Positions 1-64,000 of a stretch of DNA of 64,000 nucleotides are shown here, one piece after another. The translations under genes were made by a program, and so were the position numbers. The notes beneath the pieces were generated by a model that was not told the origin of the DNA, ran no database searches, and worked only from the letters and a program-made list of their open reading frames with translations. This stretch comes from Candidatus Collierbacteria bacterium (lineage in GTDB: Bacteria > Patescibacteriota > Microgenomatia > UBA1400 > JACPES01). The DNA lies in assembly GCA_016219325.1 (NCBI GenBank), contig JACRNH010000014.1:132-64131 (forward strand), written 5' to 3'. Numbering within the stretch: position 1 is the first letter of the stretch; every line of letters begins with the position of its first letter.

Positions 1-264
1 AAAGTATTTAACGGTGGAACAACCGGGCAACAAAACGCAGTTAAAAAAGTTTGGGGGAAACTGAAGGCATCACGGAAAAATCTGGATGATGCTAAGCAAG
101 CCGTTATTGACAGCGGGTCATTAAAATATTCCAATGATTTGGCTAGGAGATATGCCTCCAAAGCCGCCAAAACAGCCTCCAAACTACGAAGCCTGAATTT
201 AAACGCCGAATCAATAGACTATATTCAGGGGATTGCCGAATATATGGTCAACCGTAAAGTTTAA
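1..264 (+). CDS. 3' end of a CDS that starts upstream of the window; hypothetical protein
   Basis: Frame is open from position 1 to TAA at 262-264 with no stop codons. Not in the ORF track because it has no start codon. Confidence 0.3.
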   Translation, partial: KVFNGGTTGQQNAVKKVWGKLKASRKNLDDAKQAVIDSGSLKYSNDLARRYASKAAKTASKLRSLNLNAESIDYIQGIAEYMVNRKV

Positions 265-270
265 CCTCAA

Positions 271-1902
271 ATGGAAAATTGGAATTGGACAAAACTTCTT
301 TTAATTTTTAGTTTTCTAATCTTTTTAGGATCGCTGCTTTTACGCCAAGAAACGGCAATAACGCAGGATTTGGGAAGACATTTAAGATTGGGAGAAATGA
401 TTACCGCCGATGGAGAAGCCGGAAAGTGCGCTCTTTATTCAAATTGCCTGACGTACACTTATCCTGATTATCCGTTTATAAATCATCACTGGGGATCGGA
501 AGTAATTTTCTATCTTGTCCATAAATGGTCAGGCTTTTCCGGAATTATTGTTTTTAAAACAATTATTCTGGGATTGACGTTTATAGTTACACTTCTCCAT
601 TCGCTAGAACTCAATAAAGGCCCGGCCTTTTTAAAAAGGCCGGGCCTTTTATGGCTAGCAATTGCTGTTAGTCTTGTTTTTTTCTCCGTCCAAATGATGG
701 CGGACAGGCTAACTACCCGCCCGGAAATTTTTGGATATTTCTTGTTTTCTATCTTATTCTGGATGCTGAATTCATCGTTTCCAAAACGTCTTTTATCATT
801 GTTTCTTGTTTTCTGCTCATTGCTCATTATTCTGTGGGTGAATTTACACATTTCGTTTGTGTTTGGATTGATACTTATCTGGATTTGGGCAGGGAGCCAA
901 TTATTAGCGTCATTGCGAGGGAGCGACAGCGACCGCGGCAATCTCGGAGATCGCCACGCCCCGCCGCGTCGAACGCGGCTGGGGCTCGCGATGACGGCAA
1001 CGGCGGCGGCGTCTACTATGGCAACTATTTTCAATCCTTCCGGACTCCGCGGAACGCTGATGCCGCTATCAATACTCAAAGACTACGGCTACACCATTGT
1101 GGAAAATATGAATCCTTTTTTCTTGACAGCATTTAAACCACAACCAGAATACTGGATATACATTATATTGTTGATAACGACTATTTTCTTATTTCTTTTT
1201 TCCTCCGCCAAAAAAAATCCTTTTCACCTGCTAACCTTTTTAACTTTTAGCCTTTTCCCTCTTATTGCCGTCCGCCACCTGCCATTTTTTGCGCTTGTAA
1301 TTTCACCTATCTTGGCCCCGTTACTCTTTAGCGTCTTAAAAGGCCCGGCCTTGCTTAGCAAGGCCGGGCCTTATGATGCCCATATTCCGATACTAACTAT
1401 TGGCTTCTTATTATTGACAGCATTTACCAATCCCATTCCTCTTGCCTACGCCAAACTCCCGCCGATAAATCTATCCACAGATTCCCGCCACGATCAGGCC
1501 ATCGAGTTTGTTAAACAAAATAATTTTCAGGGACCGATGTGGAATAACTACGACATCGGCAGTTTCCTGGAATGGGCGATTCCGGAACACAAGACTTTCG
1601 TTGACGGAAGACCTGAAGCATTCCCTGTTGGGTTTTTCAAAAAGACGTATATTCCGATGCAGGAATCGCAGAAAAAGTGGGACGAGGTAACCGCGGCAAA
1701 CGATATCCAGTGGGTGTTTGCGGCTCTGACAGACGCCACTCCGTGGTTTACCAAATGGTGGCAGATGATCCAAAATCATCAGGGTTGGAAGATTGTATAC
1801 ATTGATAATTACAGCACAATTCTGATCCGGACCAACGGCAAAAACAATTTAATTGAACCACAGGGAAAAGCTCGATTATTAAAAACCCTCAATTCGGATT
1901 GA
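271..1902 (+). CDS. Polytopic integral membrane protein (hypothetical). Carries two in-frame 33-34-nt palindromic inserts and a GC-rich insert.
   Basis: 543-aa ORF with many hydrophobic helices. Hairpin inserts at 616-649 and 1340-1372 and a GC-rich patch at about 897-1020 all lie in frame. Confidence 0.6.
   Translation: MENWNWTKLLLIFSFLIFLGSLLLRQETAITQDLGRHLRLGEMITADGEAGKCALYSNCLTYTYPDYPFINHHWGSEVIFYLVHKWSGFSGIIVFKTIILGLTFIVTLLHSLELNKGPAFLKRPGLLWLAIAVSLVFFSVQMMADRLTTRPEIFGYFLFSILFWMLNSSFPKRLLSLFLVFCSLLIILWVNLHISFVFGLILIWIWAGSQLLASLRGSDSDRGNLGDRHAPPRRTRLGLAMTATAAASTMATIFNPSGLRGTLMPLSILKDYGYTIVENMNPFFLTAFKPQPEYWIYIILLITTIFLFLFSSAKKNPFHLLTFLTFSLFPLIAVRHLPFFALVISPILAPLLFSVLKGPALLSKAGPYDAHIPILTIGFLLLTAFTNPIPLAYAKLPPINLSTDSRHDQAIEFVKQNNFQGPMWNNYDIGSFLEWAIPEHKTFVDGRPEAFPVGFFKKTYIPMQESQKKWDEVTAANDIQWVFAALTDATPWFTKWWQMIQNHQGWKIVYIDNYSTILIRTNGKNNLIEPQGKARLLKTLNSD
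616..649. repeat. Intragenic palindromic element, copy 1 (AAAGGCCCGGCCTTT-ttaa-AAAGGCCGGGCCTTT)
   Basis: Perfect 15-bp inverted repeat with a 4-nt spacer. Translated in-frame as KGPAFLKRPGLL. Confidence 0.8.
1340..1372. repeat. Intragenic palindromic element, copy 2 (AAGGCCCGGCCTTGC-tta-GCAAGGCCGGGCCTT)
   Basis: Perfect 15-bp stem with a 3-nt loop. 33 nt, in-frame (KGPALLSKAGP). Confidence 0.8.
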
Positions 1903-1937
1903 CAACCGGTCGGGTTTCAGTTAACCTAGGTGATATT

Positions 1938-2651
1938 ATGCCGGAATCGTCCAACAATAAAAATATTTTAATCGCCCTCCTGGCTGTTGCTGCTTTTTTA
2001 ATCGGATCGCTGTTTACCGAAGTCCGTTATTTAAAAAAATCCGGAAACCAAAATTCTCAAGTTGCCAACACCATCCCGGTTGCTGCTGAAGACAACATTT
2101 CTCCCCAACCGCTTTCTGACTCCGATCATGTTTTAGGAGACCGGAATTCCAGACTGCTATTTATAGAATATTCTGACCTCGAATGCCCGTTTTGCAAACA
2201 ATTCCATCCGACTACCAAACAAATACTAGAGGAATATAAAAATAACCTAGCTCTTGTTTATAGACATTTTCCGCTAGATATTCATCCCAAGGCCAGGAAA
2301 GAAGCCGAGGCGACCGAATGCGCCCGGGATTTGGGCAGTCCTTCTGATTTTTGGAAATTTGTCGATAAAATTTTTGAAGTTACACCGTCCAACAACGGCT
2401 TAAATCCTGACGAACTACCGAAACTTGCTGTCCAAATCGGCCTGAATGAAAATAAATTTAAAGATTGTTTGGCAAGCGGAAAATTCACCCAAAAAATCGC
2501 TGATGATTACGATCAGGGAATTAAAGCCGGAGTTGGCGTCACCCCCAGCAGTGTAATTGTCGATACTAAAACCGGCAAAAGCAAAACCATAACCGGGGCT
2601 GTCCGCCCGGAACAAATTAAGTCCGTTATTGACGCCATGCTGAAGGAATAA
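1938..2651 (+). CDS. DsbA-family thiol:disulfide oxidoreductase (thioredoxin fold), membrane-anchored
   Basis: CPFC active-site motif (SDLECPFCKQFHP) and an N-terminal hydrophobic anchor. AGGTGA lies 8 nt upstream of ATG 1938. The ORF track starts at TTG 1899, overlapping the previous stop. Confidence 0.75.
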   Translation: MPESSNNKNILIALLAVAAFLIGSLFTEVRYLKKSGNQNSQVANTIPVAAEDNISPQPLSDSDHVLGDRNSRLLFIEYSDLECPFCKQFHPTTKQILEEYKNNLALVYRHFPLDIHPKARKEAEATECARDLGSPSDFWKFVDKIFEVTPSNNGLNPDELPKLAVQIGLNENKFKDCLASGKFTQKIADDYDQGIKAGVGVTPSSVIVDTKTGKSKTITGAVRPEQIKSVIDAMLKE

Positions 2652-3305
2652 ATGAATAGACTTCTGAAGACGATCGGTTTTATTCTTCTGCTTGTTGTAA
2701 TCTCCGCCGGCGGAATATTTATCCTGACCCGGAAACCGAAAGCGGTTGAAGGGATAGAAACATTTCCCAGTCAGGGCCGCAATCACGTCCCTGCCGGAAC
2801 TATCGGAGAATATAACAGCAATCCGCCTACTTCGGGACCGCACTACACCCAATGGGAAAAACCGGGAATATACAATAAGGTTCTTCCGGACGGAAACTTA
2901 ATTCACTCGTTGGAACACGGATATGTGATAATTTCGTACGATTGTACGAAATTATCAAACTCAAAACTCAAAACTCAAAGTTCAAAATTTTGGAAGGTTT
3001 TTGCGCATGAAACGGAAGAGATCCATGAAGAACCTCCGGCCACAGATAGCGCTGATGTCAAACCAGATAATATTTCCGGATGGAAAGATAGTCCTGATTG
3101 CCAAAAATTGGTTGATCAGATAAAACAAGTTACCAAGAAAACCGGCATGGACAGGCTGATCGTAGTTCCCAGGCCAAATCTTGATGTCCCAATAGCTATG
3201 ACGTCCTGGACAAAATTGTTGAAACTGAACGACGTCAACGAAGACAAAATTATTAATTTCGTTAAAGAATTCCGGAACAAAGGTCCTGAAAAAACCATGG
3301 AATGA
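2652..3305 (+). CDS. DUF3105 family protein, membrane-anchored
   Basis: PPTSGPH and HSLEHGYVIISY motifs with an N-terminal TM. Contains a heptamer tandem repeat at 2957-2988. Confidence 0.6.
   Translation: MNRLLKTIGFILLLVVISAGGIFILTRKPKAVEGIETFPSQGRNHVPAGTIGEYNSNPPTSGPHYTQWEKPGIYNKVLPDGNLIHSLEHGYVIISYDCTKLSNSKLKTQSSKFWKVFAHETEEIHEEPPATDSADVKPDNISGWKDSPDCQKLVDQIKQVTKKTGMDRLIVVPRPNLDVPIAMTSWTKLLKLNDVNEDKIINFVKEFRNKGPEKTME
2957..2988 (+). repeat. Heptanucleotide tandem repeat (AAACTCA x3 plus a variant) inside a CDS
   Basis: caaactcaaaactcaaaactcaaagttcaaaa, encoding SNSKLKTQSSKF. Confidence 0.75.
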
Positions 3306-3327
3306 CAGGCTTTTTTTCAGGGCGAAT

Positions 3328-3621
3328 TTATCCCAATTCTTTTTCCAGTTTGGAAATCTTAAGCATTCTAAGGATATTCCCGATTAAGACGAAAAGGGAG
3401 AATCCAACTCCGATTGCCAACAACACCAAAGGCAAGTTGGCCGGAATATTCGGCAGGAATTGGTAAAGGACCGGATAAAACATCAGGGCCATAAACACTA
3501 CAAGGATTACCAAAATTGCTTCCAAAGAATAAATAATCTTCTCTAGCCTCAACTGCTGAATCCTAAATTCAAGATTTGGTTTAACCTTAACCGCCGGAGT
3601 TGTAACTGTTTTTCTTGGCAC
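3328..3621 (-). CDS. Small membrane protein (hypothetical), last gene of the metal operon
   Basis: 97 aa with two hydrophobic helices, lying downstream of the ATPase on the same strand. Confidence 0.45.
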   Translation of the reverse strand: MPRKTVTTPAVKVKPNLEFRIQQLRLEKIIYSLEAILVILVVFMALMFYPVLYQFLPNIPANLPLVLLAIGVGFSLFVLIGNILRMLKISKLEKELG

Positions 3622-3671
3622 GAAAATTATTATATATCAAAAAAATCTGCATGCAATAGGAAAAATTAATT

Positions 3672-5771
3672 TTAGACCTCAAGCTTGACTTTTTTTAAGG
3701 CCATGGCGTTAATTACCACAATCACTGAAGACAGACTCATCAAAAACGCCCCTATTCCCGGTGTAAGTTGAAAGCCAAGCGGGATAAATAAGCCTGCAGC
3801 GGCCGGAATCGCCAAAACGTTATAGCCGGTAGCCCACAGTAAGTTTTCTATCATTTTCCGGTAGACTTTTCTGGAAAGGATAACCAGCCTGGCCACGTCC
3901 TCCGGATTGCTGCGGGTTAAAACTACGTCTCCTGATTCAACCGCGACGTCAGTCCCGGCCCCAATCGCCACTCCGGCATTGGCCTGTTTCAAGGCCGGGG
4001 CGTCATTAACGCCGTCTCCCACCATAATGACTATCTCGCCTTTATCCTGAAGGCTCTTAACATATTTATATTTATCGGCCGGTAAGACTTCAGCAAAAAC
4101 TGTATCCATCTCCAGCTCTTTACCCACGTCTTCTGCCACTTGGTGGTTATCTCCGGTAACCATGGCTGCTTTGACCCCTAATCGGTGCAAGCTTTTTATG
4201 GCAGATATTGATTCGGGCTTGATTTGATCGGACAAAGAGATTGTCCCCAAAATTTGTTTCCCGTCGGCAACAAATACTGTCGTTCCCCCACCGTCTTCTC
4301 CATTTACCGAAAGCCCTTTTTCTTTCATTAATCTGAAATTGCCAATCGTATATTTAATTTTCCCAACAGTGCCCTCTATTCCTTTCCCAGCCAAATTTTT
4401 AAAATTGACAACGGACTGAAGAGATACGCCTTTTTGTTTGGCATATTTGACGATTGACAGGCCGATAACGTGAGAGGAATGGACTTCTAGGGAGGCTGCT
4501 ATTTCAATTAAGGCCTGGCCTTGCAAAGCAAGGCCAGGCCTTTTAAGACTTACGATTTTAGTCACCCCGAACTCCCCCTTCGTCAATGTTCCGGTCTTGT
4601 CAAAAATCACATAAGTAGCTTTTTTAATTACCTCTAATTTTCCTAAATCTTTCAGAAAAACGCCGTTTTTAACGGCTAAAGTTGTGGCAATAGTTGAGAC
4701 AGTTGGGATAGCCAAGCCTAAAGCATGCGGACAGGCAATTACCAAAACCGTAATCGCCAAAGTCATGGCAAAAACAAACGGCTGTCCGGCTACCGCCGAC
4801 CAAAAGAACAAAGAAAATAATCCGACCGTCAAGGCGGTAAGGGTCAAAATTCCGGCGGCCTTGTCGGCGATCTTTTGGGCGGTAGGCTTGGTTTTTTGGG
4901 CTTGAGCGATAAGGTTTTTAATCTGGCCTATAGTTGAATTTTCTCCGACTTTATCCAACTTGACTTCCACCGAACCATCAAGACAAATAGCTCCGGCTAT
5001 CGCTCTATCGCCGGTTTTTTTGGATACCGGCCGTGATTCGCCGCTGATATGAGATTCATTAAAGTTGACCGCGCCCTTAATGATTATTCCGTCGGCCGGG
5101 ACTTTCTCCCCAGGCTTGACCAATACTACGTCCCCCTCTTTCAACTCTTCAATATCTATATCTTCTGTTAATTCTGAATTCTGAATTCTGAATTCTGAAT
5201 TAATTATGCGGTGGGCCTGTTTCGGCAACAACTTTGCCACTTCTTTCAGAGCATCGCCGGCTGCAGTAGAAGATTTAGCTTCTAAGAAATGGCCGAATAA
5301 CAACACCCAAATCAGAGTAGATATTTCCAGATAAAATTCGGTTTTAATCGCCGGAATAAATGTTGAAGCGGCGGAAAATAAGTACCCTGAACCGACGGCC
5401 AATGATACTAAAGTCATCATCCCGTATTTCTTAGCCATCCATTCATGGCGGGCATGCTGGAAGAAAATCAGGCTGAAGTAGAAAATGACGGTGGCAGCTG
5501 CAAATTCTAAATAGTTCCGACCGGCGAAATCCGGCATTCCCAGAAACCTAATACCCAGTTTGCTGGTTATCAACAACGGAACCAATAACAAAGTGACGAT
5601 TAAAAATCGTCTCAAAAAATCTCCGGCGGCTTGCGGCCCGGCCATCATGGCGGCGTGATCATGAGATTCATTAGCCTCATGCTGCGGAACTAAATCCATT
5701 CCCCCGCACTTGGGACATTTTCCGGGATGATCCTGTTTAATCTCGGGGTGCATGGGACATGTATAAATCAT
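3672..5771 (-). CDS. copB: Heavy-metal translocating P1B-type ATPase with CPH motif (CopB-like) and an N-terminal CPMHPE...CPKCGM metal-binding domain
   Basis: DKTGTLT, GDGVNDAPAL and CPH (VIACPHALGLAIP) motifs are present. The N-terminus reads TCPMHPEI...GKCPKCGM. Eight TM-like segments. Confidence 0.9.
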   Translation of the reverse strand: MIYTCPMHPEIKQDHPGKCPKCGGMDLVPQHEANESHDHAAMMAGPQAAGDFLRRFLIVTLLLVPLLITSKLGIRFLGMPDFAGRNYLEFAAATVIFYFSLIFFQHARHEWMAKKYGMMTLVSLAVGSGYLFSAASTFIPAIKTEFYLEISTLIWVLLFGHFLEAKSSTAAGDALKEVAKLLPKQAHRIINSEFRIQNSELTEDIDIEELKEGDVVLVKPGEKVPADGIIIKGAVNFNESHISGESRPVSKKTGDRAIAGAICLDGSVEVKLDKVGENSTIGQIKNLIAQAQKTKPTAQKIADKAAGILTLTALTVGLFSLFFWSAVAGQPFVFAMTLAITVLVIACPHALGLAIPTVSTIATTLAVKNGVFLKDLGKLEVIKKATYVIFDKTGTLTKGEFGVTKIVSLKRPGLALQGQALIEIAASLEVHSSHVIGLSIVKYAKQKGVSLQSVVNFKNLAGKGIEGTVGKIKYTIGNFRLMKEKGLSVNGEDGGGTTVFVADGKQILGTISLSDQIKPESISAIKSLHRLGVKAAMVTGDNHQVAEDVGKELEMDTVFAEVLPADKYKYVKSLQDKGEIVIMVGDGVNDAPALKQANAGVAIGAGTDVAVESGDVVLTRSNPEDVARLVILSRKVYRKMIENLLWATGYNVLAIPAAAGLFIPLGFQLTPGIGAFLMSLSSVIVVINAMALKKVKLEV
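4510..4542. repeat. Intragenic palindromic element, copy 3 (AAGGCCTGGCCTTGC-aaa-GCAAGGCCAGGCCTT) within copB
   Basis: Perfect 15-bp stem with a 3-nt loop. 33 nt, in frame (LKRPGLALQGQAL on the minus strand). Confidence 0.8.
5171..5203 (-). repeat. Heptanucleotide tandem repeat (GAATTCT x about 4.4) in-frame within copB
   Basis: attctgaattctgaattctgaattctgaatt on the plus strand; the gene strand encodes INSEFRIQNSE. Confidence 0.85.
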
Positions 5772-6610
5772 TTTTTCCCTATCTTAAATAGTTTGACAGC
5801 TAATAAAATCATTATAATCAGAAAGATAAAATTAAGACCGGGGATTTCTTCGGCAACAGCCGATACCCCGAAGGCCACGTTTTGAATTAATTTAGTGGAT
5901 TCTGATTGACCGGAATCCATTCCCAACAATCCCAGCCTTGTCATAGAAATAGTTGCCAAACCGGTGATTAAAAAAACCGCTGACGCGACTATATTAGACA
6001 CTAACAAATCATATTTCTTACCGAATATATTTATTTCCCCGATTGACTTTCTCATGAGAGGCCGGTCAAGAATATTACGGCTGTCAATAAATGCCGATGC
6101 CAAATAAAGCGGGGCGACCATTCCCAAAACATAAAATGTTCCGACTCCCAAAGACATTAAAATTGTCGGTGATAAAGTCGATAAAGCCATCACTCCGATC
6201 AGTACCGGCGCGCAACACGAGCTGGTAATACCGGAAAAAACTCCCAAGGTGAAGCTGGACCAGACATCAACTTTTCCGGTGTTTTTACGTTGTAAATTAA
6301 TCATCGGCAATTTAATCCCCAACAAAGCAAAGATTGCCAAAATTAATAAAAAAATTCCCCCGAGATAATAAGTTTGGTCATGGAGCCGGAAAAATAACAT
6401 TGATAAGGCTTTGGCTCCCAAAACTACCGGCAACATGATGGAAAAAATTCCCAAGGAATAAATAAATGTCATCAACAGGACCTGTTTTTTCTCTCGGAAA
6501 ATATTTCCGAAATACGACGGCAACAGATAGGTAATACAGCAAGGAGCAAAAAGGGCTACCGATCCGGCAATAAAAGCAGCCAAAAATGAAATTGAGGTAT
6601 ACGCGTCCAT
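5768..6610 (-). CDS. DsbD/CcdA-family integral membrane protein with doubled (vicinal) cysteines
   Basis: FAPCCITYLLP and SSCCAPVLIG sit in positions equivalent to the two conserved Cys of the DsbD transmembrane domain. 4-bp overlap with copB. Confidence 0.6.
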   Translation of the reverse strand: MDAYTSISFLAAFIAGSVALFAPCCITYLLPSYFGNIFREKKQVLLMTFIYSLGIFSIMLPVVLGAKALSMLFFRLHDQTYYLGGIFLLILAIFALLGIKLPMINLQRKNTGKVDVWSSFTLGVFSGITSSCCAPVLIGVMALSTLSPTILMSLGVGTFYVLGMVAPLYLASAFIDSRNILDRPLMRKSIGEINIFGKKYDLLVSNIVASAVFLITGLATISMTRLGLLGMDSGQSESTKLIQNVAFGVSAVAEEIPGLNFIFLIIMILLAVKLFKIGKK

Positions 6611-7576
6611 TTAAGCCCCACAGCTCCCGCCGCGGCTTTGAATCCCCGGGACTCCCTGAATGGCTTGGTTTATCCGGGCGGCGCCCTGGGCGGAAGAATA
6701 ATCTTTGGATAGGGCCACCCGGGGATCGACTTTATCCCAACTTATTCCCTGCTGTTTTTGGAAGTAAACCGCCATTTCAACATATGTATCGGGAAACCAG
6801 AAAGAATTGAGAGCCAGAATGTCTTTATAAATTTGTTTTTCCGAAAGCCCGGCGGAAACAGCAAGTTCAATATAGGCGAGGGCGGCCATGCCGTGGTTGC
6901 AGTCGGGAAAAGCGGTGGCGTTGCCGCAGCAGGGACGGTAAACATTTTCGGCAATTTTTTTGACCATTTCCTGCTGTTGCGGAGTCAAAGGAATAATCTC
7001 TTGACTGCTATAAAGCTCAACCGCGGTTTTTTTACCCAGAGTCCAGCCGCCGGTGGAAGCGAAATTGCCCAATTTGGAGCGGTCGGAAACCATCGGGCCC
7101 TCGTCGAGAACTTTACTTTTGTTGATTAAACCCAGAGCCCATAACAAATTGACTACCAGGCGGGAATTGTTTTCGTTGATAGCGATAGGTTTATTGGAAT
7201 TACCGTTAAGAATGTCAAGATCCGCCCGACCGTCGATATCTGATTTATGGATTTGTTTAAACTTTTCAGCATCAATGGCGCCGGAGTCGACCAGTTTTTT
7301 ACCGATATCTCCCCATTTTAGCGAAGTGACATATCCGCCGGAAGGCAATACTTGAGCGGTGGCTTCTTTGACCAAAAGTTCGGGATTCTTAATTTCCGTC
7401 AGTTGCCGCCGCAGCCGATTTACTTGGCGTCTCATGATCATTTGGTCGGTCAACGCTCCCAACGCTAAAGAATCAATCGTAAATATAATTACCAACCATA
7501 GAGGAACCAATTTCTTAAAAAACTTTATCAGGCGGCCTTGTTTTCTTTTAAATAAAATTTGTTTTAATGTTTTCAT
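6611..7576 (-). CDS. Exported or membrane-anchored Cys-rich protein (hypothetical)
   Basis: N-terminal TM segment, an RPCCGNATAFPDCNHG motif and a C-terminal GGSCGA. Confidence 0.5.
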   Translation of the reverse strand: MKTLKQILFKRKQGRLIKFFKKLVPLWLVIIFTIDSLALGALTDQMIMRRQVNRLRRQLTEIKNPELLVKEATAQVLPSGGYVTSLKWGDIGKKLVDSGAIDAEKFKQIHKSDIDGRADLDILNGNSNKPIAINENNSRLVVNLLWALGLINKSKVLDEGPMVSDRSKLGNFASTGGWTLGKKTAVELYSSQEIIPLTPQQQEMVKKIAENVYRPCCGNATAFPDCNHGMAALAYIELAVSAGLSEKQIYKDILALNSFWFPDTYVEMAVYFQKQQGISWDKVDPRVALSKDYSSAQGAARINQAIQGVPGIQSRGGSCGA

Positions 7577-8064
7577 TTCACAACACTTCCTTTCAGTGTA
7601 AATTCCAGTTTAGGATTATTTTTATCATTGGTTTCAACTTCAATTTGCCTAGTCATCGCGCCTACGCCGGAAGGTCCGTGAAAAGCCGGATCAAATACTA
7701 TTTTCAACTCTGCTTCTTTTCCGGCCGGCACTTCTCCGATCCAAGACGATTTTTGATGCATCCCGAAAAAGGGACTTCCCTTTCCATCGATTATGACTTG
7801 CGCCGTAGTACACATGCAAGAGGTGGAAACGCCGGAAAGTTTTAAGGGTCCAACACCAATATTTTTGATCAAAAACACTTTCTCCGCGTTTCCGCCATTG
7901 ATTTTAATTTCTCCCCAATCGTGATTAGTTTCCCCAACTTCAACCTTAGACTGATCAGATTTTTCCACCGCAACCCCAACCGGCTTTGACAACAACCACG
8001 CCCCCGTTCCCAAAATGGCAAAAGTGATTATCCCTATAACTATAAATACTGTTTTATGTTTCAT
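7573..8064 (-). CDS. DUF1573 domain protein
   Basis: N-terminal TM, HDWGEI, and the CMCTT motif typical of DUF1573. Confidence 0.6.
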   Translation of the reverse strand: MKHKTVFIVIGIITFAILGTGAWLLSKPVGVAVEKSDQSKVEVGETNHDWGEIKINGGNAEKVFLIKNIGVGPLKLSGVSTSCMCTTAQVIIDGKGSPFFGMHQKSSWIGEVPAGKEAELKIVFDPAFHGPSGVGAMTRQIEVETNDKNNPKLEFTLKGSVVK

Positions 8065-8537
8065 TATTTATGTTTATTTACAAATTTGTTCTCGCACCCT
8101 TCGGCGCAAAAATAATAGGTCTTGCCCTTTTGTTTTAAGGCCCTGCCGGCCGTCTTCGGCGACAACCTCATTCCGCAAACCGGATCCCGCACCAAGGGTA
8201 CCATATCTTTCATTTTTAATCTTAACTCCTCTGTCAGGTTTTCATTGCCGCGGTTTTGGCCGATCAACATTTCGCGGATAAGGTCGGACGATTTAACAAT
8301 ATTTTTATGCGACAATTTATAATAAATATTTGTGCCTTTTTTTCTGGTGGTAACCAAATGAAACTCCCTTAATACCATCAAATGCTGGCTTAAATTGGCC
8401 TGCGGCAAGCCCAGCATCTCCACCATCTGGCTAACGGACATTTCCTGATCCCTTAATAAATGAACTATTTCCAGCCGCTTGGGGTTGGATAAAGCGGCGT
8501 AAACATCGGCGTGGAGTTGAAAGATTTGAGAATACAT
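8064..8537 (-). CDS. ArsR/SmtB-family metalloregulator fused to a C-terminal YHS metal-binding domain
   Basis: ArsR HTH (KRLEIVHLL...LSQHL) followed by DPVCGM...YYFCAEGC, a YHS signature. Confidence 0.75.
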   Translation of the reverse strand: MYSQIFQLHADVYAALSNPKRLEIVHLLRDQEMSVSQMVEMLGLPQANLSQHLMVLREFHLVTTRKKGTNIYYKLSHKNIVKSSDLIREMLIGQNRGNENLTEELRLKMKDMVPLVRDPVCGMRLSPKTAGRALKQKGKTYYFCAEGCENKFVNKHK

Positions 8538-8622
8538 TCGATTTGTTGAATATTATGATAACCTCTCGGCTTAGTCAAGAAGCAAATAACGGCAGCCGGC
8601 ACGAGTCGTCCACCGATAGTTG

Positions 8623-8886
8623 CTACTTTTTTCCGCCGACTTTTTCCCAGGACCAGCCGAAAAGCCAGCCGTAAATCCAGCCGGCAATCACCAACGCAAT
8701 TCCGCCGGCGATAAAGCTGATAAAGGTGATGTTGATATCACTCACCGGCCAACGGCCGTGAGTCCACCAAGACAGAATTGTTCCGGAAAAACCGGGCAGC
8801 AGCCAGACAAAGGCAGTACAAGTTACCCAGACGACCGCGGCCCAAAGAGCAACCGTGTTGGCAATAACAAGTTTATTTGATTTCAT
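8623..8886 (-). CDS. Small membrane protein (hypothetical)
   Basis: 87 aa, hydrophobic, Trp-rich, inside the operon. Confidence 0.4.
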   Translation of the reverse strand: MKSNKLVIANTVALWAAVVWVTCTAFVWLLPGFSGTILSWWTHGRWPVSDINITFISFIAGGIALVIAGWIYGWLFGWSWEKVGGKK

Positions 8887-9332
8887 GATTGATCACCTTC
8901 TTTCAAGCGCGATAGCTGTCTCCATAAGTATACCGAGCCGACGATGTTGGAGGCAATCCCGATTGCCAATAGAGGAGCTTGGAAATTTACCAACCACAGG
9001 GACAAAGCCGATAGCCCTAAAATCGGAACGACGTCGGCGAGGTGATGGGCACAGCAGGCGATCATGGAGACGGTGGAGGTGGCGGAACCGGCGGCCATCA
9101 TGCCTTTACCGACAACTGATTTAGCTAGAGATTTTAAATAATAAAATAACCCTACTTGAACGCCAAAACCGGCAACCAACGGCAGCATTAAATACCAAAG
9201 TTGCCGAAACTGCCACCAGGCCGCGTCCCACGAACCGGCCAAAAGCCGCATGGTAAGGGAATAAAACAGAAATAAACCGGCGGCTGCCAGAAATCCAATT
9301 GAAAATGAAAAGAATTTCGGTTTGGTATTCAT
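8883..9332 (-). CDS. Membrane protein with a CCAHH motif (hypothetical)
   Basis: Four hydrophobic segments and an IACCAHHLAD motif. 4-bp overlaps with neighbouring genes. Confidence 0.45.
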   Translation of the reverse strand: MNTKPKFFSFSIGFLAAAGLFLFYSLTMRLLAGSWDAAWWQFRQLWYLMLPLVAGFGVQVGLFYYLKSLAKSVVGKGMMAAGSATSTVSMIACCAHHLADVVPILGLSALSLWLVNFQAPLLAIGIASNIVGSVYLWRQLSRLKEGDQS

Positions 9333-9775
9333 TTTAATTCGTCAAACATAAACTCTTGCCTGGCGACTTCGGGCGTTTCCAAGAAAATTATTTTGAGCGG
9401 CGCAGATACCCGGTTAAACTTGACTTCGGCAGAGCGGTGATGGTTGGCGCCTTCGGTTTTGACTGCGACAGGAGAAAACTTCCGGCCGGATGCCTCCAGG
9501 ATGACGGATTTTTGAAAGTCGATATCGTCCAAATCAACCGAGTGGGTATTTAAAGAAACTTCAAAGACAATCTTGTTTTCGTCGGATTTTCCGGCCAGAT
9601 AATTCACCTCGACAGAAACTTGTCCTGCCGGTTGTTGCGTTCCGCCGGTAACCGCTTCAGGTGGCGGAATTAGAGATTTTGACGTCGTCCTGGCGCTCGA
9701 AATTCTTTGCCAAACCAGTATCCCAATAACAGCGGTTACCAAACCTAATCCCAAACTAAAATTTCTATATTTCAT
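9329..9775 (-). CDS. Exported protein (hypothetical), first gene of the metal operon
   Basis: Start is probably the internal ATG at 9775 (MKYRNFSLGL... signal-like). The ORF track extends to 9826. Confidence 0.45.
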   Translation of the reverse strand: MKYRNFSLGLGLVTAVIGILVWQRISSARTTSKSLIPPPEAVTGGTQQPAGQVSVEVNYLAGKSDENKIVFEVSLNTHSVDLDDIDFQKSVILEASGRKFSPVAVKTEGANHHRSAEVKFNRVSAPLKIIFLETPEVARQEFMFDELK

Positions 9776-9819
9776 AATATTCGAATGTTTGAATATAATC
9801 TTATCGTCTGGCTTTCTGA

Positions 9820-10563
9820 TTGTCAACTTGTCTGTATAATCAATCTGTGAATTTATTCCTAATCCTTTCCGCTTTGCTGGCGGGATTCTTAATGTTTTTT
9901 GCCCCTTGCACCCTGCCGACTGTTCCGGGATTTTTAGGCTTCATCAGCGGGTCTTCAAAAAAGAATTCCTTAAAAAACGCCCTTTTCTATGTATTTGGGT
10001 TCATGTTGATATTTATTCTGCTTGGAGGGATCTTCGGCATTGGCGGTGCGGCATTGAGACAATATCGCTTAATTCTCCAAAAAATCGGCGGGCTGTTCAT
10101 CATCTTTTTTGGACTGATGACTACCGGATTTCTTCGTCATCCTATTTTTCAATGGTCCTTTAATATTCCTTTATCTAAACATCTAAAACCGGGAAAACCA
10201 GTTAGTTCTTTTCTCTTCGGAGCTGCTTACGGACTGGGCTGGACTCCCTGTATCGGTCCGGTTCTGGGCAGTATTTTGCTTTTGGCATCATCTTTTGAAA
10301 ACGCGACTCAAGGAATCATATTATTAATAATTTTCTCCCTCGGACTAGCAATTCCCTATCTGCTTGTAGCGTCAGGATTTTCTTCAATTGTGGATAATGC
10401 TAAAAAATTCCGCCCTGTTTTCAGGGGGATTGAAATAATCGGCGGAATTCTAATGATAATCATCGGCATATTATTGGTTACCAATAAGTTCGGCCTGATG
10501 GTATCAACAACTTTTAGACTGTTCGATTTTATTAATTACGATAGCTTATTAAAATATCTCTAA
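9820..10563 (+). CDS. ccdA: Cytochrome c-type biogenesis / thiol-disulfide transporter CcdA (DsbD family)
   Basis: FFAPCTLP and GWTPCIGPVLG motifs with six TM segments. The true start may be GTG 9867, because a TATAAT-like box at 9835-9840 lies inside the TTG-start ORF. Confidence 0.7.
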   Translation: MSTCLYNQSVNLFLILSALLAGFLMFFAPCTLPTVPGFLGFISGSSKKNSLKNALFYVFGFMLIFILLGGIFGIGGAALRQYRLILQKIGGLFIIFFGLMTTGFLRHPIFQWSFNIPLSKHLKPGKPVSSFLFGAAYGLGWTPCIGPVLGSILLLASSFENATQGIILLIIFSLGLAIPYLLVASGFSSIVDNAKKFRPVFRGIEIIGGILMIIIGILLVTNKFGLMVSTTFRLFDFINYDSLLKYL

Positions 10564-10564
10564 T

Positions 10565-12160
10565 ATGTTTCCATCCTCAAAAATCATCGCCGTATTGTCT
10601 TTTTCTATCTTTTTATCAGGAGTAATAAATATTACTTCAGCCATCTGGTCGCATGCTCCCGATAGGATTTCTTTATTAATCCAATATATCCCGCTGATTG
10701 TCAGCCATACCACCAGAAGCTTGACAATTGTTCTGGGAATTTTTCTGATATTCCTGTCACAGGGATTATTAAAGCGAAAATATCGCGCCTGGCTGTTTAG
10801 CATCGGACTGTTATCCATATCTTTACTCTTGCACGCGCTCAATGGATTAAACTGGGAAGAGGCTTTGATTCTGATTTTTCCTTTGGGAATCTTGATTTTT
10901 TACAAAGATTTATTTGTCGTCGAAAGTAACCGTGCGACAGCCAAGTCCAGAATAAAATATCTTCTGTTAGTATTGACGTTCCTGTCAACCTATTTATTTA
11001 TTGGCTTTCTGGTATTCAGAGACGAACTGATCTATCTCCCATCAGCTCAAGGGCTCGTTGAAAGTCTGGTTAATTTATCCACCGGCCTTGGAAACAGCTA
11101 CATATTCCCTATAACTGATCCTGCTGATTGGTTTTTAAATTCAATCAAATTTGTTGAATTATTTGCGGTTATATTCTCCGTCAGTTCAATATTTGCTCCG
11201 CTGACAGATAAATTACAACCCTCTGAAGATGAACAATTTTTAGCCCAGAATTTAGTCCGGCTTTATTCAGTAAATTCTGTTGCTTATTTCAGCTTATCCG
11301 GCGATAAAAAATATTTTTTCCATAACAATTGTTTTGCGGCATATAAAACCGCCGGCGACACGGCGGTAGTCCTGGGCGACATTATCGGTCCTGATTCTGA
11401 GATCCAGGAATCCTTAAATGCATTTATAAAATATGTTGCCATAAAAGGCTTAACTCCCGTTTTTTTTAATATTAATGAGTCAATGGCGCAGTTAATCCAA
11501 AATTACGGATGGAAAATTATGCCAATCGGATTGGAAGCAGTTCTAGATACTTCATTATTTGACATATCTCAGCCTGAACTAAAAAGCATCCGTTACAGCG
11601 TGAATAAAATAGAAAAATTGGACGCGGCGTATAAATGGTTTTCGGCCAAAGATCTTCCTTGGGAAGCCTTAAAAGACATTGAAAATTTATATCATGAATG
11701 GATTGGGAAAAAACACGCGCCAAAATTAAAGTTTTCCCAAAATTATTATCCCTTACCGGTTGATGAAAACGTAAAAATCCTTGCTGTCTATTCTCCGCAA
11801 GGGGTTCTGTGGGCGGCGTTAAGCTTTCTGCCTTACCAAAACGGAACAAGTTACTCTCTGGATTTAATGATCAGAAGCAAAAATACCCCATACGGAGCCA
11901 TAGCAGCCGGAATAGCTCAGTCAATTGACTTTATGAAAGAGCGCGGCGTCAAGCGGATAAATTTGGGACTGGCACCTTTAGCATCAATCGGAATGCCCAA
12001 GTTTTTGCTGCACAGATTGAATACTATATATAAATACCGTTCTTTATATGAGTTCAAAAAACAATTTAATCCTATTTGGAATAAAAAATATATCGCCCTG
12101 CCAAAATACACTGGTTTGCCAAAAGCCACATTGGCCATATTTCGGGTCCATTCCGCCTGA
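10565..12160 (+). CDS. MprF-like protein: N-terminal membrane domain plus a C-terminal DUF2156 aminoacyl-phosphatidylglycerol synthase-like domain
   Basis: Hydrophobic N-terminal half. The C-terminal half reads YFSLSGDKKYFF...AAYKTAGDTAVVLGDIIGP, DUF2156-like. Confidence 0.5.
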   Translation: MFPSSKIIAVLSFSIFLSGVINITSAIWSHAPDRISLLIQYIPLIVSHTTRSLTIVLGIFLIFLSQGLLKRKYRAWLFSIGLLSISLLLHALNGLNWEEALILIFPLGILIFYKDLFVVESNRATAKSRIKYLLLVLTFLSTYLFIGFLVFRDELIYLPSAQGLVESLVNLSTGLGNSYIFPITDPADWFLNSIKFVELFAVIFSVSSIFAPLTDKLQPSEDEQFLAQNLVRLYSVNSVAYFSLSGDKKYFFHNNCFAAYKTAGDTAVVLGDIIGPDSEIQESLNAFIKYVAIKGLTPVFFNINESMAQLIQNYGWKIMPIGLEAVLDTSLFDISQPELKSIRYSVNKIEKLDAAYKWFSAKDLPWEALKDIENLYHEWIGKKHAPKLKFSQNYYPLPVDENVKILAVYSPQGVLWAALSFLPYQNGTSYSLDLMIRSKNTPYGAIAAGIAQSIDFMKERGVKRINLGLAPLASIGMPKFLLHRLNTIYKYRSLYEFKKQFNPIWNKKYIALPKYTGLPKATLAIFRVHSA

Positions 12161-12194
12161 TTGTTTTTTCTTCTAAATTGTATTTAAATAATAA

Positions 12195-12488
12195 ATGACG
12201 GAAGGAGGTGAAACATTCATGAAAAAACTTGACGCGCATCAAACAGGGATGGCGCTGGGAGTATTAACCGGCCTTATCCATGCAGCGTGGTCTGCCCTGG
12301 TTTTCCTTGGCCTTTCTAAGCCGCTATTAGACTTTATCTACGGTATTCATTTTCTGTCAAATCCGTTTATCGTCGCCAAATTCAACTTTTCTAATGCTGT
12401 TATATTGGTGATCTTTACGACTGCAGTTGGATATATTTTTGGCGGATTATTCGCCTGGATTTGGAACTGGCTGCACGGAAGAAAATAA
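12195..12488 (+). CDS. Small membrane protein (hypothetical)
   Basis: 97 aa with three hydrophobic segments. GGAGGTG RBS upstream. Confidence 0.4.
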   Translation: MTEGGETFMKKLDAHQTGMALGVLTGLIHAAWSALVFLGLSKPLLDFIYGIHFLSNPFIVAKFNFSNAVILVIFTTAVGYIFGGLFAWIWNWLHGRK

Positions 12489-12490
12489 GG

Positions 12491-12766
12491 CTAATTTAAT
12501 TTCCAAATTGCCCAATTAAGGTATGTGGCAAAAGTTACCCAAACTAAATACGGTGCTAAAAGCCAGGCAGCGGAAGTAGATTTGCGGCGGAAATCTTTGA
12601 TCGTCAGAACGATAGACAACCACAAAACTACTATATTTAATAATCCTAACCTTGGGGATCTAAGCCCAAAAAAGGATAACGACCAATTAGCGTTTAGTAT
12701 CAGTTGAATCCAAAACCAGATCAGCCGGGCACGATGACTCCAGGCTAAATACAAGGAGATCCTCAT
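12491..12766 (-). CDS. TspO/MBR-family protein, short (C-terminal part only)
   Basis: The LLAPYLVWVTFATYLNWAIWKLN signature matches the TspO C-terminus, but the ORF is 91 aa against the usual ~155. Confidence 0.4.
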   Translation of the reverse strand: MRISLYLAWSHRARLIWFWIQLILNANWSLSFFGLRSPRLGLLNIVVLWLSIVLTIKDFRRKSTSAAWLLAPYLVWVTFATYLNWAIWKLN

Positions 12767-12827
12767 TATCTAACTAACCGGCTAGCTGAGGCCAGCTGGA
12801 AAACCAAACTGCTGGTAGAATATTTTT

Positions 12828-13367
12828 ATGGACATAATCTCAAGAAATATTCCTGACGAAATTTTAATTGACAAAGTTAAAGACGGCGATGTTGAAGCCT
12901 TTGAGATGTTGGTAAAAAGATACTCCGGAAAAATCCTAAGTTTTGTTTTTAAGATATTACATGACAGATATATAAGCGAAGAAGTTGTCCAGGATTCTTT
13001 CTTCTCTTTATATAAATCAATTAACCGGGTTGATACAAAAAGGAAATTCTCATCATACTTATATAAAATTGCCAAAAATAAAGCTATTGAGAAATTTAGA
13101 ACAAGGAAAAACCAACTGGCATTGAACGAAGAAATCGTCAGCGGAAACGATGATAATATTTATGAGAAAATCATTAAGTCTGAAAATAAGATCAGAATTA
13201 GAAAGGCCGTTGATGAATTAGAGAAAAAATACAGGGACCCAATCAGCCTTTATTTTTTTGAAAATCTATCATATGACCAAATTGCAGAAAAGCTTTCTAT
13301 TCCAGTTAATACCATAAGAACAAGATTAAAAAGAGGAAAAACGGCATTAAGAAAAAAACTAATATGA
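12828..13367 (+). CDS. ECF-subfamily RNA polymerase sigma-70 factor
   Basis: Sigma region 2 and region 4 (LSYDQIAEKLSIPVNTIRTRLKRGKTALRKKL) are both present. Confidence 0.8.
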   Translation: MDIISRNIPDEILIDKVKDGDVEAFEMLVKRYSGKILSFVFKILHDRYISEEVVQDSFFSLYKSINRVDTKRKFSSYLYKIAKNKAIEKFRTRKNQLALNEEIVSGNDDNIYEKIIKSENKIRIRKAVDELEKKYRDPISLYFFENLSYDQIAEKLSIPVNTIRTRLKRGKTALRKKLI

Positions 13368-13762
13368 AAAAAGACAATAGTCTGAACGATAAAATCATGG
13401 GGCGAGTGGTTAAATTTGAGAAGAAGAGAATCTATTTATATATTTGGGAAGCAGTTATTTCAATCATATTCTTCTCGTCTATCGCTATAATCTTATTCTC
13501 TTTAGCCAAGTTCGTTCTCGAAGAGTCTGAAACTCTGGAAATTATTTCTCTTTTTAAAGAAGACCGGGAAACTATCGGGGACCTTTGGCAAGAAATTTAT
13601 TTTATATTGAAAGAAGAAATCCCCTGGCACCTAATGTTCGGTTTTCTGGGATCTTTTACAATTACCATGGTCATAAGCATAATTTTTATTAAGAATTTTC
13701 ACCTGATAAAAAATCGTCTGAAAACAATCCGCCATTATTTGCGCAAACATATTCTCTCCTAA
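13364..13762 (+). CDS. Putative membrane anti-sigma factor
   Basis: 4-bp overlap with the ECF sigma gene. Small protein with one TM segment. Confidence 0.45.
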   Translation: MKKDNSLNDKIMGRVVKFEKKRIYLYIWEAVISIIFFSSIAIILFSLAKFVLEESETLEIISLFKEDRETIGDLWQEIYFILKEEIPWHLMFGFLGSFTITMVISIIFIKNFHLIKNRLKTIRHYLRKHILS

Positions 13763-13845
13763 CCAAAACTTTCGTAGGTGAAACTTTTCTCAAGTTCCTC
13801 TCGTATTAATAGATAGGCAGTAAAAAAGAAAGGGGGTGAAATAAA

Positions 13846-14511
13846 ATGAAATCATTAAATATTCTAAAAGGATTAGCTTTCGCGAGTATCATGGGAGTGA
13901 GCACCATTCTTCCCTTGATAACCCCGCAGGTAGTTTTGGCTCGTGATTCCAAATTGGCCATGTCCGGCGATTTGAAAAAACACATTGTCAAAACTATTAT
14001 CGGTAAAAGGTCAATTGTCCGCGGGGGGATAGTAACCGCTAAAAACGATTCCTCATTAACAGTGTCAAAAGACGACAAGTCCTATGATGTAGAAATTGAT
14101 TCCGATACTAAGCTAATGAGGCGATTCGGAGGAGAAAGTTCTTTAAGCGAACTCAATGTTAACGACAAAGTTAACGTTTCCGGCACTTGGGATAGCGACG
14201 ATAAAACCAAGGTTAAGGCTAAACTTATCCGGAATCTTTCCGTCATGAAGAGAAACGCTGTTTTGTCAGGAACCGTTCAGGAAGTTTCCGACAACGGATT
14301 CAAACTGGAAACAGCTAAGAGAGGAACCGAAGAGGTGTCCGTTTCTTCAGACACAAACTTTATCAACCAAAAAGGTGAAGGTATTTCTAAGTCTGATGTC
14401 CAAACCGGCCATAAAATAAGAGTGAAGGGGGTTTGGAATAAAGAAAACCATAAGGAAGATGAAGTCAGCCAAGTTAAAGATTTTAGCTTACCGGAAAAAT
14501 CCGGCAAATAA
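13846..14511 (+). CDS. Secreted repeat protein (hypothetical, DUF5666-like)
   Basis: AAAGGGGGTGA RBS, a signal peptide, and repeated VNVSGTWD / IRVKGVWN segments. Confidence 0.5.
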   Translation: MKSLNILKGLAFASIMGVSTILPLITPQVVLARDSKLAMSGDLKKHIVKTIIGKRSIVRGGIVTAKNDSSLTVSKDDKSYDVEIDSDTKLMRRFGGESSLSELNVNDKVNVSGTWDSDDKTKVKAKLIRNLSVMKRNAVLSGTVQEVSDNGFKLETAKRGTEEVSVSSDTNFINQKGEGISKSDVQTGHKIRVKGVWNKENHKEDEVSQVKDFSLPEKSGK

Positions 14512-14537
14512 TATCTTTAAGGCTAACATCAATTTAT

Positions 14538-14570
14538 CAACAAGGCCCTTTGGCAGAAGGGCCTTGGTTG
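14538..14570. terminator. Bidirectional intrinsic terminator hairpin between convergent genes
   Basis: caaggccctt-tggcag-aagggccttg, a 10-bp stem, sits between the + gene ending at 14511 and the - gene ending at 14578. Confidence 0.5.
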
Positions 14571-14577
14571 ATTAAGT

Positions 14578-16011
14578 TTATTCCGCAAACGTTCCGAATG
14601 AATTCTCAATTAAAGGACCGTAAACTGACCACTTGGAGGCCGGGGCCCGGCCGATCATCATAAATGCCCCCTGACCGTCAGGTCTAAACAATAATGACCA
14701 AAACTCTGTAACATTAATTTTATCTTTAGGCAAATAATGTTCAATTTCCATGGAAATCCGGCGGAACCCTTTCCACGAACTCTCTTTTGGCTCTTTGATA
14801 AACTTCAACTGTTGATAATCCTCCGATTTCGACAAATAATCTTTTATCGCAGTCGTATATACCTCTTCATTCTCTCCCAACGGATTCCATGAGTTTTTAT
14901 CTACAAAAAAGAAGGCCTCTTTCGGCTTCATAAATCCGACTTCTTCCTTATCTTTGGCGTCTTCAACTTTCCAGTCTTTCGGGTAGCGCATTAACCAACC
15001 GTAATTGCTAACGTATGGTTTGTCCGTCAACAATGACTGATCAAACGGCTGTCCTCTCTGGCCGGAACGGGTAACTTTGGCGCTAAACTGCAATTTTCCT
15101 CCAGCAGCCGCCAGAATCATCAGCCCAATTATCCCCGCCAGTAAAACAGTCCATATTTTCTTCTTTTTTCCGGCCGGCTTTTTGACAGGTTTGCCAACCT
15201 CTTTATTCTTAATTAAAAATGAGGCTACTGCAGCAATTAGCCCTGTCCCAAAAACCCAAATACCGATCTTCTGGCCTATATCTATCGCCCTTTCTAATAA
15301 AATTTTAATTATCGGAAACAAAAACGGGGGAATAAAATTAAATGAAGGCAATACCGCTGAAACCTGTCCAGGGGCTGATTTAACGGCCAGAGTCAATACT
15401 GCCCCAGACACAATCAACATAACACCGCTCCCCCGCAATTTTCCTTTCAGTGTTTTTCCCAACCAAAAATGCAGAACCAGCAACAATCCTGATAATGTCA
15501 ATGCCGCTCCCCAAACTATTGGCAAAAAAGAAATTATATTTTTTATCTGTAAAAAAGTTTTCTTTAATTCTGCTCCAGATTCCGGCTTCCCCGACATTTG
15601 GCCTAAAAGATTTGGCAAATCAGTTTTTTCAGATAATTGAGACAACGGCGGTTTTTGGAATAGCTGTTTCGGCAGACCAGATTTAGAAACCGGAGCATAA
15701 AAAAACAAATCTGTATCTTTCCCAACAAAAAAACCTTCCAGTCTGGTTAAATTGGTTTCAACAACGTCTTGGAAAAAATCCGGCGTTAAACCGTTAATCA
15801 TTTGAAGGGCCATAGTATTGCCCCCAGCCGACTTTTTAGACTCCAGACTGATTTGATTATAAATTTCAGTATTCTTGAGGGTCTCAATCCAAAAATCAGC
15901 CTTTAACAATCTAAACCTGATAATGGTTAACAGGGAAAACAATAAAAACAGAACAAAAAACAAATCTCCCGTTACCCACCTGAAAAAAAATCTAAAGAAA
16001 TTTTTCACCAA
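14578..16011 (-). CDS. Large membrane protein (hypothetical)
   Basis: 477 aa with multiple TM segments and a KKPAGKKKK linker. Confidence 0.55.
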   Translation of the reverse strand: MVKNFFRFFFRWVTGDLFFVLFLLFSLLTIIRFRLLKADFWIETLKNTEIYNQISLESKKSAGGNTMALQMINGLTPDFFQDVVETNLTRLEGFFVGKDTDLFFYAPVSKSGLPKQLFQKPPLSQLSEKTDLPNLLGQMSGKPESGAELKKTFLQIKNIISFLPIVWGAALTLSGLLLVLHFWLGKTLKGKLRGSGVMLIVSGAVLTLAVKSAPGQVSAVLPSFNFIPPFLFPIIKILLERAIDIGQKIGIWVFGTGLIAAVASFLIKNKEVGKPVKKPAGKKKKIWTVLLAGIIGLMILAAAGGKLQFSAKVTRSGQRGQPFDQSLLTDKPYVSNYGWLMRYPKDWKVEDAKDKEEVGFMKPKEAFFFVDKNSWNPLGENEEVYTTAIKDYLSKSEDYQQLKFIKEPKESSWKGFRRISMEIEHYLPKDKINVTEFWSLLFRPDGQGAFMMIGRAPASKWSVYGPLIENSFGTFAE

Positions 16012-16086
16012 TGTTAATTAAGCACTTTTAATCGCCCGCCGTCAAGACCAAAACGGAAACCTGCGCTTCTTTGTTATAGTACGGCT

Positions 16087-16830
16087 ATGGAAATAAAAAT
16101 ATTAAGTTTGAATATTGAAGGCGATAAACATCTGCCGCAGGTAATTAAATTAGTTAAACAGGAGAATCCGGACATTGTTTGTTTGCAGGAAGTATTTGAG
16201 GAAGATTTTCATTTATTGCACCGCCAATTTAATATGCATGGGATATTTATGCCCACGATCTGGATCGACTTTCCGGGGGTCCCGGGATTCAACAAAAGCG
16301 GCCCTTTTGGAGTAGTTTTGCTTAACAAGTTAGCTGGAGAATTCGGGGGAGACTATTATTTTAAGCGCCGGAAACCGGAGCTGCCACTGTATAAAGGCAA
16401 ACCAAATGCCGGAAACAGATGTTTAGTTTGGCAAAAAACCGACAACGGCCTGACTATTGCCACCACTCATTTTACCTGGTCAAAAAATGGACAGACCACG
16501 GAGAAACAAAAAAGAGAGTTGAGTAGATTAATTAAGTTATTAGCTAAATTAAAACCGGATGTTTTATGCGGCGATTTCAATGCTCCCCGCGATCAAGAGA
16601 TTTGGTCGGAAATTTCCAAAAAACTAACCGATAATATTCCATCTGAAGCCAAAACCACCCTAGACCAAAATCTCCATTATTCCCATGGAGCAAAACTTGT
16701 CGTAGACGGATTCTTTACCAATCCAAGAGGCAATTTGGCCATCAAGTCAATCCGGCTGATTGGCGGAGTCAGCGACCATTTGGCAATTTCTGTTATAATG
16801 CATAGTATACAAAACCCTTTTGATAGCTGA
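16087..16830 (+). CDS. Endonuclease/exonuclease/phosphatase (EEP) family protein
   Basis: LSLNIEG, VCLQEV, GDFNAPRD and SDHLAI motifs. Confidence 0.75.
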   Translation: MEIKILSLNIEGDKHLPQVIKLVKQENPDIVCLQEVFEEDFHLLHRQFNMHGIFMPTIWIDFPGVPGFNKSGPFGVVLLNKLAGEFGGDYYFKRRKPELPLYKGKPNAGNRCLVWQKTDNGLTIATTHFTWSKNGQTTEKQKRELSRLIKLLAKLKPDVLCGDFNAPRDQEIWSEISKKLTDNIPSEAKTTLDQNLHYSHGAKLVVDGFFTNPRGNLAIKSIRLIGGVSDHLAISVIMHSIQNPFDS

Positions 16831-16926
16831 TAGTTATCGTTTAACAACTCCTTAAACAATAGTTTATTAAGCGTAGTCTCAGTTTGTCAGGGTAATGATA
16901 ATAAATGAAAGGGGGTGACAAACTGA

Positions 16927-17286
16927 ATGGCTAAAAAACTATTTGTGGGCGGACTTTCGTGGGACACTACGGATGCGACGCTATCACAATTTTTCTCTCA
17001 AGCAGGCACTGTAATTTCTGCTGTCGTCATTGTTGACAAATTTACCGGCAAATCCAGAGGATTTGGATTTGTGGAAATGTCCGATGAAGACGCTGATAAA
17101 GCAAAACAAACCTTAAACGGCCAGACTCTAGACGGCAGAGCTATTGCCGTCAATGAAGCCAGACCTTTAGAACGACGCGATGATAATCGTCCCAGAGGCG
17201 GTGGATTCGATCGTGGAGGCAGCGGAGGAGGATTCGACAGAGGCAACAGCCGCCCAAGAAGCGGTGGTTTCCGACGCGGAAGATAA
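16927..17286 (+). CDS. RRM-domain RNA-binding protein with an RGG/GFDRG-rich C-terminal tail
   Basis: RNP2 (KLFVGGLSW) and RNP1 (RGFGFVEM) motifs. GGGGGTGA RBS. Confidence 0.85.
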   Translation: MAKKLFVGGLSWDTTDATLSQFFSQAGTVISAVVIVDKFTGKSRGFGFVEMSDEDADKAKQTLNGQTLDGRAIAVNEARPLERRDDNRPRGGGFDRGGSGGGFDRGNSRPRSGGFRRGR

Positions 17287-17381
17287 TTTAAAGGAAACTT
17301 TAGATTTAATAAAATCGCCGGCGGAAACGATCATGTTGACCGCCTATGCCGGCGTATTTTAGGATTTTCTAGTTGCTGATT

Positions 17382-17627
17382 TTATTTACGTTCCACCGAA
17401 ACCGTACATTCTGTAACCAGCGCGGCAATTGCTCCGACCGCGGCCAAAACCGGAGCCAATACCGCTCCGACTATCCCGATGGTTAACGGAATATTAATCA
17501 ACACATTCCCCTTCTTATCTTTAATGCTGATTTTTCTAACATTTCCTTCTTGAATTAATTTTTTAACTTGAGTCAAAAGATGCTCTCCTTTGACTTTAAA
17601 TGATTCTTCCTTTTTCTTTGTTGGCAT
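17382..17627 (-). CDS. DUF4342 domain protein
   Basis: Reads LIQEGNVRKISIKDKKGNVLINIPLTIGIVGAVLAPVLAAVGAIAALV. Confidence 0.5.
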   Translation of the reverse strand: MPTKKKEESFKVKGEHLLTQVKKLIQEGNVRKISIKDKKGNVLINIPLTIGIVGAVLAPVLAAVGAIAALVTECTVSVERK

Positions 17628-17644
17628 GATTTTTCACCTCCTTT

Positions 17645-18049
17645 TTAATCCCAAAGCAATATGTGTTTTAGGTCTTTAGCCTTTTTGTAATATTCTTTGT
17701 CGCAAGTGATAAATATTCCGTCTAAAAGAATAGCTGCGTAATGATAGGCGCAATCGTAAACGGTAGTTTTAGTCGCAAACGCCTGTTTCATGGCTTCTAA
17801 AACATGAGAAGATTTTATATCGAAAATAGCTATTGGCAGGCCGGACATTTTTTCAAATGCTAAGGTGGCCTGTTCTTGAATGCAGCCTAAAAATCTCAAT
17901 CCATTGGCAAATTCTAATTTGACTAAAGGAATGGACATTATCCTGGCTTTTTTATCAGCAAACAATTTTTCAAATCGCTTGCGGATTTCCGGCCTTTCTC
18001 CCATCAAAGACGAAATCAGAACCGAAGCGTCAATTATATAAGTTTTCAC
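17645..18049 (-). CDS. vapC: PIN-domain toxin (VapC family)
   Basis: N-terminal IIDASVLI motif, 134 aa, 4-bp overlap with the upstream antitoxin gene. Confidence 0.75.
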   Translation of the reverse strand: MKTYIIDASVLISSLMGERPEIRKRFEKLFADKKARIMSIPLVKLEFANGLRFLGCIQEQATLAFEKMSGLPIAIFDIKSSHVLEAMKQAFATKTTVYDCAYHYAAILLDGIFITCDKEYYKKAKDLKHILLWD

Positions 18050-18276
18050 AATCTACCCTTTTCTATCGCCGCGAGGATCGCAGCAGTATTTTTTCTGGGT
18101 AAATTATCTCCTGCTTCCAGGAATTGCGCCACCGGATCAGAAACAGACTTAGCAGAAGCCATCTTTTGCTCTACGGCCTCTGTTACAAATCTGCTAATCT
18201 GTCCCACCGGCACGATCCTGACCAAATTTTGGTAAGTATAATCCGGGAGACTAACAGTAATACGACTTGTATTCAT
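18046..18276 (-). CDS. vapB: Antitoxin (ribbon-helix-helix-like, VapB)
   Basis: 76 aa, RITVSLPDYTYQNL motif, coupled to the PIN gene. Confidence 0.6.
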   Translation of the reverse strand: MNTSRITVSLPDYTYQNLVRIVPVGQISRFVTEAVEQKMASAKSVSDPVAQFLEAGDNLPRKNTAAILAAIEKGRL

Positions 18277-18338
18277 ACTTGAAATATGATACTAGTTCAT
18301 AACTATTCTGTCAAGATATTGGTTTACTCGCCAAAACA

Positions 18339-18362
18339 CTTCAATTATTTAAATAATTGAAG
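18339..18362. promoter_or_regulatory. Perfect 24-bp palindrome upstream of vapBC (candidate operator)
   Basis: cttcaattattt|aaataattgaag, about 60 bp upstream of the vapB start. Confidence 0.4.
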
Positions 18363-18544
18363 TCTATTGATGTTTTTTCTTTATCTCCCACCAGTCTTTA
18401 ACGTCATTTATAAAATGGCGGGCGGCAACTTTTGCCTTGCTAAGATAAAAATAGTATAATGAATATCAAAAATAACATTTGTTAATACTTTCTTACGATC
18501 GTAAGGAAATAGTAACAAATCCAATAGTTTAAAATTGTCGGAAG

Positions 18545-19444
18545 ATGATATTCGATAGAAAAGTTTTTCGGGAAATAATCCAAAGGTTATTTCCTAATAT
18601 CAAAGACGGACAAATCCAAATATTTGACGACGGGTGGGACTATGTTGTATTTGTGATTGAAGGACAAAAGGCGGTCCGTTTCCCCAGGCGGCCGGATTAC
18701 GCCAAAAAACTTCCGGTTGAAGTTGCTTTCTTAAACCATTTTGGCGGTCAATTTCCAGTTTCTGTCCCAAAACTTACTCTGCATGCTGATAAAAAAACCT
18801 GTTTGCCCTACGTCACATACGATTTTATCCCCGGCGTCCAGTTTAAGAAAAACGTCAGTGATACTTTTTCTAAAGAAGAATTACGCTTAATCGCTAGCCG
18901 AATTGGCAATTTCTTGGAAAAGCTCCACTCATTGTCAGTTAACAAAGTAAAAAAATTAGGTGTCCGTCAGGTTGAATCTTTGAAAACGTGGAGAAATAAG
19001 TTTGAGAAAATAAAAACAAATGTCTTCCCCCATATTTCTAGACCGGAACAGAATTGGGCAACTTCAATATTCCAGAACTTTTTTACAATTGTTCAGGAAA
19101 GCCCTATCCCCTTAACCGTTATCCATTCTGACATCATGCCAGAACATATTATCGTTAATCCCAAAACACACACCCTTTCCGGCATTATTGATTTCGGAGA
19201 TATCGAAATCGGCGATCCGGCTTATGATTTTGCTTTTTTGGCTAAATATGGAAAAAACTTTCTGGAGTGGACATACGAAAACTATAAACAGCCAAGGGAC
19301 AATGCGTTTGAAATCAGGCGGCAATTTTATCTGGACCGCTTAGTATTGACCAATCTTGAACATTCTATTGAGATAAAAAATCAAACGATGATTAAGAGAC
19401 ATAAGGCTGAATTAGGCGCTTATATCTCACGAAACGAAGGTTAA
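18545..19444 (+). CDS. Aminoglycoside/choline-kinase-type phosphotransferase (APH family)
   Basis: HSDIMPEHIIVN (Brenner-type motif) and IIDFGDIEIGDPAYDFA. Confidence 0.7.
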   Translation: MIFDRKVFREIIQRLFPNIKDGQIQIFDDGWDYVVFVIEGQKAVRFPRRPDYAKKLPVEVAFLNHFGGQFPVSVPKLTLHADKKTCLPYVTYDFIPGVQFKKNVSDTFSKEELRLIASRIGNFLEKLHSLSVNKVKKLGVRQVESLKTWRNKFEKIKTNVFPHISRPEQNWATSIFQNFFTIVQESPIPLTVIHSDIMPEHIIVNPKTHTLSGIIDFGDIEIGDPAYDFAFLAKYGKNFLEWTYENYKQPRDNAFEIRRQFYLDRLVLTNLEHSIEIKNQTMIKRHKAELGAYISRNEG

Positions 19445-20626
19445 GGCGACACCGGTTTTTCCGGCCCGGCCGGTCCGGCCGATGCGGTGGATATAATCGT
19501 CATACGACTGCGGCTCGTCATAATTAATTACGTGAGTCACGTCATCAATATCGATTCCGCGGGCGGCCACGTCTGTTGCCAAAAGCGCCTGGACATAGCC
19601 TCTTTTAAAATCATCTAATGATCTTTGTCTGGCTCCGTGAGTTTTGTTGCCGTGAATTGAAGACACTCTTATTCCCCTATCGGATAATTGCTGTTCCAAT
19701 TTATTAATTCCATGTTTTGTTCTGCCAAAAACAATTACTTTCCCAAAATCCTGCTGTAATAGAAGTTTATGCAAAACATCAACCTTATTTTCTCCGGGAC
19801 GGACGTTGACCACGTCCTGATGAATATGATTGCTGGTTTCTTTGGTTTTGACGGTAAATTGAACCGGATCTGTCAAAAACTCACGCATGATCTGCTCGGC
19901 GTCGCGGTTCATGGTGGCGCTAAGAAATGCGGAATGGCGCCTGGTTGATAGTTTTGAAATTAAAAAGCGGATATCTTCTCTAAACCCAATATCCAGCATC
20001 CGGTCAACTTCATCCAAGACCACGTTGGTAAACATCGCCGGATTAAACGCCCTTCTATTTATCAAATCTTTAATTCTTCCCGGAGTCCCGATCACGAAAT
20101 GCGGATTGCGATGGAGAGTTTTGATTTGAGCGGAGATACTGGTGCCGCCAATGCATAAACAAGACCCAATCGGCAGGCCGGCCGAAAACATCCGCAGTTC
20201 AGTATTGATCTGCAGGGCTAATTCGTGGGTCGGAGCCAAAATAAGTACGCCTTGTTCCGGATCCAAAGCAACCTTATTAATGAAGGGAAGCAAAAAAACC
20301 GCGGTTTTGCCGGTGCCGGTATTGGCGATAGCCACTACGTCCCGCCCCTCTAACATAGCCGGAATCGCTTGATCCTGAATCGGAGTCGGAATATCATATT
20401 GATGGCGGCGGATATTCTCCATTAACTTCGGGTGCAAAGCGAAGTCGGCAAATTTGTGCGTAGCAACATACGGAACTTCCGCTTCCGGAGCAGCGGCCAT
20501 ATTTTTGTATAGCGATGGATTTAGCGAAGGCCTCCCGCTTCGACGCGAGGCGAGCCGCCCCCGGTTTCCGTTGAAACGGGGATGCCCACCGAAAGGACGG
20601 GCACGCCGTTGAAATTGGTATGACAT
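19427..20626 (-). CDS. DEAD-box ATP-dependent RNA helicase with an RG-rich N-terminal extension
   Basis: Q motif (TPIQDQAIP), AIANTGTGKT, DEVD, SAT and HRIGRTGRAG motifs. The first ~40 codons are GC-rich and encode an Arg/Gly-rich segment. Confidence 0.9.
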   Translation of the reverse strand: MSYQFQRRARPFGGHPRFNGNRGRLASRRSGRPSLNPSLYKNMAAAPEAEVPYVATHKFADFALHPKLMENIRRHQYDIPTPIQDQAIPAMLEGRDVVAIANTGTGKTAVFLLPFINKVALDPEQGVLILAPTHELALQINTELRMFSAGLPIGSCLCIGGTSISAQIKTLHRNPHFVIGTPGRIKDLINRRAFNPAMFTNVVLDEVDRMLDIGFREDIRFLISKLSTRRHSAFLSATMNRDAEQIMREFLTDPVQFTVKTKETSNHIHQDVVNVRPGENKVDVLHKLLLQQDFGKVIVFGRTKHGINKLEQQLSDRGIRVSSIHGNKTHGARQRSLDDFKRGYVQALLATDVAARGIDIDDVTHVINYDEPQSYDDYIHRIGRTGRAGKTGVALTFVS

Positions 20627-20701
20627 AAATTAGTATCGGAGAGAATCACATGGGGTGGAGTACACCTTTTCAAACCGAAGAACTATAGTATAGCACAATT
20701 T

Positions 20702-21316
20702 CTAACTTAAGTCTTTCTTCTTTTCCTCAAACTCTTTTTTCTCGATTTCTCCGCCGGCGTAACGCTGTTTCAAAATATCCAACGGAGTTTTGCCGTCTTT
20801 ACTATCCCCGGATCTAATTATGTATCGGATTAAAGCCGCCACTCCGAGAACAAACAAAGCCCAAAACAGAAGCATGGACACCCAGCTTAATCCAAAACCG
20901 CCCCAACCTCCATATCCCATCATATAATTTCCACCTCCCTTCGTCGCGACATTAGAACCGCAGCCGCTCAATCTTTTGCCCATTGCGGCGTGCATTTGCT
21001 CTTCGCCCTCTTTCCCCATCATTTGTTCCATCATTTTGTTCATGGATTCGTGAGAATCACCGGCCGTCTGCCCCATAAAATACTCACCCAGCAATTCAAA
21101 GCTGCTATCGGTCAGATCTTTACATTCAAGTTGTTTGGCCTGAAGTTTTTCCCAAATTGCCTTGCCTTCGATTTCTTCGGAAGCAGCGTATATCCTGCCG
21201 GCCCTAGCCGAAAAAACTAATAAAAATAAAATCAAAAGAAATGTCCGGAAAATTGATTTCAACTTGTACCCCTTCTTATTGTTTTTCATTTTAGCACTAT
21301 TGTTGATTTTTCCCAA
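20702..21316 (-). CDS. Membrane protein with a C-terminal SHOCT domain
   Basis: Signal/TM segment and a C-terminal LDILKQRYAGGEIEKKEFEEKKKDL. Confidence 0.5.
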   Translation of the reverse strand: MGKINNSAKMKNNKKGYKLKSIFRTFLLILFLLVFSARAGRIYAASEEIEGKAIWEKLQAKQLECKDLTDSSFELLGEYFMGQTAGDSHESMNKMMEQMMGKEGEEQMHAAMGKRLSGCGSNVATKGGGNYMMGYGGWGGFGLSWVSMLLFWALFVLGVAALIRYIIRSGDSKDGKTPLDILKQRYAGGEIEKKEFEEKKKDLS

Positions 21317-21326
21317 CTCGTTTGTT

Positions 21327-21379
21327 AGTCTATACTAGACTGATGATTAGACTAATCGCTGGACTAATTTTAGACTGAT
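21327..21379. promoter_or_regulatory. Operator-like repeat cluster upstream of the Fic gene
   Basis: Inverted repeat agtcta-tac-tagact (21327-21341) plus three direct (T/G)AGACT(A/G)AT repeats at about 21348, 21361 and 21371. Confidence 0.4.
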
Positions 21380-21383
21380 TCCT

Positions 21384-22592
21384 ATGACAAATACAACGAT
21401 TCAAAAACCATTTTTTCATCCGTTTTTATCCGCGTTTGCGCTGGCGCCGGAGACGGTGCCGTTTTCCGACAAAGAAATAGCCGAATTTGACCGGGAGTTA
21501 TCAGAATACGAACAAATATTTCTGAATCCGGATGTTGAAAAAAGCTTGATCAGCAAGAACGAACTGCTGGCTTCGTTTGCCATTTCTAAGGCCGAAAATT
21601 CACAGCTGACGCTGACAGAAGCACGAGATGTTTATGATCTGATGATTTCCGACCCTGATTATGATTTTATTAATGAAAAGCTCAAAACCCGAAAAAAACT
21701 GACTCAAAAAGATCACGATAAACTGGAATTTTTTAATATCGCGAAAACGTTTAGGGCTGTCAATCAGAAATCCCTGACGATAGCGGATCTGACTCCGCAT
21801 TTTTTGCGAAGCATCCACCAACAACTAACTCAAGGGCTTGACGTATTCGCGGATTCTCTCCCCGACTTTACCCCATATAAATCAGGCGAATGGAGAAACA
21901 ACGATCTGATTCGAGTCGGAAATTATGTTCCGGCGCCGCACGTCCAGATCGAAACGGGAGTAACGGAACTGTTGGGTTGGCTGAAAAAACATTTTACCGT
22001 TACCGGCGTTGCAATTTTCCATACCGCTTTATACGCCCTACACCCATTTAATAACGGAAATAAACGGGTCTGCCGAGTCCTGGAACACTTATTGCTACGC
22101 AGCCTGGGACTCAACACTAAAAACCTCTACAGCACATCATATTACTACCATAAACAAAAACCTCGGTACTATAAATATCTCCTTTACTCGCTGGAACGAA
22201 AGAACCTAGACCACTTTGTATCATTTGCACTGGAGGCCCTGGTCCTTTCAATCGTGTCAGTGGTAAAAACGAGTTTGGAAGTAAAGCGGAGCGAATTCTT
22301 AGATCGACAAAACTTAGAAGGGCTGATGAAAACGGCGCTACAACCTCTTGTCAAACATCAAGAGGTGCAATTCAAAAACCTTTTCCGTCACGCCCGAAAG
22401 AAAATGGCGCGGCAAACATTAGTGACATACCTTCAGAAAGCCACCGAACAAGACATGCTGGCGAAGCGAGAATCGGGACGGACCACCTTCTACGGCCTAA
22501 ACATTGACTTTCCCGAGGTAAATACGCTTAAGAAATGGCGCGATGTTATCGCGAAAAAATTGACATTCATTCCCGACGAGATTCGATTATAA
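21384..22592 (+). CDS. Fic/DOC family protein
   Basis: Fic core motif HPFNNGNKRVCR, a variant of HPFx[DE]GNGR. Confidence 0.7.
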   Translation: MTNTTIQKPFFHPFLSAFALAPETVPFSDKEIAEFDRELSEYEQIFLNPDVEKSLISKNELLASFAISKAENSQLTLTEARDVYDLMISDPDYDFINEKLKTRKKLTQKDHDKLEFFNIAKTFRAVNQKSLTIADLTPHFLRSIHQQLTQGLDVFADSLPDFTPYKSGEWRNNDLIRVGNYVPAPHVQIETGVTELLGWLKKHFTVTGVAIFHTALYALHPFNNGNKRVCRVLEHLLLRSLGLNTKNLYSTSYYYHKQKPRYYKYLLYSLERKNLDHFVSFALEALVLSIVSVVKTSLEVKRSEFLDRQNLEGLMKTALQPLVKHQEVQFKNLFRHARKKMARQTLVTYLQKATEQDMLAKRESGRTTFYGLNIDFPEVNTLKKWRDVIAKKLTFIPDEIRL

Positions 22593-22752
22593 GCAGCTAT
22601 TTTACCGACTAAGGCGTTGCACTTCTAATGCGAACTCATGATTCCTCTATGTTAAAATTAAATTTGATGGACAACACAGAAGCTGTTAGATATTGGCTAA
22701 AAATCGGGAAAGGGCTTTATGAAGGATTTGCTAAGAAATTGGAGGAAAATAT

Positions 22753-23079
22753 ATGAGCCGGCAAAACGCTTTACAATTAGCTTCGAAATTTATAAACATT
22801 GTCAAAAATGAAGGAATCCCGGTAAAGAAAGCTTTTTTATTCTGTTCGTGGGCCAAAGGAACTGCTGACGAAAACAGCGATATCGATGTTTGCGTAATAT
22901 CGCCGGTATTTGGAGCGGATTACACCGGCGAAATGGCCAAGCTGCTAACTATCGCCCAAAAAGTTGACAGCCGGATTGAATCTATCCCTTTTAATCCGGA
23001 AGATATGCTTGACCCCTATAGCTCTCTGGCTTCAGAAATAAAAGCAACGGGCGTAGCGATTCCTATGAGCATTAACTAA
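22753..23079 (+). CDS. Nucleotidyltransferase (MNT-type, Pol-beta superfamily), no HEPN partner seen
   Basis: GS-x-AKG...SDIDVCVIS motif. GGAGGA RBS. Confidence 0.7.
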   Translation: MSRQNALQLASKFINIVKNEGIPVKKAFLFCSWAKGTADENSDIDVCVISPVFGADYTGEMAKLLTIAQKVDSRIESIPFNPEDMLDPYSSLASEIKATGVAIPMSIN

Positions 23080-23420
23080 TGCCTGGTAATTGTAATTTTG
23101 GGGTTGTCTTTAATCAAATCCCAATCAATATATTTTAAAAGCTGATTGCTGTTGAATCCGCCGATAACTGTAATTATGGCTTTGACATTTTTATCCCCAA
23201 AAGCTTGGTGTAAATCTTCAATTCTGGATTGAATGCTGGTCGAGGCAAAATCGTCAATTTCCTCAACATGTTTTCCGAAGCTCAACTTTAATCCCAAATC
23301 CGCAAATCTTTTATCGGCAATCTCCCGGCTTCTTTTAGTGATAATCGAGAGCGATCTGGACGGAGCGATAATCCTAACTTCATCCCCGGCTTTTAGTTTT
23401 CGCGGATAAATCTTTTGCAT
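23076..23420 (-). pseudogene. LD-carboxypeptidase (peptidase S66, LdcA) N-terminal fragment, truncated
   Basis: LKAGDEVRIIAPS and VKAIITVIGGFNSNQLL match the S66 N-domain, but the ORF stops at 114 aa against the usual ~300. The C-terminal catalytic region is absent. Confidence 0.5.
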
Positions 23421-23431
23421 GAAAAATTTTT

Positions 23432-24670
23432 TTACATTAAATACACTTCCTCTTCTGAAATTAAATAAAACTTTTTTTTAAGATGCAGCGCCGATTCCTG
23501 GTATTTCTTCTCATCTGTATTCACCCCGGACTTTATTTCAAAAGCCGCTTTTTCTACCACAAAGTCCAATTCCCTATTGTTAATTCTATAATAATCCACT
23601 TTCCCATATTGTTCTAAAAGCCTCATAAAAACATAGTTTTCAAAATATCGGCCAAAAACCCTAGTATCGTTCAAATAAGAAGTATCAAATCCATTAAGGC
23701 AAAGCGCTAAATTTAAATTTAACCCGTAAATTTTTTTGGTACCAGATAGTTTTCTTCTCATGCTTTTAAAACCAGCGTTATAACAAACATTAAATAAGGC
23801 AATTTCTTCCAGAATTTTCACGTATTCCGCTATTTCCCGCCTATCAGCATCCAATGTTTTTGCCAAGTTATTCGCGCTGTATTCTTGCGCCAGATCAAAA
23901 AATAAAGTCTTAACTACGCTTAAAAACAACTGTCTGTTAATTTTTGCTGAAAAATATGGAATGTCAAAATTAATAATTTGATCGCTCAAGTCCAGAATAT
24001 ATTTACTAGGATTTAATTCCGGATTGGTAATTAATTCCGGGTATTGTCCATAAACCAAATATTTTTTAAACTCTGTCTTGTAAATAGGTAAATTAGATAT
24101 GAATTTCGCTCGATCCTCTGATGGCTCTTCAATATTTTTGAATCTCAAATACTCATGAAAATTTAAGGCCCCAAGCTTATATTTCGCTATCCTTCCTCCC
24201 AAACTTTCTTTTGACCTCTGACGATAAAATAAAGAGGTTGAACCGCTGACAACAAATTTAACGTCGTCCAAAAGATCGTAAGAATATTTAATTTGATCCT
24301 GCCAAAAATCAATGTATTGGATTTCGTCAAAGAAGACATATTTTTTTCCCTGACCCGCGTATTTTTTCAAAAACAAACCTAAAATCGCGTTAATTATATC
24401 TTTTTCGTTTAAACTTCCTGAAAACTGAAAATAACAGATGTTTTTTGATGGGACGCGCTTATTTCTGATGAGCCACGCCATCACTTGTTTCATCAGGAAT
24501 GTTTTTCCGTTTCTTCTGGGACCCGATAGAGTCACAATCAGTCTTTTTTTTCTTGTCTCTTGGCAAAAATTATCAAAAATATCCCGCCTAAAACCAATTG
24601 TTTCAATTTTACTTGAAATCCATTGCGGGTTTTGTTTAATCAATAATTCTTCAAGGTTGTACAAATTCAT
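23432..24670 (-). CDS. AAA+ ATPase of the AAA_14/DUF4143 family
   Basis: Walker A LSGPRRNGKTFL, then a DUF4143-like C-terminal half. Confidence 0.75.
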   Translation of the reverse strand: MNLYNLEELLIKQNPQWISSKIETIGFRRDIFDNFCQETRKKRLIVTLSGPRRNGKTFLMKQVMAWLIRNKRVPSKNICYFQFSGSLNEKDIINAILGLFLKKYAGQGKKYVFFDEIQYIDFWQDQIKYSYDLLDDVKFVVSGSTSLFYRQRSKESLGGRIAKYKLGALNFHEYLRFKNIEEPSEDRAKFISNLPIYKTEFKKYLVYGQYPELITNPELNPSKYILDLSDQIINFDIPYFSAKINRQLFLSVVKTLFFDLAQEYSANNLAKTLDADRREIAEYVKILEEIALFNVCYNAGFKSMRRKLSGTKKIYGLNLNLALCLNGFDTSYLNDTRVFGRYFENYVFMRLLEQYGKVDYYRINNRELDFVVEKAAFEIKSGVNTDEKKYQESALHLKKKFYLISEEEVYLM

Positions 24671-24762
24671 GACAGTTTTATGCTAATAGTTGTACATTAG
24701 TTTGTCAAGTATCTATTAACACTCGTATTAAATCGCGCAGAAAATCGCGTAAACAAATCATT

Positions 24763-25251
24763 CTAAGCCTCCTTTTTTGCTCTAATAATCTCCAGCACCG
24801 GCGTCAGGTGAAATTTAACCTGAATGTCCTTGTCCAGCCTTAACTTAATCATCGGAAAATCCGGTTGGCCGATGGCGCTGATGTCCCAAGAAATATTGAG
24901 GTATTTTTTCATAAACGATTCAAAATCGCCAATCACAAATTCAACATGTTCCAATGCTGATGGACAAACTTGGCCTTCTTTCGGGGCCACCAATTCAATT
25001 GCCATATTTGTGTACTGATGATAGTGGAACGGATTGTTAAGTTTGTAAATTCCAACTCTGCGTCCGCCGACAATTTTTTCTGAAACGAATTGGCCGAGTT
25101 TATCAAACTCTGCTTTTAGATTGTCATAATCTTCGTTGGATGAGGCCTGATAGCCGATATGATCCATGTTCAGGCCGGATACGTCAATCTTCAATTCGCC
25201 AAGCTTGTCCAAAACTCCTTTAATAAAAGTTTCGTAATTCTCTAAAATCAT
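24763..25251 (-). CDS. Hypothetical protein (VOC/YecM-like fold suggested)
   Basis: 162-aa ORF with His/Glu-rich segments. Weak resemblance only. Confidence 0.35.
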   Translation of the reverse strand: MILENYETFIKGVLDKLGELKIDVSGLNMDHIGYQASSNEDYDNLKAEFDKLGQFVSEKIVGGRRVGIYKLNNPFHYHQYTNMAIELVAPKEGQVCPSALEHVEFVIGDFESFMKKYLNISWDISAIGQPDFPMIKLRLDKDIQVKFHLTPVLEIIRAKKEA

Positions 25252-25436
25252 ATTTTTTATTGTTGAAATATCCTTCTATTGTTGTTTATTGCTTAATTTT
25301 ACCTTAAACTTTGACAGCATGTTTAATTATTCCATTGCCGACGAAGAACACTGGAATTATATAAAATGTTATATAACATTTTATATTTATCATCATAATA
25401 AAAAGGGGTTAATTTTTTCTTTTGACATGACATCAA

Positions 25437-26306
25437 TTATTTAGATGCCTTCATCTTAGCGTATGCCTCTGCCGGAGATAAACCGTTTAAACATTTATGG
25501 GGAAAATAATTCCATATATCCTGCATTATTTCCGGCTTCTCGTACAAAAACTTCTCGGATAACCCTTTCTTAGTTAAGCTCTTCCAGAAGTCTAATATAT
25601 TTACCCTGTTCTCTTGATAAATTTCACTTATCAAAGCGTCAAAAGTAAGGCTGAAACGATACTTCTCCGCGTTTTCTTCAAAAACCTGTTTGAGCTGTTT
25701 CCTTCTGTTTTTGATTTGTTTTTTAGTTACCGCTTCCGGAGGCGCCTGATTATTGTTATGCGCCATCAGCAACTCAACCGTATCTCTCGGTGAATAATTT
25801 GTAATCTTAAACCTCCTCATGTGTTTTTTAGATCTTTCGGTATACGTTATAGGAAAATAAACGGAATTTGCCCCAACCAAATACCAATTACCGTTAACTT
25901 TAGCGATTCTACCGGGAATTGACCCCTTATCTTTTAAGGTTATAGTGCCTGTTTTTTCCAATACTTTATAGATTTTTCCGGTATGAAGGTCTTCCAGAAT
26001 AAACCATTTCCCTTTATTGATCTCTTGGATTTCAAACATGCTGTAAAATTGAGATCGGGAGATTTGCTCAAATTGGCCAATCTTTTCAGCGTCAAAATTG
26101 TCAGGGTTCCGGAGAATATACTCAACCAAAAATGTGGTCCCGCCTTTTTGTTTATACTCAAAAGTCAACCATTCTAAAAATAGCTCTTCCCACTCTGTTC
26201 GCAATTGGTCTACAGGCAAATGCCCAAAAAACTCCCTATACGCTTTGTCGACCTCACCGGGCTTGGTCATCGAAAAATCTATCACTTTCCGTAACGGAAA
26301 CCTCAT
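25437..26306 (-). CDS. Hypothetical protein
   Basis: 289-aa ORF with coding-like composition. No recognised motif. Confidence 0.4.
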   Translation of the reverse strand: MRFPLRKVIDFSMTKPGEVDKAYREFFGHLPVDQLRTEWEELFLEWLTFEYKQKGGTTFLVEYILRNPDNFDAEKIGQFEQISRSQFYSMFEIQEINKGKWFILEDLHTGKIYKVLEKTGTITLKDKGSIPGRIAKVNGNWYLVGANSVYFPITYTERSKKHMRRFKITNYSPRDTVELLMAHNNNQAPPEAVTKKQIKNRRKQLKQVFEENAEKYRFSLTFDALISEIYQENRVNILDFWKSLTKKGLSEKFLYEKPEIMQDIWNYFPHKCLNGLSPAEAYAKMKASK

Positions 26307-26348
26307 ATTTGCTAGTCTAACATGCCAGCCCGTAGCTGTAAAAACAGA

Positions 26349-26966
26349 TCAGAAGCCTAAATTTTCTTCAACCAAAATCATGCGGACTTTCCGGCCCAAT
26401 TTCGGATTCTCGCCTTTAAAAACAACAATTTTATTCACGGCTGTCCCAACCCCGTACTTTTCCATCATATGTTTATCTTCCAGCGGGACAACGTAATCTT
26501 CCAAACGCTTCATGGCTTCAGCAAACGAGGAAACAATTTTTTTGGTGCTGACGACAAAGATTAAATTCGGCGAGGTAAAAACAATGTGCGGCAGCTGGCT
26601 GCCGGTATTTGAAGCAATGATAAATTCGCCATTTTCCGTCAAGGCATGAACGCTGCCTAAATAATAATCCGACAGAACCGCCTGTTTCCGCAAGGCGGAT
26701 TGTTTAACCTGATCTTTTTCCGCCACGATCCCCTCGTGTAAATTATTCCATCCATGCGTTCCGGATTTAAGATAATCCACAAACCCGATTTGCTCCAGAG
26801 TCACCGAGGCTCCATTCATAACCGAGGCCCCCTGAGGAATTAATGATTTGATTTTTTCTAAGGCTTCCGCCCCGTTTTTTACCACCGCCGCTTCAACATG
26901 CTTTTCCGCCAAAGCCATAACCGTCCGGTCAACAATTTCTTTTGATGCCAATAAAGTGTAATCCAT
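26349..26966 (-). CDS. LUD-domain (DUF162, lactate-utilisation B/C-like) protein
   Basis: LSDYYLGSVHALTENGEFIIASNTGSQL resembles the LUD-domain core. Confidence 0.55.
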   Translation of the reverse strand: MDYTLLASKEIVDRTVMALAEKHVEAAVVKNGAEALEKIKSLIPQGASVMNGASVTLEQIGFVDYLKSGTHGWNNLHEGIVAEKDQVKQSALRKQAVLSDYYLGSVHALTENGEFIIASNTGSQLPHIVFTSPNLIFVVSTKKIVSSFAEAMKRLEDYVVPLEDKHMMEKYGVGTAVNKIVVFKGENPKLGRKVRMILVEENLGF

Positions 26967-27055
26967 TTAATTTTAGTATGACTATAAAGCGGTCTGAAGT
27001 CAAATATTCCGGGGACTTTCACAAGGTGGCATAACGCCAGTATACCCTCTTGAAA

Positions 27056-27631
27056 TTAAATAGTAGACAGATAGTTTCTAAGTTTTTCCAAGGCAATTTT
27101 TCTTGATGAAATCGCATTTTTTTCTGACATTTCCAACTCCCCAAAAGTTTTATCGTTTCCATTTGGCACGAAAACAGAATCCCAGCCAAACCCTTTATCA
27201 CCTCTTGGCTCATCAGGGATAGATCCGTCTATTTTCCCGGAAACAATCTTCAGGTTTTTCCCGTCATAGTAGGCGATAGCCGACTCTGAATAAGCCGTCC
27301 TGTTAGTTTCAGCACGCATCATCTTACAGATTCCCTCGCACCCTACCGTATCTAGAAACCAACGCACCAAGGCTCCGAGCAATCCTTTCCATGCATTAAA
27401 ATACAACGATGTATCTTCTACTAAAATGGCATAACCCAGCGATTTATATGCTTCTTCGGCTTTGTTCTTAATTACTTCTTTCCCGTCAACTGTTTGTATT
27501 TCATCAAGATCGAGTTTTTTAAGTTCAACTTGGAATCCGTCTCCCAAGATGTCCTGGGCCTCTCTTACTTTTCCCTCGGTATTAGTAACAAAAATTATCT
27601 TTTTCATCCCTTTATGGTTTTTCTGCCGCAA
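27056..27631 (-). CDS. rdgB: Non-canonical purine NTP pyrophosphatase (Ham1/RdgB ITPase family)
   Basis: N-terminus KIIFVTNTEGKVREAQDIL and conserved ILVEDTSL / FGWDSVFVP segments. Confidence 0.75.
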   Translation of the reverse strand: MRQKNHKGMKKIIFVTNTEGKVREAQDILGDGFQVELKKLDLDEIQTVDGKEVIKNKAEEAYKSLGYAILVEDTSLYFNAWKGLLGALVRWFLDTVGCEGICKMMRAETNRTAYSESAIAYYDGKNLKIVSGKIDGSIPDEPRGDKGFGWDSVFVPNGNDKTFGELEMSEKNAISSRKIALEKLRNYLSTI

Positions 27632-28370
27632 TGACCACCCTATGTCTTGGGAATCTAATTCCCTTTTCCGTTTGGAAATTTACCACATATTCTCTTAGAG
27701 ATTGTTTGTCTTTTTCAGAGTCAAAGTCTTCAAATATCGGCACGCCTTGTAAAAATAGATCCAGGTCATCGTGCGATGCGTAATATTCGTCATAGATATA
27801 GTCTTGGGAAAAGACAATTTCAAAACCCACCCTTTTCAGTTCTTGTTTATCCTTTACTAATCTTGAGGTATTCCATTGGCCAAAATCCTGACCCCGGCCA
27901 AATATTTCTTTGATTCCCTGACAATCTTTTTCGCCAATATCTATCCCGATAAAGTAACCGCCTGATTTTAATAATCTGTGAAACTCGGCAAAAGGCGTCG
28001 GACCGCGGCGGCTATAAATTACATCAAAAGATTTAGCCGGAAACGATGTTTTAGCGGCATTTTGAAGTTTAAAAATAACATTTTTGACGCGTAAGACACT
28101 TCTTTTATGCCCGGCAATTTTTAATAATTCTTTAGATGTGTCAATTCCGGTGATGCTTAAAAAGTATTTGGCTATTTGGAAAGCAAACTTTCCGTCGCCG
28201 CAGCCGGCGTCGAGGGCAATTTTGTTTTTATTTGCCAATCCAAGCAGTTTTTTCTTAAAAATTTTCTCGGGGTCTCCGTCCGGATATTCGGTAAGATGCT
28301 TTACATGGCCTTTGCCGAAGGCATATCCGCCGAATTTTTTAGCGACTTTATCGTAGAAATTAGATGTCAT
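27612..28370 (-). CDS. Class I SAM-dependent methyltransferase
   Basis: Motif I ALDAGCGDGKF. 20-bp overlap with the ITPase gene. Confidence 0.75.
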   Translation of the reverse strand: MTSNFYDKVAKKFGGYAFGKGHVKHLTEYPDGDPEKIFKKKLLGLANKNKIALDAGCGDGKFAFQIAKYFLSITGIDTSKELLKIAGHKRSVLRVKNVIFKLQNAAKTSFPAKSFDVIYSRRGPTPFAEFHRLLKSGGYFIGIDIGEKDCQGIKEIFGRGQDFGQWNTSRLVKDKQELKRVGFEIVFSQDYIYDEYYASHDDLDLFLQGVPIFEDFDSEKDKQSLREYVVNFQTEKGIRFPRHRVVIAAEKP

Positions 28371-28376
28371 AACAGT

Positions 28377-29024
28377 TTACGGACAGGCTTTGGCTTTGGC
28401 AAAGCCGGCTGTTTGGGCTTGTTTTTCGGAACAAAACCATTGATCGCCGCGAAAAAGATCGACGGAAATATTATCGTATCTGACTCCGCAGCTAGGAAGA
28501 TAATATATTTTGTCGCCGGTAGCATCATTTATATTTGCCTTAACCCGGCATTTTCCGTCCGGAGGGATAGTTTGAGAGCATTTTTGGCTGTAAATTCCGA
28601 TTTTATTTTTCCTGGCATTCTCTCCGCTTTCCCTCATGGCCTTCGCGTCCAAAGAGTCGGAACTATCGTAGGCTGCCCAACCGGAAGCGATCATCAGGTT
28701 ATTGACCGAAGCTCCGTCAAGATAAACATCCGAAACCAGCCTTTTGAAAGTGTCGTTGGCCGTAGAAGAAATTTTAACTTTTTTATTTAATATTAATTTT
28801 TCCAATTCATCTTTGGCTTCCTGCGATCCGCAGAGTCCCATTTCCGGAGCGTCTATTCCCAGAATTCTGACTTTTGCTCCAGTATTAGTTACAAAAGTAT
28901 CTCCGTCGGTCACTTCGGTTACCGTATAAAAATCTTTGTTTCTGGTTTTTATTTTGTCCGCGGTAAGGTAAATGTTGAAGAAGACAGAGAGAACAATAAA
29001 AAGAATTCCAAAAATCTTTTTCAC
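28377..29024 (-). CDS. Secreted thermonuclease (SNase-like) with a Cys-rich C-terminal tail
   Basis: Signal/TM segment, VTDGDTF...RILGIDAPE SNase motif, and a C-terminal CGVRY...CSEKQAQTAGFAKAKACP. Confidence 0.7.
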   Translation of the reverse strand: MKKIFGILFIVLSVFFNIYLTADKIKTRNKDFYTVTEVTDGDTFVTNTGAKVRILGIDAPEMGLCGSQEAKDELEKLILNKKVKISSTANDTFKRLVSDVYLDGASVNNLMIASGWAAYDSSDSLDAKAMRESGENARKNKIGIYSQKCSQTIPPDGKCRVKANINDATGDKIYYLPSCGVRYDNISVDLFRGDQWFCSEKQAQTAGFAKAKACP

Positions 29025-29055
29025 AAGTTAAATGTAGCATAAAAGGAAACTAGAT

Positions 29056-29595
29056 TTAAACCTCTAACCAACCGCGGAAACCGCGGCCGGCATAATAAGA
29101 GTCTGCACCGTTGTGATAGATAAAAACATGATCGTAACGGCGGTCGGCAAAGACGGCTCCCCCGAGTTTTCTGATTTCAGCCGGCGTTTTTATCCAACTT
29201 GAAGTTTTCGTATCAAAAGCGCCAAGTATCTGCAACTCCTGATATTGTTCTTCCGTTAAAAGTTCGATTCCCATGGCGTTTGCCATTTCAACGGCGCTAC
29301 TTTTCGGCTTATATTCTTTCCTTGACTCCAGCGCTTCGCGGTCATAACAAACGCTTCTCCGGCCTTTGGGGCTTTCCGCGCTGCAATCATAAAAAATGTA
29401 TTCACCCGTATTTTTATTCAACCCAACAACATCCGGCTCACCGTCGGTTCTTTCCATTTCCGAAAGCGACCATAATTTTTGGGGATTTTCTTCCAGCCGT
29501 TTTTGGACCTTAATCCATTCAAGGCCTTTATGGCGGTTCATGTTTTTCTCAAACCGGGGTTTCAATACCTTAAACAATTTTTCCTTATCGTTCAT
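29056..29595 (-). CDS. Hypothetical protein (DUF4256-like)
   Basis: MERTDGEPDVVG...YIFYDCSAESPKGRRSVCYD segment. Confidence 0.4.
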   Translation of the reverse strand: MNDKEKLFKVLKPRFEKNMNRHKGLEWIKVQKRLEENPQKLWSLSEMERTDGEPDVVGLNKNTGEYIFYDCSAESPKGRRSVCYDREALESRKEYKPKSSAVEMANAMGIELLTEEQYQELQILGAFDTKTSSWIKTPAEIRKLGGAVFADRRYDHVFIYHNGADSYYAGRGFRGWLEV

Positions 29596-29645
29596 GCTTT
29601 TATTTTAACAGTCTCCTTTTTTGTCTTTTGGAAAAAATTAAAAAC

Positions 29646-29672
29646 TTCTCTACCGCGCCGCTATCCGCGCCA
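29646..29672. repeat. GC-rich tandem motif (tctctaCCGCGCC gctatCCGCGCCa), copy A
   Basis: Lies in the promoter region of the 29056-29595 gene. Near-identical to the core of copy B at 31141-31178. Confidence 0.6.
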
Positions 29673-29680
29673 AATACCAA

Positions 29681-31117
29681 TTATGCCGTGGTCTTGGTAA
29701 AAAAATATAGCCAGGCGGGAATTACAGTTACCTGAATACCTTCCTGCTCTAATTGCTCCTCATGATCAAAAGTGAGAATGATTCCGCTCGATAAACCGAA
29801 TTTTAGACAAGCCTGCACCAACCCTTTCATTTCTCGCTCTTTTGTTTTAGGATCCACAAAATCAGCAGCCACCTGAATCGCCGCAGCAACTTTTCCTTTT
29901 TCAATTACTACAAAATCGCATTCGCTGCCATTTTGCTGATAAGCTATTTGCTTGCCTTGTTTTAAAAGTTCCAAGGCCACAGTAGTTTCCAGCAATCTAC
30001 CTTTGTCCTGACTCAACTTATAATCCAAAGCCGCTCCCATCCCTTGGTCAATTACATAGCATTTTTTCAAGGAACCTTCAGCTTTAACCACTGAATGTGA
30101 ATATTTATTAATAAGTCGATTTAGGTAGATTGCCTCCGCATACTCTTGATATAAATATAATGTATCTTTGCCTACCTGATATCCTTGGGACTTTAGCTCG
30201 TTATAAATTTTGTTGACGCTAAATTCTCCCGCCGACGCGCCGACTATCCGCTTACAAAAATACTTAAGCGTCGAACTATTAGTAATTTTATAACGTTCAA
30301 TTAAATCCCTCAGGACCATGACATTAAAGTATTCCTGTAATATCTTGTCTTTCAATTCACCTTCTTGCTTAACCAACTCGGGGAACCCACCCTGATGCAT
30401 GAAGTGTTCAAAAAGGCTAACGAGAGTGGCCCTATCAGCGCTGCTGTGAAAATTTAACTTTGGAGACAAAACGCCAACATATTCGGCAAACGATAAGGGG
30501 TAAATTTCAAAAGTAATCGTTCTCCCCCGTAAAGCAGTAGCAATTTCCTTTGACAACAATTTGGCATTAGAACCGGTAATAAAAACATGCCGGCTAATCG
30601 AAGCATAAATCCTGCTAACGAACTTCTCCCAGCCGTAAACTTCCTGAACTTCATCAAAAAAGAAATAACAATCTGACAATTTCTGATTCGGATACAATTC
30701 TTGATATGCCTGAAGAATTAAATCTAATTCTTTGCTTGATAGATGCAGCCGCTCGTCTTCAAAATTAAAATAGAGAATCTTCTCGCCTGATACGCCCCTT
30801 GCCTTCAGCTGATTGATCAAATGGAATAAATGATAGGTCTTGCCGCTTCGCCTCACTCCGGCCAAAGTTATAATCTTGCCGCTATCTGCCGGTATTTTAA
30901 GCGCCCTCTCCCATACCTCCGGAATTACTCTCCTTTGACCGTCAATGATGATTGTTTTTATTAAGTCTTTCCCTGTCATAAGGAAAGAATACATCAAATA
31001 TTTCCTTCTGTCAAGGAAATATTTGAAACCGTCAGGCACAGCACTGGCAATTTCAGGCCATGAGCTCAATTCCAGGCACAAATCCGGCTTATTCCAGACA
31101 GGGTCGAGGAATAACAC
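29681..31117 (-). CDS. AAA+ ATPase of the AAA_14/DUF4143 family (paralog of the 23432-24670 gene)
   Basis: Walker A GVRRSGKTYHL with a DUF4143-like C-terminal half. Confidence 0.75.
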   Translation of the reverse strand: MLFLDPVWNKPDLCLELSSWPEIASAVPDGFKYFLDRRKYLMYSFLMTGKDLIKTIIIDGQRRVIPEVWERALKIPADSGKIITLAGVRRSGKTYHLFHLINQLKARGVSGEKILYFNFEDERLHLSSKELDLILQAYQELYPNQKLSDCYFFFDEVQEVYGWEKFVSRIYASISRHVFITGSNAKLLSKEIATALRGRTITFEIYPLSFAEYVGVLSPKLNFHSSADRATLVSLFEHFMHQGGFPELVKQEGELKDKILQEYFNVMVLRDLIERYKITNSSTLKYFCKRIVGASAGEFSVNKIYNELKSQGYQVGKDTLYLYQEYAEAIYLNRLINKYSHSVVKAEGSLKKCYVIDQGMGAALDYKLSQDKGRLLETTVALELLKQGKQIAYQQNGSECDFVVIEKGKVAAAIQVAADFVDPKTKEREMKGLVQACLKFGLSSGIILTFDHEEQLEQEGIQVTVIPAWLYFFTKTTA

Positions 31118-31140
31118 TGATTCTGAGGAAAATTGAAAAT

Positions 31141-31178
31141 GTCTCTACCGCGCCATATTCGCGCCACTATCCGCGCCA
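31141..31178. repeat. GC-rich tandem motif (tctctaCCGCGCC atattCGCGCC actatCCGCGCCa), copy B
   Basis: Three 11-12-bp units immediately upstream of the ATPase start. Same orientation as copy A. Confidence 0.6.
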
Positions 31179-31432
31179 GGTTTGATTAGATTAAGAAATA
31201 ACTGGCTCCCTAAATCTTGTTCTAATATAAAAGGCATAAATATACAAGCAATACTCGCTTCTTTTCAAAATGTTGCCTATATAGGTGTTCTTAAGCAGCG
31301 ATGGGAAGAAATCAAAAAACTACAAAACCCAATTCAATTAGCTGTTGTTCCTAACCTGAAGTAAGCCCGCTTTCTTTAATCCTTGTATAATCTTCTTAAT
31401 CTTGTTATGACTGCCCGTAATTAAGTTCGGAT

Positions 31433-32248
31433 GTGAGAATTATGAAAAATATGAATCTACCAGCCTATCCTAAAAGAAAGATGAAGGGCAATATTGGGGA
31501 AGCTTTGGCTCAATATGTTTTATCAAAGTTTTGTCTTGTCCATAAAATCGACGGAAGCAACGATATCGGTAACGATTTAATATGCGAGCTTATCAGAGAT
31601 GAATCGCCTACTAATTTGCTTTTTTATGTCCAAGTAAAATACTCAAACAAGAACCCGCAGATAAGAAAAGAAACGCTCGAATACTGGAAAGATTCTCCAG
31701 TTCCCGTATATCTGTTTTGGATTAAAGATAAAAACCCCACCCCTATTTACTCTTCTGATAATTTTTCCGAACTTGAAAAATATTATAAAAGATATACTCC
31801 CATATTGCACAATCCACAGAAGCACTCTAGCGAAAAATTCAAATTATACGAAGAGCTCCAATTCAAAAGAGATCTTATCATTGACTATTCAAGAACACAA
31901 TTTTTCAAGGGTTATGCACCTATTATCGAGCCAAGAGATTTTCTGAACATGAACGAAAAGATGAAGCTAGAATTCAGACAATATGTCTTTTATATTAAAG
32001 ATGTCATTCCAGAATACTCAAAACAAATACTTTCACAAAGCTGGCTTCATATTTTCACCTCTGCTGTTTTGTTGTTCCTAAGGGGCGATATTCAAAGTCT
32101 TCAGCAAGCGAAGGGATCTATCGCAATGGCTAAGAAATACCTAAAATATGCTGATGAGAAAAAAGTGTTTATATTTGAAGAAACTTTAAATGTTTATGAA
32201 AGCAAAATAAACGAGGCAATTCAAGTATTGAACGCAAATAAAAAGTAG
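31433..32248 (+). CDS. Hypothetical protein, DUF4365-like (possible PD-(D/E)xK nuclease fold) N-terminus
   Basis: GNIGEALAQYVL...DGSNDIGNDLICEL...YVQVKYS pattern. Confidence 0.4.
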   Translation: MRIMKNMNLPAYPKRKMKGNIGEALAQYVLSKFCLVHKIDGSNDIGNDLICELIRDESPTNLLFYVQVKYSNKNPQIRKETLEYWKDSPVPVYLFWIKDKNPTPIYSSDNFSELEKYYKRYTPILHNPQKHSSEKFKLYEELQFKRDLIIDYSRTQFFKGYAPIIEPRDFLNMNEKMKLEFRQYVFYIKDVIPEYSKQILSQSWLHIFTSAVLLFLRGDIQSLQQAKGSIAMAKKYLKYADEKKVFIFEETLNVYESKINEAIQVLNANKK

Positions 32249-32273
32249 TTCATTAGTTTTTGTTACAAATCCA

Positions 32274-32489
32274 TCATCTAAAGAATTCAGGAATTTCAAC
32301 CTTTAATGCCTTTGCAATCTTGTATAGCACGTAAACACTAGGAGAATAGCGGGCATTCTCCAAATGCCCCACATACGTCCTGTAAAGCCCTGCACGGTCT
32401 GCTAGCTCTTCTTGGGAGACATTCCTCTTCTTCCTCCACTTTTTGATTCTTTTACCGACTTCAACTGTAAGCTCTCTTTTGGATAACAT
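32274..32489 (-). CDS. XRE-family helix-turn-helix transcriptional regulator
   Basis: VSQEELADRAGLYRTYVGHLENARYSPSVYVLYKIAKAL. Confidence 0.7.
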   Translation of the reverse strand: MLSKRELTVEVGKRIKKWRKKRNVSQEELADRAGLYRTYVGHLENARYSPSVYVLYKIAKALKVEIPEFFR

Positions 32490-32564
32490 CCTATCTAAAT
32501 TCTCTCTGATTATCAGAAAACGACAACGCGGTAAACATAGACTTTATAAGGAAAATCGTTTATA

Positions 32565-33419
32565 ATGAGGCTAATCAAGTTATGGATAAAATCGATGAAA
32601 AACAAACTTCCTCAGGTAAAATTTATGCCTGCCTTCCTTGTTTTTTTAGTAATCGTTACTCTTATCTGTGCAAACGAAATAATCAAATTCAATCAATTCA
32701 ATAATTATCTTAAACAAGCCGTGGTTTTATCCGCTTATGGAAAATCCCAAGAAGCCCAAGAGAGCTTACGGTTAGCAAAAGAGAGGATAAATACCACTAT
32801 TCTTGTTAAGATCATCAAAAATTGGGAAATTGACCGGACAGAAAAGCAAATCAATGAAATTGGACAATTAGTAGACGAAAAAGTGAGAAGGGTGATTAAT
32901 GAGGAAATGACAACTTCCTCGTCAACATCTACTCCAACTCCCGCGCCCATACAACAAAAACTTTCAACTTTAATTCCGGATCCAACGCGTCCACCAGAAG
33001 ATAAATCCTCTTACGGATATGATTCCTATTACCCGATAATACTGTCTTTTTCCGATAATAAGGGCGGGCTAATCAAATACTCGCAATACAATCAGTATCC
33101 ATATGGCTCGCAAAATACAGGCATCACTCTAAAGACTGGCGATTCCATAACTTGGAAGGCTGAAGCAAGCGACCCAAAAGGCAGACAAATTTCATACAAT
33201 CTAAACTCAAATTCACAACGGTTTAACGATATTTATGGACGAGGAGAATATAAAACTACGAGTCAGTTTGACTATGCGATTACAGAAGAAGATATAAAAA
33301 GTGCAGGAGATACCTTGCGGATGGTTTTATACATTAGGTCTGAAAAGGATAACTACAGAACGGGTGGCGGCGGAAATGATGATTCAACTTATCTTGACTA
33401 TAAACTCCAACCTAATTAA
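32565..33419 (+). CDS. Secreted or membrane-anchored protein with a Ser/Thr/Pro linker (hypothetical)
   Basis: N-terminal TM, an SSSTSTPTPAP linker, and a Tyr/Gly-rich C-terminus. Confidence 0.45.
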   Translation: MRLIKLWIKSMKNKLPQVKFMPAFLVFLVIVTLICANEIIKFNQFNNYLKQAVVLSAYGKSQEAQESLRLAKERINTTILVKIIKNWEIDRTEKQINEIGQLVDEKVRRVINEEMTTSSSTSTPTPAPIQQKLSTLIPDPTRPPEDKSSYGYDSYYPIILSFSDNKGGLIKYSQYNQYPYGSQNTGITLKTGDSITWKAEASDPKGRQISYNLNSNSQRFNDIYGRGEYKTTSQFDYAITEEDIKSAGDTLRMVLYIRSEKDNYRTGGGGNDDSTYLDYKLQPN

Positions 33420-33424
33420 AAAAT

Positions 33425-33853
33425 ATGGAAAACAAAACAAATTGGTCTTTAATTAAGCAAATACCTTTGTGGGGATGGGGGTTAATTCTGATTCTGTCTA
33501 TTGGTTTTTTATCATCTCTTTCAATCCCCAACAGAGAAACAAAAAACAATAGTAACTCCAATGTAGTCAAGGAGGTCAACAAGCAAACTCAGGCCAAAGT
33601 TAACTTCACTGGCACTCAATTTGTGATAACCAATGCTAATGATTTTGACTGGGAAGAAGTCGAAATCATCATTAATGAAAAATATCGGTACAAAACTGGT
33701 CTAATGAAATCTGGCTCAACCTACGAAATCGGAGCGAGACAATTTACCGATGGCAAAAATGTTCGATTTAATCCTTTCGAGATAAAGCCAGCAGAGATAA
33801 GGATTTGGGTTAAAGAGCCATGGAGTGATGATTGGTACGGAGAACTGAAGTAA
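33425..33853 (+). CDS. Membrane-anchored protein (hypothetical)
   Basis: 142 aa with a single N-terminal TM segment. Confidence 0.4.
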   Translation: MENKTNWSLIKQIPLWGWGLILILSIGFLSSLSIPNRETKNNSNSNVVKEVNKQTQAKVNFTGTQFVITNANDFDWEEVEIIINEKYRYKTGLMKSGSTYEIGARQFTDGKNVRFNPFEIKPAEIRIWVKEPWSDDWYGELK

Positions 33854-33860
33854 GTTGCAA

Positions 33861-36800
33861 CTATTTTTTCTTGTTCAATGCTTCCAACCGAATACCAATC
33901 TGTTTAGTCACATTTTCTTTAACTTTGGCAAAGACTGGTTTAGATAAGATTTGAGGCAATCTCCTCTCTAGTTTTATCAATTCTTCTTTTGTTGCTGATT
34001 TAATGGCAATAGACCATAAAGCACCGAAGTCGGTAGCCGTTTCTAATATTGGCTGAACTGGTGTTTTTGCTGCAATCGCTCTCGAAACTAAATCTGCAAA
34101 AATATTGCTGATATAGTCTATCCAGTAAATTTTATCTTCAGTTATAAGACCAGGTCTCCACATCTTTGAGATGAACTGGAGAAACACGGCACTAAAACTC
34201 CTCAGGTCGGAACCAGGCAGAAAGATTTGATTTATCAAATGATAGCTTCTTGCACGAAACTTAAAATCATCCTCTGCGACTATTACATAGAGGTCATCAC
34301 CACTGAAACTTACAAAGGTGTAAAAACATTCCGCGAGTTTACCAATTGCTTTTGAATACATTGTTGGGTCTAACAATCCCTGCTCTCGAATTTTTTGGAT
34401 AATTAACCAAGTATTCAATGGGGTTATAGCCTCTGATTTAAGAAGCCTATATAACCTAAAATCATCTGTGACCATGATCGTCCCCCTCTTTTTAGCGAGG
34501 TTCATCGAATCAATGAGCCAGCTTTCAAAAAGGTCATTTGTCTTTTGCCCTTTCAATTTACCTTTTGGAACGTGCTTTATGATTTTTATAGCAGTGCTAC
34601 TTCTAAGAAAGTTCCACAACCTCCTAAGACTTTCATTTTCTTCTTGCAAAAGCTCATCTTGAATTTTTTGAAAAAGCGAAAAGGAAATCTCCATCTGTGG
34701 GCATATTTTCTCGGTATCATTAAGAAGATTTAACTTTGACAGTGTGAGTAAGGATAGGTAATCAAATACAAAGACCTTATCTTTTGAATAGTTATCTTCT
34801 AGTTCTTTTCTAAACTCAACCGATGGCAGGGTGTACTCAAACGGCATTTCTGGATCTCTGCCAGACCATACGGTTATATACGGCTTCTTAAAAGTATTCT
34901 GCAGGAAGTAGGAGGGAATAGGCTGTTGTACGTATATTTGCTTAATTCTATTCGTCCACTCTCTCCTATCTTGAATCATTTTGATAATTTTTCCCTTATC
35001 CTTTCTATAGTCTATCTTTTGGATAGATTTTAGTTCTGGAAATTTTTCATCGAAAGCTAGCGCTCCCTCTAACAATCTGTCTCCACCTTCCTCGGAGGCA
35101 TACCTTAACATAACTGCCCCATAATGAGATAAAACCATTTGTACAGCAGGACCTTTTGGCAGTTGCTCAGCAAACCCCCTTGCTTTTGAGGCGGCTAATA
35201 TTGCCTTGTTTTTATCTCCTAGTAATACTTCGACAAGGCTTACGTCCAACCAGTACTGAAAATCATGTTTGTTTGTGGCTTCCTCCTCAATTTTTTGAAA
35301 TAGACCCCGAGCTATTTCTGGACAGCCATTATAAAGAAATGCTCGAGCGATTCTTATGGTTTCTTTATAGGAAATTTTGTCAAAATCAGGTAAAGATTGT
35401 AGTAGTGATAACGAAACTTCAAAGTCCCTCTTTCTAAATGCCTCAACTGCTTTCAGGAATTTGTCTCCTAGAGTGGATTCATTGGGTATATCACTAATCG
35501 GTAAAGCCATTCTCTTAAGCTTTTGCTCTCCCAACCATGTCCTAACTACATTTTGAAAGTAAAAAACTTCGTCATAGAACAGTGTTAGCTCCTTCTCTCT
35601 AGCCACAGACATCGCTTCATCAAAGTCTGCCTTCGCTTGGTTTAAATGCGTCTTTTTTTGAAACTCTGGGGCAATGTCTGAATAGCCAACGGAGTACGGT
35701 ACGGCATCTTTCTCAAGAGCTATAGCAAGCATGACGCGTCCTCTTAACAATAGACTTTCAACATCGTGCTTAAGCTTACAAGAAATATCTGCAAACTTAA
35801 AAGCATTATCTAACTGCCCAGCTTCTAGGTAAAAATGCCCTACAGTAAGCGATAAGACGTCATCGGAAGTAAACAGCTGCGAATATTGAACGCCTTTTTC
35901 TATGAAACCAATTACACCAGACACTCCTTCTTTAACTCTGACTAGTTTCAAATACACTTGTAATATCGCGGGGTCCTGATCCCTTCTTGTTTCTACCATC
36001 AGTGGTTGAAGTATCTGTTGTGCTTTATCTAGTTCACTTTTAGCTTCTTGTTCTTGTAGCTTTTGGCTTTTGTTTATGTGAACCGTAGCCAAGTTTTTGA
36101 CAGCAATTATGAAATCTGTATTTGCCTTAACTGCTTTCCTGAAGTACTCAATAGCTTCATCTAATTCATCTTCAATGCTGCAAGCAACTCCTATGTTGTT
36201 GTAGACTTTCGCTAATTCATTCCCAAAGTCAGGTTTATCTTCAATCTTCCCAAGAATTTTGAACAATAGTGTTTTGGCTTCTCCAATACTGCCCCTATCG
36301 AGCAAGTCTTTTGCTATTTTAATCTCTTCGTCTATAACTGATCTCTCTATGCCTTTGCCACTTAGGGCAATTGAGGTGGGTTTTTGTTCGTTTTGAGGAG
36401 TGTAAATCGACAACACATCTTTTTTCTGTTCTAACTGCTTTGCTTTCTTTACATCCTTATCTGTTGGTATTCTTTTTTGTCTTCTCGGTGTCGTTTTCAC
36501 AGAGAAAATCTTTTGTTCCTCTTTTCCTTCAAGACCCTTCTTTATCACTTGCTCTTTCCAAACCCCTAATATTCTTTTTCTCTCTGTAAGAGAAAGTTTG
36601 ATAGTCTCCCCATAAATATCTTTATAAATCTTAGGAAAACAGCCTATGAGGTCTTTAATCTGTTGTCTTACGGTCCAAAGGACAATTCTAAACGGATAAC
36701 TATGCTTCTGGAGGGAACCATCTACTACTTCTCTAAATTCGTTGTCAACAAAGCCGAATGGAGCAAATATACACCAACAATCACTGGGGGTACTGGAAGA

Positions 36801-37085
36801 GTAAAACTGACTAAGTTTGGTGTGTGTTTCGGTTTTTGGGATTAGTGTTTCCTTGCGACTCTCACAACCGTGACTTTTTGACTCTATTGCCCAGGCAAAC
36901 TCAATCTCTTTATCGTCAATTTTTGCAGACCACTTAGATATGTGATCCTTGCCAAATTGCAATCCACCACTTTGTGGATTTAATTCTAAAGGTAGGAATT
37001 TCCATTCTTTCAGAAGACAAGTTAAAAATTCGTGCAGTATTTTTTCATACTTGTCGCCCTTAGGCTTAGAGCCCTGTATTTTCAT
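33861..37085 (-). CDS. Large TPR-repeat protein (1074 aa), hypothetical
   Basis: TPR-like helical repeats in the central region, e.g. VYNNIGVACSIEDELDEAIEYFRKAVKANTDF. The N-terminal ~200 aa and the C-terminal third are unassigned. Confidence 0.65.
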   Translation of the reverse strand: MKIQGSKPKGDKYEKILHEFLTCLLKEWKFLPLELNPQSGGLQFGKDHISKWSAKIDDKEIEFAWAIESKSHGCESRKETLIPKTETHTKLSQFYSSSTPSDCWCIFAPFGFVDNEFREVVDGSLQKHSYPFRIVLWTVRQQIKDLIGCFPKIYKDIYGETIKLSLTERKRILGVWKEQVIKKGLEGKEEQKIFSVKTTPRRQKRIPTDKDVKKAKQLEQKKDVLSIYTPQNEQKPTSIALSGKGIERSVIDEEIKIAKDLLDRGSIGEAKTLLFKILGKIEDKPDFGNELAKVYNNIGVACSIEDELDEAIEYFRKAVKANTDFIIAVKNLATVHINKSQKLQEQEAKSELDKAQQILQPLMVETRRDQDPAILQVYLKLVRVKEGVSGVIGFIEKGVQYSQLFTSDDVLSLTVGHFYLEAGQLDNAFKFADISCKLKHDVESLLLRGRVMLAIALEKDAVPYSVGYSDIAPEFQKKTHLNQAKADFDEAMSVAREKELTLFYDEVFYFQNVVRTWLGEQKLKRMALPISDIPNESTLGDKFLKAVEAFRKRDFEVSLSLLQSLPDFDKISYKETIRIARAFLYNGCPEIARGLFQKIEEEATNKHDFQYWLDVSLVEVLLGDKNKAILAASKARGFAEQLPKGPAVQMVLSHYGAVMLRYASEEGGDRLLEGALAFDEKFPELKSIQKIDYRKDKGKIIKMIQDRREWTNRIKQIYVQQPIPSYFLQNTFKKPYITVWSGRDPEMPFEYTLPSVEFRKELEDNYSKDKVFVFDYLSLLTLSKLNLLNDTEKICPQMEISFSLFQKIQDELLQEENESLRRLWNFLRSSTAIKIIKHVPKGKLKGQKTNDLFESWLIDSMNLAKKRGTIMVTDDFRLYRLLKSEAITPLNTWLIIQKIREQGLLDPTMYSKAIGKLAECFYTFVSFSGDDLYVIVAEDDFKFRARSYHLINQIFLPGSDLRSFSAVFLQFISKMWRPGLITEDKIYWIDYISNIFADLVSRAIAAKTPVQPILETATDFGALWSIAIKSATKEELIKLERRLPQILSKPVFAKVKENVTKQIGIRLEALNKKK

Positions 37086-37107
37086 AGTTATATTGTATCG
37101 AAGCAGC

Positions 37108-37326
37108 TCATCCGTTTATGAGTTTTTGAATATCTTCCAAACGGTAGCGTCTGTCTCCTGTAACATTGGGATTACTCCTTTTAGGGTGTGCCCTCGAACC
37201 AATCCTTATAGCCACCAATCGACTTTCTTTATCCCACCTTCTCAGCGTGGCGGGGTGGACGCTCAAAAGTTTGGCGGCTTCTTTAATTTTTAACAATCTT
37301 GAAATTTTTGTTTTTGTTTCGTCCAT
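37108..37326 (-). CDS. Excisionase/AlpA-like (HTH_17) DNA-binding protein
   Basis: LLKIKEAAKLLSVHPATLRRW...RYRLEDI. Confidence 0.6.
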   Translation of the reverse strand: MDETKTKISRLLKIKEAAKLLSVHPATLRRWDKESRLVAIRIGSRAHPKRSNPNVTGDRRYRLEDIQKLING

Positions 37327-37404
37327 AGTCGACTCGTTTCTTTAGCTTAATTATGTTAAATTATACATTAGCACTGGTTAATTATAAAGACAATCAAGAT
37401 AAAT

Positions 37405-38157
37405 ATGAGTTTTGAACCCATAAGCATAAAGATTGATGACTTAAAACTATTTGCAGACGTAGCTTTTGCAATTGATAGTCCATTTTTCATCAACGAAGCT
37501 GTCAAACTCAGAAAACAATACGGTATCACTGAACCCCTTGGGGGGAGTTCTTATCAAACTTGGGCTGTCGAACACTTAAGCGAGAAGGGTATTAAAATTC
37601 TCTTTAAACAAGTATCTGAAATTCGAGCCCGCATGATACTGACCGCTAATTATCAAGAAGTTTTCGAAAAAGCTGTTTTTGGTTGTGATATTGAAAATGG
37701 AGATTACGAAACAACTATGCTTATCAACTTTCAAAAACTACCCAACTATTTGAGCTATAAGCTACCAATATCTGAAATGTATGCAATTCTTCTTTCACCC
37801 CAAACAAGATATGACGATGTTAAAAACACATTTGCCAGATATGAAAAGCTCATGGCTTCGTTTAGAGAAAAAATAGATACCGTTAACTTGTTTGATAATT
37901 ATAATCAAAGTAAAAGCAACATCAAAACTGTTAGGAAATGGTACTGGATTAGGTACGGGGATGTAGTTTCGAATCGGTCGGAAAAACCAAAAACCTACCC
38001 TGAAATATTAAAGGAGTGGGGGCGTAAATGTCCAAAATGTGAAGAGGGTCATGCGACTGCTGGAGAAAATGCAAGATGCCCCTATTGTCGTATTACAGAC
38101 CAAAATATCCTAGAAAAACTTGTTCCCGAGTATAGAAAAAGGTTAAGACAGCCCTGA
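37405..38157 (+). CDS. Hypothetical protein with a C-terminal Cys4 zinc ribbon
   Basis: CPKCEEGH...CPYCRI motif. Confidence 0.45.
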   Translation: MSFEPISIKIDDLKLFADVAFAIDSPFFINEAVKLRKQYGITEPLGGSSYQTWAVEHLSEKGIKILFKQVSEIRARMILTANYQEVFEKAVFGCDIENGDYETTMLINFQKLPNYLSYKLPISEMYAILLSPQTRYDDVKNTFARYEKLMASFREKIDTVNLFDNYNQSKSNIKTVRKWYWIRYGDVVSNRSEKPKTYPEILKEWGRKCPKCEEGHATAGENARCPYCRITDQNILEKLVPEYRKRLRQP

Positions 38158-38379
38158 CGGTTTTCCTCATCAAATCTTCCGTGACTCTCTTTCTTTAATT
38201 TGTAACCATATGGTTAGACAGATAATTTTGTCTGACTGATATGGGTAATCAAAAAATTAATCAATCTAAAAAGGAAGGCGAGCCTACGCTTGAGGGCATC
38301 GTGGAAGCGTGGGTTAAGTTGTGCCTTTTCCATATCAAAAAAACCAAAGAATTGGTTAATCAATATAAAGATAAAAAAT

Positions 38380-38655
38380 ATGAAAGCAAAACAATATAAC
38401 AAACCAGTATTTTCGACAGACAACTTTGCTTTGGCGGTTTTCCTTAAAACCAAATCGTGCAGGTACCTGCACATTTCAAAAGACAATCCTCGACACGCAA
38501 CATTCCATTTTGAAGATAGCTCCGAAAGAGAAAGGCTAACCGCTGGGTTTTGGCAAGGTACAGCGTTAGTCGAACCCCGTGCTTTTTATAACAACCAGAG
38601 AGAGTTTAAGACATTACTTTACGACAGCAGCTATCCAACCAAAATGACAACCTAA
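38380..38655 (+). CDS. DUF5659-like small protein (phage-associated)
   Basis: Start is probably ATG 38380 (MKAKQYNKPVFSTDNFALAVFLKT...). The ORF track starts at 38290. Confidence 0.4.
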   Translation: MKAKQYNKPVFSTDNFALAVFLKTKSCRYLHISKDNPRHATFHFEDSSERERLTAGFWQGTALVEPRAFYNNQREFKTLLYDSSYPTKMTT

Positions 38656-38683
38656 CTTACTTTGAAAATTTATCAAAATAAAT

Positions 38684-39088
38684 ATGACTGAATTACTAGA
38701 GTTAGCAACCATAAAAATAGATTTAAAAATGCAGGGTAATTTTTTAGCTAAAGTAACACTAAATTGGCGAGATGAGTTTGAAGTACGTTTTTTTCGAATT
38801 CTTCGCTCAAGCACGGGTAAGGCGTGGCTTCAGCCACCCTGCCTGGAAAAATTTGGGTGGGCGAAATGTTTTGGCGTACTTGATCGTGATAACTGGAAAG
38901 AGTTTATGAGCAGGGTAATCGTTCAATTCAAAGAAGAATTAAAGGAAAAGGTTAAAGAAGGCACCTATTCGCCAGCGGTTTTAAGGAAGATAGAAGAAGC
39001 AGAAGACGAAAGCATCGATCTCAATGATATTCCCGATGATCTGGGAGGGGTAAATATTAAACCTATACGCACTTATGAGAACAAATAG
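38684..39088 (+). CDS. Hypothetical protein
   Basis: 134-aa ORF within the element, with an acidic C-terminus. Confidence 0.4.
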   Translation: MTELLELATIKIDLKMQGNFLAKVTLNWRDEFEVRFFRILRSSTGKAWLQPPCLEKFGWAKCFGVLDRDNWKEFMSRVIVQFKEELKEKVKEGTYSPAVLRKIEEAEDESIDLNDIPDDLGGVNIKPIRTYENK

Positions 39089-39178
39089 TAACTATATAGT
39101 TACAAGTGACTATATGTAACTATAAAAGAGGATGGATAACGAAAGGATTGTGCATTGATTGTGCATTGATTGTGCATC
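39088..39178. promoter_or_regulatory. Repeat-rich region upstream of serine recombinase 1
   Basis: Perfect 16-bp palindrome GTAACTATATAGTTAC at 39088-39103, an extra GTAACTATA copy at 39116-39124, and three 11-bp tandem repeats GATTGTGCATT at 39146-39178. Confidence 0.5.
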
Positions 39179-39260
39179 AAAAACTGAATAGAAACACAAT
39201 TTGCTTAATTAAATATAATTAGTTATAATTAAGTTTAATTAACTAATTTTAAGAAACAAA

Positions 39261-40850
39261 ATGAAAAATTGTTTCATCTATATAAGGGTTTCGACCGATA
39301 CGCAGGCAACTGAGGGTTACTCTTTGGACAACCAAAAAAGAGCTTGCAAAGAGTACGCAGTAAACAAGGAGTATCACCCAAAAGAGGTATTTGTTGACGA
39401 TGGAAAATCTGGGAGAACCGCCAATAGGCCTGAATTTCAGGAAATGTTGAAGAAATTGAAGGATAAACAGGCAGAGTGTGTCATCATCTACAAAATTGAC
39501 CGTTTTGCCCGTAATGTAACTGATTTTTCAAGGGTGAGAAAAGAATTCATTGAGGCGGGCATTGATTTTCTTTCAGTTATGGAGGGCGACCTAACCAATG
39601 GATCAAGCCTTATCTCGAACATCTTCGCCTCGGTCGCAGAATGGGAATCGGAAGTTAATAGTACCAGAACAATAGATGCTCTGGAACAAAAATTTCGAGG
39701 CGGTTGGCAGCCCACCCCACCGCCGATAGGTTATATGACAGTCGGAGAAAAGAATGAGAGAAAATCGTGCGAGCCAGACCCCTATACCGCTCCCATAATC
39801 AAAGAATTGTTTGAGCTCTACGCAACTGGCAACTACTCCCTATTGGAACTACAAGACTGGTTAAGTCAAAAAGATATTGTTTCAAAAAGCGGGACCATCA
39901 TTGGTCACTCAGTAATCAACAACATCTTGAGGAACCCTTTCTACTACGGTCTTATCCGTTGGCACGGAGTGTCAAAAATAGGTAAGCAGAAACCTATCCT
40001 CAAAAAGGATCTCTTTGACACCTGCCAATATGTTCTAGCTAAGCATCGAAGTTTTTTAATCAGGAAAAGGAAACACGATTTTCTGTTGCGGGGTTTTATA
40101 TTCTGTGACAATTGCGAACAACGATATACCGCCGAGTGGCATTATGATGCCCACAAGCTAAAAAACAGAGGTGGCAAAATTGGCTATTACCACTGTCAGA
40201 AAAGGGATAGGAATGGTTGTTCCGCTCCATATGTGGAAATTGAAGATTTACAGAAGCAAGTTGAAGATCAATTTAAGAAAATGCAGTTCTCGCAAAAGTT
40301 TATCGAGATGGTAGTCGTTAAGACTAAAGAGGCAATGACTGAAGGACGAAGTTATCTTAATAATCAACGAATGCAATTAGTGAACCGTAAGACATCGCTT
40401 GAAACAAAGCGAAACAAGCTTGAAGATTCGCTTCTTAACGAAGCTGTTGATAAAGATACCTACAAGAGGCTCCACGTCAAGATCCAAGACAAAATATACG
40501 CAATTAATGACAGGATTGAAGAACTTGAAGATAAGGCTAATATCGATACCAATCTAATTGAGGAAGTGCTGTCCTTTACAAGGGATATTTACAATACATA
40601 CAAGCAGTCACCCGCATTTCTTAAACGCCACTATTTACGGTTCTTCTTTGAGAAGCTGTATGTCAATAATTGTAAGATTTCTAAAATTGAACCGACCCCG
40701 ATTTTCGCGATACTACGGGAAAATCAAGAGGTTATAATAACGGATAATCAGCTCAAGAAATGGAATGAGTTTAGGACTCTAAGCCTTCTGGGTGAAGAAA
40801 TAGAATATTCAGAAATCATCATGGAACAAACAAGGGAGTTGCTTTCCTGA
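39261..40850 (+). CDS. Large serine recombinase (resolvase/invertase catalytic domain plus recombinase and zinc-ribbon domains)
   Basis: YIRVSTDTQ catalytic Ser motif with the conserved DRFAR motif, a Cys cluster (CDNCEQRY...CQKRD..GC) and a coiled-coil C-terminus. Confidence 0.9.
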   Translation: MKNCFIYIRVSTDTQATEGYSLDNQKRACKEYAVNKEYHPKEVFVDDGKSGRTANRPEFQEMLKKLKDKQAECVIIYKIDRFARNVTDFSRVRKEFIEAGIDFLSVMEGDLTNGSSLISNIFASVAEWESEVNSTRTIDALEQKFRGGWQPTPPPIGYMTVGEKNERKSCEPDPYTAPIIKELFELYATGNYSLLELQDWLSQKDIVSKSGTIIGHSVINNILRNPFYYGLIRWHGVSKIGKQKPILKKDLFDTCQYVLAKHRSFLIRKRKHDFLLRGFIFCDNCEQRYTAEWHYDAHKLKNRGGKIGYYHCQKRDRNGCSAPYVEIEDLQKQVEDQFKKMQFSQKFIEMVVVKTKEAMTEGRSYLNNQRMQLVNRKTSLETKRNKLEDSLLNEAVDKDTYKRLHVKIQDKIYAINDRIEELEDKANIDTNLIEEVLSFTRDIYNTYKQSPAFLKRHYLRFFFEKLYVNNCKISKIEPTPIFAILRENQEVIITDNQLKKWNEFRTLSLLGEEIEYSEIIMEQTRELLS

Positions 40851-40853
40851 TGA

Positions 40854-41600
40854 TTATTTAGAAACTTCTATAAAGCAATTTGTATCTAACTTACATCTAT
40901 ATCGGATTTCCATTTTTAGTATCTGATTGGGCAATTTGGTTGTAGAAACGAATCCTCCAATAAAATATTGACGTTTTTTATTTGTCTTATAAGAAAGGTC
41001 TTTGTCTAGAAATTCTTCAGTAATATTTACTTCTTTTTTCTTTGGTTCTAATGGAAATGGCAACTGTCCTAATGGTAATTTGGTCATGTCATATAAAAAT
41101 TCTGAAGCAGAGCTAGAAACTAGACTTTCAGAATTTACTAGGTGTCCCTGTTTGCTATGGCCATTAACAATGAAAAAATAAACAGACTCATTTTTGACAT
41201 CTATGGCACCCGTCTTTATATAAAGATATGCTTCAGACAGATCCCCTTGGATATTGATTTCTACGCTATTTCGCTCTAAATAATCTCTTAATCAGTCGGG
41301 GTTTGTAATAAAAGCTGGAGTCATCAACGGTTTGTCTTCGCTAGAGATTGTTGCGACCTTAAATCGTGATGTCTGGATTAAGAGGTCTACTTGTTCTCCC
41401 TTTTTCTTCTCTATACCTTCTGTCGTAACATCGGGGACCACCACCCCTTCTTCTTTTTCTTTAGGAGTAATCCTGGAGATCGCAACAGGAAAAATCGTTG
41501 TAAATACCGATGCCAAAAATACGAGAAGAATACCCGTTAGAATTAGATCCCATTGGATTTTGCCATTTCCGCTAACTTGATTTACTGTCATTTTCAACAA
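40854..41600 (-). pseudogene. Membrane-anchored protein gene interrupted by a single in-frame TGA
   Basis: ORFs 41292-41600 and 40854-41087 are in the same frame. The 204 nt between them has no stop codons, and the only interruption is the TGA at 41292-41294. Confidence 0.4.
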
Positions 41601-41949
41601 TTGATTTTATCTTAGCAGGACTTAATATTAGCAGAAATAATGAAATGTATCCATAAGTTAATGTCCATGCGGATAATGATTCCTTATTGAGGTATGGGAA
41701 TAGTCTCCTATAAAATAAGACGCCGATAACCCCAAAAGCTACTTCCGGCATTCCCTGTCTGTATATATTGCCAACAGTGTTTCAATAATTAACTTCAATG
41801 AAGTCCGTAAACCTAGCTCCGATAAGAAACAATATAAATCCTGAAAAGATTACTATATAGAGCTGAGAGTAAGACACAAAAGCTTTTGGGTTTCCCCAAA
41901 GTGAAGCTTTTCCGATAGCTCTTATAAAATTAGTCTTCATCAAGTTTAA

Positions 41950-42528
41950 TTATTCTTCCTTTATTTCGTCTAATTTTTCTCCAATTTCGTAGATAAAATA
42001 TAATAGTGCTTCAATGAATTTTAGAATTCCTGTCGCCTCTTCTTGTTCTCCAATTTTAATTTCATGGTTTTTCTCGTTCCCTATATTTTTCAAGTATTCT
42101 AACAATCTCCCTGCATTAGGTGGAATGTAGTTGGACGAGGCAAGATGTTTTATGTAATCTTTGAATGACTCTCCTTCTTTTGCTTGAGCAACATCAACAG
42201 CAATATGCATGATTAGTTTACGACCGAGCAATATAGCTGCTGTGTAACAATCGTTTTTCATTGACTCTCTTATTTCGTAATAAATCCTTTCTATGCCTAT
42301 TGGTAAATTTAGAATCGTTTTTCCCAGCATCGGACCAGGATACTGCATCTGGCTATAGAAGAAAGTAGGCCTTCCACAGTTGGTACAAATATAAATCCTG
42401 GCGCTGAAATTTTTATGAAAATATCCTTTATCTGATCCAACTTTATCCCCACAGAATCCGCAGACATAACTTTGAGGATTTAACTGCAAAAGCCCCTGCC
42501 AATCTGGCCAGCCGATATTGAACTCCAT
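41950..42528 (-). CDS. DUF4145-like protein with an N-terminal Cys4 zinc finger
   Basis: CGFCGDKV...CTNCGRP, then a helical C-terminal domain. Confidence 0.45.
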   Translation of the reverse strand: MEFNIGWPDWQGLLQLNPQSYVCGFCGDKVGSDKGYFHKNFSARIYICTNCGRPTFFYSQMQYPGPMLGKTILNLPIGIERIYYEIRESMKNDCYTAAILLGRKLIMHIAVDVAQAKEGESFKDYIKHLASSNYIPPNAGRLLEYLKNIGNEKNHEIKIGEQEEATGILKFIEALLYFIYEIGEKLDEIKEE

Positions 42529-42601
42529 AACTTGGCTATTATCTCACAAATTCTGATAATCTCATCACTGTAATTTTCAATTTTTGTGGTCTAAACTAAG
42601 G

Positions 42602-42835
42602 TTACAGAAAATCTCGTAGTTTTACTTTCAATACTTTTGCTATTTTATAGAGGCCGCGTAACGAAATATTGCTTTCACCCCTCTCAATCCGTCCGTAGGT
42701 GGTCCAGTGGATACCAAGTCTATCAGCAATTTCCTCTTGGGTTAGGCCTTTTACTTTTCTAACCCTTTTCATCCTTCTGCCAACTAGATTGGAAATTTTA
42801 TAGCGCTTCATGCTATCTTTGAACATAGACAGCAT
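42602..42835 (-). CDS. XRE-family HTH transcriptional regulator
   Basis: LTQEEIADRLGIHWTTYGRIERGESNISLRGLYKIAKVL. Confidence 0.7.
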   Translation of the reverse strand: MLSMFKDSMKRYKISNLVGRRMKRVRKVKGLTQEEIADRLGIHWTTYGRIERGESNISLRGLYKIAKVLKVKLRDFL

Positions 42836-42917
42836 TTTGCAATTACTCCATAGCGTCTGACGCTTTATTTGGCTTGACTTTAGATTGAAAATTTGTTAGT
42901 CTCCTCTCCGAGATGAT

Positions 42918-43448
42918 ATGGAACTAAAAAAATATATGAAAATCTTAAAAATTGGCTGTATTTCTTTCTTTGTAATCGCATTGATAACAGTTATTCTTTC
43001 GTTTAACTATGGGAAGTATGAAAACGAACCAAAGAGAGAAACCAAACAGACTCAAGCTGTTGACGCTCAAGTCGTAATCCCCACGACCGCCTTTCCGATT
43101 TATGAAAAACTAAGCCATGAGAAATCAGAAACTACCGAAAACTTTTCTTTTCTAGTTAAAGTTGAAGATAAATCAGCCAAGAATTTAAAGCGATTGGCAC
43201 TAGAAATCAAGAGTAAAGAATGTAAAATGTCCTGTAATATCAGCTTGTTTGATGATAGACGAGCGGCGGAACTTGACGGTGAGTACAAGAGACTGAATAC
43301 CATAGAAGAACAAAACGGTTGGAAGGAGAGAAACTATATTTATGTGGCCGATCACTTAGCAGGATTTCTGGAATTTAGTAGCGAAACATTTTCTTACTAT
43401 CCGTATAGAGACTGGTATTACGAAGAGTTGAAAGCAAAACAACAATGA
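42918..43448 (+). CDS. Membrane-anchored or secreted hypothetical protein
   Basis: N-terminal TM, 176 aa. Confidence 0.4.
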   Translation: MELKKYMKILKIGCISFFVIALITVILSFNYGKYENEPKRETKQTQAVDAQVVIPTTAFPIYEKLSHEKSETTENFSFLVKVEDKSAKNLKRLALEIKSKECKMSCNISLFDDRRAAELDGEYKRLNTIEEQNGWKERNYIYVADHLAGFLEFSSETFSYYPYRDWYYEELKAKQQ

Positions 43449-43804
43449 AAAAAAACATTATTGTAGGTATTCTGATTGCCGCTATTAGCGGAGTTATTGC
43501 TTCGCTAACCACACTGAAGATTAGCGGTGTCAAATGGCAGAAAGAACAGCAGGCAAATCTTGATTCCTCGGCGTTGCCTATTATTGCGTCGGAAGGCGGT
43601 ATTGATGATAGCCAGGAAATCTCTACTAATCTAGTTCAGACTCGGTACGTTACTGGACCAGGAAGCGACGGTTACTGGGCGTTGTATTGCCTCTATCCCA
43701 AAGACGAATTTGGATTTTCTACCCGGTGGGCGGTACTTAAGGCAAAAGGCGAAGGGTGTCCGGCAGATTACACCTCTGTTCAACTTTGGGGAAAGAAGAA
43801 TTAA
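43445..43804 (+). CDS. Secreted hypothetical protein
   Basis: Signal-like N-terminus and a 4-bp overlap with the upstream gene. Confidence 0.4.
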   Translation: MKKNIIVGILIAAISGVIASLTTLKISGVKWQKEQQANLDSSALPIIASEGGIDDSQEISTNLVQTRYVTGPGSDGYWALYCLYPKDEFGFSTRWAVLKAKGEGCPADYTSVQLWGKKN

Positions 43805-43812
43805 ACGCTTGT

Positions 43813-44259
43813 CTAAATGTTTGTTTGGCAACTTTGTATTTTTTGGTGAATAGTCCGAACTATATTCTTGAAGGAAAGCGAGTTGTCAGTAGTCGGTGTG
43901 TTATTCAGCAACAATCCATTGGCTATCTTTCGGTCAAAGCAGTTGAGCTGTGAGGCGAAAACTACTTGTAGGGCCATTAGACGATGTCTGGGGTTCAATC
44001 TTTCATTATTAGCAATTTCTGCTCCGATTCGGCTGACCCAGTTCGCTACATCTTCAAGTACTGCCATTTCTTCTGTAATAAAACGGTCTTTAAATCTGTT
44101 TAATCGCTCGCCCCTTACCTTCCTTAGGCGTTTAGCGATGAAATTCTTGTCATGATTTAAAAGTTGAGCCAGCGATCTGACTGACGCCTTAGGATTCTGC
44201 ATGAGGCATTGTTGAATTTGGGAATCTATCTCGCGGATGTAAACAGAACTTAACTTCAT
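43813..44259 (-). CDS. Hypothetical protein (possible DNA-binding)
   Basis: 148-aa ORF. The overlapping + strand ORF was rejected. Confidence 0.35.
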   Translation of the reverse strand: MKLSSVYIREIDSQIQQCLMQNPKASVRSLAQLLNHDKNFIAKRLRKVRGERLNRFKDRFITEEMAVLEDVANWVSRIGAEIANNERLNPRHRLMALQVVFASQLNCFDRKIANGLLLNNTPTTDNSLSFKNIVRTIHQKIQSCQTNI

Positions 44260-44300
44260 GTATGTTATTGTACGTTAATAATCAAAATATCTAAATCAAT

Positions 44301-44918
44301 ATGGCGTTTGATCAAATAAAAATCAAAATCTCTAATAAGCGAAGATTTGAGTCAGTATCAACTCTGGTTGATAGAACAGACTTTGAAGAATTGGTTGTTT
44401 TTTTACGGAACAAGATTGGCCTTACTAACAAACTTATTCCATATGAACACTTTGATCAATTCTATAAATCACTTGATTACCACCTTAATTCAGAAGAACT
44501 TTCAGAATATAACCAAATGATTGATGAAATGGAACTCCTAGAAAATAGGAATCAAAAAACACCTGAGGAAGCAAAAACCTACTCCATTTTACGGCAAGAA
44601 ATTAGGAGATGGCAAAATCCCAAGCATAACTTTCTTACCCGCTTAGACAAATACCTATCTGATCACAAAATTGCTTCTGGATATAAAACAGTAGTAATAA
44701 AAGCGATTGTCTGTGGGGAAATTAAAGAAAACGACTTCACACTGAGTGTGGTTTCTAAAGGACTTAGAAATATAGACCGAGATAGAAGATGGTACTGGGT
44801 AAACCGCCGATTGTCTGGGGCAAAGAGGATGGGGTACATGAAAATTGCAAAAAGGCATAAAGAATATCTAAGAACAGTTGAAAACGCCATAAAGACCTAC
44901 GCATCAAGATTAACTTAA
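44301..44918 (+). CDS. Hypothetical protein
   Basis: 205-aa ORF, basic C-terminus. Confidence 0.4.
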   Translation: MAFDQIKIKISNKRRFESVSTLVDRTDFEELVVFLRNKIGLTNKLIPYEHFDQFYKSLDYHLNSEELSEYNQMIDEMELLENRNQKTPEEAKTYSILRQEIRRWQNPKHNFLTRLDKYLSDHKIASGYKTVVIKAIVCGEIKENDFTLSVVSKGLRNIDRDRRWYWVNRRLSGAKRMGYMKIAKRHKEYLRTVENAIKTYASRLT

Positions 44919-44987
44919 CCTCTAGGGGTATCTAAAGTAAGGTTGGGAAATTTTAAAATTGTTTTTCATCGGGGAAAATAACCCCAA

Positions 44988-45239
44988 ATGGAAAATAAGA
45001 ATCATCTATATAAATCAGATTCGCTTCATTTAGCAGCATTTCTCATAGCTAAAGGGTGTGAGTTGGCAGAGGTTGAAAGACTCTCTGATGACAGTAGAAA
45101 GCTGTTATTTTGTTTTCCCGATACTAACAAGCTTCAGAATTTATTAAGTGAATTTTTCGCCCTCCGAGCTAAAGTTAGGCCTCAAGACTTTGCTAATGCC
45201 CAAAGGACATTGAAGACAATTATTTTTGCTCAAAAATAA
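44988..45239 (+). CDS. Hypothetical small protein
   Basis: 83-aa ORF. Confidence 0.3.
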   Translation: MENKNHLYKSDSLHLAAFLIAKGCELAEVERLSDDSRKLLFCFPDTNKLQNLLSEFFALRAKVRPQDFANAQRTLKTIIFAQK

Positions 45240-45799
45240 TTGGGGCGAAATGATAAATAAACAGCTAATTAAGGAACTAAAAACGATATTGAATGACGAG
45301 TTCGGGATCAATGAAAAGGATGGTGTTGTTGCTGAAGTAGCTAACTATCTCATCAATATGTTTGAAGTTCTAATTGAAGTAAAAACTGAGATAAAAACCA
45401 AGAATAACCCCGCTTTCTGTTCCGGCGCGATACTTAATGTGTGTATTGCTCAAACACTGTAGGCAAGATGAATATTGCTATCCTGGCCAAAGAACCATTG
45501 CCGATACTCTTGGTTATAGTCCTAGATACATCAGGAATCTTGTTTCAGAGCTGGAAAGCCAACATCTGGTTTCTAAAAAACGGAGAGGCTTTAATAAAAC
45601 AAATACCTATAGAGTAATCAAAGACTTGACACTTGATGGGAACTCTACTTCCCCTCACTTAAGAACTAAGTATCCGCTCAATCAAGGAAACCAGTTTCCG
45701 ACTAATATAAATTATAGAATAGGAAAAAGTAATATAAAAGGAATGAAATCTTTAAGAGAAGCATTAATCAAAATCGGGGTTAAACAAAAAATTGACTAG
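45226..45799 (+). CDS. HTH_36-type helix-turn-helix protein (phage replication/initiator-like), possibly frameshifted between ORFs 45226-45462 and 45437-45799
   Basis: The second ORF carries CYPGQRTIADTLGYSPRYIRNLVSELESQHLV. The first ends with NPAFCSGAILNVCIAQTL. They overlap out of frame. Confidence 0.4.
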
Positions 45800-45823
45800 C
45801 CGTGTTTAGCGAAAAACCAATAT

Positions 45824-47467
45824 TTGTTACTATGCGAGCCTAAGGATAAACAATATATGAAGGCTGTACTACTTTGCAGGGTATCAAGTAAGGAACAAGG
45901 AGAGTCTGGTTACTCACTTCCGGCACAGGAAAAACTCCTCAGTAGTTATACGACCGGAAAAGGCTTCAAAATAGCCAGGGTGTTTTCTATATCAGAATCA
46001 GCAAGCGGCAAGAAACAAAGGGAAGTATTTAACTCAATGATAGCCTACGTAAAAGAAAACGACATTAAGGTTATTATCATTGAGAAGGCAGATAGGTTTA
46101 CCAGAAATTTCAAGGACTCAGTTGCTTTGTATGAGTGGTTAAATGAAGATGAAGAAAGACAACTCCACTCAGTAAAAGATTCTCTTATCCTTCATAAAAA
46201 TTCACGGTCTCAGGAAAAACTAAACTGGGACATCAGAATCGTTTTTGCTAAGAACTACATAGATAACCTATCCGAAGAGGTTAAGAAGGGCCAAAAAGAG
46301 AAATTATCTCAAGGGTGGCTACCAACGAAACCACCACTGGGATATAAGACGGTCGGGGTTCAAGGCCATAAGATTCACATTATTGACGAAGAAATTGCTC
46401 CCTTGGTCAAGAAAATGTTTGAGCTATATGCTACCGGCGACTACTCTATTAAACGGTTGGTTAAAGTGATGAATGCCAATGGCCTAAGAAACAAGCTAGG
46501 AAGGAAATTAGTCGGCAGCAGAATTCATCAACTCCTGACCGATCCTTTCTATGTTGGGAAAAACCGTTGGCTAGGGAATTTATATGATGGGAAGCAGGAT
46601 ACTTTTATCAGCAGAGAAATATTTGATAGGGTCCAACAGCTTCTAAAAAGCAAATCGGCACCAAGAGTTCGTATCCATGATTTCTTATTCCGAGGCCTTT
46701 GCCGATGCGCTCGCTGTGAAGGAATGATTACATGGGAGACCCACAAAGGCATCATCTACGGCCATTGCAATATTTACTATCACCAATGTACGGCTCGCAA
46801 ATGGGCAACAGAGGCAATTGTTGAATCACAATTAACTGATGTATTTGAGAAACTACAGATCCGCAACCAGCGGCTTTTGGAATGGGTTAGAAAAGCACTT
46901 AAGGAGAGCCATCAGGATGAAGTCGTCTATAGAACATCATCTTTGAATGAGCTTAACGAGTATCAAAAACAGATTAGGCGGCGGCTGGATCGCTTGTATG
47001 ACGATAAGATTGACGGCAAGATCACGGAAGAATTTTATCAGCGAAAATATCGCCAATATTCAGATGAGCTGGATGATGCAAGCCGAAAAATCAAAGGCCA
47101 TGATGTGGCTAACCTCAAATACATGGAGTTAGGAATCAATCTTTTTGAATTATCGCAACAAGCCAAGGATATTTATCTTAATGCGGGTATTGAGCGAAAG
47201 CGAAAGCTGCTCCGCCTTTTCTTCAGCCGATTAATGCTTGATGAGAAAAAGCTAACCTATAACTTCACCAAGCCCTATGAAATTCTTTCCCAAGCCGTAG
47301 ATGTTACCAATAGTTCTAAACTGGTAAAAGTTGAAGAAAAGTCGGACAGAATTATAGAACATAAAATAATGATTGATGATTCAGAACAAATAGGTGATTT
47401 ACAACATCTTCGTTCTATCGTGCTCCCCCGGCTGGACTCGAACCAGCGACATCCTCGTTACAGGTAA
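45824..47467 (+). CDS. Large serine recombinase 2. The annotated 3' end runs antisense across the tRNA-Asn 3' exon.
   Basis: LLCRVSSKEQ catalytic Ser motif, a recombinase domain and Cys clusters. The last ~15 codons (PRLDSNQRHPRYR) are the antisense translation of the tRNA exon. Confidence 0.85.
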   Translation: MLLCEPKDKQYMKAVLLCRVSSKEQGESGYSLPAQEKLLSSYTTGKGFKIARVFSISESASGKKQREVFNSMIAYVKENDIKVIIIEKADRFTRNFKDSVALYEWLNEDEERQLHSVKDSLILHKNSRSQEKLNWDIRIVFAKNYIDNLSEEVKKGQKEKLSQGWLPTKPPLGYKTVGVQGHKIHIIDEEIAPLVKKMFELYATGDYSIKRLVKVMNANGLRNKLGRKLVGSRIHQLLTDPFYVGKNRWLGNLYDGKQDTFISREIFDRVQQLLKSKSAPRVRIHDFLFRGLCRCARCEGMITWETHKGIIYGHCNIYYHQCTARKWATEAIVESQLTDVFEKLQIRNQRLLEWVRKALKESHQDEVVYRTSSLNELNEYQKQIRRRLDRLYDDKIDGKITEEFYQRKYRQYSDELDDASRKIKGHDVANLKYMELGINLFELSQQAKDIYLNAGIERKRKLLRLFFSRLMLDEKKLTYNFTKPYEILSQAVDVTNSSKLVKVEEKSDRIIEHKIMIDDSEQIGDLQHLRSIVLPRLDSNQRHPRYR

Positions 47468-47980
47468 TCCACTACTTTCGTAGAAGCTTGGACTATATCT
47501 TTGCCATGCTCAAATGAGTTTAGGCACTTTGGTATTTAGTCTCTACGGCGTCCCGCAAAAAATGTGGGTTCCCACGGTGTTACCGCTTAAATCGTAAAAG
47601 GCTTCACCGTTATCCCAAAGAGTTCATCCCTAAGTTTCCTTAGGAAGCTGCGTTTTGCCTGCGTGTATCTCTCTATGGCAATTTGCGCATACCAAAACGC
47701 ACTTGTCTATTTCTTTCTTAATCTTTTCCCATGATCGCGTAAGGCCGCGAACCGAAAGCCCAAAATCTTTTTGTTTCGGATCTCTATGGTGAAAATCAAG
47801 GGCATCTTGACAGCGCTGATATCCACAAATGACGCATTTCCCGCCTTTGTATTCACGAGCCATTTCTCGAAGGCGTTTTCGCCTTTCTGAAACAGCTCTC
47901 TTTAAATACTCGGAACGGTCGGCATAAGTCCTTGTATCTGGCATATACATCTGAGTATACCAAACTTATGACTTAATTCC
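47461..47980 (-). ncRNA. Group I intron in the tRNA-Asn anticodon loop
   Basis: The 5' exon ends in U and the intron ends in G. The 3' portion on the gene strand carries AGACUAAAU and AGAUAUAGUCC, matching the J6/7-P7 and P7' core strings of group I introns. The ORF lies in the 5' part. Confidence 0.65.
47630..47950 (-). CDS. HNH homing endonuclease encoded within the group I intron
   Basis: CVICGY...DFHHRDPKQKD...CANCHREIH, an HNH motif with Zn-binding cysteines. Confidence 0.7.
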   Translation of the reverse strand: MYMPDTRTYADRSEYLKRAVSERRKRLREMAREYKGGKCVICGYQRCQDALDFHHRDPKQKDFGLSVRGLTRSWEKIKKEIDKCVLVCANCHREIHAGKTQLPKET

Positions 47981-48095
47981 ACAGCGAGGCGCTCTACCAA
48001 CTGAGCTACAGGGGAATGTCAATGTACAAGTCAGATTATATCAGGCAATAAATCCTGTCCGCCTGAATTTTTAATCAGAATGTTACAATTTTACG

Positions 48096-48728
48096 ATGTC
48101 GCAAACATTGCTTTTGACTTCAGCCGGAATGCGGATACAGGATGAAATTTTAAAACTTCTGCCAAAACCTCCGGCAGAAATTAAACTTGCCCACATAATT
48201 ACGGCTTCAAATGAAGTTAACCCGCACCCTTGGAGAGATAACGACAAAAAAGCCATGCTTAAATTAGGAATTCAGGTTGAAGATATTGACGTTAAGGGAA
48301 AAACCGAAAATGAGTTAAGACGAATCTTGAAAAATAAAAATGTAATTTATGTTCAAGGTGGAAGCCCATATTATCTTTTAAGATATGTTATTGAAAGCGG
48401 ATTTGACAAAGTGGCAAAAGATTTAATAGACAAAGGAGCAATATATATCGGGGCCAGCGCCGGCTCGTATATAACCTGTCCGACAATTGAACAGGCCTTA
48501 TGGAAAAAACCGAACAGAAATACGTACGGTCTGGCAGACAACGGACCAGCGATGGATCTCGTCCCATTTTTAATCGTCGCCCACTATGAACCAAAATTCG
48601 CAGAAAGTGTGATCGCCGGAATCAACAAAACCAAATATCCGGTTAAAGTGCTGACAGATGATCAGGCGATTTTAGTGAAAGATGGGATAATGAAGCTTAT
48701 GGAGATAAAACATGTCCGAAGAAAGTAA
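48096..48728 (+). CDS. Peptidase S51 (dipeptidase E/cyanophycinase-like) family protein
   Basis: VIYVQGGSPYYLL and IYIGASAGSYI (Ser nucleophile motif). Confidence 0.6.
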   Translation: MSQTLLLTSAGMRIQDEILKLLPKPPAEIKLAHIITASNEVNPHPWRDNDKKAMLKLGIQVEDIDVKGKTENELRRILKNKNVIYVQGGSPYYLLRYVIESGFDKVAKDLIDKGAIYIGASAGSYITCPTIEQALWKKPNRNTYGLADNGPAMDLVPFLIVAHYEPKFAESVIAGINKTKYPVKVLTDDQAILVKDGIMKLMEIKHVRRK

Positions 48729-49371
48729 AATAGGAAAGCTAGCAGATCAATTGTCAGAATCAAGAGGCATTGACCAAAATAAAATTCTGTCAATTTTATA
48801 CACCAGAATTGCCACCGGCATTGAGCTAAAAGATAAACTAACTGCCGACGAAAAATTGCGTTTTGACCCAAACGAAACTTGGAATGTAGCAAACAAACAT
48901 TTGCTTGAAATTGCAAAGGCTGATCCCCAAAAAGCACTTAAACTAGCATTGTCATTTATCAATCTTCCAGAAAGCCGGGACCCAAAACAAGAAGCAGTAA
49001 ATGAATGGGTGCGGACAAGCGGATTATCAATGCTTGGATTTGATCAATTGAAAGAAACACTTTCTGGCTTTTTGATCAACGACTCTCCAGAATCGGAATT
49101 ACTAATAAATAAATTAAAATCTCTCATGGAAATAGATTTATCCGACATTACTAGTTCCAGTCGTTTTGGCGAGAACCCGAAAGGGTTTTCTGCCATTCAA
49201 TCAGCTTATATCTGCCTAGGACTGAAAAATGAAACCGGGGATTCAGCGGATAAATTATATCTCCAAGCAAAAGAAAGAACGTCAAAACCGGATTTTGAAA
49301 CTGCCTATCGACTGCTAATAGTTTCCTCTCCAGATTGCGCTTATTTAATGTCCAGAATCGATAGGTCATAA
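48712..49371 (+). CDS. Hypothetical protein
   Basis: 219-aa ORF that overlaps the upstream gene's end. Confidence 0.4.
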   Translation: MSEESKIGKLADQLSESRGIDQNKILSILYTRIATGIELKDKLTADEKLRFDPNETWNVANKHLLEIAKADPQKALKLALSFINLPESRDPKQEAVNEWVRTSGLSMLGFDQLKETLSGFLINDSPESELLINKLKSLMEIDLSDITSSSRFGENPKGFSAIQSAYICLGLKNETGDSADKLYLQAKERTSKPDFETAYRLLIVSSPDCAYLMSRIDRS

Positions 49372-49434
49372 AGATTTATTAAATTCCCAAAAGTCACATA
49401 AAACCTTGTATAATTATTAAGCTAGAATAAAAAT

Positions 49435-49668
49435 ATGTCAGAAAATGGAGGAGAAACACCAAGAGGTTGGCGAGCTTATTTCCCAAGCTTATTCAGACAT
49501 GGCAGACAAAAAGTAGATCTGACTAATGTTACTATAGGGAAACTACAGGATGCACGTGATAAAAGAGGAATTGTAATTGACGATATAACGTCCACGGGAA
49601 TCAATGCGACCGCCACAGTTAACAAAGAAGTTGTCCAAGGCGACGGACCGCTTGTTCCTCCCTCTTGA
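49435..49668 (+). CDS. Hypothetical small protein
   Basis: 77-aa ORF. Confidence 0.3.
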   Translation: MSENGGETPRGWRAYFPSLFRHGRQKVDLTNVTIGKLQDARDKRGIVIDDITSTGINATATVNKEVVQGDGPLVPPS

Positions 49669-49776
49669 CGCGGACTGGAAAAAACTTCATGATTATTGCT
49701 AATGTGTTAATTAAAAATTTTCCTGCGAAGCAGGATCTGGCTCTGCCAGAAAAATTACAATTTATTCTTAAGGGGG

Positions 49777-49992
49777 GTGAGATCATTGAAAAAATCAAAA
49801 TCAGTCAAATCGGTTAAATCCGCTGCCAAAGAGCCATTTTACTCTTGCTGTACCAGCACCGTCGGAGTCGTCCACCTTATTGCCGGCATCGGCCTTGGAA
49901 TGTTATTGGCCGGATATTTGGATATTGCCAACTTAACATTATGGGGATGGGCTTTCACAGCCGCGGGCGCGATAATGCATTTTATGAAATGA
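49777..49992 (+). CDS. Small membrane protein, translationally coupled to the downstream gene
   Basis: GGGGGTGA RBS and two hydrophobic helices. Its TGA stop (49990-49992) overlaps the ATG (49989-49991) of the next gene. Confidence 0.45.
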   Translation: MRSLKKSKSVKSVKSAAKEPFYSCCTSTVGVVHLIAGIGLGMLLAGYLDIANLTLWGWAFTAAGAIMHFMK

Positions 49993-50690
49993 AAGAAGCC
50001 TTACGCCAATATTTTATCGCCGGATCGATTTCTGTAACCATAACGGGGGGGTTAATTCTATACCTGACTGCCAGGCGCGGTTATTTTGATTTGTCGATTA
50101 TTAACAAAAGTTTGGCCAGCGGTTCGCTGGTACTATTGGGGATAGTGCTTTTACTGGGCCCATTGTCACGGTTTTACAGCCGGTTTGACAACTGGATAAA
50201 TTACCGCAAGGAACTGGGGATTTTGGCTTTTTTAACCGGAGCGGTCCACGTTTATTTATCAATGTTTCCTCTGGCCCGCCGCGGCCCGTTCGGACTGTAC
50301 CAATCAAGGCCATTAGTCGCCTATTCCGGCCTGCTGGGACTTGTAATCATGGCATATCTATTTATTATTTCATTTGAAAAACTCAAGGAAAAAATCGGCA
50401 TGGCTAAATGGTGGAAAATGCAATATTGGGGGGCTAGAATTACCGTCTTGGCAATTTTTATCCATATGGCGGTATTTAAATATCCGGAATGGAACGCGTG
50501 GCTTGGCGGCGAAGCCGGGAAGCTGGCGCGGCCGGGATGGCCGCCGGCAAGTTTATTGGTAGCTATATTTATATCCTTCGTCCTTTTGACCAGATTAAGC
50601 GAATTGTTTGGCGCCAAAGCTGCCAGATTCTTAACTCCGGTTTGGCTGGGGACCGCCATTGTTACTTCTTTCCTATTGTTTAACTTGTAG
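49989..50690 (+). CDS. Ferric-reductase-like (MsrQ/YedZ-type) transmembrane protein
   Basis: Six TM segments with conserved His (GAVHVYLSMF, IFIHMAVF). Start ATG 49989 is chosen over the ORF-track start at 49845. Confidence 0.45.
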   Translation: MKEALRQYFIAGSISVTITGGLILYLTARRGYFDLSIINKSLASGSLVLLGIVLLLGPLSRFYSRFDNWINYRKELGILAFLTGAVHVYLSMFPLARRGPFGLYQSRPLVAYSGLLGLVIMAYLFIISFEKLKEKIGMAKWWKMQYWGARITVLAIFIHMAVFKYPEWNAWLGGEAGKLARPGWPPASLLVAIFISFVLLTRLSELFGAKAARFLTPVWLGTAIVTSFLLFNL

Positions 50691-50702
50691 TATCATCGGC
50701 TA

Positions 50703-52850
50703 ATGAATTGGCCAAAAATTGCCGGTGTCAGCTTCCTGATTTTATTTTCAGAGCTTTTGGTTATCAGGCTTTTGGGGACAGAAATCAGAATCTTTGCTTA
50801 CCTAGGAAATCTAACGCTTCTTATGATTTTCCTGGGATCCGGGATCGGAATGTACATTAAAAAAACCCTTCCCTTGTCATGGACCGCTACCGCTTTTTTC
50901 TTGCTGGCGGCTTTAGTTTCAACTTCATATATTTTGCGGACCCCCAGATTTGACGTTAAATTATTTTCCGGAATTTCGGAGTTATTGGCCCCATTGTCCG
51001 AATCGTATGTTTGGCAGTCCTTAAATACATTCAGTAAAACCGGAGCGGTTTTAGGATTAGGGCTGACTTTGGGAATATTGGGATTAACCGCTTTTGGATT
51101 CATGCCGTTGGGAAACTTATTGGGGAAATTATTGGCAAAAGATCCGCATCCGCTGCGGGCGTATTCAATTAATATCGCCGCCTCGCTATCGGGAATGTGG
51201 GCTTTGCAAATATTTTCACTGGGGCAGCTACCGCTGCTATTGGGGCTGACCCTAGTAATTTGGACGCTATTATTTTTGGAAGATAATCCGACTGCCAGAG
51301 CCGTTATTATGGCCGTGGCCGTTGCCACTATTGCCTTAACAATTCCTAAAACAGCCAATCAGCCATACGAAGGCCCGACGACTTTTTGGTCACCGTACCA
51401 AAAATTGACTTTGTCCCTAATCAATAAAACTAAAATCCAACAACCGCCGGGATATTATCTGGAAGTAAATAACGTCGGCTACATGGGCCTTCTTAATTTA
51501 GGCCCCGATCATCAGGCCACTGTTTCGGCCTGGGCCAAAAACAACGATGTTCTATTCCAAGACCAATACTTAATTCCCTACCGGTTTAAGCCTGATCCGG
51601 AGAACGTTCTGATTATCGGGGCCGGCGGCGGCAATGACGCTTACGGGGCGATCAGGGGCGGAGCCAAAAATGTGGACGCTGTGGAAATCGATCCGGTAAT
51701 AGTTAAAATCGGCAAAAAATATCATCCCAATCTTCCGTACCAAAATTCAAGAATTAATTTAGTTACCGCTGACGGCCGGGCGTTTATGGAAAAAACCAAG
51801 AAGCGCTACGATTTAATCGTCATGGGTCTGGCTGATTCTCATACTTTAAGTTCATCCCTGACCAATCTCCGGCTGGACCACTATTTATATACCAAGGAAA
51901 GTTTGGAGAAGGCCAAGCAACTGCTTAAACCCGACGGGATTTTAGTCTTAAGTTTTGAAGTTCCCCGCCGGTGGATCGGGCAAAGACTGTCCAAAACTGT
52001 TGCCGAAGTTTTTGGGGTTACTCCGCTGACTTTTGAAGTCAGAAGCGATGGGGCTTTCGGCTGGGGCGGATATTTCTTCGTGGCTTCCAAAGACCCCGAC
52101 CTGCTCCCGCGCATTCTTAACCAGAATCCTGATTTTGCCAACTTCATCAAAGAACACGAAAGAACTTTCCCCCCATTAACCATTAACTCATCAACTATTA
52201 ACTCATTGTCTGACGATTGGCCGTATTTATATCTAGACTCTCCCCGTTTACCGGTCCTTCATCTGATTATCGCCGGAATTGCCGCGATCGGACTTTTTTT
52301 AGGGAGGAAGATTATCTTTAAGGACACGAAATTTAACTGGCCGATGTTTTGGTGGGGAGCCGGATTTATGTTATTTGAATTTCAGAACATTACTAAATTC
52401 AGCCTGTTGTTCGGGTTGACATGGCAAACTAATATTATCGTGATTTCCGCGGCATTGATTATGATTCTAGGAGCAAATTGGTTGGTGGAAAGAAAAATGA
52501 TTTCTTCAGGGCTTATGTTTGTCGGACTGATGGCAACGCTGCTCATTCAGGCCGTTATCCCGATTAAATTATTTAATACCCTGCCGGATCTTCATAAGAT
52601 ATTGATTGCCGGGACAATTCTCAATCTCCCCTTTTTCTTCGGCGGAGCGGTTTTTTCCGGGTGGTTCAAAAACGCCAAAGACAAAAAGGCGGCTTTTGCC
52701 GGAAATTTATTGGGCAGCGCCGCCGGTGGTTTAATGGAAATGTTTTCATTTCTTTTAGGAATAAAGGCGATTATTTTTATGGCCGCGGCAATTTATGGAT
52801 TGGGATGGATAGCGGCTTCCGGGAAATTTGCTAAGATAATTAAACGATGA
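50703..52850 (+). CDS. Membrane-fused spermidine-synthase-like (polyamine aminopropyltransferase fold) protein
   Basis: TM-rich N- and C-terminal regions around LIIGAGGGNDAYGAI...NVDAVEIDPVIVK...YDLIVMGLADS. Confidence 0.7.
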   Translation: MNWPKIAGVSFLILFSELLVIRLLGTEIRIFAYLGNLTLLMIFLGSGIGMYIKKTLPLSWTATAFFLLAALVSTSYILRTPRFDVKLFSGISELLAPLSESYVWQSLNTFSKTGAVLGLGLTLGILGLTAFGFMPLGNLLGKLLAKDPHPLRAYSINIAASLSGMWALQIFSLGQLPLLLGLTLVIWTLLFLEDNPTARAVIMAVAVATIALTIPKTANQPYEGPTTFWSPYQKLTLSLINKTKIQQPPGYYLEVNNVGYMGLLNLGPDHQATVSAWAKNNDVLFQDQYLIPYRFKPDPENVLIIGAGGGNDAYGAIRGGAKNVDAVEIDPVIVKIGKKYHPNLPYQNSRINLVTADGRAFMEKTKKRYDLIVMGLADSHTLSSSLTNLRLDHYLYTKESLEKAKQLLKPDGILVLSFEVPRRWIGQRLSKTVAEVFGVTPLTFEVRSDGAFGWGGYFFVASKDPDLLPRILNQNPDFANFIKEHERTFPPLTINSSTINSLSDDWPYLYLDSPRLPVLHLIIAGIAAIGLFLGRKIIFKDTKFNWPMFWWGAGFMLFEFQNITKFSLLFGLTWQTNIIVISAALIMILGANWLVERKMISSGLMFVGLMATLLIQAVIPIKLFNTLPDLHKILIAGTILNLPFFFGGAVFSGWFKNAKDKKAAFAGNLLGSAAGGLMEMFSFLLGIKAIIFMAAAIYGLGWIAASGKFAKIIKR

Positions 52851-53278
52851 GTATTAGAAATCAAATTCAATCGCAAATTATAACCAGCATGAAAAGCCAT
52901 GATCAAAAAAGGCTGGATGCTTTCCGGTTTTTATTTTCACAAATCAGATATAGGGAAATTGACGCCAAAAGAGAACTAACCGACGAAGAAACAGTTAAAC
53001 TTTTGCAGGGGGAAGCCAAAAAACGCCGGGAGGTAATCACGGCCTACAAACAAGGCGGACGGCAGGATTTGGCAGATAAAGAACAATATGAGTTATCCGT
53101 AATTGAAGAATTTTTGCCAAAACAATTAACCGACGAAGAAATCAAAGCAATCATTACTGAAGTAAAAGCCGCTAACTCCAACGGAGATTTTGGAGCTTTG
53201 ATGAAAACCGTGATGGTGAAAGTTGCGGGAAGGGCGGAAGGGGCAAAAGTGGCGGGGATGATAAAACAAAAAGGTTAA
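52847..53278 (+). CDS. GatB/YqeY domain protein
   Basis: C-terminal GDFGALMKTVMVKVAGRAEGAKVAGMIKQ. 4-bp overlap with the upstream gene. Confidence 0.75.
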   Translation: MSIRNQIQSQIITSMKSHDQKRLDAFRFLFSQIRYREIDAKRELTDEETVKLLQGEAKKRREVITAYKQGGRQDLADKEQYELSVIEEFLPKQLTDEEIKAIITEVKAANSNGDFGALMKTVMVKVAGRAEGAKVAGMIKQKG

Positions 53279-53345
53279 AATGGTTTAAATGGTTAGAAAG
53301 TTAAAATGACTCAAAGGGTCAATACATTAATGTTAAATTCGAAAC

Positions 53346-54083
53346 TTACTTATAAGTTTGTGTGGTAAAAGTTGGCAAACCTGGTTCATTGCTTACATAA
53401 GGACTCTTTGGAACCCTATTGAACAAACGCTCTAATGTTGTAGGCGGGCGATGTTGCTGCCAAAAGGCGCGAAGAAAACTGATGTCATCCCACGATTTTT
53501 GAAGATCCGCAGGAAAAGAAGCTTCTTTTCGCAGAATAACACAAAGGCAATGTCCTATAAAATCAGATCCTATATAATCCCTATTCGCCATCATAGAGAA
53601 ACCCTGCTCCATAATCCAAGAATAGCCATTTATATCTCTAGCCTTCGTCCATTCTTCGTTCCATGTCTCCCTCCCCCATTGATCAACAGCTTGTCTAACT
53701 TCTATTGGGATCTCAAAAGATGGCAATTTAGAAAATTGTGTTTGTTGCGAATCGGTACACATTTCAATTAAAGAAGTGGCGGCGCGGAGCAACCCGAGCC
53801 GCTCTTGAGAAACAACTGTTAAATCATTTTTTGTCTTCTTCGTTAAAGTTATAAGTTGTTGTAGAGAGTCTAAGATAATTCTGCCTTTTTGTTCTTGTGT
53901 CAATCTATTTCTAGAATCGTCTAACCCGTTAATAAGGGCATATAAACCGTTTCCGCAATAGGCAGCACCTAAAATAAAATTGCTCAATTCTGTTTGAGGG
54001 GCTATTCTTGCAAACCGTTCCTTCGCCAAAGGAATTTCATAAAGATTAATTTGTTGAGATTGTTCAAGTTCTTTCAATTCCAT
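53346..54083 (-). CDS. Hypothetical protein
   Basis: 245-aa ORF. Confidence 0.4.
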   Translation of the reverse strand: MELKELEQSQQINLYEIPLAKERFARIAPQTELSNFILGAAYCGNGLYALINGLDDSRNRLTQEQKGRIILDSLQQLITLTKKTKNDLTVVSQERLGLLRAATSLIEMCTDSQQTQFSKLPSFEIPIEVRQAVDQWGRETWNEEWTKARDINGYSWIMEQGFSMMANRDYIGSDFIGHCLCVILRKEASFPADLQKSWDDISFLRAFWQQHRPPTTLERLFNRVPKSPYVSNEPGLPTFTTQTYK

Positions 54084-54279
54084 TTATCTTTTTCCTTTGA
54101 GCGCTTCATGGCGGACCAAGAGGAAAGCACCGATTCCTGACAGAATTGATAAAACCGCCATAATCCATAATGTTGGCATAGTTATCCACCTCTTTTCATA
54201 AACAGATAAATGATAAATATTAACAAGGCGCTGGCAAAACCGCCGACAATAAAACCAATCATTAACTGTTCAAATGTAA

Positions 54280-54489
54280 TCATCTCGCGCCTTTCAAAAT
54301 AAATGTTCCAGTTCCCAAAAATACCAGACTCCAACCTATCCCCCATAAAAACGAAAACATCGTTTGGGCGACTGTCTTAATATTGCCGAAAAATATTCCA
54401 ATTACTCCGGCAACGAACCAAGCGGCGCCAATTTGAGAAAAATAATCGGCAATCAATTTTCGCTGCTCGGCAGAAAACCTCTTCATCAA
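54280..54489 (-). CDS. Small membrane protein (hypothetical)
   Basis: 69 aa with two hydrophobic helices. Confidence 0.35.
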   Translation of the reverse strand: MMKRFSAEQRKLIADYFSQIGAAWFVAGVIGIFFGNIKTVAQTMFSFLWGIGWSLVFLGTGTFILKGAR

Positions 54490-54504
54490 AACAATATATC
54501 ACAA

Positions 54505-55623
54505 CTACCCCAAATAATCCTGTAATTTTTTTCTCTTGCTCGGGTGTTTTAATTTTCGCAATGCCTTAGCCTCTATTTGCCTGATTCTTTCTCTGGTTAC
54601 CCCGAATTCCCGGCCGACTTCTTCCAGGGTCAACGGCCGTTGGCCGTCGAGGCCAAAACGCAGCCTTAAGACTTTGTTTTCCCTTTCCGACAACATTCCC
54701 AACACTTCTTCCACGTTTTCTTTTAACAATTGCTTGCTGGTAGCGTCATACGGAGAAAGTTGCGATTCGTCCGGAATAAAATCTCCCAAAAAGCTGTCTT
54801 CTTCATCGCCAATCGGAGTTTCCAGAGAGGTGGTTTTTTGGGCGATTTTCAAAACCTCGCGGACTTTGATCGCGGTCATTTCTTCCATTTCTGCCGCGAC
54901 TTCTTCCGGCTCGGGCTCCCGGCCTAATTTTTGTAAAAGCTGGCGGCTGGTGCGGATGACTTTATTAATCGTTTCCACCATATGGACTGGAATCCTGATG
55001 GTCCGGGCCTGATCGGCAATCGCCCGGGTAATTGCCTGCCTGATCCACCAAGTGGCATAGGTGGAAAACTTATAGCCCTTTTTCCAATCGTATTTCTCCA
55101 CCGCCCGGATCAAACCCTTATTGCCTTCCTGAATCAAATCCAAAAATGACAAGCCGCGGCCGATGTATTTTTTGGCAATGGAGACCACCAGCCGCAAATT
55201 GGCTTTAGTCAGCATGGCTTTGGCCTTCAGATCGCCCTTTTCATATCTCTGGGCCAGATCAATTTCCTGCTCTCTGATCAAAAGCGGAATCCGGCCGATT
55301 TCCTTTAAATACATCCTAACCGGATCGGAACTACCTAATTTGCTGATCTCTTCAAACGATTCCAATTCTTTGGTCAAATCGGTGGAAGCGCTTTTCTCCA
55401 GAGCCCTTTGATCTTCGGCGAAGGTATCAAAGACGTCAATTTTCTCTTGAAATAGCTTGCCGAAAAAAGCGTCCAGATCGTCCAAATGCTTCTCCGCTTC
55501 CGGCAAAATTTCCATGATCTGATCAACGGTAACGAAGCCATCACTTTTACCCTGTTTCCTTAACCGCAGCATGGCTCTTTTCTGTTCCGGAGCCAGAGGC
55601 AGATTCTTTTTAGTCTTCGCCAT
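54505..55623 (-). CDS. rpoD: RNA polymerase primary sigma factor (sigma-70)
   Basis: Regions 1.2 to 4 present, including [18 protein letters not shown]...[20 protein letters not shown] and region 4 [27 protein letters not shown]. Confidence 0.92.
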
Positions 55624-55713
55624 GATACTGATTATAACAAGAAAGCGAAACCCATGACCATAAGGTCATGGATGAAGCGCTTAAAATCCCGCCGTAGGCG
55701 CACAAGGCGTTTA

Positions 55714-55747
55714 AAAATCAGACAAACATATGAATGTCTGATTTTTA
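55714..55747 (-). terminator. Hairpin plus U-tract between dnaG and rpoD (attenuator or terminator)
   Basis: aaaatcagaca-aacatatgaa-tgtctgatttt, an 11-bp stem followed by T-runs. A second hairpin catgacc-ataag-ggtcatg lies at 55652-55672. Confidence 0.45.
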
Positions 55748-55749
55748 TA

Positions 55750-57546
55750 TCAGTCTTTTCGCACCAATTGTTTTAAACGGGCTGCCAGGTGGGACAAGGC
55801 CTGTGGCGGAAGCTTCCCGTCTTTGAGCTGGTTCCTGACCAATTCAGCCTCCAGATCGCGTAAAATCAAGCCTAATTCGCTTTTGGCTTCTTCCGAATCT
55901 TCGCCTTTTAACGGCTGAATTGCGGCCTCATCAAACAGCCCGATTAGTTCTGGCGGCAGCGATTGCCGGAAAATTTTAAAATCTCCGTTTTGAAGTTTAA
56001 TAAACTCTTTCAACAGCTCCATCAGTTTCCTCCGGCCAACCGGCTTCACCCAGTTTAAATCAAAATTCTCCGGCAATGGAAGCTTAAACTGAATTAATAG
56101 CCCCAATAAATAATGGCTCAAAATTTCCGCTCTGCTCATGGCGCTTTCATTACCAGCAGGAGCAACTAAGGATGGAGAAACGTGATTTTGTTTCCAGGCT
56201 GACATTTGGCGCCTGACGGCTTCATCCCTGACTCCCAATCTTTTCGCCAGAATACTCACCCAATGATCCTGTTCAATCGCGTTGCTTATTTCGGACAGCA
56301 ACGGCACCAAAACATCTCCTGCCTGACGTTTGGCCTCGGCTGTATCTTTTCCGAATTTTTCCAAAGTACTTTCGATAATCACCCCATAGGCATTTTTAGA
56401 CTTTTCAACCGATTCTCTCCATTTAGAAGGAGATGATTTGGCCAGTTCATCAGGGTCTTTTTCACTTTCCGGCAAAACTACCGCCCGCGAAGACAAGCTA
56501 TGATGCTCTAAAATCGGCAAGCTGCGGATTAGAGCTTCCTGGCCGGCTGAATCGGAGTCCAGGCAAACAACAACTTTTCTGCCGTAACGGCGGACCAATT
56601 TCACCTGGCCCGAAGTCAATGCCGTCCCTTTCACCGCAACTACATTTTTGATTCCGGCCTGCCAGGAGCTGATACAGTCAAATTCCCCTTCCACTAAAAC
56701 AGCCTCGCCTTTTTTGCGGATATCCTCATGATTTTCAAAAATTCCGAACAGATTTTTTGATTTGCGATAAACCGCGGTTTCCGGTGAATTAATATATTTG
56801 GCTTCTTTAATTTCCGGATCGAGCAAACGGCCGGCAAATCCTAAGATTTGCCCGCGGACGTCCCGCAAAGGAAACATCACCCGGCCGCGGAAACGGTCAT
56901 AGTAAGAATTCTGAATTCTGAATTCTGAATTCTGAATGGCGGAAGATCTGGCTTGTTTGTTTTTATTCAGTATTCGGTATTCAGTATTCGGTATTCTTTT
57001 TATTGCCAAGCCAGATTGCTCAATGTGTTCCGGCAGATAACCCTTTTTGGTTAAAAACTTAAACAGATTATCCCATTGGTTTGGAGAATAACCAATACAA
57101 AACGTCTCAATCGCAGATTTGGTGATATAGCGTGATTTTAAATATTCCCGGGCTTTTCCCCCGGCTTTATGTTTAGTTAAAATATAATGATAGAACTCCG
57201 CCGCCAAATGATTAATTTCAAAAATCTGTTTTTCAATTTGCTGCAACCGGTCGTCAACCGCCCGCCTTTCCAATTTAACTCCGGTTTTTTCGGCTAAAAA
57301 TTCCAGCGCTTCGACGAAGGTCATGCCGTCGTGCTTTTCCAAAAAAGTAAACACGTCGCCAGCCGCGCCGCAGCCGAAGCACTTAAAAATTCCCATTTCC
57401 GGGGAAACGGTAAAGCTGGGGGTTTTTTCAGAATGGAACGGACATAGGCCTAAAAATCGCCGGCCGCGCTGTTTCAAGGCAACTTTTTCGCCGATTATTT
57501 GCGCAATATCTACCCGGGATTTTATCTCCGCTACCTGATCGGACAT
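55750..57546 (-). CDS. dnaG: DNA primase DnaG with a repeat-encoded insertion in the linker
   Basis: Zinc-ribbon CPFHSEKTPSF...CFGCG and TOPRIM VLVEGEFDCIS motifs. Two heptamer arrays at 56907-56996 encode NTEYRIL...NSEFRIQNS. Confidence 0.9.
   Translation of the reverse strand: MSDQVAEIKSRVDIAQIIGEKVALKQRGRRFLGLCPFHSEKTPSFTVSPEMGIFKCFGCGAAGDVFTFLEKHDGMTFVEALEFLAEKTGVKLERRAVDDRLQQIEKQIFEINHLAAEFYHYILTKHKAGGKAREYLKSRYITKSAIETFCIGYSPNQWDNLFKFLTKKGYLPEHIEQSGLAIKRIPNTEYRILNKNKQARSSAIQNSEFRIQNSYYDRFRGRVMFPLRDVRGQILGFAGRLLDPEIKEAKYINSPETAVYRKSKNLFGIFENHEDIRKKGEAVLVEGEFDCISSWQAGIKNVVAVKGTALTSGQVKLVRRYGRKVVVCLDSDSAGQEALIRSLPILEHHSLSSRAVVLPESEKDPDELAKSSPSKWRESVEKSKNAYGVIIESTLEKFGKDTAEAKRQAGDVLVPLLSEISNAIEQDHWVSILAKRLGVRDEAVRRQMSAWKQNHVSPSLVAPAGNESAMSRAEILSHYLLGLLIQFKLPLPENFDLNWVKPVGRRKLMELLKEFIKLQNGDFKIFRQSLPPELIGLFDEAAIQPLKGEDSEEAKSELGLILRDLEAELVRNQLKDGKLPPQALSHLAARLKQLVRKD
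56907..56937 (-). repeat. Heptanucleotide tandem repeat (GAATTCT x about 4.4) in-frame within dnaG
   Basis: gaattctgaattctgaattctgaattctgaat, identical to the array in copB. Confidence 0.85.
56965..56996 (-). repeat. Heptanucleotide tandem repeat (ATTC[A/G]GT x about 4.5) in-frame within dnaG
   Basis: attcagtattcggtattcagtattcggtattc. The gene strand encodes NTEYRILN. Confidence 0.8.
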
Positions 57547-57596
57547 CTTGACAGAATAATAACACTATCGTAAAATAATGACAAGGAGATAAAATA

Positions 57597-57902
57597 ATGA
57601 ATTACATCGCTTCCATTACCAGCCAGGGTCAAATTACAATCCCGAAACCGCTAAGGGATCAATTTGGTATTCTGGGCCAAGCCAAAGCGCATCTGGTTAA
57701 AAAGGGCGACAAAATTGAGCTAAAGCTCTATACGCCACATGATCTTGAATTTTGGTATGGAGCGCTAAAAAACAATCCTATAGTGAAAGCAAATAAAGGT
57801 AAACCGCTACAGCAAATTATTGAAGAAGAAAGCGCGGCTTTTGAAAAAGCTATCGCTGATAATGTGGCCGAAGAAATGGGATTGCCGCCGCTAAAAGAAT
57901 AA
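57597..57902 (+). CDS. vapB: AbrB/SpoVT-domain antitoxin (VapB/MazE-like)
   Basis: ITSQGQITIPKPLRDQFGI motif. Immediately upstream of the PIN gene. Confidence 0.7.
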   Translation: MNYIASITSQGQITIPKPLRDQFGILGQAKAHLVKKGDKIELKLYTPHDLEFWYGALKNNPIVKANKGKPLQQIIEEESAAFEKAIADNVAEEMGLPPLKE

Positions 57903-57903
57903 C

Positions 57904-58308
57904 ATGGAGAATTATCAGCTTGATACTAATGCTTTACTCCGATATCTAGCTCATGATATCCCCAGTAAATATCAAAAGGTCCGCTACCTATTCAACAAAG
58001 CGAAGAACGGGCAGGTAACGTTGAATATCTGCGAGCCTGTTTTTATTGAAACTGCGGTAATGTTAAAACAATATTTCAAGTTCCCAAAAGATAAGGTTGT
58101 TGACTTCCTGCATGATTTGCTTAACGCTTCTTATTTAAATATAGAAAATTCTTCCCGGCTGGCTCCGGCAATTGATATTTACTCGCAGAATTCCATCGAT
58201 TTAGTTGATGCGATTGTCCTAGTCCGCGCTTACATTAATAATCAACAAATTTTTACTTTTGACTCCAAATTATCATTATTGGCTTCGTCACGGGAAAAAG
58301 CAAATTAA
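57904..58308 (+). CDS. vapC: PIN-domain toxin (VapC family)
   Basis: 134 aa with QLDTNALL at the N-terminus and conserved acidic residues. Confidence 0.7.
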   Translation: MENYQLDTNALLRYLAHDIPSKYQKVRYLFNKAKNGQVTLNICEPVFIETAVMLKQYFKFPKDKVVDFLHDLLNASYLNIENSSRLAPAIDIYSQNSIDLVDAIVLVRAYINNQQIFTFDSKLSLLASSREKAN

Positions 58309-58329
58309 GGGTATAATTTTACTTTATTA

Positions 58330-58415
58330 GGAGGAGTGTGCCGAATGGTAAGGCACCGCTCTCGAAAAGCGGCGGGCGCAAGCCCTTGCAGGTTCGATTC
58401 CTGTCTCCTCCGCCA
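58330..58415 (+). tRNA. tRNA-Ser(CGA), class II with a long variable arm
   Basis: GGAGGAG/CTCCTCC acceptor stem, 3-bp D-stem, CUCGAAA anticodon loop, GGGC-GCAA-GCCC variable arm, TTCGATT T-loop, and an encoded CCA. Confidence 0.85.
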
Positions 58416-58484
58416 ATTGGAAAATGTCTTTGTTGGCTCGCCCGCTAAGAGGCGTTCCGATGAAAGATTTAGTAAAATAATTTT

Positions 58485-58811
58485 ATGAAACTCGGTATCA
58501 TCTTACAATCCAACAAACCGGAGCACGCGTGGAATACATTCCGCCTGGGAATTACTGCGCTTAAAGCGGGTTATCAAGTAGAAATCTTTTTAATGAACGA
58601 AGGTTCGGAACTTGATGCCATTTCCGACAGCAAAGATTTTGATATCTCTGTAAGAGTGGCGGAATTCAAAGAATTGAGGGGTGAAATTTACGCTTGCGGA
58701 ACCTGTCTTAAAGTGCGCGGTAAAGAAGAAAGTAAAATTTGCCCCATTGCCACCATGTCCGATTTATTAAAAATGGTAGAAGAGTCGGATAAAGTTTTAG
58801 TCTTTGGCTAA
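58485..58811 (+). CDS. DsrE/DsrF-like (YchN) family protein
   Basis: 108 aa with DsrE-like layout: MKLGIIL...EIFLMNEG...ACGTCLK. Confidence 0.55.
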   Translation: MKLGIILQSNKPEHAWNTFRLGITALKAGYQVEIFLMNEGSELDAISDSKDFDISVRVAEFKELRGEIYACGTCLKVRGKEESKICPIATMSDLLKMVEESDKVLVFG

Positions 58812-59043
58812 TATGAAACTAAAAAGAGTAGTATTAACAATTGTTAGTATTATTACAGTACTTCTTGGTTTATTGTGGTTTTTGCAAGGCTCTGACATTG
58901 TTCATCTACAACCCATATTGTGCTTTGCAGACTGCGAGCCCATAACTGGAAAGTCGCCATTATGGCAAGTAATAGGAGCGAGTGTCTTTATAGTAGGACT
59001 TGTCATTTTTATTAAAAGTGTAAGAGGAAGAAATAAACCTTAA
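58804..59043 (+). CDS. Small membrane protein (hypothetical)
   Basis: 79 aa with two TM segments, overlapping the upstream gene's end. Confidence 0.4.
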   Translation: MANMKLKRVVLTIVSIITVLLGLLWFLQGSDIVHLQPILCFADCEPITGKSPLWQVIGASVFIVGLVIFIKSVRGRNKP

Positions 59044-59126
59044 AAAATAATTTGTCGCCAAAGCATTGGTGTTTAGATAGAAAAATTGGTAAAATAAAAC
59101 TATTAACAAGGCAATAAATAATCTCT

Positions 59127-59600
59127 ATGAAAAAAACAAAGTATATCGTTGATTTTCAAAATGTATCTACTGTTGGTTTAGAGTCTTCACCTGTAGCAGA
59201 AGCACTTGCTGGTTTACGTGCAAATGAAGCCCGTTACTTTATGAATAAATACAAGCATGAGTTTACGGTTGTACCAGCTAGCGAAAGCCAGGAGACCCTT
59301 GATTATGTGAACCGAATTTTGAAAGAAGACCGTGATATCGAGTTTGCGGCCAAACCTTTAGAAACGTCGCGTTTTCAAGTGGAAAATATTAAATTTGCCT
59401 ACGTGTTTTATGAGGATGGGCTTGCGGTTAACGTAATGTATACGGTTGATGACCCTAAGAAGCGAGCCGTTGGTTTTAAGCTTTCTGAAGGGATGGAGGT
59501 ACCAAAGGAGTTAGAAGAGAAGTTTAAGTTTGCTAGGCAGAAGTCTAAACTAGCTGGGACAATCCGGGGCTCGTTTTTTGTAATTAAAGGGAAATATTAA
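59127..59600 (+). CDS. Hypothetical protein
   Basis: 157-aa ORF. Confidence 0.4.
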   Translation: MKKTKYIVDFQNVSTVGLESSPVAEALAGLRANEARYFMNKYKHEFTVVPASESQETLDYVNRILKEDRDIEFAAKPLETSRFQVENIKFAYVFYEDGLAVNVMYTVDDPKKRAVGFKLSEGMEVPKELEEKFKFARQKSKLAGTIRGSFFVIKGKY

Positions 59601-59811
59601 AGGGCCTCGACTAAATTTGTGTATTGTCGCAAAGCAACAAGAGAACGTTGGAAATTTGCCGCCAAAGAAAAATTTGTGGTTCGACAGACTCACCATTCTG
59701 AGCCCAGCCAGTTCCGTTCGGATCCATTCGGCAAGCTCAGGACAAGTATTTTCAAACAGACACCGCCAGCGCCTTATGACGCCTACATTTGAAGATTTGT
59801 TGAAATAAATT

Positions 59812-60573
59812 ATGAACATCATAAAAAAGAAAATACCATCTACCAAGGGCAATCTTGCGGCTGCGATCCATCGTTCCGAAAAGAAAACGGATAAGCTCGC
59901 CATTCTTTGCCCCGGCTATCTTGACTCGAAAGACTACGAACATTTAGTCGGCTTGGCAGAAGCATTGAGTGAACGAGGGTACACTGTCGTCAGGTTTGAG
60001 CCGACGGGAACATGGGAAAGCGAGGGCGATATTTCCGATTACACCACCTCGCAATATCTTGAGGACATCAAAAGTGTTCTTAAATATATGATAAATCAAG
60101 GGGGCTACAAACAAATTCTACTTGGCGGACATAGCCGAGGCGGACAAGTTTCAATTCTATACGCCGCGCGAGATTCCAGAGTTTCTGTTGTTTTGGGAAT
60201 TATGCCGTCGTCCGGACCCATAACAGGCCAACGGCGCGAAGAGTGGGAAAAAGCCGGCGTAAGCGTTTCTCAAAGAGATTTACCAAACGATAAAGAAAAA
60301 AAGAAAGAATTCCGCGTCCCGTTTCAGCATGTTTTAGATAGAGACCAATATGATGTCGTCGGAGATGCAAAGAAAATTAAAGCTCCTATAATTTTAATTG
60401 CAGGAGAAATAGATGTCCTTGTCCCGCCAAATGAAGTAAAGGAAATCTTCGATAACGCCAATAAGCCGAAAAAATTTATTATTATCCCGGACATCGGGCA
60501 TGATTATCGAAATAAAGATAACGAAATTTCCCTAGTAAACAAAATAATATTAAAAGAACTAAATTCAATTTGA
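59812..60573 (+). CDS. Alpha/beta hydrolase (esterase/lipase-like)
   Basis: Nucleophile elbow GGHSRGG, plus downstream Asp and His (GHDY) residues. Confidence 0.7.
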   Translation: MNIIKKKIPSTKGNLAAAIHRSEKKTDKLAILCPGYLDSKDYEHLVGLAEALSERGYTVVRFEPTGTWESEGDISDYTTSQYLEDIKSVLKYMINQGGYKQILLGGHSRGGQVSILYAARDSRVSVVLGIMPSSGPITGQRREEWEKAGVSVSQRDLPNDKEKKKEFRVPFQHVLDRDQYDVVGDAKKIKAPIILIAGEIDVLVPPNEVKEIFDNANKPKKFIIIPDIGHDYRNKDNEISLVNKIILKELNSI

Positions 60574-60667
60574 TTAATCTAAAATATGATTCACAACAAT
60601 ATCGAAATTAAGATTCAGGTCAAAAAGGCACTGCTCGTTTATATCTTAAGAAAACTATAATTAAATC

Positions 60668-60736
60668 ATGAAATGGAAGGTGGTCGAATATGAAACTGGA
60701 AGAGGAGAAAGGCCAATCAAGGGTATTTATCTTTGA
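60668..60736 (+). pseudogene. Remnant (first ~22 codons) of a HigB/RelE-type (Gp49-like) toxin gene
   Basis: MKWKVVEYETGRGERPIKGIYL then a stop. It lies directly upstream of a HigA-like XRE gene. Confidence 0.4.
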
Positions 60737-60790
60737 CATAATATAACGTCTATGTTATATTCTACTTGTTAGGCCTAAAGATAATGCCAA

Positions 60791-61072
60791 ATGCTTATGA
60801 AAAACTGGAAACAATTAAAATCAGAGCTTTTGCAAAACAAATCCGTCAAAAAAGAATATGATCGGTTAACTCCCCGGTATAAGGCGATTTCCGCGCTTAT
60901 TTCCGCTCGGATTAAACAGGGAATTACTCAAAAAGAATTGGCCCGGAAAACCGAAACAAAACAATCAGCGATTGCCCGCTTTGAAGCCGGAAATGTTAAT
61001 CCCTCGCTTGGATTCTTGGAAAAAATAGCTGGCGTGATGGGATACGGGATAAATATCAGCCTATCAAAATAA
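60791..61072 (+). CDS. XRE-family HTH protein (HigA-like antitoxin)
   Basis: GITQKELARKTETKQSAIARFEAGNVNPSLGFLEKIA. Confidence 0.65.
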   Translation: MLMKNWKQLKSELLQNKSVKKEYDRLTPRYKAISALISARIKQGITQKELARKTETKQSAIARFEAGNVNPSLGFLEKIAGVMGYGINISLSK

Positions 61073-61074
61073 GC

Positions 61075-61531
61075 ATGATTACGCCTTCAAAAGATTGGAT
61101 AAGTCCTAAAATTGAAATCAGGAAAACTTCCGGCAAAGGAAAAGGGATGTTTGCCCTCGAAAAAATCACCTCTGGCGAGCCATTGATTACTTTTGGCGGA
61201 GAATATACCGATGCGAAAGGAGCGGAAAAAGCCAGGGCCGGCGGCAAACTCATAATGCAATGGGACGATAACTGACCCGAATGCCTGGATGAAAGACGCA
61301 TTTACCATAACCGCCATGAGAGATATTAAAATCGGCGAAGAGATAACTGCCGATTACGCGATCTGGGAAGCGGACGAAAATTATATTTCAAAATGGGAAT
61401 GTAATTGCGGATCAGCTTTCTGTCGTCAGAGAGTAACGGGGAAAGATTGGCGACTGCCGGAACTGCAAGCGCGATATAAAAATCATTTCAGTCCATTGAT
61501 AAATAAAAGGATTAATAAGTTAAATTATTGA
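61075..61531 (+). pseudogene. SET-domain protein gene split by a frameshift (ORFs 61075-61275 and 61289-61531)
   Basis: The N-terminal part (GKGMFALEKI...FGGEY) and C-terminal part (ITADY...WECNCGSAFCR, post-SET Cys cluster) are in different frames. Confidence 0.5.
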
Positions 61532-62139
61532 CATATGCTGATTTGGGAGAGACTGGAAAGTACTTCTTCTTTAGATGTTTCAAATCCCGGCATCCAATCT
61601 ACAGGTTCTATATAATTTATATCTTGGTGAAAATCCAGTTGTCCGCGAAAAAGTTTGTCGCTAAATTCCCCCTCGCCATAAAATTCATGGGCGCGATCTA
61701 TCACCGCTTGCATCGAATGGTGTTTGAAAATAAAATATAGATCAACATAATCTTTCCATTTGGCTCGACGCCCGAGGGCAAAAGCTTTCATGGCGGCAAT
61801 AGATAAATCATCGGGCATGGTGACAATGGCTTCGAATTTTTCGTTGTGGGTGACCGGATATTCATATTGATAGAAAGTCATTTTAATATGATCGGCAACA
61901 AGCGTGAGCTGATTTAGTCCGTCAATGTGAATTTGATTAATACTGTGATTTTTGCGAATTGTCCGAATAATCGGTTGTGTTTCAAATGATTTGGGGGTAA
62001 ATAGATCAAAGTCCAGTGATCGACGATGACCATATTGCAGGGCAAGAGCCGTACCTCCAACAAGGTAATAATCGGTAGAAAATTGTTTTATAAGCGGAAG
62101 CATCGCAGTTTGTTCCGCGCTAAGGATATTTTTATGCAT
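61525..62139 (-). CDS. AbiEii/AbiGii-family nucleotidyltransferase toxin (DUF1814)
   Basis: LVGGTALALQYGHRRSLDFDLF motif. Confidence 0.65.
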   Translation of the reverse strand: MHKNILSAEQTAMLPLIKQFSTDYYLVGGTALALQYGHRRSLDFDLFTPKSFETQPIIRTIRKNHSINQIHIDGLNQLTLVADHIKMTFYQYEYPVTHNEKFEAIVTMPDDLSIAAMKAFALGRRAKWKDYVDLYFIFKHHSMQAVIDRAHEFYGEGEFSDKLFRGQLDFHQDINYIEPVDWMPGFETSKEEVLSSLSQISICQ

Positions 62140-62482
62140 AATGATAGAAGTAATGGCGGAAATAATTTCGATATATTGGCAAAAGATTGTTTCTAGGCAT
62201 ATTATCCAGTTTTACAAAAATCCGGGCAAGATTTCGCACACCTAGGATTTCTTTTAATTGTAAAAACTCTTGCCATGTGCCATAGTTAATAATAGCCTCG
62301 GCAATGGACTCTATTGACAATTGGTCGTATGATTTGGTGTACCAGATAAGGGATGGATTTTGGCGGATAAGGTTTTGAGCGGAAGCAAGTTGCCGGTTTC
62401 CCATGAACAAATTATAACAAAACAATGTCCCATAAACACACTTTAACCAAAGGCAGAGCGGTATTTTTAGAATATTACTCAA
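62132..62482 (-). CDS. Putative AbiEi-like antitoxin partner (hypothetical)
   Basis: Upstream of the AbiEii gene with an 8-bp overlap. The assignment rests on position alone. Confidence 0.35.
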   Translation of the reverse strand: MSNILKIPLCLWLKCVYGTLFCYNLFMGNRQLASAQNLIRQNPSLIWYTKSYDQLSIESIAEAIINYGTWQEFLQLKEILGVRNLARIFVKLDNMPRNNLLPIYRNYFRHYFYHYA

Positions 62483-63369
62483 AGCTCTTGCCTCAATTTT
62501 CCGTTCCGGAATTAACCGCCCATCTTAATACCAGAAACACGCCGATACTATTGATTTCTAAAGTTTTCGAGGCAAAATTAATGAAGCTCTGGCAGGAAAA
62601 CAGCCTGACATGGGCTCCTTTACGATGGTTTCCGTTTGCGCTGCAATGGCCGCCGGAAATTCCGGTCGGGGAAACTTTGCCGGGATTTACCGAAGGCTGG
62701 ATTTATCCAATGAATAAATCCTCCCTTCTGCCTGTTCTATTGGTAAATCCGCGGATAGGCGAGAATATTTTAGACGCGGCGGCGGCTCCGGGCGGAAAAA
62801 CTTTGGCAATCGCCAATCAAATAGATCTAAATAAAACTCTGTTGATCGCCAATGATTCGTCATTTCCCAGATTTAAGCGGCTAAGAACAGCTCTTAAATT
62901 TTTTGGGTACCCGGATATCCCGACTTGGAGATTTCCGGCCCAGACAATCGTTCGTAATTCCGAATATACTTTTGACAAAATTTTATTGGACGCTCCCTGC
63001 AGCAGCGAAAAACACGTTTTTAATTCCAAGAAACATCTTAAGATTTGGTCTCCCAACAGAATTAAAAAATTGTCCGAATTGCAATTATCATTAATAGAGT
63101 CTCTTTTGCCGTTGCTTAGATCGGGCGGAACTTTGATTTACAGCACCTGCGCTTTAACCCCGGAAGAAAATGAAGGAATTGTCGCAAAAGTATTGGAAAA
63201 GCATCCATTGGAAATTGCCTTGAAAAATCCGCCTGACGGGCTGCCGGTTTCCGGATCCGGCCTATCCGGTTTTGGCCTGACCGATTCCCAATCCGGCCAA
63301 GTTCTTAGGATCAATAATAATGATTTTGGTTTTGACCCGATGTTTGTAGCCGGATTGAGAAAAGTTTAG
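62425..63369 (+). CDS. RsmB/RsmF (NOP2/Sun) family rRNA cytosine-C5 methyltransferase, catalytic domain only
   Basis: LDAAAAPGGKT, LLDAPCSSEK (motif IV PC) and IYSTCALTPEENE (motif VI TC). The true start may lie downstream of 62425, which overlaps the divergent gene. Confidence 0.8.
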   Translation: MSHKHTLTKGRAVFLEYYSKLLPQFSVPELTAHLNTRNTPILLISKVFEAKLMKLWQENSLTWAPLRWFPFALQWPPEIPVGETLPGFTEGWIYPMNKSSLLPVLLVNPRIGENILDAAAAPGGKTLAIANQIDLNKTLLIANDSSFPRFKRLRTALKFFGYPDIPTWRFPAQTIVRNSEYTFDKILLDAPCSSEKHVFNSKKHLKIWSPNRIKKLSELQLSLIESLLPLLRSGGTLIYSTCALTPEENEGIVAKVLEKHPLEIALKNPPDGLPVSGSGLSGFGLTDSQSGQVLRINNNDFGFDPMFVAGLRKV

Positions 63370-63432
63370 AGTTGATGCAAATTTATGAACGATAACAAGA
63401 AATAAAATACTGAAAGTAGTATATTAACAACA

Positions 63433-63657
63433 ATGAATCCTTTCGCTGAAACCCAACCAGCATCGCCTCTCCAAAAAGTTGATTGGGCGGATCGGCTTGC
63501 TCACCTTGTCTTTACTGGAATTTGGATTAAGGATCCAAAAATTCTTTTATCGTCAATGAGATTGGCCGGATTAAGCGGAAGAGGAACAAATCTTATGGTT
63601 AATGCTTATTTTTCTCCAGAGATTTTTGACATTCAACCAGACGACCTTGCTAAATAA
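63433..63657 (+). CDS. Hypothetical small protein
   Basis: 74-aa ORF. Confidence 0.3.
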   Translation: MNPFAETQPASPLQKVDWADRLAHLVFTGIWIKDPKILLSSMRLAGLSGRGTNLMVNAYFSPEIFDIQPDDLAK

Positions 63658-63683
63658 TTTTTACTTCTGTTAGAATGGAATTG

Positions 63684-64000
63684 TGAGTGATAATCCTGCG
63701 CCAAAACAACCGGAAATTGACTTCGGAAATCCGATGGAAGAAGAAAAAGTTCTGATCGGATGGAAAGCCCCGGAAAGACTGCATAAAACCCACGGCAAAG
63801 AATTCTTTACTACGATCGGGGCTTTCGTATTTTTACTTTCCATAATTGCCCTATTTTTTAAAGAAGTATTATTGATGATTACAATTTGGGCATTTGCGTT
63901 TGTAGCAATCGCCATGTCTAAAACCCAGCCTGAAATTATCGATTACGCCATCACTACACGCGGACTGAAGGTTGACAAAAACAAATACCGGTTTAGCGAA
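63684..64000 (+). CDS. Membrane protein, 5' part (runs off the window end)
   Basis: GTG start at 63684. The frame stays open to the window end and includes a TM segment (IGAFVFLLSIIALFF). The antisense ORF 63670-63915 was rejected. Confidence 0.35.

Follow-up and report, generated by a model that had tools for sequence, protein, structure and literature searches.

The closest described systems are the group I introns in the tRNA genes of Patescibacteria, the commonest of which lie between anticodon positions 35 and 36 of tRNA-Asn (Nakagawa et al., mSystems 2026, PMC13011429; preprint 10.1101/2025.07.03.662931; used here in part). Across 95 complete Patescibacteria genomes, 15 introns at this site of tRNA-Asn were reported, 4 of them with HNH genes; 25 of the 28 introns at position 35/36 belong to subgroup IA, so that IA is typical of these introns and not required, and no Patescibacterial tRNA intron was placed in IC in the sections drawn on here. 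Introns in the same tRNA tend toward the same family of homing endonuclease gene (HEG), and precise, GTP-dependent splicing in vitro, abolished by a mutation of the terminal G to C, was reported for two 35/36 introns, one from tRNA-Asn and one from tRNA-Asp (PMC13011429). A literature search for group I introns together with tRNA-Asn returned organelle papers only, this study being found via Patescibacteria. It revises one assumption of the preliminary description of the locus presented here, which had regarded tRNA-Asn as an unusual intron host: in this phylum it is the commonest one. The cyanobacterial introns in tRNA-fMet (33/34) and tRNA-Arg (36/37) are likewise HEG-bearing group I introns in the anticodon loop of a bacterial tRNA, but differ in the tRNA, in the position and in their nucleases, which are of the PD-(D/E)XK (PF11645, fMet) and LAGLIDADG (PF03161, Arg) types (PMC13011429).

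Within the window, by which we mean the whole 64-kb stretch of DNA that was analysed, we find what is very probably a chromosomal tRNA-Asn(GUU) gene of a Microgenomates-like patescibacterium, in which a self-splicing group I intron, with a putative HNH homing gene in its P1 loop, separates U35 from U36. As tRNA-Asn introns at 35/36 with HNH genes have already been published (2025/2026, PMC13011429), the locus adds one HEG-bearing example to them, which comes from a Microgenomates-like lineage and has a core variant without P7.1 and P7.2. It shares with the introns reported there the phylum, the tRNA, the insertion site, the splice-site rule (U before the intron, G at its end), the HEG family (PF01844) and the fact of being missed by standard annotation tools, and differs from them in lacking the P7.1/P7.2 hairpins, which are typical of IA and present in most relatives (PMC13011429, in part). 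The two exons are as follows:

47981..48015, minus strand: tRNA-Asn 5' exon, with the acceptor 5' strand, D-arm, anticodon stem 5' strand and loop residues C32, U33, G34 and U35 (ARAGORN with introns; exon-1 HMM, E 1.6e-9)
47422..47460, minus strand: tRNA-Asn 3' exon, with U36, A37 and A38, anticodon stem 3' strand, variable loop, T-arm, acceptor 3' strand and discriminator G (ARAGORN; exon-2 HMM, E 1.7e-8)

Joined on the minus strand (48015-47981 and 47460-47422), they form a canonical tRNA-Asn(GUU) in which CCA is unencoded. The preliminary description had proposed exactly such a split tRNA-Asn, with the interruption between anticodon positions 35 and 36, a U in front of the intron and a G at its end, and had suggested an intron-aware tRNA search. 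The U and the G can be read directly in the sequence and, run with intron search, ARAGORN returns tRNA-Asn(gtt) of 74 nt with a 520-nt intron, 'Intron Insertion Position(35-36)' and 'gctgt-Intron-taacg'; in default mode, without intron search, it does not find the split gene. The spliced form is identical to an intronless Patescibacterial tRNA-Asn at 58 of 74 positions (78%) and, because of this identity and because the order of exon, HNH gene, core and exon recurs, in the same tRNA-Asn intron, at 69 of the best 80 related loci, the split gene lies far beyond chance. Nor is there a second tRNA-Asn in the whole 64-kb window, since exon HMMs built from relatives match these two exons only. As the gene is invisible to default annotation, a genome of this kind would be scored as being without tRNA-Asn and thus as less complete than it really is, a point already made in the parts of PMC13011429 used here.

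Tra­nsfer RNA finders often read related loci differently, as a tRNA-Thr(UGU) with an intron at 33/34, the boundary being moved by two bases: ARAGORN labels about half of them 'tRNA-Thr (tgt) i(33,...)', the intron end ...CCUG makes a division CU/...CC/UGUAA arithmetically possible, and the same Asn/Thr ambiguity is documented in PMC13011429. For the present locus, however, ARAGORN calls Asn, the tRNA body (U1-A72, G73, and the identity to intronless tRNA-Asn given above) agrees with that call, a boundary at 33/34 would leave the intron ending in C and break the group I rule of a terminal G, and the P1 pairing GCUGU/GCAGC requires the exon to end at U35; moreover, the spliced products of two relatives, as sequenced in PMC13011429, have the 35/36 junction. 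The threonine reading is therefore left with a close to negligible probability, and we proceed with tRNA-Asn, whose intron is built from the following parts:

47461..47980, minus strand: 520-nt group I intron, which separates anticodon positions 35 and 36 (ARAGORN with introns, Rfam, covariation)
47652..47980, minus strand: L1, the loop of P1, 329 nt, which houses the HNH gene (comparison with the HEG-less introns L066, L043, L056 and L037)
47647..47651, minus strand: internal guide sequence GCAGC, which pairs with exon GCUGU to give P1, with a G.U wobble at the 5' splice site (read directly)
47629..47644, minus strand: P2 hairpin CCUAAG-GAAA-CUUAGG, with the HNH stop codon UAG in its 3' strand (covariation)
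47469..47620, minus strand: catalytic core (Rfam alignment and covariation count)
47620-47615/47532-47527, minus strand: P3
47610-47605/47579-47574, minus strand: P4
47602-47600/47584-47582, minus strand: P5
47573-47572/47548-47547, minus strand: P6
47541-47537/47495-47491, minus strand: P7
47526-47523/47505-47502, minus strand: P8
47486-47480/47475-47469, minus strand: P9, with a GAAA loop
47461, minus strand: terminal G (omega-G) at the 3' splice site (read directly, ARAGORN)

All helices from P2 to P9 were located, including the P3/P7 pseudoknot, and their coordinates checked; J8/7 reads AAGAUA, and the strings AGACTAAAT and AGATATAGTCC, which had been pointed out earlier as belonging to the P7 region, are both present. 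In an alignment of 12 related cores (42 pairs in 8 helices), 85.8% of the cells are paired, against at most 46% in slid controls, with double-sided changes in 26 of the 42 pairs, an invariant P7 and some unpaired cells in each of P3, P6a and P8; none of 500 shuffles reaches the covariation score. The P2 hairpin shows compensatory changes in all 6 of its pairs, with 97% of cells paired, and GCAGC is kept at the equivalent place in related introns. Wherever an Asn-type junction can be fitted to a related locus, the flanks CUGU/ and /UAA are accompanied by a terminal G, which speaks for compatibility and is not an independent test, because the G was a search criterion. A convincing P10, for which the 3' exon would have to pair with bases preceding the guide sequence, cannot be drawn here, nor can one be drawn in the HEG-less intron L066.

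The assignment to group I, made from the letters alone in the preliminary description, is thus supported by the covarying fold and by Rfam, albeit with a qualification regarding the model search suggested there: a local search with RF00028 (Intron_gpI) matches 47690-47469(-) over the full model length with 44.7 bits (E 4.5e-10), which is under the gathering score of 50, and at the gathering threshold the whole window has no Rfam match. Of 18 intron-containing relatives compared with the same model, 15 are at or above the gathering score, with 51-88 bits; the three closest structural relatives (L018, L052 and L066) likewise fall under it. Only 4 nt separate P7 from P3', so that the P7.1/P7.2 hairpins are absent, and the span from P7 to P7' is 46 nt, against 65-120 nt in most relatives. 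In being compact and free of P7.1/P7.2, the core presumably resembles those of the IC3 tRNA introns (tRNA-Leu(UAA) of cyanobacteria and plastids, tRNA-Ile of Azoarcus), with which we take it to share the P7/J8-7 strings AGACUA...GAUAUAGUCC; in these introns, too, it is presumably the anticodon stem that keeps the exons together. They differ from the present intron, which lies at 35/36 and has an ORF, in being inserted at 34/35 or 33/34 and having none. Weak local Rfam matches to LOOT, YrlA, HPnc0260 and MEG8 (E 0.1-6.5) fall on the intron core or on the T-arm of the tRNA; they were treated as chance or partial-structure matches.

The gene in L1 is the following:

47630..47944, minus strand: HNH endonuclease ORF, 104 aa from the conserved start at the second ATG (47944), 106 aa from the first ATG at 47950 (ORF list, family alignment, Pfam/PHROG)

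The ORF and its motifs are as first described, and the length of 106 aa holds for the first ATG; the family alignment makes the second ATG, and hence 104 aa, the most likely start. The pattern CxxC...HH...N...CxNCH...H is intact (CVIC...HH...CANCH...H), and includes the catalytic His, Asn and second His of the HNH motif as well as two zinc-binding CxxC pairs. A homology search, which had also been suggested, gives best profile matches to phage HNH families in PHROG (E 9e-32 and 1.6e-28), 19.8 bits to Pfam HNH PF01844 (cut-off 21.4), and no match in NCBIfam. Homologues at 70-92% identity number over 2000; among solved structures, the nearest relative is found in a group II intron maturase, in its HNH domain (6me0, E 2e-5). 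The ORF is intact and belongs to a family under strong purifying selection, with a dN/dS of about 0.05-0.1 at saturated synonymous sites (pN 0.11-0.21 versus pS 0.62-0.94).

Because L1 is short in HEG-less relatives (6-9 nt between the splice site and GCAGC in L066, L043, L056 and L037), the ORF is an insertion in L1; it is no separate insert, as it takes up the loop of P1 and continues across the guide sequence and P2. Its last codons overlap both, and the guide sequence encodes the Gln of a C-terminal tail, xGxxQ[L/P], that is found in 60 of 60 intronic copies, while among 11 free-standing copies Q occupies this position once (L056) and Q[L/P] never occurs. An HNH endonuclease encoded by a phage group I intron is known in I-HmuI of Bacillus phage SPO1. 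The present intron has in common with phage HNH introns, and with the group I introns whose ORFs overlap core sequences (PMC3984707, Fig. 2b), an HNH-type nuclease in a group I intron and an ORF extending into the ribozyme core; phage HNH introns, in contrast, lie in phage protein-coding genes, whereas the host here is a cellular tRNA and the protein, with its 104 aa, much smaller. Neither the position of the ORF in L1 nor its overlap with the guide sequence is described in the portions of PMC13011429 used here.

Both transcription units may have promoters of their own, to which two boxes point:

48035..48043, minus strand: TGATATAAT, putative pre-tRNA promoter, an extended -10-like box that precedes the 5' end of the tRNA by 19 nt (read directly)
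47954..47962, minus strand: TGGTATACT, putative HNH promoter, an extended -10-like box that precedes the conserved HNH ATG by 9 nt (read directly, family conservation)

Of 79 related loci, 19 have a motif of the class of the former in front of exon 1, compared to 2% of random 60-mers, and the latter, in its strict pattern, is found at the same spacing in 39 of 60 members of the HNH family, intronic and free-standing copies alike. As a scan of 47200-48200 for -35/-10 promoters and terminators gave nothing relevant, the proposed promoters are defined by their extended -10 boxes. The position of the second box would imply a leaderless or near-leaderless HNH mRNA.

From these elements, a course of splicing can be proposed. 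The pre-tRNA would be transcribed, probably from the upstream box, and the last five exon nucleotides, GCUGU, would pair with GCAGC 330 nt downstream to form P1 with a U.G wobble at the splice site, while P3-P9 would fold into the catalytic core. Exogenous guanosine would cleave after U35, the terminal G at 47461 would then take its place, and exon ligation would restore the loop CUGUUAA, the exons presumably being kept together by the 5-bp anticodon stem. That this copy splices we infer by analogy with its relatives; also by analogy, in this case with intron-encoded HNH enzymes, the endonuclease would cut intronless tRNA-Asn genes near the insertion site, upon which the intron would be copied in (homing).

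The locus could instead be a decaying copy, whose intron no longer splices and whose function is covered by a tRNA-Asn elsewhere in the genome, as the genome was inspected over 64 kb and the Rfam and Pfam scores both fall slightly under their curated thresholds. The low Rfam score, however, is common to a structural sub-class with good covariation, and no core helix is disrupted, nor is the guide sequence, the U.G pair or the terminal G. The HNH ORF is full length, retains every catalytic and zinc-binding residue and comes from a family under strong purifying selection; in addition, it is rare for a genome to have both an intron-bearing and an intronless copy for one anticodon (PMC13011429, in part). 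We thus regard decay as very unlikely and the gene as a probably functional split tRNA-Asn.

Relatives of the HNH gene are found in 364 species genomes, and they occur in two types of core, with and without P7.1/P7.2. The presence of an HEG among related introns is patchy, which is compatible with mobility and no proof of it. The survey suggests a far higher frequency of HEG-bearing tRNA-Asn introns than the 4 cases in complete genomes would indicate, and the spread over 364 species genomes, with 69 of the best 80 loci intronic, weakens the inference of little autonomous mobility made in PMC13011429, as far as that article was used here. In six related loci (L037, L040, L046, L056, L063 and L066), the HNH gene is free-standing just upstream of a tRNA-Asn with an ORF-less 35/36 intron, and in L054 it is free-standing beside an intronless tRNA-Asn. 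The former arrangement is that of collaborative homing, in which a free-standing endonuclease and an ORF-less intron have the same target (PMC3984707), with the cleavage specificity being putative in these loci; the present locus differs in having its HEG inside the intron.

These arrangements also bear on whether the HNH protein is a homing endonuclease at all, or only that, rather than a long-retained partner of tRNA-Asn that aids splicing or protects and maintains the locus. For the product of a selfish gene it is conserved to an unusual degree, with 62-92% identity over many Patescibacterial classes at saturated synonymous sites, which is comparable to RpoD with its identity of about 70% beyond the genus; free-standing copies adjoin tRNA-Asn genes with ORF-less introns, and the copy in L054 adjoins an intronless tRNA-Asn, the expected cutting target of such an enzyme. 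On the other hand, the protein is a minimal nuclease in which Pfam, PHROG and structure-relative comparisons recognise no RNA-binding or maturase domain; HEG-less relatives splice in vitro without protein (PMC13011429, where the tested copies are, in the portions used, not stated to carry an HEG); collaborative homing already explains a free-standing endonuclease next to an ORF-less intron (PMC3984707); and repeated homing between lineages would likewise keep the gene intact. A partner role is, on balance, unlikely, though worth keeping in mind, and we retain the homing endonuclease as the preferred reading.

The host is a patescibacterium, as judged by an RpoD that is 96% identical to the RpoD of a 'Patescibacteria group bacterium', with the next named matches in Beckwith-, Chisholm- and Woesebacteria and the Microgenomates group; rpoD and dnaG lie 6-9 kb from the tRNA-Asn. 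On the other side, outside the intron, the tRNA has a neighbour that converges on it:

45824..47467, plus strand: large serine recombinase gene (Pfam Resolvase PF00239, Recombinase PF07508 and Zn_ribbon_recom PF13408; PHROG integrase phrog_95, E 2e-70)

Its frame crosses the entire 3' exon of the tRNA in antisense and reaches its stop 7 nt into the intron. Given this overlap, the lower GC (35-39%) and many orphan ORFs of the region at 29-47.4 kb, and the recurrence of recombinases beside the same tRNA-Asn in at least 15 related loci, the split gene might be taken for cargo of a serine-recombinase element and not for a chromosomal gene. This we consider improbable, since the other flank carries the housekeeping genes YqeY, rpoD and dnaG within a few kb, in synteny with a close relative, since no recombinase adjoins the tRNA-Asn in about 40 of the 56 related loci whose flanks are long enough, and since the tRNA-Asn sits at the edge of the island, as expected of an attachment site; a chromosomal tRNA-Asn remains the preferred reading.

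The far end of such an element might be marked by a direct repeat of the tRNA 3' half, or by a remnant of it; with up to 3 mismatches allowed, the window has neither, blastn-short returning only 9-14-mers at chance level. A candidate remnant downstream of a second recombinase was rejected, as its local alignment is no better than those of random window segments (fractions 0.47 and 0.05). No relative with an empty site was found, the syntenic contigs with the 96%-identical RpoD ending about 1.5 kb before the tRNA. Single-protein scans for recombinase homologues in viral contigs, which might represent the excised attP form, gave nothing, and a profile scan gave one contig, L085, which is uninformative on attP because it ends inside a tRNA 3' end. 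A literature search on serine recombinases integrating at tRNAs in Patescibacteria returned nothing relevant.

A broader and more tentative reading, possible rather than probable, would see the Patescibacterial tRNA-Asn as a long-lived meeting point of three elements: the intron, in two core types that both host the HNH gene; the HNH gene itself, as an anciently maintained partner with its own leaderless-type promoter, which would form a graded series from free-standing beside an intronless tRNA-Asn, through free-standing beside an ORF-less 35/36 intron, to residing inside L1 in in-frame fusion to the guide sequence; and a family of serine integrases that would use the tRNA 3' half as attachment site, with frames ending inside. 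The sections of PMC13011429 used here describe none of this; its main text, to the same extent, makes no mention of free-standing HEG copies, and the word 'promoter' there refers to the T7 promoter from which its constructs were transcribed in vitro. Neither the integrase association nor the occurrence of free-standing HNH copies is a property of the split tRNA-Asn itself, and both would merit a dedicated study; the graded HNH series, if true, would be a natural record of a homing endonuclease gene invading an intron.

On the minus strand of the window, direct reading finds both pieces of the tRNA-Asn gene that the preliminary description had proposed, and the split gene is confirmed:

48015-47981, minus strand: 5' exon of tRNA-Asn, TCCCCTGTAGCTCAGTTGGTAGAGCGCCTCGCTGT
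47460-47422, minus strand: 3' exon of tRNA-Asn, TAACGAGGATGTCGCTGGTTCGAGTCCAGCCGGGGGAGC

ARAGORN with intron search, the kind of intron-aware detection suggested earlier, joins them into a 74-nt tRNA-Asn(gtt) that folds into a perfect cloverleaf, its 520-nt intron lying between anticodon positions 35 and 36 ("35-36: gctgt-Intron-taacg"). Default ARAGORN and Rfam at the gathering threshold miss the gene and return a tRNA-Ser(CGA) at 58330-58415 as the sole tRNA. Profile HMMs of both exons, built from relatives, match at just the two exon sites, so that the 64-kb window holds no second tRNA-Asn. The spliced product is identical at 58 of 74 positions to the uninterrupted Patescibacterial tRNA-Asn of a related locus (L054), the differences falling mostly at stem positions. 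For about half of the intronic relatives ARAGORN calls tRNA-Thr(tgt) with an intron at 33/34; we give almost no credence to a tRNA-Thr gene here, as this reading is a two-base boundary ambiguity that the required terminal G and P1 settle.

A local Rfam search, as proposed for the intron, matches Intron_gpI (RF00028) at 47690-47469 on the minus strand across the whole model (44.7 bits, E 4.5e-10), slightly below the gathering score of 50; of 18 relatives with introns that were tested, 15 reach 51-88 bits. The 5' structure was fixed by comparison with ORF-less relatives, in which only 6-9 nt separate the splice site from GCAGC; in the window this string lies at intron nt 330-334, which identifies P1 and a long, ORF-bearing L1. 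The elements below lie on the minus strand, and all their coordinates were checked:

P1: exon GCUGU with GCAGC (47651-47647), U.G wobble at the splice site
L1 (P1 loop): 329 nt, holding the ORF
P2: CCUAAG/CUUAGG, GAAA loop
P3: CUUUGG/CCAAAG
P4: ACGGUG/CACCGU
P5 and P6: both present
P7: GACUA/UAGUC
P8: UGCC/GGCA
J8/7: AAGAUA
P9: CUUCUAC/GUAGUGG, GAAA loop
3' end of the intron: tail AUUACCU, then terminal G

When the group I fold was tested on 12 aligned cores from relatives, 85.8% of the cells were paired, versus 30-46% with the 3' partners slid; in 26 of 42 pairs both partners have changed, P7 shows no variation, and none of 500 shuffles reached the observed covariation. The idea that the tRNA-Asn locus is an inactive relic appears very improbable. 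No P10 pairing could be drawn for the window intron, and the exons are presumably held together by the 5-bp anticodon stem. For the LOOT RNA motif Rfam gives a match below threshold (47451-47526, minus strand, 21.5 bits, E 0.11) that overlaps P8-P9; hairpin and GAAA-loop features common to both, rather than a separate RNA, probably account for it.

Most related introns carry two additional hairpins between P7 and P3', where the P7.1/P7.2 of subgroup IA introns sit. The window lacks both, as do 11 of the 71 related loci in which a junction could be fitted, and the P7-to-P7' span is 35-57 nt in this hairpin-less class versus 64-207 nt; its members closest to the window (L018, L052 and L066) likewise fall under the Rfam threshold. 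Comparison of window 47461-47541 with L001, L002 and other loci shows one HNH gene and guide sequence joined to two core architectures at a single insertion site, which points either to hairpin loss or to introns having swapped their ORF-bearing 5' portions.

The HNH endonuclease ORF announced for the intron is present:

47950-47630, minus strand: HNH ORF, 106 aa from the first ATG

In the family alignment the conserved start is the ATG-CCA at 47944, from which the ORF has 104 aa, the most frequent length among homologues. The Pfam HNH model scores 19.8 bits, under its cut-off of 21.4, and matches to PHROG HNH-endonuclease profiles reach E 9e-32; the H...N...H residues and both CxxC pairs are retained, and among solved structures the nearest is that of the HNH domain in a group II intron maturase (6me0, E 2e-5). 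The ORF runs into the ribozyme, its last codons (T-Q-L-P-K-E-T-stop) being also the guide sequence and P2, and some group I introns are known to have ORFs that overlap core sequences (PMC3984707). Where the window ORF has these last codons, each of the 60 intronic homologues examined reads xGxxQ[L/P]; among 11 free-standing copies Q occurs at this site once (L056) and Q[L/P] never. Against 25 relatives, nonsynonymous divergence of the window ORF is 0.11-0.21 per site and synonymous divergence 0.62-0.94, which is saturated; the resulting dN/dS of roughly 0.05-0.1 indicates strong purifying selection on the protein.

Two promoter-like boxes accompany these genes:

47954-47962, minus strand: TGGTATACT, extended -10-like box, 9 nt 5' of the conserved HNH ATG
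48043-48035, minus strand: TGATATAAT, putative pre-tRNA promoter

The first also stands 9 nt before the start in 39 of 60 family members, in intronic and free-standing genes alike, and the HNH gene has no Shine-Dalgarno sequence in the window or family-wide. This suggests that the gene may have its own promoter and a leaderless message started inside the intron; lacking the 5' exon, such a transcript could not be completely spliced. Boxes of the second type occur in 19 of 79 relatives versus a 2% background, and the pre-tRNA is perhaps transcribed from this one.

In the working that we infer for the window copy, whose splicing competence, promoters and nuclease target are predictions, the pre-tRNA would be made and P1 and the core would fold, exogenous G would attack after U35, the last base of the 5' exon, the terminal G would then swap in, and exon ligation would yield tRNA-Asn(GUU), with CCA added afterwards because the gene does not encode it. 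The HNH protein, translated from a start of its own, would cleave tRNA-Asn genes that lack the intron and so lead to homing. A non-homing role for this protein, which would be compatible with the scheme, seems rather unlikely.

The feature in the window is real, and its class has already been described. A study of 95 complete Patescibacteria genomes (preprint July 2025; Nakagawa et al., mSystems 2026, PMC13011429) reports group I introns at 35/36 splitting 15 tRNA-Asn(GUU) and three tRNA-Asp genes, enrichment of Patescibacteria in such insertions, split tRNAs missed or mis-assigned by standard tools, precise, terminal-G-dependent splicing in vitro, and HNH (PF01844) endonucleases encoded by four of the tRNA-Asn introns. 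The window intron, alike in its tRNA-Asn(GUU) gene, 35/36 site, group I type and HNH gene, is therefore a further member of this kind. The preliminary structural interpretation was right; in calling Asn unusual it followed the older literature.

The window is a Patescibacterial chromosome. RpoD (54505-55623) shares 96% identity with a protein that bears the name "Patescibacteria group bacterium", followed among named matches by those from Beckwith-, Chisholm- and Woesebacteria, and dnaG, rpoD and yqeY, 5-10 kb from the tRNA-Asn, are syntenic with a close relative. The homology search envisaged for the HNH ORF returned over 2000 homologues with E values of 1e-3 or lower (70-92% identical among the best 120), and relatives are encoded by 364 species-representative genomes. 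The best 80 loci with relatives of the protein are laid out as follows:

69 loci: HNH gene within the tRNA-Asn 35/36 intron
6 loci: free-standing HNH gene just upstream of tRNA-Asn with an ORF-less 35/36 intron (L037, L040, L046, L056, L063, L066; about 1500-2150)
2 loci: HNH gene beside tRNA-Asn with an ORF-less intron, opposite strand (L011, L043)
1 locus: HNH gene upstream of intronless tRNA-Asn (L054, 1501-1969)
2 loci: tRNA-Asn absent within the flank

A term search of the main text of Nakagawa et al. (PMC13011429) found no mention of free-standing HNH copies.

Two large serine recombinase genes lie on the other side of the tRNA:

45824-47467, plus strand: large serine recombinase, converging on tRNA-Asn
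39261-40850, plus strand: second large serine recombinase, sharing 62% identity with the recombinase beside the tRNA of locus L040

The first frame crosses the entire tRNA 3' exon antisense and stops 7 nt into the intron, its tail ...VLPRLDSNQRHPRYR being a reverse translation of acceptor stem, T-arm and anticodon stem. A convergent recombinase occupies the same position in at least 15 of the 56 related loci with enough flank (L003, L010, L018, L026, L036, L037, L039, L040, L044, L057, L061, L062, L070, L072, L073); these recombinases always end within the tRNA, most of them in a single frame (tails WLPR, LLRG, ...DSN...), and no other protein family recurs downstream of tRNA-Asn in the related loci. 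This suggests serine-integrase elements whose attachment site is the 3' half of tRNA-Asn; since a remnant repeat of that site and an empty site were both sought and neither was found, including any att remnant for the lower-GC region of the window, we treat it as a lead. That the tRNA-Asn is itself cargo of the adjoining element we judge improbable.

The stretch at about 29-47.4 kb has lower GC (35-39% versus 41-45%) and is rich in orphan ORFs, and the region (about 29000-47420) looks like two tandem integrated modules beside the tRNA. ORFs 37405-38157 and 44301-44918 are alike by eye, each a few genes upstream of one recombinase, and an HTH/replication-initiator-like ORF (45437-45799) adjoins the tRNA-adjacent one. 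In several related loci (L006, L012, L013, L015, L023, L029, L058, L059, L078) intron-bearing metagenome contigs break off at the tRNA-Asn 3' end or no more than a few dozen bases from it, and an IMG/VR contig (L085) with a 46%-identical recombinase stops inside a tRNA 3' end, consistent with insertions at this point that vary between strains and break assemblies. Second, weak matches to the final 19 nt of the 3' exon, 130-180 nt downstream of the gene (E 0.002-0.08), occur in three related loci (L008, 2198-2216; L020, 2244-2262; L024, 2222-2239) and may be attachment-site duplicates from integrated or excised elements.

Elsewhere in the window, a PIN-domain gene (57904-58308), preceded by a small ORF (57597-57902) with which it likely forms a toxin-antitoxin pair, lies directly upstream of the tRNA-Ser(CGA).

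Follow-up and report, generated by a model that had tools for sequence, protein, structure and literature searches.

The primase gene dnaG of a Candidatus Collierbacteria bacterium, a member of the candidate phyla radiation, was found to carry, in the middle of its coding sequence, two in-frame arrays of tandem heptanucleotides that lie in imperfectly inverted orientation and encode an insert at the tip of a β-hairpin. The feature is probably, with considerable room for doubt, a compound pair of heptanucleotide simple sequence repeats (SSRs) that was made by slippage and switching and filtered by selection. Arrays of this kind belong to a known, unexplained class of bacterial 7-base tandem repeats, in this case tolerated inside housekeeping genes. 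Tandem units of a length not divisible by three pose a constant risk of frameshift, and such repeats would be expected to be purged from an essential gene such as dnaG. They nonetheless persist there and, elsewhere, in aminoacyl-tRNA synthetase genes, with turnover among close relatives and a restriction to the tips of hairpins. The arrays thus offer a natural system for two questions, namely how heptamer repeats—the commonest and least understood bacterial class—originate and spread, and where in proteins arbitrary insertions can be tolerated. In practice, the inserts break up matches to Pfam domains and make marker genes of uncultured lineages look more divergent than they are.

Heptanucleotide Arrays in dnaG

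In the 64-kb stretch of DNA analyzed here (the window), dnaG occupies positions 55750-57546 of the minus strand and encodes a DNA primase of 598 aa, with Pfam matches to Zn_ribbon_DnaG, DNAG_N (in two stretches), Toprim, and DnaB_bind. The protein is 100% identical to a Candidatus Collierbacteria protein at NCBI, and rpoD (54505-55623, minus strand) is the next gene. A sequence-only reading had described two in-frame heptamer runs in dnaG, with 4.4 and 4.5 copies and about 28 nt between them; both runs and their frame were confirmed, with Tandem Repeats Finder (TRF) giving 4.6 and 4.7 copies, and the gap measuring 26 nt. The downstream array in the sense of the gene, (AGAATTC)×4.6, lies at 56906-56937 on the minus strand (GAATTCT in the plus-strand reading; 100% matches, TRF score 64) and by codon reading encodes IQNSEFRIQNS, residues 204-214 of DnaG. 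The upstream array, (GAATACC/GAATACT)×4.7, at 56964-56996 on the minus strand, encodes RIPNTEYRILN, residues 184-194; it has 88% matches at period 7 and is better fitted by the 14-mer TATTCAGTATTCGG (×2.4, 100%). In its third unit, a C at unit position 7 avoids an in-frame TGA.

The 26-nt spacer (56938-56963, minus strand), encoding about KNKQARSSA, forms the loop of a predicted hairpin. Together, the two arrays make up an imperfect inverted repeat (56899-57003, no strand assigned) with 39-nt arms that are 79% complementary and 27 nt apart. Its predicted RNA fold has an energy of -20.9 kcal/mol (z = -6.7), with none of 200 shuffles equally stable, and its DNA fold has a z of -5.3. Three period-7 arrays of at least 3.5 copies were detected in the window versus none in 30 Markov shuffles, and the motif GAATN3GAATN3GAAT, with at most one mismatch, was matched 16 times versus 1.24 expected; the arrays are thus not due to chance. 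With head-to-tail units of 5-11 nt and a length beyond that predicted from composition, the dnaG arrays belong to the heptanucleotide long SSRs (LSSR5-11).

For an array alone, frame retention is uninformative, because a 7-nt unit read three times yields one cyclic heptapeptide whichever frame is used. On the complementary strand, (GAATTCT)n is read as GAA TTC TGA, and therefore only a single orientation can be coding. No out-of-frame alleles were found among the matches listed, with 120 DnaG and 120 CopA homologues all reading through.

Position of the Insert in the Primase

The insert is located at the tip of a β-hairpin in the N-terminal subdomain of the catalytic (RNA-polymerase) core of the primase. 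Its earlier placement in a linker before TOPRIM was imprecise: the site is inside Pfam DNAG_N, the match to which is split into two stretches by the insert, and about 65 residues ahead of TOPRIM (which starts at residue 281), and is therefore not in the zinc-finger/core linker. That the insert occupies a loop was borne out by an AlphaFold model, with the insert lying between strands 181-183 and 215-217 at a pLDDT of about 51-54, and by alignment to PDB primases, which align to residue 180/187 and resume at 213, with no counterpart of the insert in the solved primases of that alignment. Among the matches listed, the segment from GL to YDRF is 35 aa long here, compared with 8 aa in the nearest relatives, and most Patescibacteria have 7-10 aa; the excess over the nearest relatives is 27 residues, rather than the 20 or so first estimated. 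The inserted peptide is most likely a tolerated passenger rather than a required part of the primase.

Turnover at the Insertion Site

Comparison of DnaG sequences showed the same tip to be a hot spot across Patescibacteria. Depending on the lineage, the tip contains a pair of heptamer arrays built from other units, a pair of octamer arrays, or else a GC-rich hairpin. Its arrays are lineage-specific, with units of 7 or 8 nt, and usually form two adjacent blocks of about 4-5 units—for example, GAATGAC/ATTCAAC in locus L004, octamers in L009 and L010, ATACGAA/CGTATCR in L132, and further units in L133 and L134. At the protein level, inserts with a periodicity of 7 residues occur in many DnaGs of 42-57% identity among the matches listed. 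When the 44-residue peptide encoded by the GC-rich insert was used as a protein query, nothing was retrieved, its source protein also being missed, and the result is uninformative.

The idea that the extra residues are an insert by comparison with related sequences held: P0002, P0005, and P0010, which are 87-90% identical outside the linker and are the closest relatives without an insert among the matches listed, have 8 residues there, and no relative with a segment of the same length free of repeats was found among these matches. The peptide is conserved among P0001, P0012, P0014, and P0018, and in relatives of 80-89% identity the peptide is either quite different or absent. Like kinds of insert recur in clades that are only 52-62% identical, whereas proteins that are 87-94% identical differ in kind. 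Close relatives can differ in every unit of an array simultaneously, the copy number varies (×4.7 for the upstream array in the window versus ×5.6 in L002), and the spacing between paired sites in orthologues ranges from 0 to 27 nt. In-place expansion was seen directly in a comparison of L005, with CATCAACGCATCA (1.6 octamer units), and L010, with CATCAACC ×4.6, the difference being exactly three units, or 24 nt. At third codon positions, conservation of the insert was 0.77 versus a gene mean of 0.37 between the window and L001, and 0.87 versus 0.37 between L006 and L008. Among the lineages sharing the insert, no other part of dnaG is as conserved at these positions, and the flanks show no elevation. 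A hairpin universal to these inserts was considered and rejected, the arrays of L133 and L134 not being complementary.

Arrays in Other Genes

A second (AGAATTC)×4.6 array, at 5170-5201 on the minus strand (AATTCTG ×4.6 in TRF), is located in copB, the gene for a copB/copA-type heavy-metal P-type ATPase (3672-5771, minus strand) assigned from its homologues and its Pfam HMBD, E1-E2_ATPase, and Hydrolase matches. The array reads INSEFRIQNSEL and encodes INSEFRIQNSE, and its identity to the dnaG array, proposed from the sequence alone, was upheld over 31 nt matched at 100%. The site is again the tip of a hairpin, here where the actuator domain of the copper P-type ATPase begins, and the array with its flanks (5168-5203) constitutes a 36-nt near-palindrome. 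Orthologues of copB carry lineage-specific, 7-residue-periodic inserts at this one tip, with NSEFRIQ, RTKDEGR, KTENRKQ, QTENREQ, and mixed forms, apparently including P0134, in proteins that are 76-86% identical, and the peptide KDEGRR occurs both in a DnaG (P0026) and in CopA proteins (P0122/P0127).

Two further in-frame arrays were detected. The third, (AAACTCA)×4.4 with 87% matches, at 2957-2987 on the plus strand, encodes KLSNSKLKTQS in a DUF3105 protein, the Pfam DUF3105 match of which is split in two stretches. The fourth, at 52173-52207 on the plus strand, is of the CATTAAC/CATCAAC type (period 7 ×4.7 or period 15 ×2.2 in TRF) and lies in the gene for a spermine-synthase-like membrane protein; the orthologues in L004, L008, and L009 are without an array, and in L006 the site is occupied by an octamer array. 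Units of the CATCAAC/CATTAAC type are common to dnaG and the spermine-synthase-like gene of L010. All the arrays detected in the window are within genes and in frame. Regarding the proposal of a repeat family spreading into surface loops, the recurrence of same-unit arrays in different genes stands, and spread as mobile DNA is at most suggested. The full pair occurs once in the 64 kb of genome, and a single arm once more, in copB.

Tandem repeats in these genomes are dominated by period 7. Run on about 174 kb of DNA from Patescibacteria—a sample partly biased towards dnaG loci—TRF detected 16 arrays of period 7 and 6 of period 14, along with 4 of period 8, 3 of period 16, and 4 of period 9; no array had a period of 5-6, and shuffles gave about 0.1 per period. 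The exact AGAATTC array was also found in frame in metagenomic LeuRS, ArgRS, PNPase, TsaD, and other proteins, comprising at least 15 protein families, on contigs of 32-69% G+C with unrelated flanks; these AT-rich arrays are present even in contigs of 60-69% G+C. A metagenomic LeuRS sequence, EFRIQNSEFRIS, aligns without gaps to the hairpin LFPVEGKEVRIP of Thermus thermophilus, with the array replacing a native hairpin of equal length (12 residues) rather than being added.

The phases at which arrays start and end vary. Copy numbers of the form 1+3k were observed in 16 of 24 cases in long ORFs versus 37 of 86 (p = 0.06), a trend only. By number of full units, 8 Patescibacteria arrays have two, 3 have three, and 8 have four, a distribution that is suggestive in a small sample. 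Metagenomic matches peak at 32-34 nt, but the idea that modules favor a length of about 33 nt was rejected, since the search pattern needed at least 27 nt and lengths are quantized as 7n+5, making the peak a threshold effect. That four contigs seem to conserve the exact AGAATTC array at one LeuRS site was likewise discounted as a sign of constraint, the scan being able to find intact arrays only.

Comparison with Known Repeats

Heptanucleotide repeats have been described as the most abundant class of long SSRs, with an origin by slippage proposed, and, according to the same summaries, surveys of this type found units other than triplets to be depleted in coding regions (Mrazek, 2007, as summarized in PMC4679880 and PMC4692102). 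The arrays described here share with LSSR5-11 the 7-nt units far beyond chance, the dominance of period 7, the genome-favored units, and the proposed slippage origin, but are found in genes, some of them essential, and in frame, and in small-genome Patescibacteria rather than in large-genome free-living bacteria.

In Geobacter metallireducens, eight opposite-strand pairs of five tandem heptamers with the consensus MTYCTGA, including ATTCTGA, have been reported, with such class 3 pairs being intergenic putative regulator-binding sites, as well as 49 copies of four GGACCGG units (Gmet_H4) within and between genes (PMC2700814). The plus strand of 56906-56937 reads, in another register, as (ATTCTGA)n ×4.6, which fits MTYCTGA; about five units per array and paired opposite-strand sites at a variable distance are further similarities to class 3, and a location inside genes is shared with Gmet_H4. 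Homology with the Geobacter arrays is probably not needed to account for the resemblance. Dispersed heptamer arrays that share a unit, present in 2-6 copies or more per array, are also known as TAACTGA repeats in Beggiatoaceae, Cyanobacteria, and Bacteroidetes (PMC4679880) and as GGGNATC repeats in Xanthomonas and Nostoc (PMC4692102). As in the present case, stop codons bar one orientation of these repeats from ORFs, and the few copies in ORFs encode a cyclic heptapeptide. However, the TAACTGA and GGGNATC repeats are for the most part found between genes, close to start or stop codons, with the ORF copies at protein ends, whereas the arrays described here lie in the middle of conserved enzymes, at the tips of hairpins.

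Rickettsia palindromic elements, which Ogata and colleagues are said to have described in 2000 as 100-150 bp long, with a family consensus and without internal tandem heptamers, are similar in being palindromic DNA that lies in frame in conserved, even essential genes, at surface-exposed sites and with a patchy presence. They differ in that only a 32-nt arm recurs elsewhere in the present case: in-frame placement at exposed sites of conserved genes was found, and a dispersed family of whole elements, as expected of Rickettsia palindromic elements or MITEs, was not found in the window and the collected loci. We know of no sequence relation between the Rickettsia elements and the arrays described here. 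Phase-variable contingency loci also have a non-triplet tandem repeat within the coding sequence, in which a slip by a single unit would therefore shift the frame. Unlike such loci, the host genes here are essential housekeeping genes with all listed orthologues in frame—not dispensable genes with coexisting in-frame and out-of-frame alleles—and the arrays lie in a mid-gene loop rather than at the 5′ end of a surface or restriction-modification gene.

Origin of the Arrays

In the explanation favored here, replication slippage together with strand or template switching would create and remodel the arrays. Selection would then keep the stop-free orientation and frame-preserving lengths, as well as units whose cyclic heptapeptide suits a hairpin, with four residues forming an amphipathic strand and the other three a polar turn (E-F-R-I / Q-N-S and E-Y-R-I / P-N-T). 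Within a genome, units may be homogenized by ectopic conversion or by recombination among arrays, as in dnaG and copB, and short conserved flanking codons would permit the exchange of cassettes between lineages.

The higher-than-gene conservation of the insert at third positions is not predicted by neutral slippage alone and counts against this explanation. Other observations also sit uneasily with it: insert kinds are patchy with respect to DnaG identity; a three-unit jump without lethal frameshift intermediates is awkward in an essential gene; two unrelated genes within 64 kb share an identical 31-nt array; AGAATTC arrays occur at 60-69% G+C, where local seeds should be rare; and the 1+3k copy-number test is suggestive at most.

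An unlikely alternative is a small mobile foldback or palindromic element—like the Rickettsia palindromic elements or MITEs—with arms of tandem 7-8-mers, which would enter permissive loops of housekeeping genes in one piece and travel between loci and lineages. True mobility is suggested by the patchiness of insert kinds relative to the DnaG tree and by the conservation of synonymous positions above that of the gene, with sharp edges. The array shared by copB and dnaG, its in-frame recurrence in at least 15 protein families amid unrelated flanks and differing G+C, the three unrelated hairpin-forming inserts (heptamer, octamer, and GC-rich) at one site, and the multicopy paired arrays of Geobacter, with insertion sequences at fixed distances from one class (PMC2700814), point in the same direction. 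However, the insert edges have neither conserved termini nor a target-site duplication, array phases vary, the L133 and L134 arms are not complementary, a three-unit expansion took place in situ, and the array in LeuRS substitutes for native residues. Furthermore, the composite array-spacer-array is confined to dnaG orthologues, which were the only matches to the whole element when the 99-nt insert was compared by BLAST with the window and collected loci, and a scan of the window ORFs of at least 160 aa revealed no transposase, Y1/RAYT enzyme, or reverse transcriptase. The only such enzymes in that scan were two large serine recombinases in an unrelated island. An IS608-like TTAC target beside the dnaG array was dismissed as chance, because it is missing at copB and on the wrong side.

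About equally improbable is an undescribed active copy-and-paste or conversion process of which the arrays would be modules, with heptamer blocks of about 26-40 nt and foldback pairs being written into or over β-hairpin tips (in DnaG, CopA, LeuRS, ArgRS, PNPase, TsaD, and others), homogenized within a genome, and exchanged between lineages. Such a process would leave the insert conserved above its host gene, and would give Patescibacteria and other environmental bacteria a counterpart to the palindromic elements of Rickettsia.

Less likely again is a functional cis-element, either an mRNA or single-stranded DNA hairpin or a periodic protein-binding array, that tunes the dnaG-rpoD operon in its expression, processing, or translation pace. 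The stability of the fold relative to shuffles, the presence of differing but invariably hairpin-folding sequences at one site per lineage (-22 to -70 kcal/mol), and the conservation of nucleotides above that of the gene are consistent with this role, and regulator binding was proposed for a like architecture in Geobacter (PMC2700814). Inverted array pairs, however, fold well by construction, the array recurs in many unrelated genes, the L133 and L134 arms do not pair, and P0002, P0005, and P0010, the closest relatives among the matches listed, are entirely without the insert. No promoter- or terminator-like site was found at the insert, and Rfam covariance models gave no match to it, only tRNAs reaching the gathering score in the window, L006, L008, and L009.

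An adaptive protein insertion, in which two amphipathic strand-turn peptides lengthen the native hairpin to a β-ribbon with a role in the primase, possibly through contacts with the template, helicase, or a partner, is very doubtful. The peptide is conserved among the four proteins named above, its heptapeptides have a strand-plus-turn character, and the array peptide matches the native LeuRS hairpin residue for residue, but AlphaFold predicts no ribbon and has low confidence at the insert, close relatives carry quite different peptides or none, and the identical peptide occurs in unrelated enzymes.

Finally, an assembly or sequencing artefact is scarcely credible: the DnaG protein of the window is known from one contig, but the same architecture is present in independent NCBI, JGI, ENA, and Logan assemblies, the frame is kept in every case, the arrays of 32-33 nt are far below read length, and, with regard to the chimeric assembly raised as a concern by the sequence-only reading, independent assemblies agree (L002 = L003, L006 = L007, and L010 = L011).

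Paired heptamer arrays in the primase gene

The dnaG gene of the window (598 codons, 55750-57546, minus strand, followed by rpoD) carries the two heptamer arrays that a sequence-only reading had proposed, and both were recovered by Tandem Repeats Finder: a GAATTCT array of 4.6 copies at 56906-56937 (100% matches), and a second array at 56964-56996 that can be read with a period of 7 (4.7 copies, 88%) or of 14 (2.4 copies, 100%). On the coding strand, (GAATACC/GAATACT)x4.7 precedes (AGAATTC)x4.6, the two being separate, as proposed, with a spacer of 26 nt rather than a gap of about 28 nt. The region encodes GLAIK-RIPNTEYRILN-KNKQARSSA-IQNSEFRIQNS-YYDRFRGR, and the whole DnaG matches a Candidatus Collierbacteria entry in the NCBI proteins at 100% identity. 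A chance origin of the heptamer arrays is excluded: three arrays of period 7 reach 3.5 copies or more in the window and none in 30 Markov shuffles, and the spaced GAAT motif has 16 matches in the window against 1.24 expected.

A 7-nt unit read three times yields a single cyclic heptapeptide, independent of frame. Since the opposite strand, (GAATTCT)n, has TGA in all frames, coding is possible in one orientation only. Unit three of the upstream array, with the reading GAA TAC C.., has to end in C and not in T if TGA is to be avoided, which explains one or both of the C/T alternations underlying the 14-nt period. The two arrays are also imperfect reverse complements (arms of 39 nt, 79% complementary, 27 nt apart), and a folding energy of −20.9 kcal/mol was calculated for the 103-nt stretch as RNA, with z scores of −6.7 for RNA and −5.3 for DNA.

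Beside dnaG, and divergent from it, a small antitoxin-like ORF and a 134-aa ORF are followed by a tRNA gene (57597-58308 and 58330-58412). The 134-aa ORF resembles a PIN-domain toxin, judging from the PIN match of the corresponding ORF in the related locus L008; similar ORF pairs flank dnaG in L002 and L008.

Position of the insert in the primase

The insert lies inside the Pfam DNAG_N domain, whose match it splits in two, about 65 residues N-terminal of TOPRIM. Its proposed placement before TOPRIM and in a loop holds, but the site is not the linker that joins zinc finger and catalytic core. The GL-to-YDRF segment is 35 residues long, compared with 8 in the closest relatives and 7-10 in most Patescibacteria, so that the excess over the 8-residue form, correctly recognized as an insert, is 27 residues and not about 20. 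In an AlphaFold model built with 105 homologues as input (mean pLDDT of 90.6), the insert falls between strands 181-183 and 215-217, at the tip of a β-hairpin, with block means of 54 (residues 191-200) and 51 (201-210) and values below 50 at residues 205-208. The solved primases 2au3 and 5guj have no counterpart of the insert, the alignment running up to residue 180/187 and resuming at 213.

The primase tip in relatives

The tip was read in the DNA of 16 loci, representing 13 distinct dnaG orthologues. Three homologues that are 87-90% identical to the window DnaG outside the tip (P0002, P0005, and P0010) have no insert. At 84% identity outside the tip, L004 has GAATGAC/GAATGAA x5.4 followed immediately by ATTCAAC x4.6, and L009, with a protein 81% identical to that of the window, has inverted octamer arrays at 7010-7095 (AGGTYAAC x4.6 and CAGCCTGT x4.1). 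The tip of L010, built from the CATTAAC/CATCAAC unit family, contains CATCAACC x4.6 where L005 has CATCAACGCATCA, amounting to 1.6 units; the two differ by precisely three units (24 nt). In L006 (4145-4276) and L008 (1932-2003), the tip, which is that of P0003, P0008, and P0019, is occupied by a GC-rich insert. It measures about 110 nt, encodes ...LPSEASSLAPVKGDGAGSGRSS..., and folds at −62 to −70 kcal/mol; the two copies share 93% identity over 72 nt, while the lineages themselves are just 58% identical. No further copy was found among the compared loci, and no Rfam match.

L001 and L002 carry a heptamer pair nearly identical to that of the window despite DnaG identities of 54-56% outside the tip (53% and 56%, respectively, at full length). 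In Patescibacteria at 42-44% identity, two adjoining heptamer blocks are again present, inverted in L132 (ATACGAA x3.7 and CGTATCR x4.6) and without complementarity in L133 and L134, and a 7-residue periodicity is visible at the protein level in many further DnaG proteins. Thus, the tip is a hot spot for arrays of 7-8-nt units, mostly present as two blocks with about 4-5 units each, and pairing between blocks is common, but not universal. The DnaG of L002 has an additional array, ACCCGAC x4.4, in a C-terminal low-confidence linker. Two homologues, P0009 (911 aa) and P0016 (975 aa), exceed the others in length by about 300-380 residues; this length and precomputed Pfam matches (PF14528 in both, PF13403 also in P0016) suggest inteins in dnaG of related lineages.

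Other array-bearing genes

The AGAATTC array recurs in the copper ATPase gene copB (3672-5771, minus strand), where 31 nt at 5170-5201 are identical to the dnaG array, bearing out the identity first noticed. The site is the hairpin tip where the actuator domain begins. Patescibacteria have the canonical sequence AHLKTDNGIKEVEI there, in place of which the Collierbacteria clade has lineage-specific inserts with a 7-residue period: NSEFRIQ in the window, RTKDEGR in P0122 and P0127, KTENRKQ in P0125, P0126, and P0132, QTENREQ in P0129, and a mixed form in P0134. The peptide RKDEGRR is also present at the DnaG tip of P0026. In the gene of a spermine-synthase-like membrane protein, the window and L010 have CATTAAC/CATCAAC-type heptamers, L006 has octamers, and L004, L008, and L009 have no array. 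A DUF3105 protein of the window has AAACTCA x4.4 between its two Pfam stretches. Period 7 is the dominant one in about 174 kb of Patescibacteria DNA, a sample weighted in part towards dnaG loci: 16 arrays have period 7 and 6 have period 14, compared with 4 of period 8, 3 of period 16, and none of periods 5-6, shuffled sequences giving about 0.1 per period.

Arrays of about 4-5 units are not limited to coding DNA, as a 9-kb Patescibacteria contig, L135, has at least six intergenic arrays of 7-8-mers (710-2166 and 6972-7010; 4.3-5.7 units; TTAGAAA, AATTTGC, AATTTAA, TTAATTT, and ATAGCAAC). Its rpoD is called as two ORFs (5890-6970), ATCGGCCAAAGTTCCTCTTTTGACG resembling a 1-base insertion in the conserved IGKVPLLT codons; an array effect was rejected in favor of a frameshift or assembly error. 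In a YqeY-like gene of the Collierbacteria contig L006, 7866-7885 reads (TAACTGA)x2.9, the heptamer of a Beggiatoaceae/Cyanobacteria repeat family.

Arrays of five GAAT cores spaced 7 nt apart are present in at least 120 species genomes of many phyla, mostly intergenically and sometimes in inverted pairs among the matches listed. In a Phycisphaerales MAG (L076), (GAATTCT)x4.6 occurs twice in identical form (4121-4152 and 4717-4748, at a distance of 596 nt), both copies falling within a single open frame of 2.5 kb that runs on the opposite strand. An exact (GAATTCA) array of at least 27 nt was found in at least 120 metagenome contigs with 32-69% G+C and unrelated flanks, often adjoining other heptamer arrays or inverted (CATTCTG)n; 54 of the 122 listed fall within open frames of 600 nt or more, invariably in the AGAATTC sense. 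Pfam-confirmed hosts include LeuRS (three contigs, with a fourth judged from flanking sequence), ArgRS (two), PNPase, TsaD, glutamate dehydrogenase, a class I Glu/Gln-tRNA synthetase, MiaA, Mfd, CarB, an M16 peptidase, a molybdenum hydroxylase, and DegT, among others. In LeuRS, the 12 array-encoded residues EFRIQNSEFRIS align without gaps to LFPVEGKEVRIP in T. thermophilus LeuRS, indicating that the array substitutes for a native hairpin of equal length; the heptapeptide pattern is a four-residue amphipathic strand and a three-residue polar turn. Peptide compatibility and a stop-free strand would decide which units and sites survive.

Origin of the arrays

The dnaG feature is best placed among the heptanucleotide tandem repeats of bacteria, as a further member of a class that is known but poorly understood. 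As Mrazek (2007) is cited in PMC4679880 and PMC4692102, heptamers are the most abundant among long simple-sequence repeats in most bacterial genomes, polymerase slippage has been put forward as their origin, and units other than multiples of three are rare in coding regions. Four units are preferred in the GGGNATC repeats of Xanthomonas and Nostoc (PMC4692102), and TAACTGA repeats in Beggiatoaceae lie chiefly upstream of genes, with few within ORFs (PMC4679880). Geobacter metallireducens has 49 copies of four GGACCGG units within and between genes, 24 pairs of four octamers, and eight opposite-strand pairs of five heptamers with the consensus MTYCTGA (PMC2700814), which is matched by ATTCTGA, the window unit in another register. 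The dnaG arrays are notable in being in frame in essential genes and in marking a recurrent primase hot spot across Patescibacteria.

Expansion in place is visible, from 1.6 octamer units in L005 to 4.6 in L010. The main evidence against a purely neutral, vertical slippage is the conservation of the insert together with its patchy distribution. With DnaG identities computed without the tip, a single clade of 83-94% identity includes two kinds of heptamer, two kinds of octamer, the GC-rich insert, and empty alleles, and these kinds reappear in clades 52-62% identical. At third codon positions, no other part of the gene is as well conserved as the insert between lineages with a common kind (0.77 versus a gene mean of 0.37 for the window and L001, 0.77 versus 0.44 for the window and L002, and 0.87 versus 0.37 for L006 and L008), conservation not being raised in the adjoining stretches. 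Collinearity between the inserts of the window and L001 extends through the spacer, so that they are homologous, not convergent. This pattern fits cassette exchange through conserved flanks of about 20 nt, the window and L002 having 20 identical nt in the YDRFRGR codons; it also fits a mobile unit that inserted, or a constraint acting at the nucleotide level. The proposed spread of repeat units into loops of essential proteins is partly supported, in that arrays of the same unit occur in loops of several; movement as a unit is conjectural. A real copy-and-paste or conversion mechanism is considered unlikely, the excess conservation and patchy distribution leaving it a small but appreciable chance.

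Other repeats and genes of the window

A region at about 21000-48000 has the character of a mobile or defence island, with two large serine recombinases (39261-40850 and 45824-47467), a 1074-aa TPR protein with a PIN domain, of the TPR-GreAB-C-PIN type (33861-37085), two AAA_14/DUF4143 ATPases, a Fic protein, DUF4365, and DUF4145. Directly upstream of the first recombinase gene are a perfect 11-mer array, GATTGTGCATT x2.9 (39146-39177), and an AT-rich 10-mer array of 3.7 copies (39206-39242), which may be recombinase or regulatory sites.
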